Shown here in pieces: positions 1 through 64,000 of a stretch of DNA of 64,000 nt. The translations under genes and the position numbers were made by a program. The stretch spans positions 1 through 64,000 of the forward strand of contig MCFE01000352.1 in the NCBI GenBank assembly GCA_002104905.1. Direction: 5' to 3'. Under the pieces are notes generated by a model that saw only the letters and a list, made by a program, of their open reading frames with translations, did not search any database and was not told the origin of the DNA. The stretch's first letter is position 1. Each line of letters begins with the position of its first letter. The stretch is from Basidiobolus meristosporus CBS 931.73. Its lineage: Eukaryota > Fungi > Basidiobolomycota.

Positions 1-2025
1 ATATTTGGGTGTACAGCATATGTCAAGAAACTGCCTAGATATTGGCCAAATTTGAGCCAAAAAGTGTAAAATGCATACTTTTGGGTTACTGCAATGAGAG
101 TAAAGCATACAGACTCTAAAATACCAGAGCAAAGAAGCTAATCAAGTCCAGTGCTGTGTTGTTTGATGAAAATTCAAAATTTTCACAACAAATGACATCA
201 GATGATGACAAAAATCTGATATCAAGTCCACCAGTTGTCAGGATTGATTCAGAGCAAAACAATGAGAATTTTTCCCCTCCAGAGGACTCTACAACTGTGG
301 TTCAGCCTGAATTGGAGCCTAGGAATATCCCAGAAGTGATCATTCCAGTATCAATGCCCAGAGATCCAATTGGACAAGAAATAACCCAATTTACTACATC
401 AATGAGGGTTCAAATTTAGACTATGCCTATTCAGTCCATATTAATGAGCCCCAGACTGTAAAAGAGGTCCTAAATAGCCCTCAGACAAAGTTTTGGAGAT
501 CTGCAATGACTGAGAAATATCACGCCCTGATGGAAAATCAAACTTGAGACTTAGTCAAGTTACCAAGCATCCAAAAATCAACTAGATGCTGATGTGCCTT
601 CAAGACAAAGTACAAGGCTGATGGTACAATTGAAAGATACAAAGTAAGACTTGTGGCCAAAAGATACTCTCAAGCAAAAGGACTACACTATACTGAGACC
701 TTTGCACTGGTAGCCAAGTTTAATTCTATCAGATTAATATTTGCTATTGCAGCCAAATATAAGTTTTTATTCATTGAATGAATGTAAAAACTGCATTTTT
801 GAATGGAGAACTTGATGAGGACGTGAATATGGACCAGCCTGATGGCTTTATTGACCAGGATAACCCCCATTTGGTCTGAAAGCATAAAAAGTCTCTATAT
901 GGTTTTAAGCAATACCCAAGAGCCTGGAATTGCAAGATTGATTCTTATTTGGAATCTTCCAGTGTCAAGAGGAGTAATGCTGACTATAGTATATACTATA
1001 AGCCAGATAGAGCAAATCCAGTTCCATTAGCTCTATATGTGGATGATCTTATTATGGCCACCAATAACCTAGAAACATTGGAAGAGACTAAATCCAGCCT
1101 ATCTAAGGAGCTCAACATGTCCAATCTAGGATAACTCAGTTACTACTTAGGGATTAAGTTCTCCATAGACAGAAATACCCAGGCTATTACCCTAAGCCAA
1201 TCCAAGTTTACTCAAGATATACTAAAGAGTACCAAATCAAAGACTGTAAATGGCTGCTACCCCAATGCAGACAAACCTTAACTAGGTCAAAACTCAACCC
1301 AAATCAAGAGAGCTTGGTGCCTTCTGAAAGCCCTGACTTTCCTTATCAATCCATGGTTGGCAGTCTGATGTATATCATGCTTGGAACATATCCAGATATC
1401 TCATATCAGTGGGAGTTGTGAGCCAACATAATCTGAACTATGGATCTGATCATATTGCAGCAGTTAAGCAGATGTTTAGATACCTAAAAGGAACTGCGGA
1501 TATCTGCTTAAGATACACTTATAAGGTTTCAGAACAGGACCTTGTGGGATACTCTGATGCTGATTGGGAACAAAATTTGGAAGACAGAAGATCCACCACA
1601 GGATACACCTTTCTTTACTGTCAAGGAGCAATTTCATGGAACTCAAGAAAGCAACCAACCATAGCACTTTCTGCCACAGCAGCAGAGTAAATGGCAGCCT
1701 GTGAAGCTACAAAAAAAGCATTGTGGCTAAGAAATCATTTTATAGACTTAGGCCTATGTCAAAAAATGCCTGTTACTTTGTATCAAGATAATCAAGGATA
1801 CATACAATTAGGTAGAAATCCAACTTTTCATGCTAGAACTAAGCACATAGATATTAGATATCACTTCATACTTGAAGCTAAAGAGAGTAACTTAGTCAGC
1901 TTAGTTTACTGTCCTTCAGACAAAATGATTGCTGACATATTTACTAAGCAATTAGCTAGAGACAAGTTTGAATATCTTAGGTGAAAATTAGGACTAGTCA
2001 GTATGAACATTTAGCTGAGTGGAAG
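1..2025 (+). mobile_element. Ty1/Copia retrotransposon, 3' part (integrase C-terminus, RT, RNase H), pseudogenised; 5' end lies outside the window
   Basis: Translations IFGCTAYVK..KCILLGYCNESKAYRL, KTAFLNGELDEDV, LYVDDLI, GYSDADW..DRRSTTGY, RTKHIDIRYHFI and ADIFTK in Copia order (IN-RT-RH). Several in-frame stops and frameshifts. Purine tract GAGTGGAAG at 2017-2025. Confidence 0.95.
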
Positions 2026-2375
2026 TGTTGTCAAAAGCTGTAAATGCACCTAAATATTCAACTAACTTAGTCATTTAGAGCATTACCTTCAAATCCTAGA
2101 GAATACTAACCAGATTCCTTGTTGGGATTTACTTAGAATATTTTCACCAAAATACCAGGTACCTAGAACATGAAAATTTTCAAAGTTGTCCAAACAGCCC
2201 CAAACGTTGCACACATGTTCCTGGGACCTTCCTTAAGCTATTCTACTTTTTTGTTATGCCAAGACCATGTAAAAGTATAAATACTACTTTTACATTCAAT
2301 AAATCATTAAGTGAAAAACCACATAATCTACTTGTCCTCCATATCGCTTCCAATATCTCCAAGACTCTTACAACA
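2026..2375 (+). repeat. Copia 3' LTR (~350 bp)
   Basis: TGTTG...CAACA ends directly after the PPT. Homologous copies at 29584-29932 (-), 33918-34262 (-) and 34639-34979 (+). Confidence 0.9.
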
Positions 2376-4308
2376 TTCTGATATAATCAATCATTTTACT
2401 CAGCCAGCAGGGATGAAGATCAATGACTATGAAGAAGACCTACAGGCCTATATATTTGAGAACTGCAAGTTTGACCTTGTACTTGGAAAACCTGGCTATT
2501 TTGTTGTAATCCATCAATCAACTGGAGAGCCCATGCTACTCAGGTTCAGAAGGACAACAAGACCTATGAGCTATTACCTGCCAGACTGGATTTCAGCTTG
2601 GTCAATTGCAGTTTGTGTGAAGTGAGCTTAGCAAGACACAGTTCTGTAGAGCACTTAGCAAAGGCACCCTAATGTTCCTTATGGCAGTATTACTGGAGGA
2701 TTCCTCTACTTCAGTACCCCAGAAGGTCCAGACTCTTTTGAAGGAATATTCAGATATATTTCCAGATGAGCTTGTAAGCCTACCATGGGTCAGAGATGTA
2801 GATCATGCCATTGACACAGGAGATAGCCCTCCAGTTAGTGAGATACCTTACAGAAAAAGTCCTTTGCAATTGGAAGAGATGAAGAGACAAATAGATCAGT
2901 TATTGGTGTAAGGATATATCAGACCCAGCAAGTCACCTTGGGGAGCACCAGTACTTTTTGTGAAGAGGAAGGAGGGAGCACTTAGAATGGGCATTGACTG
3001 CAGAGCCCTTGACTCAGTTACTGTGAAAAATAAGTACCCCATACCTTGGATTGATGAGCTTTTAGACCAACTCAACCAAGCCACTATATTCAGCAAGATT
3101 AACCTCATGTCAGGATACAACCAGATTAGGGTGAAGCCAGAAGACATCCCTAAGGCAGCATTCAGGACAAGATATGGACATTACAAGTACTTAGTTATGC
3201 ATTTTGGCCTCACCAATGCCCCTGCAACATTCATGACCCTGATGAAGACAGTCTTCCAGGAGTACTTAGACAAGTTGATGATAATCTACCTAGATGACAT
3301 ATTGATATACAGCAAGACAGAAGAGGATCACATGGTGCACATTGAAAAGGTCTTGAAGAAGCTAAGAGAGTACAAACCATACAGCAAGCCAGCCAAGTGT
3401 GAATTCTGCAGGGAACACTTTGAATATCTGGAACTCATAGTGACTAGCACAGGAGTGACCTTAGATCCTAAGAAGGTTGAAGTTATCAAGAATCTGAAGC
3501 AGTCCCATAGCATATCAGAACTCAGATCATTCCTTTGAATGGTTTCCACTTACTGGAGATTTGTCAAGTTCTTTGCAAGTATTGCAGCCTGTTTAACTGA
3601 TATCCTGAAGAAAGACAATACCTACAAGTGGGCCATAGCTTGTGACACTGCCTTCCAGATGCTCAAGAATGAGCTTGTTAGGCTGCCAAGTTTAAGAATA
3701 CCTGAATTCAGAAAAGAGTTTACTCTGTGCACAGATGCTTCAGATTATGTAATTGGTGGAGTGTTGAGCCAAGAACACAAGGGAAAGGACTACCCAGTTG
3801 CCTTTGAATACAAGAAACTGAACTCAGCAGAACAAAACTATCCAGTACCTGAGAAGGAGATGCTTGCTATAATACACTGCTTGAAGACATGGAGTTGCTA
3901 TATTGAAGGAGTCAAATGCACTGTGTAGACTGATCATGCCTCCCTTAAGTATATATTGACTCATAAGGTACTCTCTAGAAGAATGATAAGATGGAATGAA
4001 TATATTCAGCAATTCAACATGGAGATTGTCTACTGCCCTGGAAAAACAACATGGTTGCTGATTCCTTATCAAGATTAGAACAAGCTGCACAACTCTACTT
4101 GGTGCATGAATCAGATTGGCCTAGCCTATTACCAAAGGACTTGGAGGACCAAGCCATTCCTAATGAGGTGGATGAGGAGATCAAGAAGATTATCCAGGAT
4201 GAAGCCAGCAAATTTGTGGTACAGGATGAAACACTCTACCAAGTTGTTAATGGAAGCCCTACTGCATATTGCCCTCATGTTGCTTGCCTGGATTTAATAC
4301 ATAAGACT
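2376..4308 (+). mobile_element. Ty3/Gypsy pol fragment (protease end, RT, RNase H, start of integrase), degenerate
   Basis: FDLVLGKP; SPWGAPVLFVKRKEGALR; FGLTNAPATF; YLDDILIYS; TDASDYVIGGVLSQ; EKEMLAI; NMVADSLSR. Stops at 2909 and 3536, frameshift near 4050. Ends abruptly at LDLIHKT. Confidence 0.93.
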
Positions 4309-4801
4309 TGTTCCATTGTACTGTGCCAGGGTGTGTGGTGCAATCCACGGTTGTAAAGAACAATTGGGCGCAATATTATAGCTACCAGTAGGCAGAATTG
4401 TTCTTGGACAATTTTGCACTATGTGGGACAATCTTGCACACTATGGCACAATCTGACACAATGAGGTTGGCACGGATGACTGCGCCAACTTGTAATGTTT
4501 GCATCACGTGCGCAATTGGATACCGCTATTATGGCAGGTAAAATCCGGTATTTGGATATGTTTCTTTAATGTAAATGGAAATAAATGTGTATCACTATAA
4601 ACTACACTGATACTTACCATTTTGGTTACCATCACTCCAATTGGACGGTATCTCAGTGGTTAATTGGTCCAGAAGTATCCTGAAGCTGGCAGCCCCCAAT
4701 TGGCTCATTGACTACTAAACAATCTACCTGATTCACCATCAAATATCCCATTTTGCCCATTGAGCCAGTAAATCTCTGATCCTGGTGATTGGTCAAGGCG
4801 T

Positions 4802-5879
4802 TGTAGTGGGGTCACAGTGACACCCACAGGCAGATGTGCTCATTCTTATGCATTCACTTCCCTAAAAAGGATTACCCCGCCCATATTATTATCATCCCAA
4901 ATTTGCAATATTTCCTATTTTTGTCTATGTGATTATTACTATGCAACCTGACAAACTATTTGTCCCTATTAACCCATTGCACAAGCTATTCTTATTCCTT
5001 GCCGAGATGCCAAGATAAGATAGTTACCTTATAAGGCAAGTACCCCAACAGTGCCCATGTCACGTGACCATCCTGGTTTCATAATCCCCCATCTCACTAC
5101 CATAAGAGGCAACCACATGACACAGAGGTTTCATGTTACCACTACCTGATTGGCTAGGTACTACTATGTCTCATGGAACAATCCGCCAAGAATTTGCGCT
5201 ATTTTTAGTACACAAAGACATGATTGGTTGTCTACTACCTTCTGGAAACTTCCGGAAAGTATTTTCTAGCAAGAAATTGAGCAGCAAAAAAGTATATAAG
5301 GGAGGCTATCCCTTAAAATAAATCATCCCTCTTCCAATATTCCAACTTATTGATTAGTGAGATCACCGCTACCTATTACCACTATTTTCTGACTCAGACC
5401 TGACGATACTCCCAGGAAACCGCGCTGACAGCCAACTGACCTTGGAGGCACTACTTGTGAGGAATACTCAGAGTAGGTATATTTTATTATATTGTTTGTT
5501 TTCCCAAGTTTGTTCTTGTACAGGCAAAGATACTTTTCAGTCTTTGTAACTATTGGTCAAAGCTGCATTCTTATCAAGTCCCTGTTGGTGGAGTTTACAG
5601 TTGTTTTGACTTTGGAAGCTTTAGTACATTGTCATCTCAAAGGACGTCGAAGCCATTATAAACTTTTGTTAAGACGCCAACTAAGTTGGGGATTGTAGTT
5701 CAATAGTTTTCCCTTGACAAGCTTGAGGCTTTATCCCCCATCACATTAGATTAGATAAAAGACCCAGTATTCCTAGCAAGCTTTTGCCAGAGGTTATCGC
5801 ACCCAGTGAACACCCCACACACATTCACACTTGAGAAGTGTTGGCCGTATTTTGCCCTTTGGACTTATACACCACCACA
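4802..5879 (+). repeat. Element A 5' LTR (1078 bp)
   Basis: TGTAGTGGGG...CACCACCACA. About 20 substitutions and 2 small indels versus 14533-15615 by manual comparison, mostly transitions. Confidence 0.95.
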
Positions 5880-5883
5880 TATT

Positions 5884-5901
5884 TGGCACCCAACGTGGGG
5901 G
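5884..5901 (+). promoter_or_regulatory. Primer-binding site of element A, tRNA-Lys(CUU)-like
   Basis: TGGCACCCAACGTGGGGG, 4 bp after the LTR. Close to the complement of the tRNA-Lys(CUU) 3' end ...CCCCACGTTGGGCGCCA. Confidence 0.75.
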
Positions 5902-6019
5902 GTTCATACAAGCTCCCTAGGACCCTACAAGATTTACCTGAAGATTTGAGCCGTTACCCATTTATTGAAACAAGACTACCAATATTATCAAGACTACAAC
6001 ACCAACCTACGTACCCAAA

Positions 6020-8081
6020 ATGAACTCTATGCCGTTACCACTCTCACATGGAGCCCCACAGTTTGATGGAAAGAATGTGGAGAGCTTCATATTCAAATGG
6101 GAGAAGCTCTGCAAGATGTGCAGCCTATCTGAACAAGAAATGGCTGAAGACTTCCCCTACTACTGCACTGATGATATTACTACCAAGCTTCTCAGACAAG
6201 GAGACATTCTGACTGACTGGACCTTAATGAAGACCTACCTTCAGACCGAGTATGGCAGACCCCAGATATACTATGGAATTGAGGACCTCAGACACTTTGG
6301 AAGGATGGGACTCTCCAAGCTACCACTTGAAGAGTTCATTCAACAATATGAAGATATGGCCAAGCCACTCCTAGAGTCCCAGGCAATAACTGAGTTTACC
6401 ATGACACTTTACCTTGCACAAGGGCTTCCCCAGGAGTTGGCAAGGAAAGTTGACCTACATGCAGCCAAGGATGACAAGTCTGGCATTCCTTGCTTTGCAG
6501 AGATGAAACGTGTACTTCTAGAGGCAAAGCAAACTTCTACCTTTATGAGACTCCTGACATCTAATCTGCCAGACCAGCCAACCAAGGAGCTAAAGAGTGC
6601 TGTTGCTGACAATCAGACCTACACTACCGACAGAATTGACCAACTTGCTGAACAGCTACAAAAGCTAGCCCTCAAGGTTAACGGCTCAGCTGAGGTAGCT
6701 ACTGAGGGCCAAAGAGCTTTGCCTAGACACTGCATTTGGTGTGACTCTACTCAGCATGCCAGACGTGAATGCTCAGAGCTTAGCCAGCTACTTAGAGAAG
6801 GAACAGTACAGTTTGATGCTGATGGAATGCTTGCTGATAAGGAAGGAAAAAGGATTCCCACTAATTTCCAAAGAGGCGGAATGAGAGCCCTTTTCCAGAA
6901 GTCTGACTCAGCAACTAGAAAGATTACTGTTGATGCCCCTATTGAGACTCATACAGTGAGTCCAAACAGCCCTGACAACAGAAAATACAAAGTAGACACC
7001 TTTGCTACTAAGAGACACCTTCCTGAAGAACCTGTCAAACCCATCCTTAGAAGACCATGATTTGAAGAGCCTGAGGTTATTATTGACAAGAGGCCTGGAA
7101 CACTGCCTACCCAAGACCCATTACCTCACTTTCAGATGACCTCAAAGATAGCAGGCTACTCAAGCCCCCAATTGATTACTGAGAAACTACTGAAGCAGAA
7201 CCTCACTTTGTCAGTTGGAGAAATCATGAGTGTATCACCGTCTGTTAGGAAGACCTTTGATGAGCAGCTTAGAACAAGAAGACAAGCTGTTGAACATATG
7301 GACACCCATATAATCCAGACAAACCATGAAGACCACAAAAAGGATGACACCGCTACCAAATACAAGACCTTTTACTCAGTTGCAACTGCTGTGGTGAAAG
7401 GGTATATATATGATGACCCTGTTGACTGCCATATTGACAGTGGTTCAGAGATTTGTGTTATGCCGCTAGACTTCTGGAAGACACTTAGAAGCAAGGAGCT
7501 ACTGCCTGTTGATAGAGATATTGGATGGAACATGACTGATGCAAACTCAGGGTCTAGCCCACTCTATGGTGTAGTGCACAAGTTCCCTATTGAGGTACAA
7601 GGAATCAAGGTCTGGCTTCCCCTCTTTATCTGCCAGAAGGCAAACTTTGACCTTCTGTTAGGCAGACCATGGGAGACCAGTACTAAGGCTACAACTACCA
7701 ACTATTCTGATGGGTCAGTGTGGTACACTATACAAGGATCCAACCCAGGACTACAGTCAACATTCTGTGGGGTAACACCCAACAATAAGAGGACACATAC
7801 TGCTTGCCAGAAGACACATCTTGTTATAGAAGAAGATGAGGAGCCTGACAGTATACACCCTAACAGTTGGAGCTACTCATTAGGTATACAGGAGCAGACA
7901 GCTATGGTTCGCACAAAATACAAGACAGTGGAACAGAAGATTAGACCATCACTTACGCCTTTAACTGATGGGTCTCGACCTGCTGATTACATCAGACCAC
8001 CAGAAGGAACACCAGAAGATATACGACTTACACCTGAGAGACTTAAGCAACTTATCATTGGAGATGGAAACCTAACACCGG
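6020..8081 (+). pseudogene. Element A gag + aspartic protease (N-terminal part of the polyprotein); in-frame TGA at 7058-7060
   Basis: CCHC knuckle CIWCDSTQHARREC (DUF4100-like context), protease CHIDSGSEICV and FDLLLGRPW, and TKYKTVEQKIRP. ORFs 6020-7060 and 7136-8134 share one frame. Confidence 0.9.
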
Positions 8082-8885
8082 TGTGGTGGTGTAGAGGTAC
8101 TCCTGGGAGAAGCTACACAACTCAAGGTGTGTGAGGTATCTGATGGGTGCAATAACCTCTGGGTCTAAACTGCTGGTGTCTTTGTCAGTATGTCTCTATG
8201 GTAAAAGCTCCTGCTTCTCTAGCTTCCTAGGTGCTCCAAGTGTCTCCAAAGGCCTCTGTGTGTCTTGTGCACTACCCTGAAAAGCTCCTTGATGGCAGGT
8301 CTGAGATGTACTGTTGAAGGCAGGTGCAGTGATCAACTGCTAATCAATAAGGTAGAAGTGTTACTGATAGAAGGGATGATATATTGATGAGGGATTGCTT
8401 TCCCTTAAATACTTTTCCTGATTGCCAAGTGATTACTAATGACAAGGTTCTAGAAGATTCTAGGTATCAGTGGAATTCTTGATGACATCACTATGAGCTA
8501 AAAATATGCCAAGAATGTCCTGGAAGGTTCTAAAAGGCACAGCACTCTCAACCAATCAGGAATCAGTAGTCTGAAACCTGTGCAACATAGAAATACCATA
8601 TATGGTATTGAAATGGTAGGGATGGTAACACAGACCTAGGTCATGTGTCACGGGTACTGACGCAGGTACTTGCCTTATATAGATACATCTACTGATCACA
8701 AAGCTGAATAACATCTGGGATAACTAATGTTAATAACTAATCAGGGGAAACATCATATGGGGATAATACTGATAATATGGGCAAAAGAAGAATGGGATAA
8801 TACTGATAAGATAAAATATGGATAAGTATATCATAATGACTATATGAATAAACTTGTCTGTGGGAGGTATGTTTACCCTTCCACA
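8082..8885 (-). repeat. Element B 3' LTR (804 bp)
   Basis: TG...CA ends, preceded on the minus strand by the purine tract GTGGGGGGTGGA. Six substitutions and a 1-bp indel versus the other LTR by manual comparison. Confidence 0.95.
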
Positions 8886-8963
8886 TCCACCCCCCACTTG
8901 AGCTAAAAAGTTCCCTGAAACTTTTTAGCTAACCACTGTAAGTTTGGAGAACAAAGTGCTCTC

Positions 8964-10820
8964 TCAGTCTTCCTCAATGAAGCCACCTGTCCTTTCTTGA
9001 GATAGAAGTCTACATGATGTCATTGATTGGATATTGTTTGAGTCCACACCACAGAAGGTTGCTGTTAGTCCTGGGCTCTCTGAGTATATAGTATACCATG
9101 CTGAACCATCTGGGTAGTTCACTGCAGTTGCTCTTGCTTTCACCTCCCATGGTCTTCCAAGAAGTAATTCAAAGTTAGCCTTTGCACAAATGAATACTGG
9201 GATCTCATGGGGTATTCCTTCAATGATGAGAGGGAAGTTGCGAATAATTCCTAAAAGCTTTGATTGCCCTGAGTTGGCATCCTTCATGCTCCAATTGATA
9301 TTGGTGTCTATGGGCAATAGGTCTTTGCATGGTAGTTGTTTCCAAGCCTCCAAAGGCATCACACATATCTCAGATCCACTGTCTATATGACATAGGACTT
9401 CTTGATTATGCACAGTTCCTGTAGTTGTTGCAGTTGCCACTGAGTAGTAGTGTTTCTGGCTTTGATGCAACTTACTGATATCTTGGCTTCCTTGAACTGT
9501 CCTGACCTGGTTGCCTTGAGTTGCTTCAATTGGATGATTTCTTATTCTGATATGCTCATCCAGAGTCTTTCTTACAGATGGTGATACACTGAGTAGCTCT
9601 CCAACCTTGATTGATATGTTGCTTCCTAGTATATGACTTGTCAGTGCCTCTGGGGTAGCATTTTGCTTGACTCTAGGCTGCATGTGGTAGTTGTTGGCCT
9701 TGGCAGACTCTTGTAAAATTAATGGGGGTGATGCTTTCTTCTCAATCACAACTTCTGGCTCACATCTTGGTACTTTTGTTGCTGGGCCTGGATTAGCCAT
9801 TTTTTCAGGATGGTGTCTCTTTGAAGCATAAATTGATGCTATATGATCCTGGGCCTCTCTGGGGTCCTCATAGTCAAAGTTCAGAACTTCAGCTGGATCA
9901 AAGTAGCCAGGATCTTCTTCTTCATGGAGGTGAACCTTTCTTGTTTGAGAGGTGACTTGCTTGTAGTGAACTCTCATTCCTCCTTGTCCAAATGCTGTGG
10001 ATAATTTGTCACCATGCTTACTGACTATGTATCCCTGAGGACTATATAGGACATCACCTGTGGATAGTAATGACTGAAGCTCTTGGCAATTTCTCTTGGA
10101 ATGGTTGGCAGAGTCACACCACATGCATGTATATTTGACTTCTTTCTCTACTGGCTTCTGACCATATGCTTTGCTGGCAAGTAGCAAAGAGAGTTTCTCT
10201 AGTTGCTGTGTCAGCTCCTGAATTTGGGTGCTTTGATTGCTGGGAGTAAGTATGTCTTGGCTATCTTGGTTTTGTTCTGGGCTTGAAAGAAGCTTTCTGA
10301 TTGGTGAGGTTTCTTCAGGGGCAAGTAGAATCTGTTTAGCTAACTGAAATGCAGGCAGTGAACTCATAGCTTTCACCGTAGGATTGTTTTCAGTCCTTCT
10401 CACCAGGCCTTCTGGTAGTGCTCTGAGCAGATAGGCAGATAAAGTCAGATCAGTGATAATGCCTTGGGCTTTCAGTGACTCCCCAATTTGCTCAAGGCCA
10501 CTCAAGTATTGTTTCAATGGTAGCAGCTTAAACTTGCTATAAGCAAAGTTCTCCAAGTCTTGAAGTGTATAGTCAACTTGTCTCTCTCCATATTCATCAA
10601 TCAAGTAGCTCTTCAAGAGGGTCCAATTTGTCAGCAGATCATTTCTTTCATATAATGAGAGCATGATCTCATCAGTGCTGTAGGGGGGCATCTCTTCAGC
10701 CATAATGGCCTCAGGTATTTTGTGGGCTCTGCAGAAAAGCTCCCACCTCTTGATGAAAGCTTTAACTTTGGTTCCATCAAAGAAAGGGGTTCCTTGCATT
10801 CCTGGTAAAGGTAGATCCAT
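8964..10820 (-). CDS. Element B Gag-protease polyprotein (618 aa, intact)
   Basis: Open ORF. N-terminus FDGTKVKAFIKRWE aligns with A's FDGKNVESFIFKWE. CCHC CMWCDSANHSKRNC; protease CHIDSGSEICV and FELLLGRPW. Stop lies ~65 bp before the PPT. Confidence 0.92.
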   Translation of the reverse strand: MDLPLPGMQGTPFFDGTKVKAFIKRWELFCRAHKIPEAIMAEEMPPYSTDEIMLSLYERNDLLTNWTLLKSYLIDEYGERQVDYTLQDLENFAYSKFKLLPLKQYLSGLEQIGESLKAQGIITDLTLSAYLLRALPEGLVRRTENNPTVKAMSSLPAFQLAKQILLAPEETSPIRKLLSSPEQNQDSQDILTPSNQSTQIQELTQQLEKLSLLLASKAYGQKPVEKEVKYTCMWCDSANHSKRNCQELQSLLSTGDVLYSPQGYIVSKHGDKLSTAFGQGGMRVHYKQVTSQTRKVHLHEEEDPGYFDPAEVLNFDYEDPREAQDHIASIYASKRHHPEKMANPGPATKVPRCEPEVVIEKKASPPLILQESAKANNYHMQPRVKQNATPEALTSHILGSNISIKVGELLSVSPSVRKTLDEHIRIRNHPIEATQGNQVRTVQGSQDISKLHQSQKHYYSVATATTTGTVHNQEVLCHIDSGSEICVMPLEAWKQLPCKDLLPIDTNINWSMKDANSGQSKLLGIIRNFPLIIEGIPHEIPVFICAKANFELLLGRPWEVKARATAVNYPDGSAWYTIYSESPGLTATFCGVDSNNIQSMTSCRLLSQERTGGFIEED

Positions 10821-10872
10821 GGTCTTGATAATTTGTTCTTTCTTAAGTCTTCTAGGGGCAGTTCAGTCAAAC

Positions 10873-10890
10873 CCCCCACATTGGGTGCCA
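10873..10890 (-). promoter_or_regulatory. Primer-binding site of element B, tRNA-Lys-like
   Basis: Minus strand TGGCACCCAATGTGGGGG; identical to A's PBS except for one CpG>TpG change. Confidence 0.75.
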
Positions 10891-10894
10891 AATA

Positions 10895-11697
10895 TGTGGT
10901 GGTGTAGAGGTACTCCTGGGAGAAGCTACACAACTCAAGGTGTGTGAGGTGTCTGATGGGTGCAATAACCTCTGGGTCTAATCTGCTGGTGTCTTTGTCA
11001 GTATGTCTCTATGGTAAAAGCTCCTGCTTCTCTAGCTTCCTAGGTGCTCCAAGTGTCTCCAAAGGCCTCTGTGTGTCTTGTGCACTACCCTGAAAGCTCC
11101 TTGATGGCAGGTCTGAGATGTACTGTTGAAGGCAGGTGCAGTGATCAACTGCTAATCAATAAGGTAGAAGTGTTACTGATAGAAGGGATGATTTATTGAT
11201 GAGGGATTGCTTTCCCTTAAATACTTTTCCTGATTGCCAAGTGATTACTAATGACAAGGTTCTAGAAGATTCTAGGTATCAGTGGAATTCTTGATGACAT
11301 CACTATGAGCTAAAAATATGCCAAGAATGTCCTGGAAGGTTCTAAAAGGCACAGCACTCTCAACCAATCAGGAATCAGTAGTCTGAAACCTGTGCAACAT
11401 AGAAATACCATATATGGTATTGAAATGGTAGGGATGGTAACACAGACCTAGGTCATGTGTCACGGGTACTGATGCGGGTACTTGCCTTATATAGATACAT
11501 CCACTGATCACAAAGCTGAATAACATCTGGGATAACTAATGTTAATAACTAATCAGGGGAAACATCATATGGGGATAATACTGATAATATGGGCAAAAGA
11601 AGAATGGGATAATACTGATAAGATAAAATATGGATAAGTATATCATAATGACTATATGAATAAACTTGTCTGTGGGAGGTATGTTTACCCTTCCACA
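10895..11697 (-). repeat. Element B 5' LTR (803 bp)
   Basis: Near-identical to 8082-8885 and followed on the minus strand by TATT + PBS. Confidence 0.95.
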
Positions 11698-11700
11698 CCG

Positions 11701-14493
11701 GAGGAGATCTTACTATTTGAAGAAACCCTGAAAAGGCATGATAAGGCTCTCTCTTATAACGACAAGGAGATGGGACTCTTAAAGACATCGGTTGAAAAAC
11801 CTATCAAAATTCATACAGTGCCCCACACACCCTGGTCATTTAAACCTTACCCACTGCCTAGAGGACTCCAAGCTGATGTGCATGACCTACTTAAGAAGAA
11901 GATTGAAGCTGGTATCCTAGAACCTTGCCATGGACCTTATGCTAACAGATGGTTTGTGACCAAAAAGAAGAATGGGAAGCTCCGATTCATTCAGGACATG
12001 CAACCTGCAAATGCTGTCACTATCAGAGACGCCGCAATACCTCCGTCTATTGATGACTTTGCAGAAAGCTTTAGTGGTCACTCCATCTACTCAACATATG
12101 ATCTCTACTCAGGATACGACCAGATTCCCCTAGATGAGACATCAAGAGATATGTTTGCACTCCAGACACCATTTGGACTGTTAAGAATGACAAGACTTAG
12201 CCAAGGGGCAACAAACTCCGTGGCTCAGTTCCAGAGGTGCATGGTAAATGTGCTCTACCTGTTTATACCTGAGAAACTTGCTGTCTTTGTTGATGACATA
12301 GGCATCAAAGGACCAAAACTCCGGGACACAACTGAAGTTATGCCTGGAGTAAGAGAGTTTGTCTATGACCATATTTCAGACAATGATGCCATATTAGGAG
12401 CCATTGAAGAAGCTGGACTCACCATCAGTGGTGAGAAAAGCAGCTTTGGTGTATCAGAGATATCCATTGTTGGACAAAAATGCAACACCTTTGGTCGTTC
12501 ACCCGGAGTCTCCAAGACACAAAAGATATGCAACTGGCCTACCCCCACAAATCTAACACAAGCTCGTGGCTTTGTGGCAGCTTGTGGGTTCTTTAGGATC
12601 TGGATCCCAAGATTTTCTGAGATAGCAGAACCAATCTACCGACTACAGAGAAAGAATGCCCCATTTAACTGGGGAGAAGAGCAAGAAGAAGCCATGCAAT
12701 TACTAAAAGAGGCCTTAGTATCTCCACCAGTTCTGAGACCTCTTGACTATCAGAACACTGAATGCCCACCTATCTTGACGGTGGATGCAAGCCCTGTAGG
12801 AGCTGGAGCACTACTTGGCCAAGATGATGAAGATGGTAACCGCTATGCCTGCAGATATGAGAGCTGCCTCTTCTCTCCTAGAGAACAAAGATACTCACAG
12901 ATTAAGAGAGAGCTACTAGGAGTTGTGAAGATGCTGAGAAAGCTGAAGTCACAACTCTACATGACACATTTCATCCTGGAGACAGATGCTAAGCCACTTA
13001 TAGGAATGATTAACAAGCCTGATCTACCTGATGATACCACAAATTGGTGGATGGCATGGCTGAAAATGTTTGACTTTGAGGTCAGACATATCCCTGGCAA
13101 GACAAATGTTGTGGCTGATGCACTCTCCAGGAAGGGACCACAGTTGTCTGAAGATATGGACCCTGACTTTGATGACATAATTGATGCAGAAATCCGACAA
13201 CTACACGTGAAGAAGCCCAGCAACTCTACGTGGAACACCATTCAAGACTATCTGAGAACCTTAGAGAAGCCACCAGGAATGAGCCCACATGATTTCAGAA
13301 AGCTCAGGAAGAAGGCCCATCATTTCTACATAAAAGATGGCCTCCTCTTCAAACAAGTAAAGCCTGGACAGACACCAAGAAGAGTTATAGTTGAGCCCCA
13401 GGAACAACTGACTATTATGTCAAGCCTTCATGAAGGAAGACCCGGTGGTCATAGAGGCAGAGATGCCACTTACAATGTTGTTTCCAGTAGATACTACTGG
13501 GAGCATATGTATCATGATGTCCAACACTTTGTTGAATCTTGTGACATTTGCCAAAGAAGGTCAACCAAGAGATATGAGGAGCTGCTCCATCCCACCTACA
13601 CACCTTGTCTATGGCAGAAGGTTGGCATTGACCTGGTCCACATGCCAACTGCTGGAACCAAGAAGTACCTTGTTGTTGCCAGAGATGATCTGAGTGGGTG
13701 GGTAGAAGCTCGAGCCCTACCCAATAACAAAAGCCACACCATATGGAGATTTATTCTTGAAGATATAATATGCAGATTTGGCTGCATCAGCCAGTTTGTT
13801 GCTGACCGAGGAGAAATGACCTCAAATTTGATCCAGGAACTCTGCTCACAATACAAGATTCATATTGCTTTCACTACCGCTTATCACCCACAGGCCAATG
13901 GAATGGTTGAAAGAGGCCATGGCCCGTTAGTTAACTCCCTGGTCAAGAGCTGCAACAACATGACACTACAGTGGCCTACACAACTTCATCTAGCACTCTG
14001 GGCAGATAGAATCACTACAAAGCGCAGCACAGGTCTATCTCCATTCAAATTGCTTTATGGACATGATTGCGTTCTTCCCATAGAGCTTGACTCAATATCC
14101 TGGAACATGCTAGAGTGGAGAACTACAATGAGTACAGATGAACTACTGACTACACACATCAAACAGCTTGATCACCATGAACTTGATATTACCCAAGCAG
14201 CTGCTAAACTCAAAGAGACAAGACTTCAGAACAAGGAACCATTTGACAAGTCACATAGCCTTAGACCAAAGCCATTACTGCAAGGAGATCCAGTACTGCT
14301 CTATGATTCCACTTTAGACAAGCAGTGGAGTCGCAAATTTGACAATAAGTGGTCTGGCCCATATATTGTCTCTATGGTGATTGGAAATGGAAGCTACTAC
14401 CTGTCTGAACTTGATGGAACACCGCTAAGAGCACCTGTGGCAGGAAACCGACTTAAGCTATTCAAGCACCGGAATTTTGCACATTACATTTAG
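11701..14493 (+). pseudogene. Element A pol (RT, RNase H, integrase), reading frame still open but separated from gag-PR by element B
   Basis: RT YDLYSGYDQ..FVDDIGIKG; RH TVDASPVG..RELLGV..ETDAKPL; IN H..GGHRG..CDIC, GIDLV, VADRGE, GMVERGH. No chromodomain after the integrase. PPT GAGAGGGGGGTGGA at 14519-14532. Confidence 0.95.
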
Positions 14494-14532
14494 TTTGCTT
14501 TGACCTGAGTTCAAAGCTGAGAGGGGGGTGGA

Positions 14533-15615
14533 TGTAGTGGGGTCACAGTGACACCCACAGGCAGATGTGCTCATTCTTATGCGTTCACTTCCCTAAAAAG
14601 GATTACCCCGCCTATATTATTATCATCCCAAATTTGCAATATTTCCTATTTTTGTCTATGTGATTATTACTATGCAACCTGACAAACTATTTGTCACTAT
14701 TAACCCATTGCACAAGCTATTCTTATTCCTTGCCAAGATGCCAAGATAAGATAGTTACCTTATAAGGCAAGTACCCCAACAGTGCCCATGTCACGTGACC
14801 ATCTTGGTTTCATAACCCCCCATCTCACTACCATAAGAGGCAACCACATGACACAGAGGTTTCATATTACCACTACCTGAATGGCTAGGTGCCACTATGT
14901 CTCATGGAACAATCCGCCAAGAATTTGCGCTATTTTTAGTACACAAAGACATGATTGGTTGTCTACTACCTTTTGGAAACTTCCGGAAAGTATTTTCTAG
15001 CAAGAATTTGAGCAGCAAAAAAAAAAGTATATAAGGGAGGCTATCCCTTAAAATAAATCATCCCTCTTCCAATATTCCGACTTATTGATTAGTGAGATCA
15101 CCGCTACCTATTACTACTATTTTCTGACTCAGACCTGACAACACTCTCAGGAAACCGCGCTGACAGCCAACTGACCTTAGAGGCACTACTTGTGAGGAAT
15201 ACTCAGAGTAGGTATATTTTATTATATTTGTTTGTTTTCCCAAGTTTGTTCTTGTACAGGCAAAGATACTTTTCAGTCTTTGTAACTATTGGTCAAAGCT
15301 GCATTCTTATCAAGTCCCTGTTGGTGGAGTTTACAGTTGTTTTGACTTTGGAAGCTTTAGTACATTGTCATCTCAAAGGACATCAAAGCCATTATAAACT
15401 TTTGTTAAGACGCCAACTAAGTTGGGGATTGTAGTTCAATAGTTTTCCCTTGACAAGCTTGAGGCTTTATCCCCCATCACATTAGATTAGACAAAAGACC
15501 CAGTATTCCTAGCAAGCTTTTGCCAGAGGTTATCGCACCCAGTGAACACCCCACACACATTCACACTTGAGAAGTGTTGGCCGTATTTTGCCCTTTGGAC
15601 TTATACACCACCACA
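14533..15615 (+). repeat. Element A 3' LTR (1083 bp)
   Basis: Direct repeat of 4802-5879. Confidence 0.95.
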
Positions 15616-18600
15616 ACGGCCAATATCTTGCCTTACAAGTCATAATTGACTATCCATCAGTTACTACTGTACTAACATTATCTTGCTGGCCAGTTGATAC
15701 TTTTATATTGGCACCAGGCTGTTGTTGTCACCTTGCGCAAACTGAGTCAGGTAAGTTTGTGACATCTTTAGGCTTACCTCAGCCTTATGGATATGGCATG
15801 CAGAGTGCTAGCTCTGACAAAGAAGGCTCACTGATAGATTGTGAGCCTATCCCCCCTAACAACAGTACCGCACATTAGCCCGGTCAAATTACAATATGCA
15901 ATACTATAATACCCATTGAAGCAGTTGCCAAGAATTCTTTATGGAGCCAAGTGAGCCCAGTAATTTGTCTACTGGTGAATGATGTAATGTTGTGCCTAGA
16001 GAAGCAACAGGTTTCTGCTAATATCAGTAATGGGGGCTTGGAGGATTTATTACTACTACTTGCCAAAATTATTCTGGGACGCAACTTAACATGTACATGG
16101 TACATGTGGACAACTGTCATGTGGCTGGCAACTCATGGCCTGGGGACTGTCCTTATTGCAGCATGTTTTTACAGTTGCATGGCTTTCACATCCAAAAATG
16201 CCACCTTTGCAACATGTCCAAATTGTCAGGAATCCACTACCACTGAGGGAAAACATTGTTCACACTGCAGATATATTTTGGTAATAACCTGTCTAAAGAA
16301 GCTCATGCAGCTCAACAGATATAGCAAAGCTATACAGTACCACACCCGGTTTCAATCAAGTGCAAACATATCCACTATATTTGATGGCAAACACTACAAA
16401 CCACTACCAAGCAAGGGCTACTTTGAAGGTATGTATGATCATGCCTTTGCCTTAGCACTTGATGGATTCTAATTAAACAAGTACTCTACCAGCAAATTCT
16501 GCTGGCCACTAATTCTCACTAACCTAAATCTGCCGCCTGTCTTACAGGATCAAAGCAAAAGTTTAGTGGTAGTCTCACTGGTATCTGGGCCTATATCACC
16601 ATCAAACCTGGATAGCTACCTGTATCCATTACTGAATTAATTGGTATGCCTTGCAGCAGGGCAATAGTAAATGACGTCATGCCATAGAGCGCATTATTAC
16701 TTGCATTGGAGATACCCCAGCCATCAGCTACATAGCTGGCTTTTTGAGCACAATGGATGGTATTGCTGTCAAATGTGTGAGATCCAGGGGATTTACTCCA
16801 TTACTCACATATATTAATGTTACCCAAACACCAACACTAAGAACATCATCTTCCCACACAGAGAATGTACAGAATTCAGCATGCAATTGCAACAAAGTTG
16901 CCAAGCTATAAGCCATTGGCCACAATATGGAATCAATTAGAAATCATAGACACTGAAGATAGATGGTATCTGTTAGAGCACAAGATTTCCACTGGGAGCA
17001 ATGTATTTGCTTTTCAACAATATCCCTATATAGATGACCAAGCTGTACATGGGGCATTTCAAGCTAAATGAGCCCTTTGAGATACCAGAGACATTTGAAA
17101 GAATTGGCAAGATATTACAGAGAATGCACTACCCTAAGTACTTCCCATGGGTTCCAAGCAATTTTCATATGCATATGCAACAATACAACTGCAAAGACTG
17201 GATGAACTGGATATGTATATGTTCACATGGCATTTTGAAGCCACTCCTATTAAGAGTGTATTGGAAGCATTGGGAGTCATATGTGACATTGTAGGAATAT
17301 TTATCCAGAAGCAGATCACCACTGCCAACTTGACATAAGTACAGCTGTTGTGCAAAGAGTTTATAACAGGATTTTAGAGGCTATACTACAAACATAGAGC
17401 TGAGCACATAGATCTCTGCCACTGCTATATCCATTCTGTACTCCATCTTGTTTGGTGTGTGGAGAAAATTAGCCATTGCTTCACCCTTTGAGAGTTTACC
17501 ATTGAACCAATGTTTGGGGAGGTAGGAAGTCAAGTCAGGTTGCTTGTAATACCATATCCCAACATCATCAAGAATATTATCTTAAGTCTGTGATGGAAGT
17601 GATGAGTTGGCCCATGAATGGCAGCCTGGAAGAGTTGGAAAATGCTGAGGACAGATGCACACATGAAGACACCTATGCCTAGGGCATTAAGAAGCTGAGC
17701 TGCCCCAATGCTTGGGTAATCAGTTAAATAATGCAAATTTGGGTTGGGTGCAACAAGCAACTAATTCTTATTTGGAAAACTCTACCAAGGTATGCCAGAT
17801 TTCTCATGGTCACAAGCCAACTGCTACACTATTCAATTTGGAATTCAACAAACAAGAGCCAGAGCATGCCTATAAGGGGGACTAAAATCCAGCAGGGAGA
17901 AGGAATCTATTAGCTAAATCCCAAAAAGCTCATTGCAGATATTCAGAAGATATTCATGGTAGATGTGGCGGTAACTAAGCATATCTTACAAGATGTATAT
18001 GTTACCAGCAATACAGGATATATGGCAACTTTGCAAGTATCACACTAAAAAGCCATAAAGTGAGTTGATAAAAGTATGTCAATTGTAGCAGGTGTGCATG
18101 TTTGTAGAGGTTAGTAAGCAGGAGGCAATAGTTTTTTTTTGATTTAAACTATATGTGAAATACTCAAGGTAGTAGTGGGTAAGCAAATAAAGAGGGGCAA
18201 TTCTACAGTGGAATATATGAATTGCACAAGGGGAGGCAGCAAAAACAAATACCATTTGGTAAATTAGTACAGTAGTATTATACAGAAGTAGTTGTGGGTC
18301 AATATACAGCTGTGATAATGCCATTGGAGACTTGCTGTGAGGCTGTCAAAATACTGTCAAGTTTTTTGCCATGTAAGGCAATTGGATATACTGGCTGGTT
18401 TGATCCATTTAAAGTAGTTGTAGAGCATGTCAGGACTGCAACAATGCCATGCAACTATTGTCACAACACCAATCAAACCCTGTCAAGTTTTATAACTTTA
18501 TTTGTCAGTAGAATTAGCAAAACACCGTTGTGATCCCATCACAAAATTGTCAAGAGGGTCACTGATTACAAGCTGCTGATATTAGGATGGTTTCTAAACA

Positions 18601-18659
18601 GGATTCTGACAGCTCTTCTGGATTGGATCCACCAGTGGGACCAAAATATTTTGCATAGG
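15616..18659 (+). mobile_element. CMC/CACTA-like element copy 1: degenerate transposase and right end; left arm missing
   Basis: Collinear with 24880-27500. Contains FDGKHYK..AFALALDGF. Ends TTTTGCATAGG, a degenerate right TIR. Confidence 0.85.
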
Positions 18660-19656
18660 TGGAAGAATACACACCAAAAGCAACTGTGTTCAGATTGTGC
18701 CATCACCATTCAATATGGAATTTTCACAAATACAAGCCAGAGTGAACTTACAATGGGGACTAAGTTCTTTGCAGATATTCAGGAGACATTTATGGGAAAA
18801 GTGGGGCTACCAAGGATAAGTTTGCAAGATGTATGTCACCAGCAATACAAGGTATAAAGCAACTTTGCAAGTATCACATTAAAAGGACATACAACTGAGG
18901 TGATAGAAGTGTGGTAATTGCAGCAGGTGTGCATGAATGTAGAGGTTAGTAGGCAGGAGGCCATAGTTTATTTTGATAGGAACTATACTTGGACTACCCA
19001 TGGTAGTCATGGGTTAGCAATTAAAGAGAGAAATGATTCTTCAGTGATGCTTAATATAGAGGGTACCTCTGAAGCAAAAGCTTTCCACTGTAGGCAATGC
19101 ATTTGCTCTTCAATAATATCCCTATACTAAAAACCAAGTTGTAAATGGGGCATTTGAAGCTTAGCAAGTCCTTTGCAGCACCAGAGAAACTTGAAAAAAT
19201 TGGCCAGATACCTTGGAGTATGTGCTACCCAAAGAATATTTCAGCAGCCCCAATCAACATTCATATAAATATGTGCAGATACAAGTGGTGGTGCACTCCT
19301 GAGAAGTTGTACACCTTGTAGTGGCGGCACTTTTCAACTTGAATACAGATTTTATGAAAACCAGATAAACTTAATATGGAGGGAATATGTTTGTGTAAAA
19401 GCTTATTGCTGGGAGAGATGCAAATACTCTGGAACAATACACAGTACAGATGGTCATGTTCTACATGGGGCATTGCAAGCTAAATGAGTTCCTGGAAATA
19501 CAGGGTAAATGTGAAAGATTTGGCCTCATACAACAGAGTATCTGATACCTAAAATACTTCTTGCAAGCTCTAATGAATAACCATACTTATATGCATGAAA
19601 GAAAGTGCAAAGATTTCACAAATGGGATATATATTTATTCAAGTGGCCTTCCCAAA
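18660..19656 (+). pseudogene. Mosaic of older CMC transposase fragments; the last one continues at 32692
   Basis: Segments resemble 27080-27480, 26230-26460 and 26290-26500. Ends at YSSGLPK. Confidence 0.7.
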
Positions 19657-20929
19657 CCCTATGAAAAGCAGCTTAATCCTGCAGGGGGATCCAATCTGAA
19701 TTAACTATCAAGATTCTGTCAGGAGGCCAGTATAATACCAGCAGCTTGGAATTATTGACCATCTACATGACCTTATAATGGGATCACAATGGCATTTTGC
19801 TAATTTTACAGCCAAACAAAGTTGAAAAATATAACAATGTTTGTACTGTGTTTTGCCAAGGGTGGAATGGCATTGTTGGGGTCTCAGTGTGTGTTACAAC
19901 TTTTTGAGTGGATCTAACTGGCCAGTACATCCAATTGTTTTATATAGCAAGAAACTTGACAGTGTTTTGATGGCCTCTTTGCAAGCCTCTGATGGCATTA
20001 TCATGGCAGCATGTTGGCCTATAGCTACCTCTGTATAATGCTACCATACCAATTTACCAATTGGTATTTCCTTTTTCTACTTCCCCTTGCGCAATTCATA
20101 TATTCCACTGTAGAATTACCCTTCTTTGTTTGCATACCAACTCCTACCTTGGGTATTTCACATATAGTTTGAATCAAAAAATACTACGGTCTCCTGCATA
20201 CTAACCTCTACTAAGGTGCACACCTGCTGCAATGACATACCTCTGTGACTTCAGCTATATGGCTTTTCAGTGTGATGCTTTCAAAGTTGATATATACCTT
20301 GCATTGCTGGTAACATATGCATCTTGCAAAATATGCTTGGTTACTGCCACTTCTGCCCTTAATACCTCCAGAAAATCCGCAAAGAACTTTTTGGTATTTA
20401 GCCAACAGATTCCTTCTAACTGCTGGATTCTAGTCCCTCTGATAGGTGCATACCAGCTCTTGTTTGTGTGAATTCTGAATTGAATGGTGCAGATACTGGC
20501 TTGTGACCATGAGAAATCCAGCATACTCTGGTAGAGTTTTCCTAATAAAAGTTAGTACAACTCCCAAAAGGTGAAGTAAGGTCCAATATTCACAACATGC
20601 CAAGCAAGATGGAGTAGCAAATGGACAGAGTAGTGGCCAAGATCTGCTTGTTCAGCTTTATGCTTGTAGTATAGTTGCTAAAATTCCGCCACAAACTCTT
20701 TGCACAAAAGCTGTAGATGCATCCAGTTGGCTTAATGATCCACTTTGGGATAAATATTTCTACAGTGTTTACATACAACTCCTATTGCTTCCATTGTACT
20801 CTTGGTCAAAATGGATTCAGAAGACCACTTGAATAATTACATATCCAGTTCATCCAATCCTTGCACTGGTATTGTCACCTATGCATATGAGTGTTACTTG
20901 GAGCCTGTGGGAAGTACTTAGGTTAGCAG

Positions 20930-21733
20930 TGTGGTGGTATAGAGGTACTCCTGGGAGAAGCTACACAACTCAAGGTGTGTGAGGTGTCTGATGGGTGCAA
21001 TAACCTTTGGGTCTAAACTGCTGGTGTCTTTGTCAATATGTCATTATGGTAAAAGCCCCTGCTTCTCTAGCTCCCTAGGTGCTCCAAGTGTTGCCAAAGG
21101 CCTATGTGTTTCTTGTGCACTACCCTGAAAAGCTCCTTGATGGCAGGTCTGAGATGTACTGTTGAAGGCAGGTGCAGTGATCAACTGCTAATCAATAAGG
21201 GAGAAGTGTTACTGATAGAAGGGATGATTCATTGACTAGGGATTGACTTCCCTGAAATACTTTTCCTGATTGCCAAGTGATTACTAATGACAAGGTTCTA
21301 GAGAATTCCAGCCACCAGTGGAGTTCTTGATGACATCATTATGAGCTAAAAATATGCCAAGAGTGTCCTGGAATGTTCTACAAGGCACAGCACATCCAAC
21401 CAATCAGGGATCAGTAGTCTGAAACATGTGCAACATAGAGATACCATATATGGTGTTTAAGTGGTAGGGATGGTAACACAGCCTTAGGTCATGTGCCACA
21501 GGTACTTACATGGGTACTTGCCCAATTTAGATACATATAAAGAGCACAAAGCTGAATAACTTCTGGGATAACTAATGCTAATAACTAATCTGGGTAAACA
21601 TCATATGTGGATAATACTAATAATATGGGCAAAAGAAGATTGGGATAATACTGATAAGATGAAATATGGATAAGTACAGCATCATAGCTATATGAATAAA
21701 CCTCTCTGTTGGAGGTATGCTTACCCTTCAACA
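20930..21733 (-). repeat. Solo LTR of the element-B family (804 bp), older copy
   Basis: Same length and ends as the B LTRs but visibly more diverged. Interrupts the outer element's transposase. Flanks are GCAG / GTGA. Confidence 0.92.
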
Positions 21734-22199
21734 GTGAATACTATGTAATATCTTGCCAATTCTTTTAAATTTCTCTGATATCTCAAAGGGCTCATCTAGC
21801 TTGAAATATCCCATGTACAACTTAGTCATCAGTATGGGGATATTGTCAAAAAGCAAATGAATTACTCCCAGTGGAAAGCTTTTGCTCCAACAAATACTGT
21901 CTATTGTAAGTATCTCTGGTTTCCAGTTAATTGCATATTCTGGCCAATGGCTTATAGCTTGCTAGCCTTGCTGCAATGCATGCTGATTTCTGTATGTTCT
22001 CTCTGTGGGAAGATGATGCTTTTAGTGTGGGTACTTGGGTAATAATAGTGTGTGTGAATTATGGAGTAAGTCCCTTGGATCTCACATATCCATCACTACT
22101 ATTGTCTTTTGTGCCCAGAAAAGCAAAAAGCTTTACAATATTTGTTGGCTACCCCTATGAAAAATTATTAAGATGATCCCATCAAAAGTTAATGACCCA

Positions 22200-24538
22200 T
22201 GACTGAGAGGTACTGATCTTGTCAGGACACCGTCCAGAGACTGTTGAAAAATAATTGCACCCCAGATTTCACAAAAAACTTTGTCAAATTTTTCATCACA
22301 ACAATGTATAAGTGGCTTTTGATTGGATCCCTGCCAATTTGCTCACTTTCTGATCCCAGACACTCAATCACCTCCTACGTTTGTGTGAATAGATTGGCTA
22401 TTGCCTCTTTTTCACACTCCTTACTTCCTGACTCAACCATTTCTCTTACTTTTTGTGCGTACAAATTGATTTATTTCCGTAGAAACTTCAGTAGTACCTC
22501 AATTGCCAATTGTATTGACCTATACAAGTCTCTATACCCTACACTAACATTAAGACCAACACCATACTCAACAAGCAACTCCATTAAAATCCACCACTCA
22601 ATAAGTATTTCTGCTGTAACACTCTGGTTCCACAACTTTGGCAGGAACACAACGGCTTTATGCCACTGTTCATTCACTAGTTCCCACACATCCTGGTCTT
22701 CAGCTGCACTGCAAGGTTGAGCTCCTCATTTGCCAGTCTTTGCAATAAATCCTTGCAAAATTCCAGTGAGCTTTGTTGAGCACTGCTCTTGAAGAAGTGC
22801 TGCAACCTCTTGGTGTGCCTATTAATGTTCCAAAACTCCACTGAAGGCATTGTGATAGTCTTTTGAGCTCTTGATGTTGTAGCCTTGTCTGTCAGTGGGA
22901 TCTACACTCTGTCAACAATGGAGGCTGTGGAGGCTGTGGTAGACAAATTGCCTTTTTCAACAAACTCATCTACCTTGCTGGAGTGTAGCTCAACTGGCTG
23001 CACTTCCAACTCTTGTGAAAACAGCTGTTTTCTTGTTGGTAATTCTTCTTGGCTATCATGGGATTCAGTCTGTTCCTGGCTTGCGGCGTTAATTGGCAAG
23101 AACTGCAGTTTTTCTGCATGCCTCCCTGTCTCAGGCTTGGGTTGACATTTTTCCCTTCACCTTTTCCTTTATCACTGCCAGGTCTTTCACTGCTACCTTG
23201 TCTGAGTGCTTCTTGTAAAGAACTATGTTTCCTCCCGGATAAATTCTGCTCTGACGCATCTGTTTTGGCCTGCTTGTCCCTTGCTGGCACTCTTCTGGCA
23301 ACCTGACGCTACTTTTCAGCTTGTTTTGAGCTCTCAACTGTAGTTGTGACAGGCTCCTGTAAAAGCGGCTGGTTTTTATCACTGCCAGGTGCTTCACTAC
23401 TACTTTGGCTGGGTGCTTCTTGAGTGGTACTACACTTTTTCCTTGATAAATGTTGTGCTGGTGCATCAATGTCTGCCTGCTTGTCCTTAATTGGCACTCT
23501 TCCAGCTGCCTGACGTCTCTTTGACGCTTGTCTGGAGCTTTTAGCCCTGCTTGTAATAGGCTCTTGAAGAAGCCACTGGTTTTTAGCCATGGCACCCTTG
23601 TTCTTCTGCCTTTGATAGTTTCTGCTATTCTTAAGATACTTTCTTAGCATAACAATGCTGGCCCAAAATCCACTTGCCTGTTTAAATCCAGGATAATGCT
23701 CATGGAACAAGTCAAGTGCATTCTGCTTGGCCTTGAGTTCCTGATGGTCCCATGGTATGCCAGCCTTAAGGTGATGGCATGCTAGACTTCTGATGGCCTC
23801 TTGTATATTAGCCCACTCTTCATTATTGCACTCAATGGCTTCACGGATCTTCAAGGTCTTTTGATTTTTAGGCTTTGGTATAAACAACACATTGTCTCCC
23901 TCCCATGCTATGATAGGTTTTGCTGTGGGCTTTATCTTTGGGCACTGTTGTTGTGCTTCAAAGACTGTACAGTGTTCCTCTGCTGTCACATTGGGATATG
24001 GCTCAATTCTTGGCTCTGACATTGAGCTACTTGAGTTCCTTCTTTGCAGCAAAGATACTGCTTTCTCTACCTGGGATATTGATAGCTCTACACGTATTAT
24101 CCGCTCATCCTGTTTCTGGACTACTTCCTGATTTCTCAGGGCTATTGCATCTATCCTATGAGCCACTGCACCTAATTGCTTCATTGATGCTTTGGTATGA
24201 GCTGACAACAAACTTGATAATATGGGTGGCGGTGATGTTATCATGGCCACTTGCTGATCTTCAACAGAGGGTATTGGGTTTGCTACATTCTCATCTGCCT
24301 GAGCATAATGGTCAGCTTGTGGCTCCGCAGAGGTTCTCAAGTGCCTACTTGACTGAGAGCCTGAGGAGTCTGCATTATTACCTTCAATGGGCACACTGTC
24401 CACAGGGCCTTTTTTGGATGTAGCCTTGTTTGTTGCACTGAATGTCAAAGCAAGCTGTTGTCCAACCATTCTTCTGTTGCTGTGAGTGGTGGGGTTTGGT
24501 TGAGAACCAGACAATTTTGCTTTATTTTCTGGCGGCAT
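22200..24538 (-). pseudogene. Second (accessory) gene of the CMC element, function unknown; first ~410 codons open
   Basis: ATG at 24538 (MPPENKAKL). Conserved block WANIQEAIRSL..IPWDHQ..FWASIVMLRKYLKNSRNYQRQK is also present in the copy at 30295-32640. Has a 207-bp tandem duplication and stops/frameshift downstream. The 3' end is approximate. Confidence 0.75.
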
Positions 24539-24762
24539 ATATATATGCAAGTGAGTCAAACCAAAGGGGAAATAGTGTTACATATATGTGTGTATGTGGT
24601 GCCACAACTTTATTTATAATGCTTACTATGGCAGGTCATCATTGAATCTTACATTCATGTAAGTGCAATGTCTCAAATACATGACTGTCTTAAGTTCAAA
24701 TGAGTATTGACCAAAAAGTGACATAATAGCATTACGTTGTTGAAGGTCAAACTGTTTGCCCC

Positions 24763-27450
24763 ATGGACAAGACTACTTTGACTCAACACCATAAGAGAAG
24801 AGAAAAAAGACTATGTGGCTATTGTGGCAAGCCTCTCAGCCATGAAGCACGCAGAGAGCATAGGAAGCATTACAAGGATCATGGCCAGTGTTTTGCCACA
24901 CAAGTCATATTTGACCATTAATTGGTCACTACTGTACTAACATTACCTTGCCAGCCAGTTGATACTTTTATATTGGCACCTGGCCGTCTTTGTCACCTTG
25001 TGCAAACTGAGTCTGGTGAGTTTGTGATGCCTTTAGGCTCACCTCAGCCTTCTGAATATGGCATGCAGAGTGATAGCTTTGATGAGGAAGGTTCACTGAT
25101 GGATTTTGAGCCTATCTCTCCTAACAACAGTACCACATATGAGCCCGGTCAAATCCCTATATGCAATGAGACAACACCCATTGAAACAAATGCTAAGGAT
25201 ACTTTATGGGTCCAAGTGAGCCCAGTAATCCATCTACTGGTGAATGATGTAATGTTGTGGCTAGAGAAGCGGCATGTTTCCACTAATATCAGTAATGGGG
25301 GCTTTGAGGATTTATTACTACTTCTTGCCAAAATCAAACCAGGCTGCAACTTACCATGTACATGGTACAAGTGGACAACCATCATGCAGCTGGCAACATA
25401 TGATCCAGAGACTGACCTGATTCCAGCATGTGTTAACAGTTGCATGGCATTCACATCCAAAAATGCTACCATTGCACTGTGTCCAAATTGTCAGGAATCT
25501 GCCACCATTGAGAGAAAACATTGCTCACACTCCAGATATATTCCAGTCATACCCTGTCTGAGGAAGCTGATGCAGTCCAACAAATATTGCAAAGCTATAC
25601 AGTACCGCACTCAGTATCAATCAAGCGCAAACATATCCAATATATTGGATGGCAAACATTACAAACAGCTAAGAAGCAAAGGCTACATTGAAGGTATGTA
25701 TGACCATGCCTTTGCTTTAGCACTTGATGGATTCTCATTAAACAAGTACTCTACCAGCAAATCCTGCTGGCCACTGATTCTAATCAATCTGAATCTGCCG
25801 CCCATCTTATGGTATCAGAGCAATAATCTGACGGTAGTGTCACTGGTATCTGGGCCTAAATCACCATCCAACCTGGATAGCTACCTGTATCCATTGCTGA
25901 ATGAATTTTGTATGCTTTCCAGCAGGATAATAGTAAATGGCCGTCATGTAAAAGCGCATATTACTATCTGCATTGGAGATACCCCAGCCATCAGCAAGAG
26001 AGCAGGTTTTTCCAGGCACAATGGATGGTATTGCTGTCAAATGTGTGAGATCCAGGGGATTTACTCCATAACTTACACACATTATTATTACCCAAGCACC
26101 AGCACTAAGAGCAGCATCTTTCCACAGAGAGAACATACAGAAGTAAGCATGCAATTGCAGCAAAGTTGGCAAGCTATAAGCCATTGGCCAGAATATGGAA
26201 TCAATCGGAAACCAGAGATACTTAAGATAGAGGGTATCTGTTGGAGCAAAAGCTTTCCACTGGGAGCAATGCATTTGCTTTTCAACAATATCCCTATACT
26301 GATGACCAAGTTGTACATGGGGCATTTCAAGCTAAATGAGCCCTTTGAGATACCGGAGAAATTTGAAAAAATTGGCAAGATATTACAGAGTATCCACTAT
26401 CCTAAGTACTTCTCATGGGATCCAATTAATATTCATACCCTTATGCAACAATACAAATGCAAAGACTGGATGAACTGGATATATATTTATTCAAGTGGTA
26501 TTCTGAAGCCATTCCTACCAAGAGTACATTGGAAGCATTGGGAGTCATATGTGGACATTGTAGGAGTATTTATCCAGAAGTGGATCACCAATGCCAACTT
26601 GACGCATCTACAGCTGTTGTGTGAGGAGTTTGTGACAGGATTTGAGCGGCTGTACTACAAGCATAAAGCTGAACATGTAGATCTCTGCCGCTACTGTATT
26701 CATTCTCTACTCCATCTTGCACAGTGTGTGGAGAATATTGGGCCTTGCTTCACCTTTTGGGAGTTTCCTATGGAGCAGATGTGTTGGGAGATAGGAAGAC
26801 AAGTAAAGTTGCAGGTACTACCAAATCCCAATCTCATCAAGAATATAACCCTCAAGTCTGTCATGGATGTGATGAGTTGGCACATGGAGGACAGCTAGAA
26901 AGAGTTGGAAAATACTGAGAACAAATGTGCACATGGAGACACCTATGCCTATGGCATTAAGAAGCTAAGCAGCCCCAATGCATGGGTAATCAGTTAAGTA
27001 ATGCAAAGTTGGGTTGGGTGCAACAAGCAACTAATTTTTATCAGGAAAACTCCACCTAAATATGCTGGATTTCTTGTGGTCACAAGCCAACTTCTACACC
27101 ATTCAATATGGAATTCACACAAACAAAAGCTAAAGCTCACCTATAAGGGGACTAGAACCCAGCAGGAAGAAGGAATATATTGGCTAAATACCAAGAAGTT
27201 CTTTGCCAATATTTAGGAGGTATTATGGCAGAAGTGGCAACAACCAAGCATATGTTTGCAAGATGTATATGCTACCAGCAGTACAAGGTATATGGCAACT
27301 TTGCAAGTATCACACTAAAAAGCCGTAAAGTTGAGGTGATAGAAGTATGTCAATTGCGGCAGGTGTGCGCATTTGTAGAGGTTAGTAAGCAGGAGGCCAT
27401 AGTTTTTTTTGATTCAAACTATATGTGGAATACCCAAGGTAGTAGTGGGT
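24763..27450 (+). pseudogene. CACTA/EnSpm-type (Tnp2/Transposase_21 + DUF4218-like) transposase; 658 codons still open
   Basis: ATG at 24763 with CGYCGKPLSHEARREHRKH; TAA at 24919. Then LALDGF, WPLILINLNLPP, GPKSPSNLDSYLYPL, GDTPAISK..GF..HNG..CCQMC, IHSLLHL..IGP..FWEFPMEQMC. TAG at 26896. The 3' end is approximate. Confidence 0.9.
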
Positions 27451-27506
27451 AAGCAAATAAAGAAAGGTGATTCTACAGTGGAATATATGAATTGCACAAG
27501 GGGAGG

Positions 27507-28632
27507 TGTGGTAATGGAAAGTATTCCATTACTACAATATCTCTAAACCAATATTGCACTCATTTCTTTATTTTGCTTTTTGCTATCGTAACACACAAGA
27601 AAAGATCAAGAATTTCCAACTTTGAAGAGCAAATGCTCCAGACCCTGAGAAGCAATCCACCCAAGAATATTATGTCATACAGAACACGTAGTAGCCAACA
27701 CATGTTTCAAATTACAGCTCATTTGAAGCAGTACTTAAGGAGCTATGACCAAAAGAGTCCAACTATTATATATACTATGCCTTATTGCTAGGATTACTAT
27801 GGTGACTTTGATTGCGTGTAACTTTTGAACCAGCCAATCAAATCACGTGAAATTTTCACAGGTGCTGCGCCTATGTCCGATCTGCGCCACTGCAAAATTT
27901 TAGCGTTGTATCACGTGTATTGCTTGCGCAATTGCCCAAAAACTTTGATCCTTCAAAATTTTCATATATATAACTTCCCCAGCTGAAAAATAAAGAGAGA
28001 GCCTCTCTTTCCAGAATCTCCACACTACGATTACAAGTTTAAAGGTTATAAGACTTCCCCTGCATCACTTGCACTGTTGAGTATTCTGACTTTGATCAGT
28101 ACTACATCAGTAAAGAGACTGCAAAGCTCACAAGAATCCAATCTAAGTTCTACAAGAAACTACCACTTTTCTGTCGGAAAAGTCCCCTCTAAGAAACCCC
28201 TTTACTCTAAAGACACCTTTAGAGACCCCTTTAAGAAACCCCTTTACTCTAAAGAAGCCCCTTTAGGTCTAAAGACCCCTTTAGAGACTTCTACAACACA
28301 CCCCTTTAGGTTAAAGGGGAGTTCAGAATTTCCATATTAGGAAATATTTTCTCAGAAAGGAAAGTGACTTCCAAATAAGGAAAAGTTACTATAAAAGTAA
28401 ATAAGCCCATTAGTCAACAGAAGGTCAGAACACTGCTGTAGAAGTGATAAACACTGCCTACAGTATATTTTGAGCCCAAGATTGAGGAAATTAGTGAAAG
28501 TTATATCTTCTATCAGTATATCAAACTCCCAATAAACTATTTCAGTATTAGCATACTGGAAGTTGTTGTATATTGTTGATTAGCCTCTACATTGTAGAAC
28601 AAGCCCCAAACTAATCATAATACAACACAACA
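27507..28632. repeat. Solo LTR of a further family (1126 bp) with 4-bp TSD GAGG
   Basis: TGTGG...CAACA; GAGG at 27503-27506 and 28633-28636. Removal restores GGGGAGGTAGAAAAAGGAAATACC, matching the uninterrupted copy near 20070. Confidence 0.82.
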
Positions 28633-28938
28633 GAGGTAGAAAAAGGAAATACCATTTGGTAAATTGGTACAGTAGCATTATACAGAACCAGTGGCTGGCT
28701 GTCATACTGCCAAGAAAAAGCCATCAGAGTCTTGCTGTGAGGCCGTCAAAATACCGTCAAGTTTCTTGCCATATATGGCAATTGGAAGTCCTGGCCAACT
28801 GGATCCACTTAAAATAGTAATAGAGTGCTGAAAGACTGCAACAATGCCATGCAAATATTGTCACAGCACCAATCAAAAATTGTCAAGCTTTATCCCTTTA
28901 TTTGGCTGTAAAATTTGCAAAACACCGTCATGATCTTG

Positions 28939-30080
28939 TATTGCTGGAATATATCCAGAGTGTGAACAATGTTTTCCCCCAATAGTGGTGGATTCCTGAC
29001 AAGTTGGACACCTTCCAATGGTGGCATTTTCCAATATGAATGCCATGCAACTGTTAACATATTCTGGTGGCAGGATGGACTCTGGTTCATATGTTGCTGG
29101 CTGAATGATGGTTGTCCATTTATGCCATATACATGGTAGGTTGCATCCTAGTATAATATTGGCAAGAAGCAGTAGTAGATCCTCAAAGCCCCTGTTACTG
29201 ATATTAGTGGAAATGTGCCACTTTCCTAGCCCTAACATCACATCATTCACCAGTTGATGGATTACTGAGCTCATTTGACTCCATAAAATAGCCTTGGCAT
29301 TTTTTTCCACAGGTGCTGTCTCATTGCATAAAGGAATTTTGCCAGGCTCATGCAGGGTACTGTTGTTAGGGAAGCTAGGCTCACAATCCATCAGTTGTCC
29401 TACATCTTCAGAGCAATCTCTCAGTGTGCCATATTCAGAAGGCTGGGGTGAGCCTAAAGGCATCACAAACTCACCTGACTCAGCTTGAATAAGGTGACAA
29501 GTAAGGCTAGGTGCTATTATAACTGTATCAAGCCACTGGCAAGATATTGCTGGCACAGTAGTGATTGGTGAATGGTCAAATACTGTTGTAAGAGTCTTGG
29601 AGATATTGGAAGTGATTTGGAGAACAAGTAGATAATGTGGTTTTCACTTAATGATTTATTGAATGTAAAAGTAGTAATTATACTTTTACCTGGTCTTGGC
29701 ATTACAAACATGTAGAATAGGTTAAGGAAGGTCCCAAGAATATGTGTGCAAAGTTTGGGGCTGTTTGGACAACTTTGAGAATTTTCATGTTCTGGGTACC
29801 TGGTATTTTGGTAAAAATATTCTAAGTAAATCCCAACAAGGAATTTGGTCAGTATCCTCTAGGATTTGAGGGTAATGATCTAAGTGACTAAGATAGGTGA
29901 ATATTTAGGTGGAATTACAAAGTTTTACAACAAATACAACTTGTGTTGCAAAACACTGGCCATGATCCTTCTAATTCTTCCTATGCTGTCTGTGTGCTTT
30001 GTGGCTGAGAGGTTGGCTACAATAGCCACATGGTCTTTTTTCTCTTCACTTATGGCATTAAATCAAAGAGTCTTATCCAT
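28939..30080 (-). pseudogene. 5' part of the outer element's transposase, interrupted by a Copia solo LTR
   Basis: ATGGATAAG at 30080, homologous to 24763. ORF 28873-29556 aligns with the N-terminus of 24922-26898. Confidence 0.85.
29584..29932 (-). repeat. Copia solo LTR with 5-bp TSD AATAC
   Basis: Reverse-complement homolog of 2026-2375; AATAC at 29579-29583 and 29933-29937. Confidence 0.93.
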
Positions 30081-30294
30081 GGGACAAACAGTTTGACACT
30101 CAGCAATGTAATGCCATTACATCACTCTTTGATCAATATGTTTACAACAGTCTAGTATTTGAGATATTGCACCTACATGAGTGTAAGATTCAATGATGAC
30201 CTGCCATAATAAGTATCAGTAATAAAGTTGTGGCACCACATACACATTTATATGTAACACCCTTTGCCCTTTGGTTTGACTCACTTGCATATAT

Positions 30295-32640
30295 ATGCCA
30301 CCAAAAAATAAAGCAGAGTTGTCTAGCCCCCAACTAAACCCCACCACTGACAGCAGCAGAAGAACAGTTGGACAACAGCTTGCTTTGAAATTTGGTGCAA
30401 CAAGAAGGGCTACAATCAAAAAAGGCCTTGTGAACAGTGTGCCTACTGGAGAAAATGATGTAAACTCCTCAGGCTCTCAGTCAAGTAGGCAATTGGGAAT
30501 CTCTTTGGAGCCACAAGCAGACCATATTGCTGAAGCAGATAAGAATGTAGCACAAGTAGCACCTTCAGTTGAAGACCAGCAAATGGTGGTTGTAACATCA
30601 CCATCACCTGTATTGGCAAGTATGTTGTCAGCTCATACCAAAGCATTAATGAGGCAATTAGGTGCAGTGACTGATAAGATAGATGCAATGACCCAGAGAA
30701 ATTAGGAAATAGCCCAGAAACAGGATGATCAAGTAATAGGTGTAAAGCAATGAATATATCATGTAGAAAAAGCAGTATCTTTGCTGTAAAGAAGGTACGC
30801 AAGTAGCTCAATGTCACAGCCAAGAATTGAGCCATTTCCCAATGTAACAGCAGAGGAACACCATACACTCTTTGAAGTACACCAACAGTGCCCAAAAATA
30901 AAGCCCAGAGAGAAACCTATCACAGCCTTGGAGGGAGAAAATGTAGTATTTATACCAAGGCCTAAAAATCAAAGGACATTGAAGATCTGTGAAGCCTCTG
31001 AGTACAATGATGAAGAGTGGGCTAATATTCAAGAGGCCATCAGAAGTCTAACACACCAACACCTTAAGGCTAGCATACCATGGGACCATCAAGATCTCAA
31101 TGCCAAGCAGAATGTGCCTGACTTGCTCTATGAGCATTATCCTAGATTCAAACAAGCAAATGGTTTTTGGGCCAGCATTGGTATGCTAAGAAAGTATCTC
31201 AACAATAGCAGAAACTATCAGAGGCAGAAGGACTAGGGTACAATGGCTAAAAACCAGCAGCTTCCTCAAGAGCCTGTTACAAGCAGGGCCAAAAGCTCTA
31301 AACAATTGTCAAAGAGACATCAGGTAGCTGGAAGAGTGCCAATAAGGGAAAAGCAGGCAGACACAGATGCACCAGCACAACATTCACCAAGGTAAAAGTG
31401 TGGTACTTCTCAAGAAGCATTCAGTCAAAGTAGCATTGAAGGACCTGGTAGTGATAAAAATAAGCAGCTACCTCAGGAGCCCATGACAGCATGGGCTGAG
31501 AGCTCAAAACAAGCAGAAAAGAAGCATCATGTTGCCTGCAGACTGCCAGCAAGAGACAAGCAGGCCAAAACAGATGCATCAGAGTAGCATTTATCAAGCA
31601 GAAAACATAGTTCAATACAAGAAGCACTCAGACAAAGTAGCAGTGAAAGACCTGGCAGTGATAAAGGAAAAGGTAAAGGGAAAAAGTCTACCCAAGTCAG
31701 AGACAGGGATGCATAAGGAAAAAGCTGCAATTCTTGCCAATTAATGCCATAAGCCTGGACCAGACAGAATCCCATCATAGCCAAGAAGAATTAATAACAA
31801 GAAAACCGCTGTTTTCACAAGAGCTGAAAGTGCAGCCAGTTAAGCTACACTCCAGTGAGGCCAATGAGTTTGCAGAGAAAGGCAATTTGTCTACCACAGC
31901 CTCCACATCTTCCATTGCTGACAGAGTGGAGATTCCACTGACAGACAACACAACAATGTCAAGAGCTCAGAAGGTTACCACAATGCCTTCAGTGGAATTT
32001 TGAACATTAATAGACACACCAAGAGGTTGCAGCACTTCTTTAAGAGCAGTGCTCAAGAAAATGCACTTGAATATTATAAGGATTTATTGCAAAGACTGGC
32101 AGATGAGGTGCTAGACCTTGCAGTGCTGGCTGAAGACCAGGACATGTAGAAATCAGTGAATGAACAGTGGCTTAGAGCTGTAGGGTTCCCACCAAAGTCA
32201 TGGAAACTGAGCATTACAGCAGAAATACTAAATGTGTGGTGGATTTTAATGGAGTTACTTGTTGAGTGTGGGGTTGGGCTTAATGTTAGTGTAGGGTAAA
32301 GGGACCTGTGTAGGTTAATACGATTGGCAATTAAGGTACAAGCAAAGTTTCAATGGATATAAAACAATTTGTATGCACAAAAAGTAAGAGAAATGGTTGA
32401 GTCAGGAAGTAAGGAGTCTGAAAAAGTGGCAATAGCCAATCAATGCACACAAATGTAGGAGGTGATAGAGTGTCTGGGATCAGAAAGTGTGAAAATTGGT
32501 TGAGAACCAATCAAAAGCCACTTTTGTTTTGTTGTGATGAAAATTTTGACCAAGTTTCTTGTGAAATCTGGGGTGCAATTAGTTTTTGAAGGTCTTTGCA
32601 CAGTGTCCTGATGAGATCAATACCTCTTAGTCATGGGAAT
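30295..32640 (+). pseudogene. Gene 2 of the outer CMC element, degenerate
   Basis: MPPKNKAELS... and EEWANIQEAIRSL..FWASIGMLRKYLNNSRNYQRQK, collinear with 22200-24538. Several stops. Confidence 0.82.
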
Positions 32641-32691
32641 TAGAATTGGCAATGGCCTTTTGACAGGATCATCACAATGATTTTCATAGGG

Positions 32692-33090
32692 AAACAACAT
32701 CTACTTTTAGATTATTGTAAGCATTGGGAAACATATGCATACACTGGAGGGGTGTTTGTCAAAAAGTGGAACACTAATATCAATTTGGCATAACTATGGC
32801 TTTTATGCACAGAGTTTGTGACAGGATTGTAGTGCCCACATTGCTAGCATAAAGCTGAGCTCATTTATCTCTGCTACTGTATCTATTCTTGACTCCCTCT
32901 TGCTCAATATGTAGAGAACAACAGGGCATGCTTCACTTTCTAGGGGTTTCCCACAGAGCAGATGTGTGGGGAGATGGGAAGAGAAGTTAAGTTATAAGTA
33001 CAGTCATATCCCTCTCTCATCCAGCATATTACCTTCAAGCATTTGATGGCTATCACAAAGCCCAAAAACCTGTGTGTCAGGCTATTATGG
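32692..33090 (+). pseudogene. Continuation of the old host transposase split by the outer element
   Basis: KHWETY..LCTEFVTG..HKAE..GFPTEQMCGEMGREVKL aligns with the DUF4218-like segment. Confidence 0.8.
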
Positions 33091-33479
33091 GGGGTAAATA
33101 CCACCTCCTCATTAGCAGTGTGCACTTCCACAAATACCATCTTAATAACCAACATGGTTTTTATGTTTATTGAATGTTTTATTTCTTCTCCTGGTAACAT
33201 TTGGAAATAAAAAAAGTTTGTCTTGGATGCATCTTTCTAACAAAGAGCATGAAGGATGGGTGCTTTCTAGTGCTTTCAAGGCATTCTTTGCTGTTTTAGC
33301 TACTGAGCATCACATTGTCTCTTTGCCTTAACATTCCCTATAAAAATGCACAAAGTTGGAATTCATTGGATTCTTGCTAGCATTCTGCTGGTATTCTGAT
33401 GATGTTTCACTAGTATTCTGATGGTGCTTTACTAGTACTCTGATGGTGTTTTGTGGTGTTTTGCCAATGCTTCTGCTAC

Positions 33480-34262
33480 ATATTTTCAATTGCAATTTTT
33501 GGTGGAAGTAATGAACACCTGATTACCAAATTTGGTATGAATTCTAGATGGCCTAGTCTCCCCCTGGGAAGAATGTCCACTTGTCTGCTTTGGAGCTATT
33601 ACTTGAGATCTTGGAATTGTCACTTCTCAGAAGGTTGGAGTTCAGTCAATATTATCATGTTATTCTGCTGGCCATTCCTTTGATTTTCTTCTTAGAGATT
33701 ACAGTATATGTAGTTCAAGAACTTTGTTCTTTCTTTCAGTATATTGAGGCTTCTATCCTATATTTTTACGAGGACATTCTTTGCCAATGAGAGCATCCCA
33801 CCAGCCTCATTCCTGTAGCATCATATTGATCTTCACCTTGCAGACTTGCCAGTTACATCCATCCAGCTTTTGAGTAAATAGAAAATTGCAGAGAGTGACA
33901 GCTTAGGGCTCATAAGCATCTGTAAGAGTCTTGGAGATATCTGAAGCAACTGGGCAAAAAAGCAGATTTTGTGAATTTCACAAAGTAGTGTATTACAGTT
34001 TTAAGTGGTATTTATACTGTCCATCATCTTGCCAACTAACAAATGTAAAATATGTCATGAGAGGCCCCAAGGGCATGTGTGCAATGCTTAGGGCTGCTGG
34101 GATAGCCTTTGAGCTCTTCATGTTTTGTGTATTTGATGTTTTGGTGAGAATATATCAAGCAAGTCCCAACAAGGAATTTGGGCTGAACTCTGAGATATTA
34201 GACCATGAGCAAGGTAGCAAAGATAGGCAAGTATCTAGATATAGTTACAAAATTACAAAACA
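33480..34262 (-). mobile_element. Copia 5' LTR (33918-34262), PBS and degenerate gag N-terminus
   Basis: LTR homologous to 2026-2375. PBS-like GCTTATGAGCCC at 33906-33917. Translation KLDGCNWQVCKVKINMML..WWDA. Confidence 0.7.
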
Positions 34263-34299
34263 CAGGATGCCTCTTTCTTTACTGTAATGGAGCAATCTC

Positions 34300-35010
34300 A
34301 TGAAACTTGAGAAAGTAACCAACCATCAAGCTTTCTACCATAGAAACAGAGTATTTAAGATTTATGTCTATCCAAAGTGTGCATTACTACTATATTTCAG
34401 GTTACTTAAAGGTGTATGAGATTAGGTGAAGATCCAACATTTCTTACTAGAACTAGGTAAAGAGGTAATAGTCAGCATCTCATCTCAGAAGGTATAGTGT
34501 ATGACTTAGTTAGGTTAGTTTACTGTCCCACAGATGGAATGATTGCCAATACACTCACAAGACCATTAGCTATAGACAGATCTGAATATCTTGGATCACA
34601 ATGGTGCTAGTTAACATGTATATTTAGTTGAGTGGGAGTGTTGTAAGTTCTGCAATTATACCTGGGTATTTGCCTTAGTCACTTAGATCACAGTCTACAG
34701 AATTTAGAGAAATTTGGCTAAACTCCTTGTCAGAATTTGCTTAGAATATTTCCCCACAATTGCTGGTACCCAGGACATGAAAAGAATCTCCAAGATGTCC
34801 AAACAGCCCCAAGCTTTGCACACATGCTCCTGGGACCTTCTTGAGCATTTTTACATATTTTTCTGGCCAAAGTCATGGAAAAGTGTAAATACTACTTTTG
34901 TATTCAATAAATCATTGAATGGAAATGTGATCTATTTGTTCTCCCAAACACTTCCAATATCTCCAAAACTCTTACAGTAGGTGAAGAGCCCAAAGCTGTC
35001 ACTCTCTGCA
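34300..35010 (+). mobile_element. Copia relic: RNase H end, PPT, LTR (34639-34979), then PBS and leader
   Basis: LVYCPTDGMIANTLTRPL; GAGTGGGAG followed by TGTTG. After the LTR comes GGTGAAGAGCCCAAAGCTGTCACTCTCTGCAAT, matching the leader of the 33918 copy. Confidence 0.75.
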
Positions 35011-35627
35011 ATGTCTATGACCTATTTATGTTATGCCAAAACTTTGCAAAATAATAAACAACACTCCTTGATATCATGAAAATTACGTAACCAAGTTGTT
35101 CCATCAACTGGCTTCAATCACTTAGAAATCCTCACAGCACATTCTACTCAAAGTGTAATCTGTTTGATTATGGATTTGTACCCATCCAATGAGTCAGAAG
35201 CTAACTGGGTGAGCATTATTGGCCACCAAATTCGTGGGCAGGCTTTTTAATATGGCGATCACAGCTTTGGCTAGAGCAATCTGGGGGAAATCCCCAGTTT
35301 GTTCCATGTTGCGGAGGAGGTGGTCGTAGGCTAGCCACTCTGATAGTTGGGCAGTGGAATTAGCCCCCTCAAGCATAGAACAGGGATCTACACAGCATTG
35401 GATGCTTTAGGGGTGAAACAAGATAGGAAAACGTATGATCACTCGGTGGTGCGCAAACCAAAGCATCAACCAAGCCAGGAGGCATCTCCTGAACCACCCA
35501 CTGTACAGATCGGGCAGAGGCAGCCAGGAAACGTACGCAGAAGGAAGTATTCAGGGCGATGCATGGAGGGTGGTTGGATATAAATGAGGATGATCAGGTC
35601 ACTTCCGACTCAGTATCTCCTCCAACC

Positions 35628-36080
35628 ATGAAATACACCTACATCGCTCTTTTGCTCACCTTGGTCTTGATGGCAGTTCAGGACGTGAAGGCCGCCTGCA
35701 ATGCCCAGGTCACCTTCGACGCTTGTATTGAGCGTGGCAAACAGTATTTCTCCCTGTGCTCGGAGACCGACTGGGCTTGCAAGTGCCAACGACAGAAGGA
35801 CATCATGAACTGCTACAACCTCTGCCTGGAGGATGCTGTGGTCCAAGCCCAAGCCGAGATTCAGAAAACGGTCGTCAACGCCAACTGCATCCAGGCCACC
35901 ACGTCCACCAGCACTAGACTGCCAACGGTCACTTCCGCCCTCTCCAGTCAGCCGGCCTCGGCCGGTACCCCAAGTGCCACCAATGCCCCCGCCCCCAACA
36001 GTGCCAACCAGAAAACCACCTTCCCAGCAGGGATTTGGATCGCCGCAATCGCCAGCGTCTTCCTAGGAAATAGAAACTAG
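35628..36080 (+). CDS. Secreted 8-Cys CFEM-like, Ser/Thr-rich, probably GPI-anchored protein (150 aa)
   Basis: Signal peptide MKYTYIALLLTLVLMAVQDVKA; 8 Cys including TDWACKC; S/T/A/P stalk; hydrophobic C-terminus. Confidence 0.8.
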   Translation: MKYTYIALLLTLVLMAVQDVKAACNAQVTFDACIERGKQYFSLCSETDWACKCQRQKDIMNCYNLCLEDAVVQAQAEIQKTVVNANCIQATTSTSTRLPTVTSALSSQPASAGTPSATNAPAPNSANQKTTFPAGIWIAAIASVFLGNRN

Positions 36081-36266
36081 ACCAACATAGATATAGTGTG
36101 TAGTGAATCAGTCGGATTACTTGGATGTTCCATATCACCACCTAATAAACAACCACATCAAAATCAACGGGGGTCATCATTGATCCATTGGACGAAGGGG
36201 ATTTCTCCTTTTTAGCTCGGATTTGGTTGCCATGGTTGGTTTGAGGTTGGATACAGCGAGTTTACA

Positions 36267-38299
36267 ATGAACTCCACCGTCAACACCCTAATCCAGGACA
36301 AGATAGTCCAACTCGAGAGCGGCCTTTCGGTCGATGAGGAACAGGAGAGACTTCTAGGTAGGTGGCCTCCCGTTGGTTAGAGTTAGGTGCGGCGAAACGG
36401 TTACTGACACTCCGTAGCCAAGGAATTGGACCAAGTGAGGAATGAGTTGGAGGGACTGGTACCCCAGGGAAGCCAGGAGGGCTCCTCGTTCTCTGCACTC
36501 AAAGACAAGTATCTGACTTTGGTATGAATCGCGTTGGAACCGATTTTCCTGGAAAGTGGTCGCTTCTCCGGCTTGTAACTCACCAGCCTGTTTTCGACTC
36601 GTAGTTTCAGGCGAAGTTCCGTTTGGAGCAGGACCAGGCTAAGATCCACCGTAAAGCTGACCTGATCGGTCGTGAGCGGGACTCAGGTAAGCCTCCTTCC
36701 GCCCCAACCAACCACTCGACCCACCCTTTGCTCACACCCCGGATCGCCGGGCACCCCCCGAATCCCCCAGTCAAGGCCGACCTATCGAAAGTCTCCGAAC
36801 TCAAAGGGAAACTTGAAAACCTATGCCGGGAGCTTCAACGAGAGAACAAGCGGATCAAGGTAAGGGGTCAGCAGAGGAGCGCAATCAGTCGGACCAAGGC
36901 CGCTCATCCCGCACGTTTAGGAGGAGAGCTTGCGCATCGCCCAGGAGGAACAATCGAAGCGGATGGAAATCTCGGGTAAGTTCGAATCGGCCATCCAGGA
37001 AATTCGAGTCAAGATGGACCAAGACTCCGAGGAGAACCGAAAGCGTGCGGAGGAAAATGCTGCGTAAGACTGCTTGATCGCACTCTTCCTGTGATCCTTG
37101 CTGATGTCGGTTTGGACGATCCATCCAGGTTGAAGGAGAAGTTCCAGAGCTTCCTGGCGCAGTTCGACCTTAGCGAGCAGCACCACAACTCCATCATCAA
37201 ATCGAAGAACCTCGAGATCCAACTCCTGGAGGCCAAGATCAACCAACATGTGGAATCCACGGCGCAGGAAATGGCCAAGGTACACTTGAGGTTTCTTCGA
37301 ACTTGGGAGCAATTCGAACCTAACTGGACGGAGCCTTTGTAGGCGCAAGCGATCACGATCGAGCTCAGCGAGTCCATCCAACGAGAAACGGAGCTGCGAG
37401 AGCAGCTGACCGTGTACGTGGAGAAATTCAAGCAGGTAGAAGGGACGCTCAGTCAAAGCAACGAGATCTTCACCACATTCCGCCAGGAGATGGAGCAGGT
37501 ATTGGTTTTCGTAGGAAATCATTGTCGCTGCGGACGCGACTGACTTTTGGAGCTAGCTAAGGAAGAGGACCAAGAAATACGAGAAAGAAAACCTCCTGAT
37601 CAAGCAGAAATGCGAGCAAATGAATCGAGTTATCCTGGAGATGGTGGAGGAGGTTGGGCCCTGACGCTAATGAACCACGGATATCTGCTAACCTATGCCC
37701 CCTATTCCAGCGAGCCAGGAACCAGAGCGACCTCGCGGCAAGCAAGAAGAAGATAGGTCAGCTAGAGAATCTCTGCAGAGCTTTACAGGTCCGGTGGTCC
37801 CTAATATCCCCTCATCCTACTCGCGTGCGACTCACCGAACCCTCTCCCCTCATGGATACAGACCGAGCGGAACGACTTCCAAAAGAAATGCGAGCTACTG
37901 GAGACCCGTCAAGGCGAGAAGCCGGACGAAGCGTCGGACGAGGTAAGGTCGCCGCTGGTGGGTCCACGGAACTTTCGGACTGACGAGTGCGCCTCTTCTG
38001 TAGGGCAAGCAGGCGGTGGACACCCTGAAGGGCCTGCTGCAGAAAAAAGCGGAATTCTTGCGGTTGTCGCAGGCGCTGGCGGTAATTAACGCTCACTGGC
38101 GGGGATGCGAAAACCGGTGATAATTAACCACTGACTCTTAGGATGAACGGGAAGCCCTGAAAACCCAACTGAACCCCCACCCATCCACTCCGGATACCCC
38201 TAGCGGAGAGGTCGCCGATGGTACTGTGCACAAACAGCCAACGCTAGATGTCGGGCCAGCCTACACTGATGCCCAAGAGGCGCTGAAAGGCCTGTGTAA
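36267..38299 (+). CDS. Taxilin-family coiled-coil protein (multi-exon; 3' end approximate)
   Basis: KLENLCRELQRENK, YVEKFKQVEGTLSQSNEIFTTFRQEME and LENLCRALQ across GT-AG introns. Confidence 0.88.
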
Positions 38300-38594
38300 T
38301 ATGATCGAGGAGATCTCGCTGTAAGCCACGGCACCACGATGTGTGAATGGGAAACTGTAGCCTTATAGAAACACAATCCACAGACATATATAAACTCAGT
38401 TCGATTTTAATGAAGGATACAGGGTTGATAAGGTACAATTCTAAGTTACAGAGAGAGCTTCCCTGTTGAAGGGAACCACTCCTCGGGGTTGGGGGAAGTG
38501 AGGGTGGTCGCGATCGGTCGGGCTACTTGAGCCCGGCAACGGAGTCAGGGCAGAAAAGATGGAAATGCAAAATGGGATGAAGTGTCTTGATGGC

Positions 38595-40378
38595 CTATTT
38601 CCATTGTTGTGAAGCACCATCTCGCAGTGCCTCCTGGTAGGAGGGTGGCAGCTCCTCGACGGTGGGGTGCGAGGATGATGCCTCGCTTTCTTCAATCATG
38701 TAGCCTAGATCAAAGGCGGATGGCGCCGACGGAGAAACACCCTGGGCCGTCGATGTGCTAGGCCCCGAACTGACCTCCTCCAGATTCTCCACGGGTGGCT
38801 TCTCGATTAAGCGGATGTGAGGTGCCGATGGCTCAGGGTTTGAGGTGCTTGGTGAGCGCATGCTGTGGAACGAGCTACTCCGGCTGTGATTGTTGGCGTT
38901 GACTGTGTTGTCTAGGGAACTAGACCTACTGCTTATCCTGGGAGGGCCGTTCCGAACTGGACTAGAGTGTTCGAGGGAACGAGACGCTTCGTTGGTGATA
39001 TCATAGATCGCTTGATTCTCCGCTAGATGGGGGAGAACAACGGTCCAATCCCCCTCCTCCTCGGTTGGGGTCGAATGTGGATCCGTATCCACGATACTCT
39101 CGCTATCTTCAGGAGTCATCCCAATGATAGGGTATGTGCCGATGATCAGGGGAAACACAAACTCCAGCCGCTTCTTGTAGAAGGTGCTGGGGACGAGGTC
39201 AATTTTGACATGGAGCTCGTAGGAGAAAGAGATCAACGGGGCAGTGATGGTGGTCGGGGGGAGTGAGCGTGGCACCCTGACTTTGGTCTCCACGTGGCAG
39301 GACAATGAGGTTGCATCAATATTTAGTGGGAGCTCCTGGACGAAGACCGCGGTGACTTGCTTCTGCTCATACCTACATTGGGGAGGTTGGGGGGTTAGCC
39401 CAATCGCGACAAACACCATGAAAGCCACTTACCCGTTGGCCGCGAACTTGGAGAGCTGGTAGAGTTTCAGGTGAATACCTGCAACATCCCGGATCGGCTG
39501 GATATGGTTGACGCTGATCTTGACCGGAAATGTCTCCCCTAGACAACGCTTAGAAATCAGCGGGAAATTCCCTTGTTTGTCGTCAACCTACGTTACCTTT
39601 GGCAAACGCTCTTTTCGGTATGAACACCTTGCACTCCACCACACCCTTGCTCTTGCGGAAGGTCCCCAGGGTAATGGAAGCTTCCTTGATTTGGTCAAAA
39701 GGGCTGAGGTAGATGGAATCTTGGGTGTCGATCAGGTCGGAAACAAGCACTGGACAAATCGATCGCGGCGAGAGTGTCAATGGAACCCACGGTTTGTGAT
39801 GGATGGCACGAAGCGAGTACTGAATCGACCCTTTGTTTCCCTGAGTGTGAAAAGGAGGGGGGTTAATTCGGGAACTCCTGGAAAGAGATGCAAGGACGTT
39901 ACGTACAAGATACGATGTGGGCAAGGTGAAAGAGGCAGAAGTCCCGGGCAGGAGAAATTCAAAGGGGAATTTATGCTCTCCCACGGTCAAAACCGGAGAA
40001 GCCTCCGAGTTCCGTGCCCCGTAAAGCACCAACTCCGTGTTGAACAAAGTCAGGGACTGGGTTTCGTTGAACTTGCTGGAAACATGGTTAGTAAGCAGTG
40101 ACCAAAGCCGAACCAGTCAAGTCAGGGAAATACCGCTCTGTCAACGACATCAAGGAGGTGGTGATCTCGCCCACGAATTGAAGCACGATGCATTTGGTCG
40201 GGGTGCTGCGAGTCATCTTAAGGACCACGTTGCCTGAAGAACAAAAAGATGAGCAATGGGAGTTGGGAGGCGGCCCTCAGTAGAAGAGCGTACCACGGAC
40301 GGCATCTCCAGGGAAGTAGGTTTTCTCATGATCAACTAGCTCAATGTTCAAACTAGAGCTACCTAGCGTTGACAGCAT
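38595..40378 (-). CDS. Alpha-arrestin domain protein (multi-exon)
   Basis: EKTYFPGDAVRG; GEHKFPFEFLLP..LPTS; GSIQYSL; ISFSYELHV; FPLIIGTYP; PPxY motif LPPSY. Confidence 0.88.
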
Positions 40379-40636
40379 ATCTTCGATAACAAGCAGTTGA
40401 CTAGTATATATAACAAGGAGGGCCTTCGGATGGTTTGTATGAAGGTGGTTTTGGTAGTGAACACTGGATTCGCCGGCATGATCAACATTACGATCAGTCT
40501 TATTATCCGTATATCCAATGAACAAATCATCCACCAGTGATGAGGTTTATTTCAAACAATGTACAAATGCGATCAATAATATATCATGAATGAAACAGGC
40601 AATACACATATACACAACGAAGGGCATGGATGAGGC

Positions 40637-42520
40637 TCAGATTATATGGATAACAAAGATATACCAGCAGACGGCCAGGAGGATAGCGAGAACGCCTCCG
40701 TAGATGCGGCTCCAGTTAGAGGTAGCGTTCTTCTTGGCCTGGATATCCTCTTTGACCGAGCCTTGGACGCATTGCGAGCGCTTCTGGTCGCTCATATCCA
40801 GAATAGAGTGCCAAGTAGTCTTGTTGATCACAAAGATGACCACGCTCAGGATGCAGGCGACAACCCCGAGGGCAACGTAAAACTTCATCACATTGCCATA
40901 TCGGTCGGCACCTCTGTCCTGAAGACGGCCCACGAAGATATCAAAGATCGTATTGCTAATGTTGTTGGCACTCTTGTACACGCCAAATGCAGTCCCGACT
41001 GCGTCTTTGTTTAAGATCAGCGGGATGCCAGAGATTACGCACACAGGGCCGATACTCAGCGAAATCGAAAACACAAGCATCCCAACGATTGGATGGACCA
41101 TGGTAAAGCCGAGGATGTACATCGAACAGAGAAACGTGACGGAGGACAGCATTACTGGCAAAAATGTTAGTGGAGCTGAGACCAAAGGCCGGATTGCTTG
41201 TCGATGGCTTACCAGATATCGTTCTCTTGCCAAACCCATCCAGAACGTAGCCCATGAAAGGGGCGACGAAGATCGGAAGAAACTGAGCGAAGCTGGCGTA
41301 ATAACTGGCCTGCAGCTCGTTGACATTGAAGCGGCTCATTACCAGCTCGCTGATTCTTTGGTTAGTAGCTGGTCCACTGATGATTCCAATTGGGGAGCTT
41401 GCCTGTTGATGTGGAGGAATGTGGTCCACCCACTCCCGATGATGAAGTTCAGCCAGATCATGATCCACACTAGACCCGGGAAGTATAGAAGGCGGGAGAA
41501 CTTGAATTCTTTCTTGCTACGAAGTTTTCTGAGCTCCTCCGGATTGGTGGTCTCGTTCGAGGCTCGCACCACCGCCACATACAGGATATTGATCAGCAAC
41601 GAGAGAATGCATAGAACAGCCGACAACTAAAGGAGTGGATGTCGTTGGCAACGGCAAGTCAGATGGCGTGGAAAACAGAACCTACCCAGAATGCTGCGCC
41701 GTAGAACCCCACAGCTTTGTTCAGTGGTACAGCGGTTATAAAGGCCAGATAGGATGCCTATTCAAAAGAGTCATCGTTAATTCTAGCTCTTCCCAAATGC
41801 GCCACATGATTTTCCCCACCAATCTCGAGGTGGCAATCTGGAGTCCAAGTGTGATAGCGAGACCTTTTCCACGAAACCAATGACTAATGATTGTCTCTTG
41901 GATAATCACGATAGCGCCCGACCCAATGCTACAATATTCACCAGTTGACTTGAGTATTCCAAGGCACAGGAAGAACACCACTTACCCATACAGCACGCGC
42001 CCCACAATCATCATAGGGAAGGAAGCGTACGATGCGGAGAAGGCCACAAAGATATTTCCAGCCGCAATAAGACTGGTGGATAGAATCGACCCCATATTGG
42101 TACCAAAGGTGTCGATGAATACGCCACCAAGCACGGGCAGGATGGTGTTGACTAGGGAGACTGAGGATTGCAGCACTCCATAGTCCGAATTGGAGATTCC
42201 TAGCTCCTTTGATCCGGCTTTAGTACAGATTGTGAGAACTGAATTCAGGGCAGAAAGGCCTCCCTACCTCCTTGATGGTATTTTTCAAAGCGCCGAGTGT
42301 ATGAGCGGCGTAGTGGCTACCAACTTTGAGGTTATGAGCAAAGTGTGATGTCTAGGGGGGTGTTTGCCCTGTTACCTGAGAGGAGCAAAGCACAAAGCAG
42401 AGCTATAGCTTTGTACTTCCAGGGCTTGTTTTCGAATTCCGTCGGCTCTTCCGTCCGCCGGTCAACTTGTGGGATAAGAGGCTGGGTCTCGGGGTCTTGT
42501 TGGCCAACTGCTTTGGACAT
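40637..42520 (-). CDS. MFS transporter, MFSD1-like (multi-exon)
   Basis: NTILPVLGGVFIDTFG; IVGRVLYG; ETIISHWFRGKGLAITLG; GTAFGVYKSANN; multiple TM segments. Confidence 0.88.
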
Positions 42521-42964
42521 AATCGATTGTCGCTAGGAGCGGGGTAAGTTGCAAACCACCGGAGAAGGATTCAACATTATATATCATCCGATCTGGACTA
42601 TCATGGCATATGAGGCCAGTCTACTGTTCACTTTATCGAGTAGAAAATTTCTTGATCGGCACGTATGTCCAATCTGAACACCCATATATACAAATGTGTC
42701 GTCTGAATCTCATTTTAGTTTAAGCGCCTTGATATGGAATGAATTAATATTTAGCGTTGGTGTCATATATAGTTACCCAAAATCCCTTTTTTGCGCACGA
42801 GAAGATGTTCACCATGTCTTATCGGGCTTTGGCCAATCACCCCCTAATGTTCGTTTGAGGTATGGGATCGAAGGCCTTGAGAAGGAAGTGAAAAGCATAG
42901 TGATGACGAAGAATTGGGTTTATTATTTTGCATTATTTGGTGTTGGCCATCTTCACCATGATAT

Positions 42965-43972
42965 TTACAAATACATCATTGACGATCCAGCCTCCGAGCT
43001 CTTCATCTCTAACGAATCGAGCCTCTCACGAATAACCGTGAATCCAAAGATTTGGGTTAATTGCTCAGAAAGGTAAGTCAGCAACTAGGGTGGGTTGGGT
43101 TAGTGAACTGCATTCTGCAAGCCTGATAATGCCACCTAAGTACCTGGACGTCGTCTTTGGTTCCCGTTTTGAACTTCTTGGAGGGATATAGCAGGAATTG
43201 GGTGGAGATGTTCTCCAATTGCAACAACGTGATCAAAGTGTTGAGGAATAGGTTATTCAGAGGTGCTGCGGTATTGAGCGTAGGGTATTGTAGCTGAGCA
43301 TCTACCGATTTAAAATTCAGGAACTGATCCACTTGCATAAGTATCGAAGATCTGTGCAAACCTGTGTTCAAACTGGCAATGTGTAGGGACTCTTTTGAGG
43401 CGGTGAAGTCGAACGCTCCTAGCACATAGAGAGTCTGAATCTCACTTGAGGATATGAAATTCACTAAAGCATCAGCTAACGCAAGGAGCTTCTTGTCAGA
43501 AGGCAATACGTTGATCACAATTACGCTAGTCTATGGTAAGCAGTGAGTCAGTTTGAGCTCGATCCCTCGCATCGATAATGTCGTTAAAAGATAAGCAGAC
43601 CTCAAGGCTATCGAAATTCTTTACTACAATCCTCTCTTCGCCATCCAAATCGGCAATGAGTGGCTCCTCAGCCTCATATCCATCAAAGTTTAGCTTTGCG
43701 TCCGTGCTGTTTTGGAGCGAGTTCAGTAAGCGGGTTCCCGCTATGCAGTTATCAGGGAAACCCAGGATCACTTTCGGGTGAAGGTGAACATTCTGCTCAT
43801 TATTGAGAGTAAACGTAGCTGTGGTTTCCATTGAAAGAAGTTTGTCAGGTAAGCTATTATGTTGGCAAGGTGTGTTTGGCATTTCTACCTCAGAATAAGT
43901 GCTATTGGGCATGTCACGTGATAAATCTATGCTGGGTAATGACGTGGGTAAACGCAATGCGAAAGATGGCAT
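42965..43972 (-). CDS. Hypothetical protein, possibly proteasome assembly chaperone (PAC1/PAC2)-like
   Basis: Exons join ORFs 43526-43972 and 43078-43518 and a last exon LLTYLSEQ...SSMMYL*. Alternating alpha/beta pattern; C-terminal Hb-Y-X. Confidence 0.5.
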
Positions 43973-44112
43973 AAAAACGGCAAACTCGCAGGTAGCATGG
44001 CTAATTTCGAGAGCAAGTCGAGTGTAAATTTAATGATGCTTCAGGAAGTCTACTCTGGGTAGAGGATGGAATGCAGTGAATCTCTAATTGAAAACAACAA
44101 AAGTGATGGGCA

Positions 44113-45599
44113 TTATACAGTAGAGGCTGTGAGAGAAGCAAAGGCCTCCTCAGGCTCTGTCTTGGCCGTATGGGACTTGGCATATCTGTGAGCCTCACAT
44201 TGCAAACAAGTTTGATTTTTGCGACAACATTGTTTACAGGAATGGAATGAGCATTTTAGAGAGGCGATGTTTTTGCAGTGGATACAAAGGCCTTCCCGGA
44301 TCTTCTTGGGCCGCTTAGGGGTTTTGGTAGCCGGGGAACGGCCGTCCTGTAGATCACTCACGCTGGCGCCAACATCGATTTTCTTACTAATGATCTCAGA
44401 TAGCGGTGCTCTGAGGTAGGGCTGGCATAGCCAATGTGGAATAACGCGTCCACCGCTCGCATCCAGTGCTATTTCGTCAGAAGCATTGTTGGCAGCCTCC
44501 TCCAACCGGTGTCTCAGTATTTGAACAATCTCTTCGAAATGGACCATGCTCTTGGCTCTGGCCAATTGGTCACGCATGTCGGTGTGCATATGAAGACAGG
44601 GACGAAACAGCTTAAACAGATGAGGTCGAATCATGTGAAATCTCGTAGGAATTGTTCTACAAATCTCGAGATACTCCTGAGCCACCTTCCAGGCGGGAGG
44701 GAATTGGCCGGAGAAAATGGCGGGATTGTGTAAATTCCCTTCCGCCGACATAACCCCCTCCACGCCGGTGTAGTCTAAACATCGCTGCACATCCTCATGG
44801 TAGAGAATATTCCCGTTGGCAAAAACTGGAACGGATACGGCTTCACGAACTCTTCTGATTTGCTCCCAATCAGCCAGTCCGGTATTGTGGCCTTTTTGCT
44901 CACGGATACGCCCGTGCACGGTCAGTAGCTGAGCACCAGCATCTTCCAGCATCTGGGCGTATTCGATGGTTTTATCAGTGTCCGGGAAAATCCGGATTTT
45001 GCAAGTAACGGGAATCTTGAGTTGGTTGTGCAGCACATTTACTATGCAGAAGAAGTGAGTATATCTAGTGGGCACGTGTCGTAGGGGATGCTTCTTACCC
45101 ATCTCTTTCAACAGACCCCAATCCTCCATCAGGTAGGATCCATAACGTCCTTTTTTGGCAATTTGTTGCGGACAGCCAATGTTCAAGTCGACGGCGTCGC
45201 ATTTGTCCTCGACTAAGAGGGCAGCTTTTAATAAAGTCTCCGCATCGTTAGCACAGAATTGGGTGATGAGTGGTCGATCTTCCGGGTTCGTAGTGAATTG
45301 TTCTTCGCGGTAGTATTGGTTTTCAATAAATAGCCGGGCGTGGAACATCGGTGTATAGCAAAGCTGAGCTCCATAACGACGGCTCAACATACGCCACGCC
45401 TGATTGTTGAAGTGCGAAAATGAGTACACGAATTGGCGCTGATACTCCATCATAGAACTACCTCTTCTGATTGATCCACCATGGGCGCGACCACATGTCT
45501 GGCACCTTTTAAGGATTTCAGCCAAAATTCGAATCCAGTGGGCTTGTTCAAGGGGGTTTTGGGCGCCAGAACACTGCCCAAGGGAAGCCGGGGAATCAT
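44113..45599 (-). CDS. DUS1: tRNA-dihydrouridine(16/17) synthase
   Basis: [16 protein letters not shown]|AWR; [11 protein letters not shown]; [12 protein letters not shown]; VDLNIGCPQ; LTVHGR; FANGNI; Cys-rich C-terminus as in DUS1L. Two introns. Confidence 0.95.
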
Positions 45600-45951
45600 A
45601 GCTAGTCTGGCAGGCTGGGCAAGAACAGGAAGCGAATCACATAGAAATTTAAGGATGAAATGTAAAAATTCTCCAAATAAGATAACTGCCGAACCCTAAT
45701 TGGGATTAGTTCATTCAATCCAATCCTGCTTGCAAATGGGAAATTGAGCCAATTTATCGGAAACGGCCATTTTATTCGTCGGCCGCATGAGAACCCTATA
45801 TGAAAAAAGTCACAGCATTTCCGTTAGGAAGCAGCCATGGAGATATACCCTCTCCAACACGATTCGTTTTTTTCCTTGAACGCGCATATGCCCACCGATT
45901 TTTGTCCGCTATCCGGATGAAACGCTCTCTGCGTCCAACCTTACCTTTGCT

Positions 45952-46572
45952 ATGGTCAACATACTTCGAGGCTATCCCATCCCAATCATAGTGATTCTTC
46001 TACAGTGCATTCTTTACGGCTATATATCGTATGTTTACCAGGGCAAATTGCCAGACCCTGTGCCTATACGTTTCCAGGGCCAACAGGCTGTCCACTTTCA
46101 ATCGAAACATAAATACTTCTCTATACATCTGGCCATCTTCTATCTAACTACCATATTCCTTTTTCTCACTGGACTATTGGTGGCCACTCGGTTGCCAGCC
46201 AGGTATCTTAGTATTCCAGGAAAAGAGAATTGGCTTGGGATCCAGACCAAAGAAAAAATCGTGAAGGTTCTTAGTTCGAAGTACTGTTTATGGGTGACGG
46301 TGTTCACAGCCCAGTTCTTACTAGAGCTCAACACTCTTCTGTACGAGGTAAAGAATCCCCTCCATTGTCTACACATTGTATGTGCCTAAAGGATCTCCAA
46401 CTTGCAATAGCTGTCGCTTAGGAAAAGTTTCCAGTTGTTCTGGTTCTTCTGGATCTTCCTTGGTGTATACCTGATCGAACTGGCGGCAAGCACCTTGATC
46501 GGGTATTTCAAAATCCGCTCTGTAGGGACCCTGCAAGGAATAGAGGATTTCCAGCCATCTTTCTTTATTTAA
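45952..46572 (+). CDS. DUF1648-like small membrane protein (2 exons)
   Basis: TM-LPDPVPIRF-TM-LPARYLSIPGKENWL-TM; intron ~46348-46410; last exon FWFFWIFLGVYL. Confidence 0.65.
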
Positions 46573-46824
46573 TTGATTTCCCCTGTTGCATTACCCTGTA
46601 CATTCAGCACGCGTATTTTTATTGCCTTCTACAGAGGCCATTAATCTCGACATGTTTGGGAGTTACTTTAGATCATCCTGTATATCCAAAACTCCTCTAT
46701 AAACTATACACTCTACATCATTGTGGGTAATGTTTATTCGGTTGTTTACAGCGACGTCGACTACCCGGGGATAAAGTGGTTTATCATATACTACACACAT
46801 AAATATATCTAATTGATATTCAGG

Positions 46825-47848
46825 TCATTTCAGGTAAAGTCCCAGTAGCAATAGATAACAAATGCTCCCACCAGGGGAGTTCTTCTCACTGGAGCTCATC
46901 AGATGGTTGCTTCCAGACGGTATGTCGGATTTCGATGGTTTGGCAGGCTTGGCATCGGCGGTTAGGCCTGGCAACATCTCAGCCTCGGCTAGCTCACCTT
47001 CAGCCTCGCTCTCACTGTCATCATCGCCACGGATCTCGAATATTCGAGAGTAGCTATAATCGTGTTGCTTCGTACCGATGCGAAGATAATAGTGCTTGTT
47101 GGTTTTCAAGGTTCTTGGGACCAGCCAGACAAACTGGCTTTCATGCATGTCCACGGCTTCTGCCAGGGTACTGACCACCTTCTCCTTGAGAAGTAGCTGG
47201 AGCCGGGCTTTCTTGGGACCCTGTCGACTTCCCATTGTATGAAGGGTCTCCCAGCGAATAACCACTTGTGTTCCTACCTGCCATTGTGTATTCTCCGAAG
47301 GAGTGGTGATGGTAAAATCAAATGGAAAATCTATCAACGAGCGATAATTAGCCAAGAGATCACCGGATTTGCTCTCTCCTTAACTTACCATTGATGAATG
47401 AGGATTTATGCTTCGCGGACAAAGCCTGTGGTGGAGGATGAAGTGCTTGGTTGGATGTTATTGTAAGCGATGGTGAAGGTGAAGGTGAAGGTAAGGGCGA
47501 GTGGGATTGCGATAATGAAAATAATGGCGATGAAGAGGATGATGAAGGGGTTGGTCGCGACGGAGAGGGGGATGTTGAGGATGGCGGTGGTGTTGGTGTT
47601 GGCAGGACTGGCGGCGGAACCACCCCTGTCTCAATAATGTGTGGGGTTGAAGAGTGAGCTAGCAATGTGTCCTTGACGACGGACGCCCGAGGAAGGGCCG
47701 GTATGGGCCGCTTTTGGGTCATTGGTCGCATCGAAGAGAGGGATCCAGAGGCGTCAAGGGAATGTCTATGGTTCACCTGCACAAGAGAGGAGTAGCAAGA
47801 TTGGCTCACTAACAGGGAGCAGACAAAGGAGCTAACAGTCCCTTTCAT
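46825..47848 (-). CDS. Secreted Ser/Pro-rich protein with Kre9/Knh1-like Ser-Thr-rich GPI-protein domain (2 exons)
   Basis: Signal-like N-terminus; S/P stalk; intron ~47336-47389; FTITTPSENTQWQVGTQVVIRW..YYLRI..YSRIFEI; hydrophobic tail. Confidence 0.72.
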
Positions 47849-48010
47849 ACGGAGACGAGAAATGAATTGGTGTTTTCCATACATTGAAAACTATATATAC
47901 TTCCACGTTTCACTCTTGAAAACGTTCATCTCGGAGATTGCGAATATTTCCCGTTTCAGGGATTTTCTCCTACTCGAGGGTTACCGGGTTTCACCAAGAT
48001 AATGCAAACT

Positions 48011-49041
48011 TTATTTCTCCAATTTTTCCAGAACGTTGACAAACATGTATCTCGAGAAAATGATGTACAGCTGGCGGAACCAAACCAACTGACTTCTGTG
48101 GCAGGTCATTGCCTTGCGGGATGTCATGACCTCCTTGGGGCTGCTTACAAATGCCAATGTCTGCGGAATCCCGTCTGTCTCTTGGAAGAGAGAGCTGATG
48201 GAGAAAAGAATGTCGATAAAAGTGATGTATTTTCTGACCAGCGGGACTGTGGTCAAAGTGTAGGTGGGGAGGTTATCGAAGTTGTACTTGGCCGAGCTAG
48301 CGAGCATATGTCTACAATTGAGCCAAGGTGAGTCCAATAGGCGCAGCTACATCAATGGCGTTACAATATTACCTGATGCCGAAATAAGTGGCAATATGGT
48401 TGGTGTGCCCCGAGATGCCGTAGGTGTCGAAAGTCAAAAGCTACAACAGTACGAGTTCATATACGAGTCATGACAGGTGAGGTGAGATAAAGGCGAGATA
48501 CCATATTGATGTTGTTTTTTGTGACATAATCTTCAACAGTCTTGGCCACAACAGCAGCGTGCCATATTTTAGTAGGGTGATCAGGCAGCTCCCTAAAGGG
48601 GTGAAGCTTAATAACTAGTGCATGAAGTTTCCGGCTAGCCAGAACACTTACGGGTGGTCTAAAGAATGGACATTCTCTGGCTTAACTCCCAACGCCACAC
48701 AGCTCTTTACCAGTTCCTTTTCCCGAATCTCTCCCAATTTGTCGTGGTTACCTTACATTTTTGGTTAGCGTGAGACGGAAAGACCGATAAACACAAAGTT
48801 CACGTGTGTATATACCCTTTGACAAGCACAAAACGTGCACTTCGGTGGATGCTTGTAGTTTCAGAAGGGCAGGGCCAAAAAACATGCACTCGTCGTCGGG
48901 ATGGGCTGTAACAAGTAAGACCTTCTTGATCCCATTTTCGGCTAGGGCCTTTGGAGCAGTTGGGGGACGCACTATACAAAACACGTAGACAAAGAAAGCA
49001 GGTATCGCCAAGGATATCAAGAGTGGTAGAAAGTACTGCAT
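48011..49041 (-). CDS. GPI12: N-acetylglucosaminyl-PI de-N-acetylase (PIG-L), multi-exon
   Basis: VLLVTAHPDDECMFFGP..VHVLCLS; C-terminal HRSQLVWFRQLYIIFSRYMFVN. Confidence 0.93.
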
Positions 49042-49186
49042 CGCTATCGATTATGGCGTAGCGAAAATGACCCTCATAAATGGGAGGAATTATATCGTAT
49101 TAGATCACATAAATAAAAAATTCTTGCTCTGGTTGGAGTGTCATAAAATAGTAGAATGCTGGCCCTGCTTGTTACTTGAACCAAAA

Positions 49187-49997
49187 ATGAACCGTCTCGT
49201 CGCCAGCTCCAGATTGTTGAAGCGTATTGCTCCTCTTACTCTCCGTTCCCTCAGGGGTAACCTTTCATAAACAAAGAGTATTGTAATTATTTCCGTAACT
49301 TAATATGTGCATATTTAGTTCAACAGGCCTATGTCAAGCCCTGTGTCTTGCCCTTCACCCAGCAATACTTTGCTCGCCAAGGTAGGCTTGGCTTCTATTG
49401 TCAGTACTTTGCGTACAATATATTGACCATTTCTCACGAACGGATATAGCTCACTTCGTGGCAACCCCTCCTCTATACAACAATGCCAATGGTGGAGGCT
49501 TCAGTGACGCTGAGCAACAAGCCCAACAGTATCTTGAAGAGGGTACCGAAGCCTTAAACAATGGTAAACTCGAGGAAGCTATTGTCCAATACACCAAATC
49601 AGTAGAGGTCAAGCCCACTGCTACCGGTTACTACAATCTCGGCGTTTGCTACTACCAACTCGGACAACCCCAAGAGGCTGTTGACGCCTGGAAGCTTTCA
49701 TTGAACTTGTCTCCCTCCCACTCCGACTTGCATCTCAACCTCGCCAGTGTTTACTACATGCACTTGAAAGATTCCGAGAAGGCTCTTGAGCATATTGAGC
49801 AGGCATCCAACTTAGCACCCTACGATGGAGAGATTTTCTACAATTACGGGGTAATGCTCGATGCTTCGGGTAAACTGGAGCAAGCCATTGAGAAATACAA
49901 AATAGCCAAGGAGCTTGGTATCGAGCGAGCTGAAACCAACCTTAGAAACGCAATGGCTCGAATCTTGAAAGACAAAGTTACCCCCTCACCTCAATAG
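49187..49997 (+). CDS. TPR-repeat protein with an Arg/Leu/Ser-rich, possibly mitochondrial, presequence
   Basis: YYNLGVCYYQLG, LHLNLASVY and FYNYGVMLDASG TPR helices; N-terminus MNRLVASSRLLKRIAPLTLRSLR; two introns. Confidence 0.8.
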
Positions 49998-50481
49998 AAT
50001 CGGGAAAATCAATGCATTATATTCATACATCAACATATAGCTATGATGACTATCAATAAACAATCCGCACCGCCATTTGCACTACAATTACCTTGTCTTG
50101 ACCCAATGGGGAGTTTTGGACCAAACAACGCCTCAAGCGCCTTGGACGCACAGCGATTTACAGTTTGGTTGTCGATCAGGGAGGGAATTGGGGATTGTGA
50201 GCAAGAGGTGCATAAATGACATGTGGCGAGCTCTGGCTTAAATCATCCATTGTACTGAGAAGAATGGTCAGCTTTTCTCCGATATTGTTTGTTTGTTTGT
50301 TAACTTTTGTTTATAGGCAAGCTAGGTGCTAGTTCACCTGGACGAACTAAAACTCATTTGAGACTCCTTCGCAGCCAATATTAGCTTTCAAGCCTGGTCT
50401 TAGTATTGGTCGGAAGACTTTTGGAAATAGAGAATAGAACTTGAACTTCTTGAAGGAGTTCTGTATTGACCTTACCCTCAA

Positions 50482-51813
50482 ATGCCGGCCCAAATCAATC
50501 ATTTGTTTTTGAACACCATGAATACCACCCTTTCACACGGCGTACCCGAAGAACGCCTGAACTCCCCCACCATATCGATGACAACCAGAAGCCCAACCCT
50601 AATCAGCGACAATAGCTCATCATGCTGTGACTCCGACATTGACTCCATCGAGTTGAGTATCCATTCCCCGGTCACGCCATCCTTCGACATCAAAGATGAG
50701 CTGGAATACCCGTTTGATACTCACTTGCAGAAGAAAGCCGCCTCAATACCTCAGCCTCACCATACCTCCGATTTCCTATCTGACTCTGAATTCTGGGAGT
50801 ATCTGATCGACCACTACCCATTGATGCTGGCCCACAACCGGGAACGAGTGGCCAAGAAGATTTATCAGGGGATCCCCGAGAATTACCGAGGCAGAGTGTG
50901 GCAGGCGATGTCGCAGTCAAAGACCACCTATCTTGATACGCTATACTCCCAACTGCTGACGGAGAGCTCGCCCTTCGAGGCTGATATACTTCTGGATTTG
51001 CCCAGGACTTTCCCCCGGATGGAGATGTTCAGAAAGAAGGGAGGCGAAGGCCAAGCACGTTTGTTTAATGTACTCAAGGCCTATTCGGTGTATGACCCAG
51101 AAATCGGCTACGCCCAGGGATTTGGCTACATCGTGGCGACCCTTTTACTTCACGTAAGGAGCTAACCAACCCACCCGCTAAACATTCGTTCATTAACCCT
51201 AACTTCCATTGGCAACAGATGTCAGAAAGTGAGGCTTTTTGCGTATTCGTGAGGTGAGTGACCTAATCAATGCCCTTGAACCACGACACACACTTAGCCA
51301 ATACTCGCAACATATAGACTCATGCAGTCCCACAATCTCCGGGAAATGTTTGGCTCTGACCTTCACCGTTTAGAATGTGGTGTGTACCAGTTTCGCTGCC
51401 TCTTGGCTGGCCATTTCCCCAAATTGGTGCATCATCTCGATGCACATAATGTTCGCACCGCAATGTACACGACCTCATGGTTCTTAACCCTCTTCACCAA
51501 CGTTCTTCCTCAGTCCATAGTACTCCGTTTGCTCGATGTGATGCTGCTGGAGGGCTTAACGGTGACGGTGATTCGAATGGGGCTCGCGCTAATGCATCAA
51601 TGTTTGCCTGACCTGCTGAACGCAACAGACTACGGAGAGCTGATGAAAATAGTGACAGGAACGATATTTGAGATATCCCCAAGCAAAGAGGAAGAGCTCA
51701 TCCAGTCCATCTGCTTATTTACGGATGTTAATGAGCAGGAACTACGAGCGCTGAGGAACCGCCATAGATTATTAAGGGAGGTTTTTACCAGAAAACGAAA
51801 CACGTTCGATTGA
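50482..51813 (+). CDS. TBC-domain Rab GTPase-activating protein (EVI5/Gyp5-like)
   Basis: GIPENYRGRVW; ILLDLPRTFP; LFNVLKAYS..GYAQG; MYTTSWFLTLF; two short introns. Confidence 0.9.
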
Positions 51814-52457
51814 TCCAACTAGACCATGAAAACGCGATCCATTAATCCGATTAGGCTATTATTTTACCTCTTTATTTTCAAATTAATTATGTGATTTCAT
51901 ACTATAGACATTCAATATATTAAATCCTATCAATGCATTTCCTGTTGTGTCGGCTTTCCCAGGATCTAAAAGCTTGTGCAATGTTGAGTGCCGATCACAT
52001 ATATACACCTTGATGGTTGGTTGAAGTCCCCTTGAGCAGAGATGACTCTATCTTTGGGATGTTTGTTCATGACCAAAGGTAAGACCACTGGATCTGCATT
52101 TCCTACCTGTGAAGCATTATTGCTACTGTTTGCCGATCTGGGTTATTTTCATCTTTAATGCCCCAGTAATCTTGTACGCATGAATTCAGGTTCGAAACTC
52201 AAGTATCGCCTACGTCAATGGATTTGGTGTGGTCAGGAAGAGAAACGCGCTCGATTAATCCGATTAGGGAATTATATCCTGTGTCACTTTGCTCCAAGTC
52301 CGATCTATAGGCTATATCAGCATTTATTATATGGAGATTGAATTGAAAAATTACATTCGGCTGTAAGAGGTGTAATCTAATGGTTCGTTTCTGGTTGCTC
52401 TAGTCAAGCGGCGCTCTTGCGCGAGCGAATGAAGCGTGTGATTAAGAGCGCGAAATC

Positions 52458-52939
52458 TTAGCATAGCGCGTCGAAGCAGCAGCAGAGACAGGTACCAAGA
52501 GCACTAGATATCGACCAACATTAGCATGTTGTTATCTTGCATGAAGTATAGGCGATCTACTTACCATCCCAAGCATAAACCATCATCCTTATCTTGTGGC
52601 TGTTGTTGGACAATAATGGTTTGCGGTTGCTGCTGTTGTTGTGGTTGTTGTTGTTGTGGGGGATAGTAACCTGGAAACGGAAGGTTTAGTTACAGTTGAG
52701 AGCAACGAAGATCATGCTACTTAATCACCTTGTGGTGGAGGATTGTAAGCGCCAGCAGAGCCTTGGTAGTTGGCAGCCTGTCCGCCATCACCATAATAAC
52801 CTTGAGCAGGTGGTTGAGGATAAGGGCTGTACTGAGGCTGTTGTTGTTGACCATATTGGGGCTGTTGGCCATATTGTGGTTGACCATAGGGAGCACCACC
52901 TTGAGCAGGGTAGCCTTTATCTTGAGGATATTCACTCAT
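52458..52939 (-). CDS. CYSTM-type small Pro/Gln/Tyr-rich protein with Cys-rich tail (3 exons)
   Basis: YPQ/QPQYG repeats; spliced end DDGLCLG..ALGTCLCCCFDALC*. Confidence 0.82.
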
Positions 52940-53468
52940 CACTGGAGGTTATTGACAATAGACTAGGAGTAAGAGTAAGAGCTGTCAAAGGGATGACGGG
53001 AACGACTTGATTTAAAAACTAAACCGAGATCGGGTAGTGTAAGACTATTGGCTGTTGGAAAAGCGACTGAGAAATTTTATGGATCAGGATGACTTTACGG
53101 CCTTATATACTGTGGATTCCGGGTTCGGGCTCAACACGAAATTCCTCGATGAAATATCTAGAAAATCCATCATACAATTTCTACATTCTACACAGAAGTA
53201 TCGCCAAAGGATGGAATGCCAAGCCAAAATGAGCGATCGATAAATCCGATTCCGGCTAATCTTATTAAGCATGATTCTTAACATTCAACGCACTTGTCGA
53301 GGGCGAAGTGGTTTTGGAATGATGTTGATTTTTTATTTATGCACGAAACAAGACAACAATTCCAGGTCACGTGGGGATGAGATCTTTGTGGCTCACGGGC
53401 GGAATGCTCATTTGAATGCAAACAAGCAACCAGTTCAAGGAGCAGCCGAATCTTCAGTCTATTGTGAA

Positions 53469-56400
53469 ATGAACTTCGGCAACCCGCCATACTTTCCTGA
53501 GCAAAGTATGCCACAAAAGACAGTTGAGAGCTCTAGTTTCTATCCTGATTTGGCAAGTTTTCTGTCTGAACTTGAGGTGCCTACTCCTGCTGCTGTCAAT
53601 GCTCTTCACAGCCTACAGAAGGAGCCCAGTGGTTGGCAGTTAGCTTCTGCCCTCTTGGAAACGAACGTAGGTCCTTCCATATATCGCCAAGCCTGTTGAA
53701 GGCACCGCTAACCGCTTGGCTTTACAGTCTTCACAAAACCAATTCTTTGGGGCACACACATACCAAATTAAGATATCGAGAGATTGGTAAGTAGATTCAA
53801 AGAATCAAAACATGGATTCACTTATCTGATGTCTTTGGGATGTAGGGATACATTACCGGAGGATCAGGTTCACCGGCTACGCGAAGAACTTCTAAAATGG
53901 ATAGTGGAATTCAGCAACGGACCCAACCTAGTATTGACAAAACTCTGCCAAGCGGTGGGTAGTTCTCCTACCCAAGCCAGAAACCCACTTTCTCTAATCT
54001 TTGTATTTTCCCTGACCTCCAGTTGACCACGTATGCTTTACGAACCGTCCCCGATCAATGGACCAATTTCATCCCGGCCACTTTGCAGGCTTTAGAATCG
54101 GAATCGAAAAACCCTCACGGCAGACCTGTGAATAATGAGAACGCTTTCCTGGAGATTTTGACGCTTATTCCAGAGGAGCTCAACCGAGCCGATTTAGTCG
54201 GCTCCAAAAAGTAGGGCCAGAATTTTCACTCCCTCCCTCACTCGCCCATCATAGGTATTCATGCTTTTTGCAGGAGCCAATTCAACCAAGAACTCCTAAA
54301 CTCGATCCCCTTGGTGCTTAATACAGTCGGGGCATTTTTATCTGACGACACTCGGACAGACCCCGCCTACGACTTTTTACGCCAAAAGTCTCTCCGATGC
54401 TTGCAAAGCTGGATTCAGTACGGAATCCCTCCAGAGTAGGTGTTGCCAGTTACTTGCTTGCATGGATGAAAAAATTCATGAATGTCTAGCTCTCTAGCCC
54501 CCATATTCAACCGAGCATTAGATCTTCTAAGGAGGGAATCCACCTTCGAAGCATCTATCGAGGTACTTATCGAGCTATTGACCCGCCAAGGAAGCTCGCA
54601 GTATGGCAACACTCTGAGTGAAAGCTTCTTCCGGTGTATTGCCAGCCCGTGGATGAAAAGCACAACCGAGGCATCTATTAGTGGTAAGTAACGGATCTCC
54701 CAGCAATCCTTACCTGACTTGGCTTATTGAAAAAAGTTATCTAGAGAGTAATGACGACGTTGCAGCATATCTAGCCCGGCTTCTTACCACCTACGGGGAG
54801 GAGTTTACCGAGTACATAGTTCAACACCTTTCAAACCCTGACGTGGGAGTTTATCTCGAGATGATGATCGGATTTATAGGCTTTCCAGGATATTTTGCAG
54901 CCGACCAGGAGATATCCTTTCAACAATGTTGAGGAGACGCCATTCGTTTCCACCATTTTTGTGCCTTGACTCCTTGATACATTAGTGAAATCCCGTTGAA
55001 TTTTTGGTACTTGCTGCAAGAGAGCATTCTCGATTTGACGATAGAATGCGAAGATCAAGCCATCATTCAGAGGACCAAGACCATCGCTTCAATGGTCTTT
55101 TCAAAGCTGGTTCAAGTCTTGAGGCAAAAGATTGAGTATCCCAGTGAAGAGGAATGGTCATCGTGGAGCAAAGGTGCCTTACCCAATATAGATTCATGCA
55201 GTGCTATGTCTAAACCATATCAGATGTTAGAGAGCGGTTTAAAATCTATCGGCGCGACGTCGGCGACACTTTGATTAATTCGTACCTCGTATTGCACGGC
55301 GAGATGCTGGAGTATCTACTGGATCTAGCCGCCACTCAGTTAAGCAGCGATCGTGCCGTGTCTCACTGGCAGGTAAGCCATCCCCTTGCATGGATTGTTG
55401 ATTTCGATCGGCCTAACACCTGGCAATTAGGACTTGGAGTCAACCTTGTTCTGTTTACGTTCTATATCAGAGGCGGTATCCAGTGAAGATCCACATATCG
55501 CCAGATTGTTTGGTGATGAGATCCTTGGGCGGCTCCCCGTTCAGGGCCACAACAAGATCCGGTTGACGACACTTCAGATTCTAGGTATCAGTCGTGCGTT
55601 GCTAGCCTCCTTGCTGCACCTTTTTAAAACACCATAACAGGTTCTTATGCTGACTGGCTCAAGAGACATCCACAGCATTTATTACCCTCCTTGAACTTCA
55701 TCATCCCTACTCTTTCTGATCCCGAACTAGCCTTCATTGCCGCCAGCTCATTCAAGGATATCTGTGATACTTGCCGAGCTGAACTGGTGGATGGGGTCGA
55801 GTCTTTGGTTACCATGTACACGCACATCAGCAGCTCCATTGAGGTATGTCATCATGATTCACGAGGGATCCGGCCTTGGTCCGGTAACTGATGACTTGGG
55901 TACCAGGAAAGAGAGAAGCAAAAGGTTCTGGAATCCATCTCCGCAGTGATTCAAGCTTTACCACCTCGAAAAACTCTCGAGCCACTTTCGGTGAGTGATT
56001 GCTGGGCTTCTGCATGGTGAAAGCGATTCTCATGGAAATATGCGATGTATTGATTAGGTGCTTATCGGGGATATTCTTCAAACCATAACCAAAGCATTCG
56101 ACGTAGGAAAACAGGCAGGTCTTTTGGATCCCCCATTCTCGCGTACACCATCTAACCCTTTACCACAGACGGGGAATTTCCTCGAATGTCGACCAGTCGT
56201 CCTGAGCCACATTCTTTATCTTGTTGCCTGCTGTCGTGGTATCCAGCCACCTGATGACGAACCTACAAACGCCGCAGAACCAGACGAGACCAACGCTGTG
56301 CTGAATCTACCCGAAGCCCAACGGGTCTCGGTTGCCATATGGGGATTGGTTGAGGAGATCTCTAAAGCCTACTGCCAAGACGAAGAGATCATGGAGGTAT

Positions 56401-57615
56401 GCCGGTTTCTCTTCCGCCCGCGCCTTATGTCCAAACGAATGACATCTCGATCAATCTAGGCCATATGCTCGCTGTTGAATACAAGCATCATGTCGTCTTC
56501 ACATGTCTTCACCATGGGTTTCTCCAATATGGCCAGCTTTTTGCACCAGACTTACCAGAGATACCAACACCCTTACATCCTAGACACCGTTTGCCAGTTG
56601 GTTACCGTATATGGCAGTGAAGAGCAGAACGTCATGATCCTGAGCGAGCTATTGGCTACCCTGACTGGCATTACCTTGGGAAATATTCGAAATCTTCAGG
56701 GTACGCTTAAGCAGTTATCAACAATTGAGATCGCACAACGATTCTAATCATCGCACACAGGCATGGAGGAGAATCCGCATTTGACCAGCTCCTACTTCGG
56801 AATGCTCTCCCGAGTAAGTCGTCTATATCGGGCATTCTTGGATAACCAGAGTAATTGACCGCATCCACCAGTATGTCCGCAAATGCCCAGTAGCCTTGTT
56901 CACCACGCCACCGGACGTATTCAACAACATCATCCTATTCGCAGTATCAGGGCTTGGGCTGCAAGAACGTTTGGCCCTTCGATCGGGAATCGGCTTTATG
57001 GTAAAACCATAGGAATTGGTTGAGGATCGAGCACCCACGACTAAACCCCCAATTAGGTTGATTTGATTGGCTTGAACACCGGGAACCAGGCCATATTGGA
57101 TAGCATCGACCACGTGGTTAATACATTCGGCCAGCAAATCATGCAAGAACTCTTGATGGTAAGAAACAGCCTTTCGTATCTGACGGCCTATCGACTAACA
57201 GCAACCTCCATGTGTAGGGAATTGGAGGAAGATTGCCTCGCTCCTTTGTCACCTTGCTTACGGATCTTCTGTACAAGCTCACGGGAAAATATATCCAGAA
57301 CTGTCGCCAATGGTTGGCCATTCTGTTGGCCCAGGTAAGCGGGCTTTTCCTCGAGGTTGCGGCGCCATCCTCCCATCGACTAACCCCTTCCTGTAGGAGA
57401 ATTTCCCCTCCTCGCACATCGACAAACCCTCCAAAGAGGCGTTCGCCAAGAGCATCATGACGTGAGAGAACCATGGGATTACTATTTGACGGGACATTTC
57501 GACTGACATCTCCTCTCTGTATAGGACACGCGGAGTGAAACGCTTCAAGGAAATCGTGACGGAATTCTCCTTGCGTTGCCGAAGAATGGAGAATAGCGCG
57601 TACGGATCCACCTAG
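53469..57615 (+). CDS. Importin-13/transportin-3-family karyopherin beta (many exons)
   Basis: QKEPSGWQLASALL; QFFGAHTYQIKISRD; VLTKLCQA; FLEILTLIPEE; C-terminus KRFKEIVTEFSLRCR resembles importin-13. Confidence 0.88.
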
Positions 57616-57952
57616 AGATAAAACACCCGGATATCTCGACCCAACCCTACCCCACCCCCAGTTCAGAAAGCAGCAGCAATAAAGGCCCAACATTCACATT
57701 CGGTGGCTTAGTTGTCTAGTGTGAAGTTCAAGAACATCACCGGTTTATTTCGTATTTTATCCCAACACAACAATCGTTGGTAAAGAAAGAGAAAGGATCA
57801 GGTATAAATCGGACTTTTAAGGGTCGAACGAGATCATCAATATTCTGGGTAAGCTAGATGGTTGGAAATTTCTATTCGCGATATCCACTCGAGTGTATGT
57901 AGCGTTGCTTTGGGTGACGAAAAAAATCCTATACCTTTCGGTTACGGCGCGC

Positions 57953-58392
57953 TCACCCAAACCTCGATGTTAGAATCGGATAGATCGGGTTGCAGTCTGG
58001 GCTGGTTGGGGATCGGTAGAAGGCTTGGTCCGACGAACTCGTCCCTTTGTAGAGTGGGAAGGGGTGTAGGACAGGCGGGACCTGGGGAGAAGTCTTGCTT
58101 GCCCGGATAGGGCTCAAAACCGGGGTCATTGGTGGGGAGGGGTATGTAGTTACGTTCACTAAGATGGGTTTTGATGCGATCTTGGCGATCTTTCTCGTAT
58201 CATGGGTTAACTGAGGAACGTTGCGGGAGACAGCAACACTCTTGGCATCTTCTAGTCGACACATCTCGCTGCAATACAATGAATCCTATATCACGAAAGG
58301 CGTGAGTCGGCCGGTGTCCCAGCAAAATGACCACGGTGACTTACATCAAGATCAACATGTTTATCGCAAATGATACACCAGTTCATGTCCAT
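57953..58392 (-). CDS. Ecl1/2/3-family zinc-binding protein (~126 aa, 2 exons)
   Basis: Spliced MDMNWCIICDKHVDLD|DSLYCSEMCRLED (intron 58286-58344) followed by a Ser/Pro-rich tail. Confidence 0.82.
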
Positions 58393-58678
58393 GGTTCGAA
58401 TGTTGGGAGGGGGATAAAGAGAGATCTTAATAACAACCATGGATGATCTTAGCCACCCACGTTTTATATTGACCGGCTGGTGAGCATATACTCCGCATAT
58501 ACATATGTGACGTTCCGAGAAGTTTATTAATTCGGGGAGTCCGTTACATGAATCAGAAAATGCGCGGTAGGTGAGTCTATGGTTTTTAGTTTAGCGGTGT
58601 TGACTGGTTTCAGCTGGAAATAACACGGAGATATTCCTGAAACCCGGTGAAAATCCGCGCTAAGGTGGGTGCGGGAGG

Positions 58679-59377
58679 TTAGAGTAGTTGATTAACCAAC
58701 AGTGCCTTCACCACATTGTAGGCCCAGGTGGCACCGTAGTCTGATTGGTCGGAGAGGGTAACTGAGTCGTAGGTGTCGGAGGGGGAATCTGGATTGTAGT
58801 TGTTGGCAGGAAACATGTGGCTGGTGTATGTTGGTATGGGTGCAGTGGTTTTATCAGCAGTAAGCTGTGTTTCGCGGGGGATACGAGCAACAATTGTGGC
58901 AGTTGGTGCAGTGACATTGTGGATAATGATGGTGCGCATGTTGTCCAATGTGATTCGGCCTTGGCTGTTGATTTGGTCGTATTCAGACTTCATAACCAAC
59001 AGGAATTGGTCGCTCAGGGTTACCCGAGATTTCATCTCCATGGGGATTGTCCAGTTTTTAATGTGGGTGGACACATTTGGGCTAGAGTCGTTGAGTAACT
59101 GTGGTCCAAAAATGTCGACCAGTGGGGGGTTCTGCAAGTCGTCGTAGAGTTGGATGGTCACGTTAGGTGACCCAATTAATTGGGCATCTCTGGTAAAATA
59201 TACGCTAATATCGACCGTCTCGCCGGCTTGGTAGGATGGGCGCAGTGACGCATAATCGAACTCAACGCCAGCTAAGATGGAATGTTAGAGGCACCACAAT
59301 TACGCTCAATTTGTGATGGACTGCTTACCGAACACGCTACAGACAAAGAGCAAAACGAGATAGGCTACGCTTGGCAT
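58679..59377 (-). CDS. Hypothetical secreted protein (~213 aa, 2 exons)
   Basis: Signal-like MPSVAYLVLLFVCSVFA; intron 59272-59328; open frame to 58679. Confidence 0.65.
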
Positions 59378-59886
59378 TATTTCATGAAACAACCGAAGAA
59401 AATGAAAGAATCCCCTCGCCCGCCTTATATGCGGCAGGGGAAGCCATATTTGTAAAAGTCCAGACCCCGGCCAGCCACTTTTACCGAGGTCGAAAAGAAT
59501 CGAGAGTGATCAAATGTAGTAAGATTCTGTCGAAAGGAAGCATTCACCGTGGCCAGCATCTAGGAAGACGGGTCATACCATTTCAACCCTTATACTTGGG
59601 TGAGCGTACAAATAAATAGATTAGGAAGCGCTGTAACAATTCATGATTACTACCCAGCAGCATGTCAACCATTACCATCGGCCTTACTAATCATATGATA
59701 ATAATAGGTTTGCTATCCAGATTTGGTGACTTATCAAATGGTCGAAAGAGGCAATCATTTCTTGGGATCGCTCACAGTAACCAATAACCTCAATATACAT
59801 GTCGTGATGCAGTGCTAATCACGATATGCACTCTTCGTATTAAAACCTTCCATCCTTCTGTGGTAAGAATACGCTAATAACACATC

Positions 59887-60427
59887 ATGGCCAAGACGGT
59901 AATCATCGTTATGGGTGTTTCCGGTTGCGGTAAAAGCACCGTCGGCGAAAACCTCTCGAAAAACCTGGGTTACGAGTTTCTGGATGGAGACCACTACCAT
60001 CCAAAAACCAACCTGAAAAAGATGGCCGATGGGATCCCCTTGGTGGACGATGACCGTTGGCCTTGGCTTACCACCTTGAGGGAGGTTTATGTTCACAAAA
60101 TGCAAGCAGCCGACCGGCCCAAGGGCTTGGTGGTAGCCTGTTCTGCCCTGAAGCGAAAATATCGCGAGCTTCTCTCGGACTGTCCCCTCCGATATCAGGG
60201 TTGTATATGTCTTCCTCTCTGGAGACGAGAAGGTTTTGTCAGAGAGAATGAAGCATCGAAAGAACCATTTCATGAAAGAGGATATGCTCAAAAGCCAGCT
60301 CGCCGATTTAGAGGAGCCTCAACCCGAACAGGAGGACGTCGTGAAAGTGGATATCGACAATCCTTTGGAGCTAATGCTTCAGGAGCTCCAAAGCAAGCTT
60401 GGACAATGGAAATTGATGTGCAAATAG
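59887..60427 (+). CDS. Gluconokinase (GntK/IdnK family) with a +1 frameshift at ~60184-60187
   Basis: VMGVSGCGKST P-loop; DGDHYHP; GIPLVDDDRWPWL; ACSALKRKYR; then RMKHRKNHFMKEDMLKSQLADLEEP in the +1 frame. Confidence 0.88.
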
Positions 60428-60931
60428 GCTTAGAATTGATGTGCGAATAGGCTTAGAAACCCACATAATTTTAACCACATTATTTGCCGTTCTACAATGA
60501 GAGCCATCTGCAATCGCACATGCACAGCCCCTAAGAATTTATGGCTCGTCACGCCCAGGAGAATAAAGTTTGCATTGAATATAGTATATAAAAGAAATTG
60601 GTTCTTGATTATTTATCAACCATCAACCACAGATTGCCAATAAAATCGGACCAATGAAAGAGAAAAAAAGCGAAAAGGTGGGGAGAAAAACCTGACCATG
60701 GTATCTATCACCGTCCTTCTACCAATTGCAGCCACGAAATGGTGTCATTAGGGTTGAATTAAATCTCAATTTAGCAAGACTTCTATTGCAACTAACTACT
60801 TCTCCCCAATAGATATTGAATGCCCCAATGGATTTCTGTCCGCCTTACTGAATAAATATGAAGGCCCCTCCGACGAAGAAGATTGCCTGCATCTTTGCCT
60901 ATCGCCTTTCCTTCTTAATATTCTAAACAAA

Positions 60932-61888
60932 ATGTCTGCTACTGCTAAGTTTGTTGCTGCTTCTGCTAACGAAGCTGCTGATAAGCCCACTGGCGCTAAC
61001 TTGTACGCTCGTTTCGCCTTCGCTGGTGCTGTCTGCTGTGGTGTTACCCACGGTGCTCTTACTCCAGTTGATGTCGTCAAGACTAGAATCCAACTTGAGC
61101 CCACCGTCTACAACAAGGGTATGGTCAGTGGCTTCCGTCAAATTATTAAGAACGAAGGTGCTGGTGCTCTTTTGACCGGTTTCGGTCCTACCTTCTCTGG
61201 ATACTTCCTCCAAGGTGCTTTGAAGTTCGGAGGTTATGAATTCTGGAAGAAGACCTTCATTGATGTCCTTGGTCTCGAGACTGCCTCCAACAACCGCACC
61301 GCCATCTACCTTGCCTCCTCTGCTATCGCCGAGTTCTTCGCCGATATCGCCCTCTGCCCCTTGGAAGCTACTCGTATTCGTCTCGTCTCCCAACCTTCCT
61401 TCGCCAGTGGCCTTATCTCTGGCTTCTCCAGATTGTTGAAGGAGGAGGGTGTTGCCCGTGGTTTCTACTCCGGCTTCGGACCCATTTGCTTCAAGCAAAT
61501 CCCTTACACCATGGCTAAGTTCGTTGTTTACGAGCGTGCCGCTGAGGCCATCTACAAGAACCTTGCCACTCCTAAGGACCAATTGAGCTCTGGCTCCCAC
61601 ACCGCCGTCAACCTTACCTCTGGTTTGATCGCCGGTATCTGCGCTGCCATCGTCTCCCAACCCGCCGATACCCTCCTCTCCAAGATCAACAAGCAAAAGG
61701 GTGCTGAAGGATCTGTCACCAGCCGCTTGATCGGTCTCTCCAAGGAGCTCGGTGTTAAGGGACTCTTCATTGGTCTTGGTCCTCGTATTGTCATGGTCGG
61801 TGCCTTGACCTCCCTCCAATTCGCCATCTACGGTGATATCAAGAGAGCCCTCGGAGCCACCGGTGGTGTCGAAATCACCAAGAACTAA
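60932..61888 (+). CDS. MIR1: Mitochondrial phosphate carrier (intronless, strong codon bias)
   Basis: [17 protein letters not shown]; [17 protein letters not shown]; [15 protein letters not shown]; [10 protein letters not shown]; [14 protein letters not shown]. Confidence 0.95.
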
Positions 61889-62342
61889 ATGATTTCACGT
61901 GCATATACAGCATATATCCATTCACTGTCCCCTTGTCCTACCCATAGTAACATCAAAGAAAGATTACATAGACCGCGTCTTTTTTTGTAGAACACTCACA
62001 TCACTCTAACATCCACAATAAACCGCTAAATCCATTTTAGAAGGAATCTACTCTGCTCTTCCGATTCATCCCGTATGTTGAGGTATACGTGTCTGTGGGG
62101 AGCATACCATAGGACCAGGTTGTGTGTTCGAGAAAAGGGATTGTTTCCAAGTATGTGTATACCCCGCAGCCACCTCCCTGGCTATTGGGCCGGGTATTGA
62201 AACATGCCCGAATCCCTCAGATTAATCCCCATTAGTCGTTCCTTGTGACCATTCACTTTTTTATTACTACGAATCAATTGAGGCAAGCCGGAAGAATGGG
62301 CCAATCCGTATGTTTTTCCACGCAAGGGCGATTTGCATCTGG

Positions 62343-64000
62343 CTACTCGATTACTTTCCACTAATGTAGGGTACAACGGTTCGTCCATCATTTAGCAACA
62401 AGTCCACGATAACATGACGTGATAGAACAAACCTGAATTACACAGCCGTCCATGCCGCCGGTAGAGAGCACGTACTCGCCATCGCAAGAGAATGCCACGT
62501 TGGTGACGAAGGACGAGTGTCCTTTGTAAGATTTGGCGGGCGCCTACAATGAGCATTGTCGTTAGGGAGGATTGAGGTTGTGCAGAAGAGCCCAGGGGTT
62601 CTTACGTTTTCTCTGTATGCTGGGTAGCTGTATAGTTTGACTTGGGAACGGGTATTTCCGCTCACCAGAACATTTCCTCTGGGGCTCCTGGAAACGGCAT
62701 AGATCTAAGGTGCGTGGGGTCCGAGTTACACACGATCGGATAGATTTAAATGAGCATCACTTACCTCCCGGCCAGTCATCCAGGATTCTTGGGTGCCTAG
62801 AGTTGGCCAGCCAATAGGGCATTCGTAGGTATTCCAGTCAACATCAGAGAGCTTGGAAGGGTGTTTTTGTTGTTCACACGATGGTATTTGCCCTGCGTAT
62901 GGATGGTCCAAGATGAGTTCAGACATTTGTGGTTGAATCATTTGCCAAGGAGCGCTTACAAAACAACAGTTCAGAGTCGATGCTATTTGATTGTAGATGT
63001 TGTGAGTCATTTGACCAGTCCATTCGTGTCACCCTGCTCGAATGTCCCTATTGTGAAACGGCGGAGGTCTGAACAAACAGTCCACTTGAAAGCCCATGGG
63101 AAATACATACATGACAGGTCCCAATGTGTTTCCATCCTTTTGTTGCGTATATATCGATACCGGTGTCCGCTGAGAATGCCCCGATAGCGAGATATTCCCC
63201 ATTTGGGGAGTATTTCACAACATGTTGCCAACTATCTATGGTTTGGGCTTTCTTCGGCTCAATTTCGTGGATTTTGGTGAGCCCTTGTAGCTCCAAGATG
63301 ATCAACTACGTGGATGGTTGTGTTATCCAAACATGCACGGACATTTATGCCGATGCATATGCGAATAGATCTACCTTGTCTGTTACTGCTGTGACAGCTA
63401 TCTGTTGCTCCCTCGGATGAATTGCCACTGAACGCAACGGAATGCCCAAATTTACCTTGTGAATCTGTTTCCAAGCGAATGGTTAGCACATTCAAATTGT
63501 TCGGTGCGTTATGCACTAACCAATTTCTTTTGGTGCATATCCCAGTGCGCTACCACTTGATCATCACCACAGGTAACAAATTCTGGCGCGTCCGGATGTG
63601 TAGCAAGCCCCCATACTTCGCTCATCTTAAAGCTGTCGTGAGCCTTGGGGATTTGGTTAGCGGTGTGGGTTCCGTCTGATCTATTTCAATCCACACGTAC
63701 CATCACAAGTACTTTTGGTTTTGCTGGATCCTTCAAGTCCAAATGATATATTACCGAATCCTCAGTGCCCACCACCAGGGTGTTTTCGTCACATTTCTCC
63801 AAAGCACGAATGCTTTTCCCAACCCCATTCCAAACCATGCGCGGGGCACTTTTGGACGAGGGTTGATGCTCCATAATTTTACCGTCTTTACCTCCACTGT
63901 AGAAATGGCCTGCACTCTTGTCGAAATGCATAGCGAAGATCGGTCCCTGCGAAATCAAACGATCAATACGAAGTTGACAAGCAGAGAATATCTCTACGAG
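62343..64000 (-). CDS. Echinoderm microtubule-associated protein-like (EML/EMAP) WD40 protein, 3' part; 5' end outside the window
   Basis: Spliced C-terminus ECPIGWPTLG..IYAVSRS..VKLYSYPA..YKGHSSFVTNVAF..VLSTGGMDGCVIQWKVIE* parallels the EML C-terminus (TCVLGF..VHLFSYPC..GHSSHVTNVDF..STGGKDTSIMQWRV). Confidence 0.85.

Follow-up and report, generated by a model that had tools for sequence, protein, structure and literature searches.

A pol-less Gag-protease LTR retrotransposon nested in an older Ty3/gypsy-type element of Basidiobolus meristosporus

The window analysed here, a 64-kb stretch of contig MCFE01000352.1 (assembly GCA_002104905.1) of Basidiobolus meristosporus CBS 931.73, contains an older Ty3/gypsy-type element, termed A, which is interrupted by a compact LTR retrotransposon in the antisense orientation, termed B. 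The features of both elements and of a related solo LTR are as follows.

4802..15615, plus strand: element A, older Ty3/gypsy-type, interrupted by B, with LTRs, gag-PR and RT-RH-IN
8082..11697, minus strand: element B, complete pol-less LTR retrotransposon of 3,616 bp, with an LTR pair, TSD, PBS, PPT and a single ORF
8078..8081 (left) and 11698-11701 (right), no strand: TSD CCGG, one copy of which, taken out together with B, gives back the frame of A
10895..11697, minus strand: 5' LTR of B, 803 bp, with TATA-like GTATTTAAGGG, AATAAA and the U5 end TACACCACCACA
10872..10894, minus strand: TATT spacer and PBS of B, TGGCACCCAATGTGGGGGG, with 0 chance matches in 100 shuffles
8964..10820, minus strand: ORF of B, 618 aa plus stop, with Gag-CCHC, a disordered linker, a DUF4100 segment and a retropepsin
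10086..10127, minus strand: CCHC zinc knuckle CMWCDSANHSKRNC, CX2CX4HX4C, aa 232-245
9021..9443, minus strand: retropepsin domain, with the catalytic DSG at 9375-9383 and an LLGRPW motif downstream
8901..8931, minus strand: perfect 13-bp hairpin within the 78 nt of 3' untranslated sequence, a short distance upstream of the PPT
8886..8895, minus strand: PPT GGGGGGTGGA, adjoining the 3' LTR and the same as that of A (14523-14532)
8082..8885, minus strand: 3' LTR of B, 804 bp, from comparison of the LTR pair
20930..21733, minus strand: solo B-type LTR, 90.9% identical to the B LTR, within a repeated tnp2-type DNA element

The LTRs of element A (4802-5879 and 14533-15615) are about 97.4% identical and enclose gag-PR (6020-8081) and RT-RH-IN (11698-14493). 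No TSD of A was found, and another repeated element starts at 15618. This copy of A is broken twice, by an in-frame TGA at 7058-7060 between gag and PR and by the insertion of B into the linker between protease and RT. The first-pass annotation had described B as disabling a helper copy; the insertion within A is correct, but the disabling carries little weight, since A also has the in-frame TGA and transposon islands usually contain nested elements.

B is young, as had been proposed: its two LTRs, which start with TGTGG and end with CCACA, differ by six substitutions and one single-base indel (0.75% divergence), and CCGG flanks the element on both sides (alternatively ACCGG, if the terminal A base is counted as flank). 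Excision of B together with one TSD copy rejoins the reading frame of A (...NLTP joined to EEILLF...). The TSD marks the insertion as a bona fide integration, which placed B in the pol linker of an older copy of A. In the sense of B (minus strand), the 5' LTR is followed by the TATT spacer and the PBS TGGCACCCAATGTGGGG, so that, with the PPT beside the 3' LTR, all cis elements expected of a complete copy were located, and the direct TG...CA LTRs, the TSD within the 4-6 bp range, the PBS by the 5' LTR and the PPT by the 3' LTR are those of Ty3/gypsy elements. A search for the primer tRNA in the 64-kb window and two further loci returned none. The hairpin upstream of the PPT was considered as a feature conserved in both elements and rejected: the 13-bp stem of B is real, with a z-score of only -1.9 for folding of the whole B tail, and the corresponding fold of A is no better than shuffles.

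The 618-aa ORF of B was found intact, as first annotated, with a capsid-like region (aa 1-175), the zinc knuckle (aa 232-245), the DUF4100 segment (aa 371-428) and the retropepsin (aa ~460-600); the intact ORF sets B apart from LARD and TRIM elements, which are defined by the lack of internal coding capacity. Among homologues, the knuckle residues C232, C235, H240 and C245 hardly vary; nearly invariant, too, are D480, G482 and G524 of the protease, which carries DSGS at aa 480 and LLGRPW at aa 553. The Pfam match of the protease is weak and below threshold (Asp_protease, E=0.045), and the assignment was made by structure comparison in its place: the AlphaFold model has a pLDDT >90 across aa ~460-600 and matches the Ddi1 RVP domain and HIV-1 protease in Foldseek (E=7e-8). 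For the modelled N-terminal 300 aa (pLDDT 84.5), the sole specific matches are the dArc1, PNMA2, Arc and Ty3 capsids, at weak E values of 0.03-3, and the ORF is thus predicted to contain a Ty3/Arc-like capsid fold on a match that is weak but specific. The openness of the ORF is no evidence of selection, since at an LTR divergence of 0.75% an ORF would be expected to stay open by chance.

The reported absence of RT, RNase H and integrase from B was borne out by tblastn with the Pol of A, which detected none of the three, and by the distance from the ORF stop to the 3' LTR, which at just 78 nt leaves no room for any of them. The ORF ends exactly at the point corresponding to '..IEED' in A, approximately 25 aa ahead of the RT start. 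The order RT - RNase H - integrase, which is expected of Ty3/gypsy pol, is absent from B and present in its relative A, and it is A that places the lineage of B as Ty3/gypsy. A single internal B copy (n=1) occurs within the 64-kb window.

Searches for relatives of B gave distant matches. The B protein had no entry in an exact look-up of protein records and no match at E<=0.001 in a word-indexed protein search, and metagenome scans with the protein and with the common U5-PBS DNA motif returned no relatives. The best matches in a full HMMER scan of 1.84 billion representatives were only 25-29% identical and came from Harpellales or metagenomes in every case, while the best match of the A Pol was 47% identical and none of its matches was from Basidiobolus. 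Identities as low as 25-29% among the best HMMER matches indicate that the transposon proteins of Basidiobolus meristosporus are absent from protein collections. The nearest database relatives of both the B Gag-PR (25-29%) and the A Pol (47%) are DUF4100-type Ty3/gypsy elements of Harpellales (Smittium culicis OMJ17852.1, Furculomyces boomerangus PVU87237.1). These share the Gag-CCHC-DUF4100-PR layout of B but have it in one ORF with pol; they are of the autonomous type, with both RT and RH, and only very distantly related. As far as their short contigs show, none of them is a pol-less LTR element.

B is not a deletion derivative of the neighbouring A, in agreement with the initial reading, as the proteins of the two are only 38% identical, with pS at 0.72 and dN at 0.62. 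Synonymous sites are saturated at this pS, which makes a dN/dS ratio from the A and B comparison uninformative, and the values point to an ancient divergence of the two elements. Against this background, A and B agree at ~37/38 positions of the U5 end, spacer and PBS in a side-by-side reading, with one base different between the TATT spacer and PBS of B (10872-10894) and those of A (5880-5902), and the PPT with the first three LTR bases is the same at 13/13. The conservation had been thought to be concentrated in the elements that Pol must recognise. The U5-PBS and PPT matches uphold this in part; however, the LTRs also share TATA-like, AATAAA and ATTGG islands and a 19-nt U5 block, and the U3 ends are unlike (TGTGGAAGGG in B, TGTAGTGGGG in A). 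The common U5-PBS and PPT would fit an A-like Pol acting in trans, and common ancestry with use of the same tRNA primer would fit equally well; that A served as the helper of B is something we only infer from such comparisons. In relative-rate tests with ten Harpellales outgroups, B and A Gag-PR did not differ significantly in seven, and the remainder were split both ways. The B Gag-PR has therefore not evolved consistently faster than that of A, and the lack of consistent acceleration argues that B is not a decaying relic.

The solo LTR at 20930 occupies a site at which two paralogous copies of the tnp2-type repeat have no insertion. With the insertion of B itself, B-type LTRs integrated at least twice within the 64-kb window, at well-separated times. 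The solo LTR had been taken as proof of the persistence of the family; its 90.9% identity does indicate that the LTR lineage persisted, but an LTR does not reveal the pol content of the older element.

Elements of comparable coding content have been described in plants. TR-GAG elements (Coffea canephora) are short (<4 kb) and carry LTRs, PBS, PPT and one zinc-knuckle Gag ORF without RT, RH or IN. Their mobilisation is presumed to take place in trans, and by definition they show no resemblance to an aspartic protease, INT, RT or RNase H and have at least two genome copies (PMC4350172). B resembles them in its LTRs, PBS, PPT, length (3,616 bp) and single ORF, but differs in its complete retropepsin domain, and whereas TR-GAG1 is Copia-related and from a plant, B is Ty3/gypsy-type, from an early-diverging fungus and known from one copy. 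The likeness to TR-GAG elements "with a protease" thus stands for structure and size but does not make a new type, because 28 non-autonomous LTR families with only GAG and PROT have been reported in sugar beet (PMC13570524). These families, many of them Ty3-gypsy related, have the same coding content as B, without RT, RH or INT, and B likewise keeps just the GAG and PROT domains; however, they are multi-copy and their domains are described as remnants (PMC13570524), whereas a single copy of B with a fully open ORF was observed, in a fungus. Transposition in trans has been directly observed for AT5TE33540, an ATCOPIA63 TR-GAG of Arabidopsis, in ddm1 (PMC8704663). Like B, it encodes Gag, lacks pol and has a related autonomous candidate helper, but it is Copia-type, has no protease and its candidate helper is highly similar (PMC8704663), while the A and B proteins are just 38% identical. 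BARE-2 and BARE-1 of barley, according to PMC4350172, likewise form a two-component system in which a dependent LTR element and an autonomous one have common cis signals, but BARE-2 is described there as lacking Gag and keeping pol, the opposite deficiency to that of B. B itself is one well-preserved example of a category already known from plants.

The explanation we favour, by a modest degree, is that B is a non-autonomous Ty3/gypsy-type (Metaviridae-like, DUF4100 lineage) LTR element that arose by deletion from an autonomous relative and was most likely mobilised in trans. The internal deletion would have occurred in an autonomous relative of B's own lineage, not in A, and would have extended from the protease-RT linker to near the integrase end, keeping the LTRs, PBS, PPT and Gag-protease ORF. 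LTR-driven RNA of B would be translated to a Gag-PR polyprotein, and most likely packaged, reverse-transcribed from the common tRNA primer site and integrated with RT, RNase H and integrase supplied in trans. The Pol donor would be an autonomous element of matching U5-end, PBS and PPT specificity, either of B type, pol-bearing and so far unseen, or of A type. The deletion spares the entire Gag-PR ORF and leaves 78 nt with the PPT, which counts for this explanation; replicating dependent elements typically keep a whole Gag-PR ORF and a short PPT-bearing tail. In its favour, too, are the near match of U5-PBS and PPT with those of A at saturated neutral sites, the relative-rate tests, the older B-type LTR integration in the 64-kb window and an ORF that survived CpG depletion. 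The single internal copy within the 64-kb window counts against it, as does an open ORF that is expected without selection at 0.75% divergence.

The same two points lend themselves to the view that B is a one-off defective copy of a full-length autonomous B-type element, which lost RT-RH-IN by template switching in the reverse transcription behind the B insertion or by genomic deletion after integration, and which was never mobilised in pol-less form and founded no family. Internal deletions are common in LTR elements, the youth of B makes its intact ORF uninformative, and relative-rate tests without relaxed constraint fit a very recent loss of pol. On the other hand, a random deletion of ~3 kb with one end a few codons past the protease and the other 78 nt short of the LTR, so that ORF and PPT both survive, would have an unlikely pair of ends, although this argument is an after-the-fact one, and we consider the one-off copy a real but lesser possibility. 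It is unlikely that B is, as the first-pass annotation had it, a long-lived satellite that produces and processes its own capsid and relies specifically on A-family Pol, with its cis signals kept matched. The ~37/38 U5-spacer-PBS and 13/13 PPT-LTR matches despite saturated synonymous sites, the activity of B-type LTRs at two well-separated times and the conservation of Gag-PR in B as well as in A would suit such a satellite; but the same conservation is expected of two related autonomous families with one tRNA primer, the U3 ends differ (TGTGGAAGGG versus TGTAGTGGGG), the conserved promoter-like islands are not Pol-specific, the solo LTR is uninformative on pol content, the internal evidence is a single B copy, and the A copy at hand is itself doubly broken. 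Similarly doubtful is a stable Gag-protease satellite lineage that has long replicated on an anciently diverged A-type Pol, with U5 end, PBS and PPT matched while the rest is saturated, and whose stop-free Gag-PR fusion might compete or interfere with helper particles. Least probable, and very unlikely, is that the ORF mainly acts against other elements, as a stop-free Gag-PR fusion with a 1:1 protease-to-Gag ratio that could co-assemble with and poison related particles, like Gag-derived restriction factors. Gag-derived interference is established for other retroelements, and at the position of the in-frame TGA of A between gag and PR, B carries a sense codon; however, gag and pol also form one ORF in the Smittium relatives, so the continuous ORF is probably ancestral and the TGA of A probably a mutation.

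If a census were to give a true pol-less family, the deletion-derived, trans-mobilised element favoured here would extend the "semi-autonomous" LTR retrotransposons that retain Gag, with or without protease, from plants to early-diverging fungi. B and a compatible autonomous element would then form a clean pair for examining which proteins a dependent retroelement has to encode itself and which it may obtain from others.

B contains only six CpG in 3,616 nt. The depletion is common to both of its LTRs and is therefore older than the insertion; the ORF remained open throughout. In the Basidiobolus meristosporus genome, transposon DNA is nearly CpG-free whereas genes are not, a difference that may be of more general use.

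Element B, a 3,616-bp LTR element (window 8082–11697, minus strand), was examined by a repeat scan, a three-way LTR alignment and inspection of its PBS, PPT and ORF, and the coordinates and description proposed in the first-pass annotation proved exact. Its features are as follows:

8082–8885 and 10895–11697, LTR pair, direct repeats of 803/804 bp (repeat scan and three-way alignment)
Directly after the 5′ LTR, minus strand, primer-binding site (PBS): TATT, then TGGCACCCAATGTGGGGGG
8964–10820, minus strand, single ORF of 618 aa between the PBS and PPT
Directly before the 3′ LTR, minus strand, polypurine tract (PPT): GGGGGGTGGA

The LTRs start with TGTGG and end with CCACA, the three-way alignment shows six substitutions and a one-base indel between them, and the pair has CCGG on either side. 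A tblastn search with the RT, RNase H and integrase region of the neighbouring element A found no match inside B, and the 78 nt between the stop codon and the LTR leave no space for such a region. Between the stop codon and the PPT lies a hairpin (8901–8931, minus strand) of a perfect 13-bp stem and a 4-nt loop, while the equivalent place in A holds a weak 7-bp stem no better than shuffles; the B hairpin may be left over from a deletion junction or may act as a cis signal.

In the B ORF, Pfam detected only a DUF4100 segment (aa 371–428, E 2e-5) and, below threshold, Asp_protease. The ORF carries the motifs CX2CX4HX4C (aa 232–245), DSGS (aa 480) and LLGRPW (aa 553); in a set of 30–44 distant homologues, D480, G482, G524 and the four ligands of the knuckle hardly vary. 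An AlphaFold model built on these homologues has pLDDT >90 at aa 1–170, 230–290 and 460–600, with disorder between them. The C-terminal domain matched Ddi1 retroviral-protease-like domains and HIV-1 protease (Foldseek E 7e-8, TM ~0.75 on target), and the sole specific matches of a separate model of aa 1–300 (pLDDT 84.5) were the dArc1, PNMA2, Arc and Ty3 capsids, at weak E-values of 0.03–3. Motifs, invariant residues, models and structural matches thus support a Gag (capsid and CCHC)–protease product, in which the predicted retropepsin is a firm call and the predicted capsid fold is weakly but consistently supported.

B lies antisense within A (4802–15615, plus strand), whose RVT_1, RNase H, integrase zinc-finger and rve domains follow the Ty3/gypsy order. 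The gag, protease and pol of A share a single frame, broken by one in-frame TGA (7058–7060) and by the B insertion, and deleting B with one CCGG brings back the reading frame. The TGA falls between gag and protease, where B has the Arg codon AGA, and is better explained by a nonsense mutation than by programmed readthrough, since gag and pol form a single uninterrupted ORF in the Smittium relatives. The A LTRs (4802–5879, 14533–15615) are ~97.4% identical, with transitions making up 18 of the 21 substitutions, six of them at CpG; judged by LTR divergence, A is the older insertion. No target duplication was found at the A ends; the DNA from 15618 on, 2 nt past the 3′ LTR, is the beginning of another repeated element, a tnp2-type copy that may explain why none is recognisable.

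The B protein shares 38% identity with A over 622 residues when read across the A stop position (gag 33%, protease region 47%), and its end coincides with ...IEED of A, ~25 residues upstream of the A RT start. In the codon alignment, in which the A gag and protease pieces were joined only by X (NNN) at the in-frame stop, as in the relative-rate tests below, pS was 0.72 (saturated) and dN 0.62. These values show, as had been claimed from the sequence alone, that B did not arise from A by deletion, and that both lineages are old. The LTRs of A and B are only 53% identical, with conserved islands comprising a TATA-like GTAT(A/T)TAAGGG, AATAAATCATCCC, CCTGATTGG, a 19-nt U5 block CCAGAGGTTATYGCACCCA and the last 12 U5 bases. 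Across the U5 end, spacer and PBS, ~37/38 positions match (counted by eye), and the PPT and first three LTR bases are identical. The earlier suggestion that conservation is concentrated in what Pol recognises is borne out in that these are the strongest islands, although conservation extends to promoter-like and poly(A)-like islands as well. In the 19-nt block (window 5790–5810 in A; 11000–10980, B sense) the GCACCCA core of the PBS recurs, and the block may serve as a second tRNA-contact signal or as a packaging signal.

B is the product of an integration event, with complete cis signals, intact Gag–protease folds and no pol, and reverse transcription and integration of its RNA would have depended on enzymes supplied in trans. 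Their donor would have to share the tRNA priming site and PPT cleavage site of B and accept a TACACCACCACA U5 end. Candidates would be an A-type Pol or an unseen autonomous B-type element, the latter being the more natural donor. The long-lived helper–satellite pair of A and B proposed in the first-pass annotation draws on the cis signals common to both elements; common ancestry and a shared primer account for them equally well, and we regard such a pair as improbable. Loss of pol in the event creating this copy, or later by genomic deletion, is a somewhat stronger candidate, though still unlikely. In relative-rate tests with ten outgroups, B-specific changes were not consistently in excess over A-specific ones (seven non-significant, two for B, one for A); the B Gag–protease has been as well conserved as that of an autonomous-type element, an outcome that fits either continued selection on Gag–protease or recent pol loss. 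At 0.75% LTR divergence, the open ORF of this copy says nothing on selection. The deletion spares the whole ORF and leaves just 78 nt that include the PPT. Such economy is typical of dependent elements that replicate, but the argument is made after the fact.

Base composition bears on the history of the B lineage. B contains six CpG in 3,616 nt (observed/expected 0.04), compared with ratios of 0.21–0.23 in A, 0.08–0.12 in other transposon DNA and 0.80 in the genic half of the window, and 23 of its 24 arginines are encoded by AGA/AGG. The depletion is common to both LTRs and is therefore older than this insertion; the lineage has undergone prolonged CpG decay while retaining an open ORF. Transposon DNA generally is nearly without CpG and has TpG and CpA in excess (window 1–36000 versus 36000–64000), which resembles the outcome of prolonged cytosine methylation and deamination directed at transposons.

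The window holds one B, one A and one B-type solo LTR, and no further A or B coding remnants were found in its 64 kb. The solo LTR, a third B-type copy (20930–21733, 90.9% identical), keeps a degenerate AGTG-like duplication, and its flanks are contiguous in two paralogous tnp2-type repeat copies (~26397, ~17129). It is a true old integration and shows two well-separated periods of B-type LTR activity; the persistence of the family claimed earlier holds to that extent, but a solo LTR is no evidence that the older element was already without pol. An exact look-up of the B protein in protein records returned no entry, 1.84 billion cluster representatives included no relative above 29% identity, the protein search gave no A Pol relative above 47%, and metagenome protein and DNA scans yielded no match. 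The collection includes the B. meristosporus genome, yet its transposon ORFs were evidently passed over in gene calling. The closest database relatives of the B Gag–protease are from Smittium and Furculomyces (Harpellales; 25–29% identity), some fused to RT.

The definition of TR-GAG elements requires a length <4 kb, the presence of LTR, PBS, PPT and a Gag ORF, the absence of protease, RT, RH and INT, and at least two copies (PMC4350172); their transposition in trans was directly observed in Arabidopsis ddm1 (PMC8704663). B differs in having a protease and is present once in the window. Literature searches found no fungal example of such a pol-less Gag-encoding LTR element, and a survey of fungal LTR elements notes only that many have incomplete pol (PMC3248453). 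By this comparison, B belongs to an already known kind of element and is new as to host group, a fungus of the early-diverging Basidiobolus lineage, not as to kind.

The ORF at 60932–61888 encodes a mitochondrial phosphate carrier that shares 91% identity with proteins of Basidiobolus ranarum and 87% with one B. meristosporus CBS 931.73 protein encoded in the same assembly (GCA_002104905.1), of which the window forms MCFE01000352.1:1–64000. The host is thus a fungus, as had been supposed from the sequence alone. A second locus (MCFE01000422.1:37112–58065) resembles window 50932–64000 in having an 87%-identical phosphate carrier beside a similar C2/HELP/WD40 gene, a likeness suggestive of large segmental duplications in this genome. 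The repeated DNA element encoding a Transposase_21 (tnp2) protein (ORF 24922–26898) occurs as copies and inverted copies, 75–89% identical, at 15618–20900, 24883–29600, 30044–32691 and 22153–24800. Two 207-bp tandem units, ~71% identical, lie within an ORF-rich repeat at 23168–23581, with more copies at 31248–31665.
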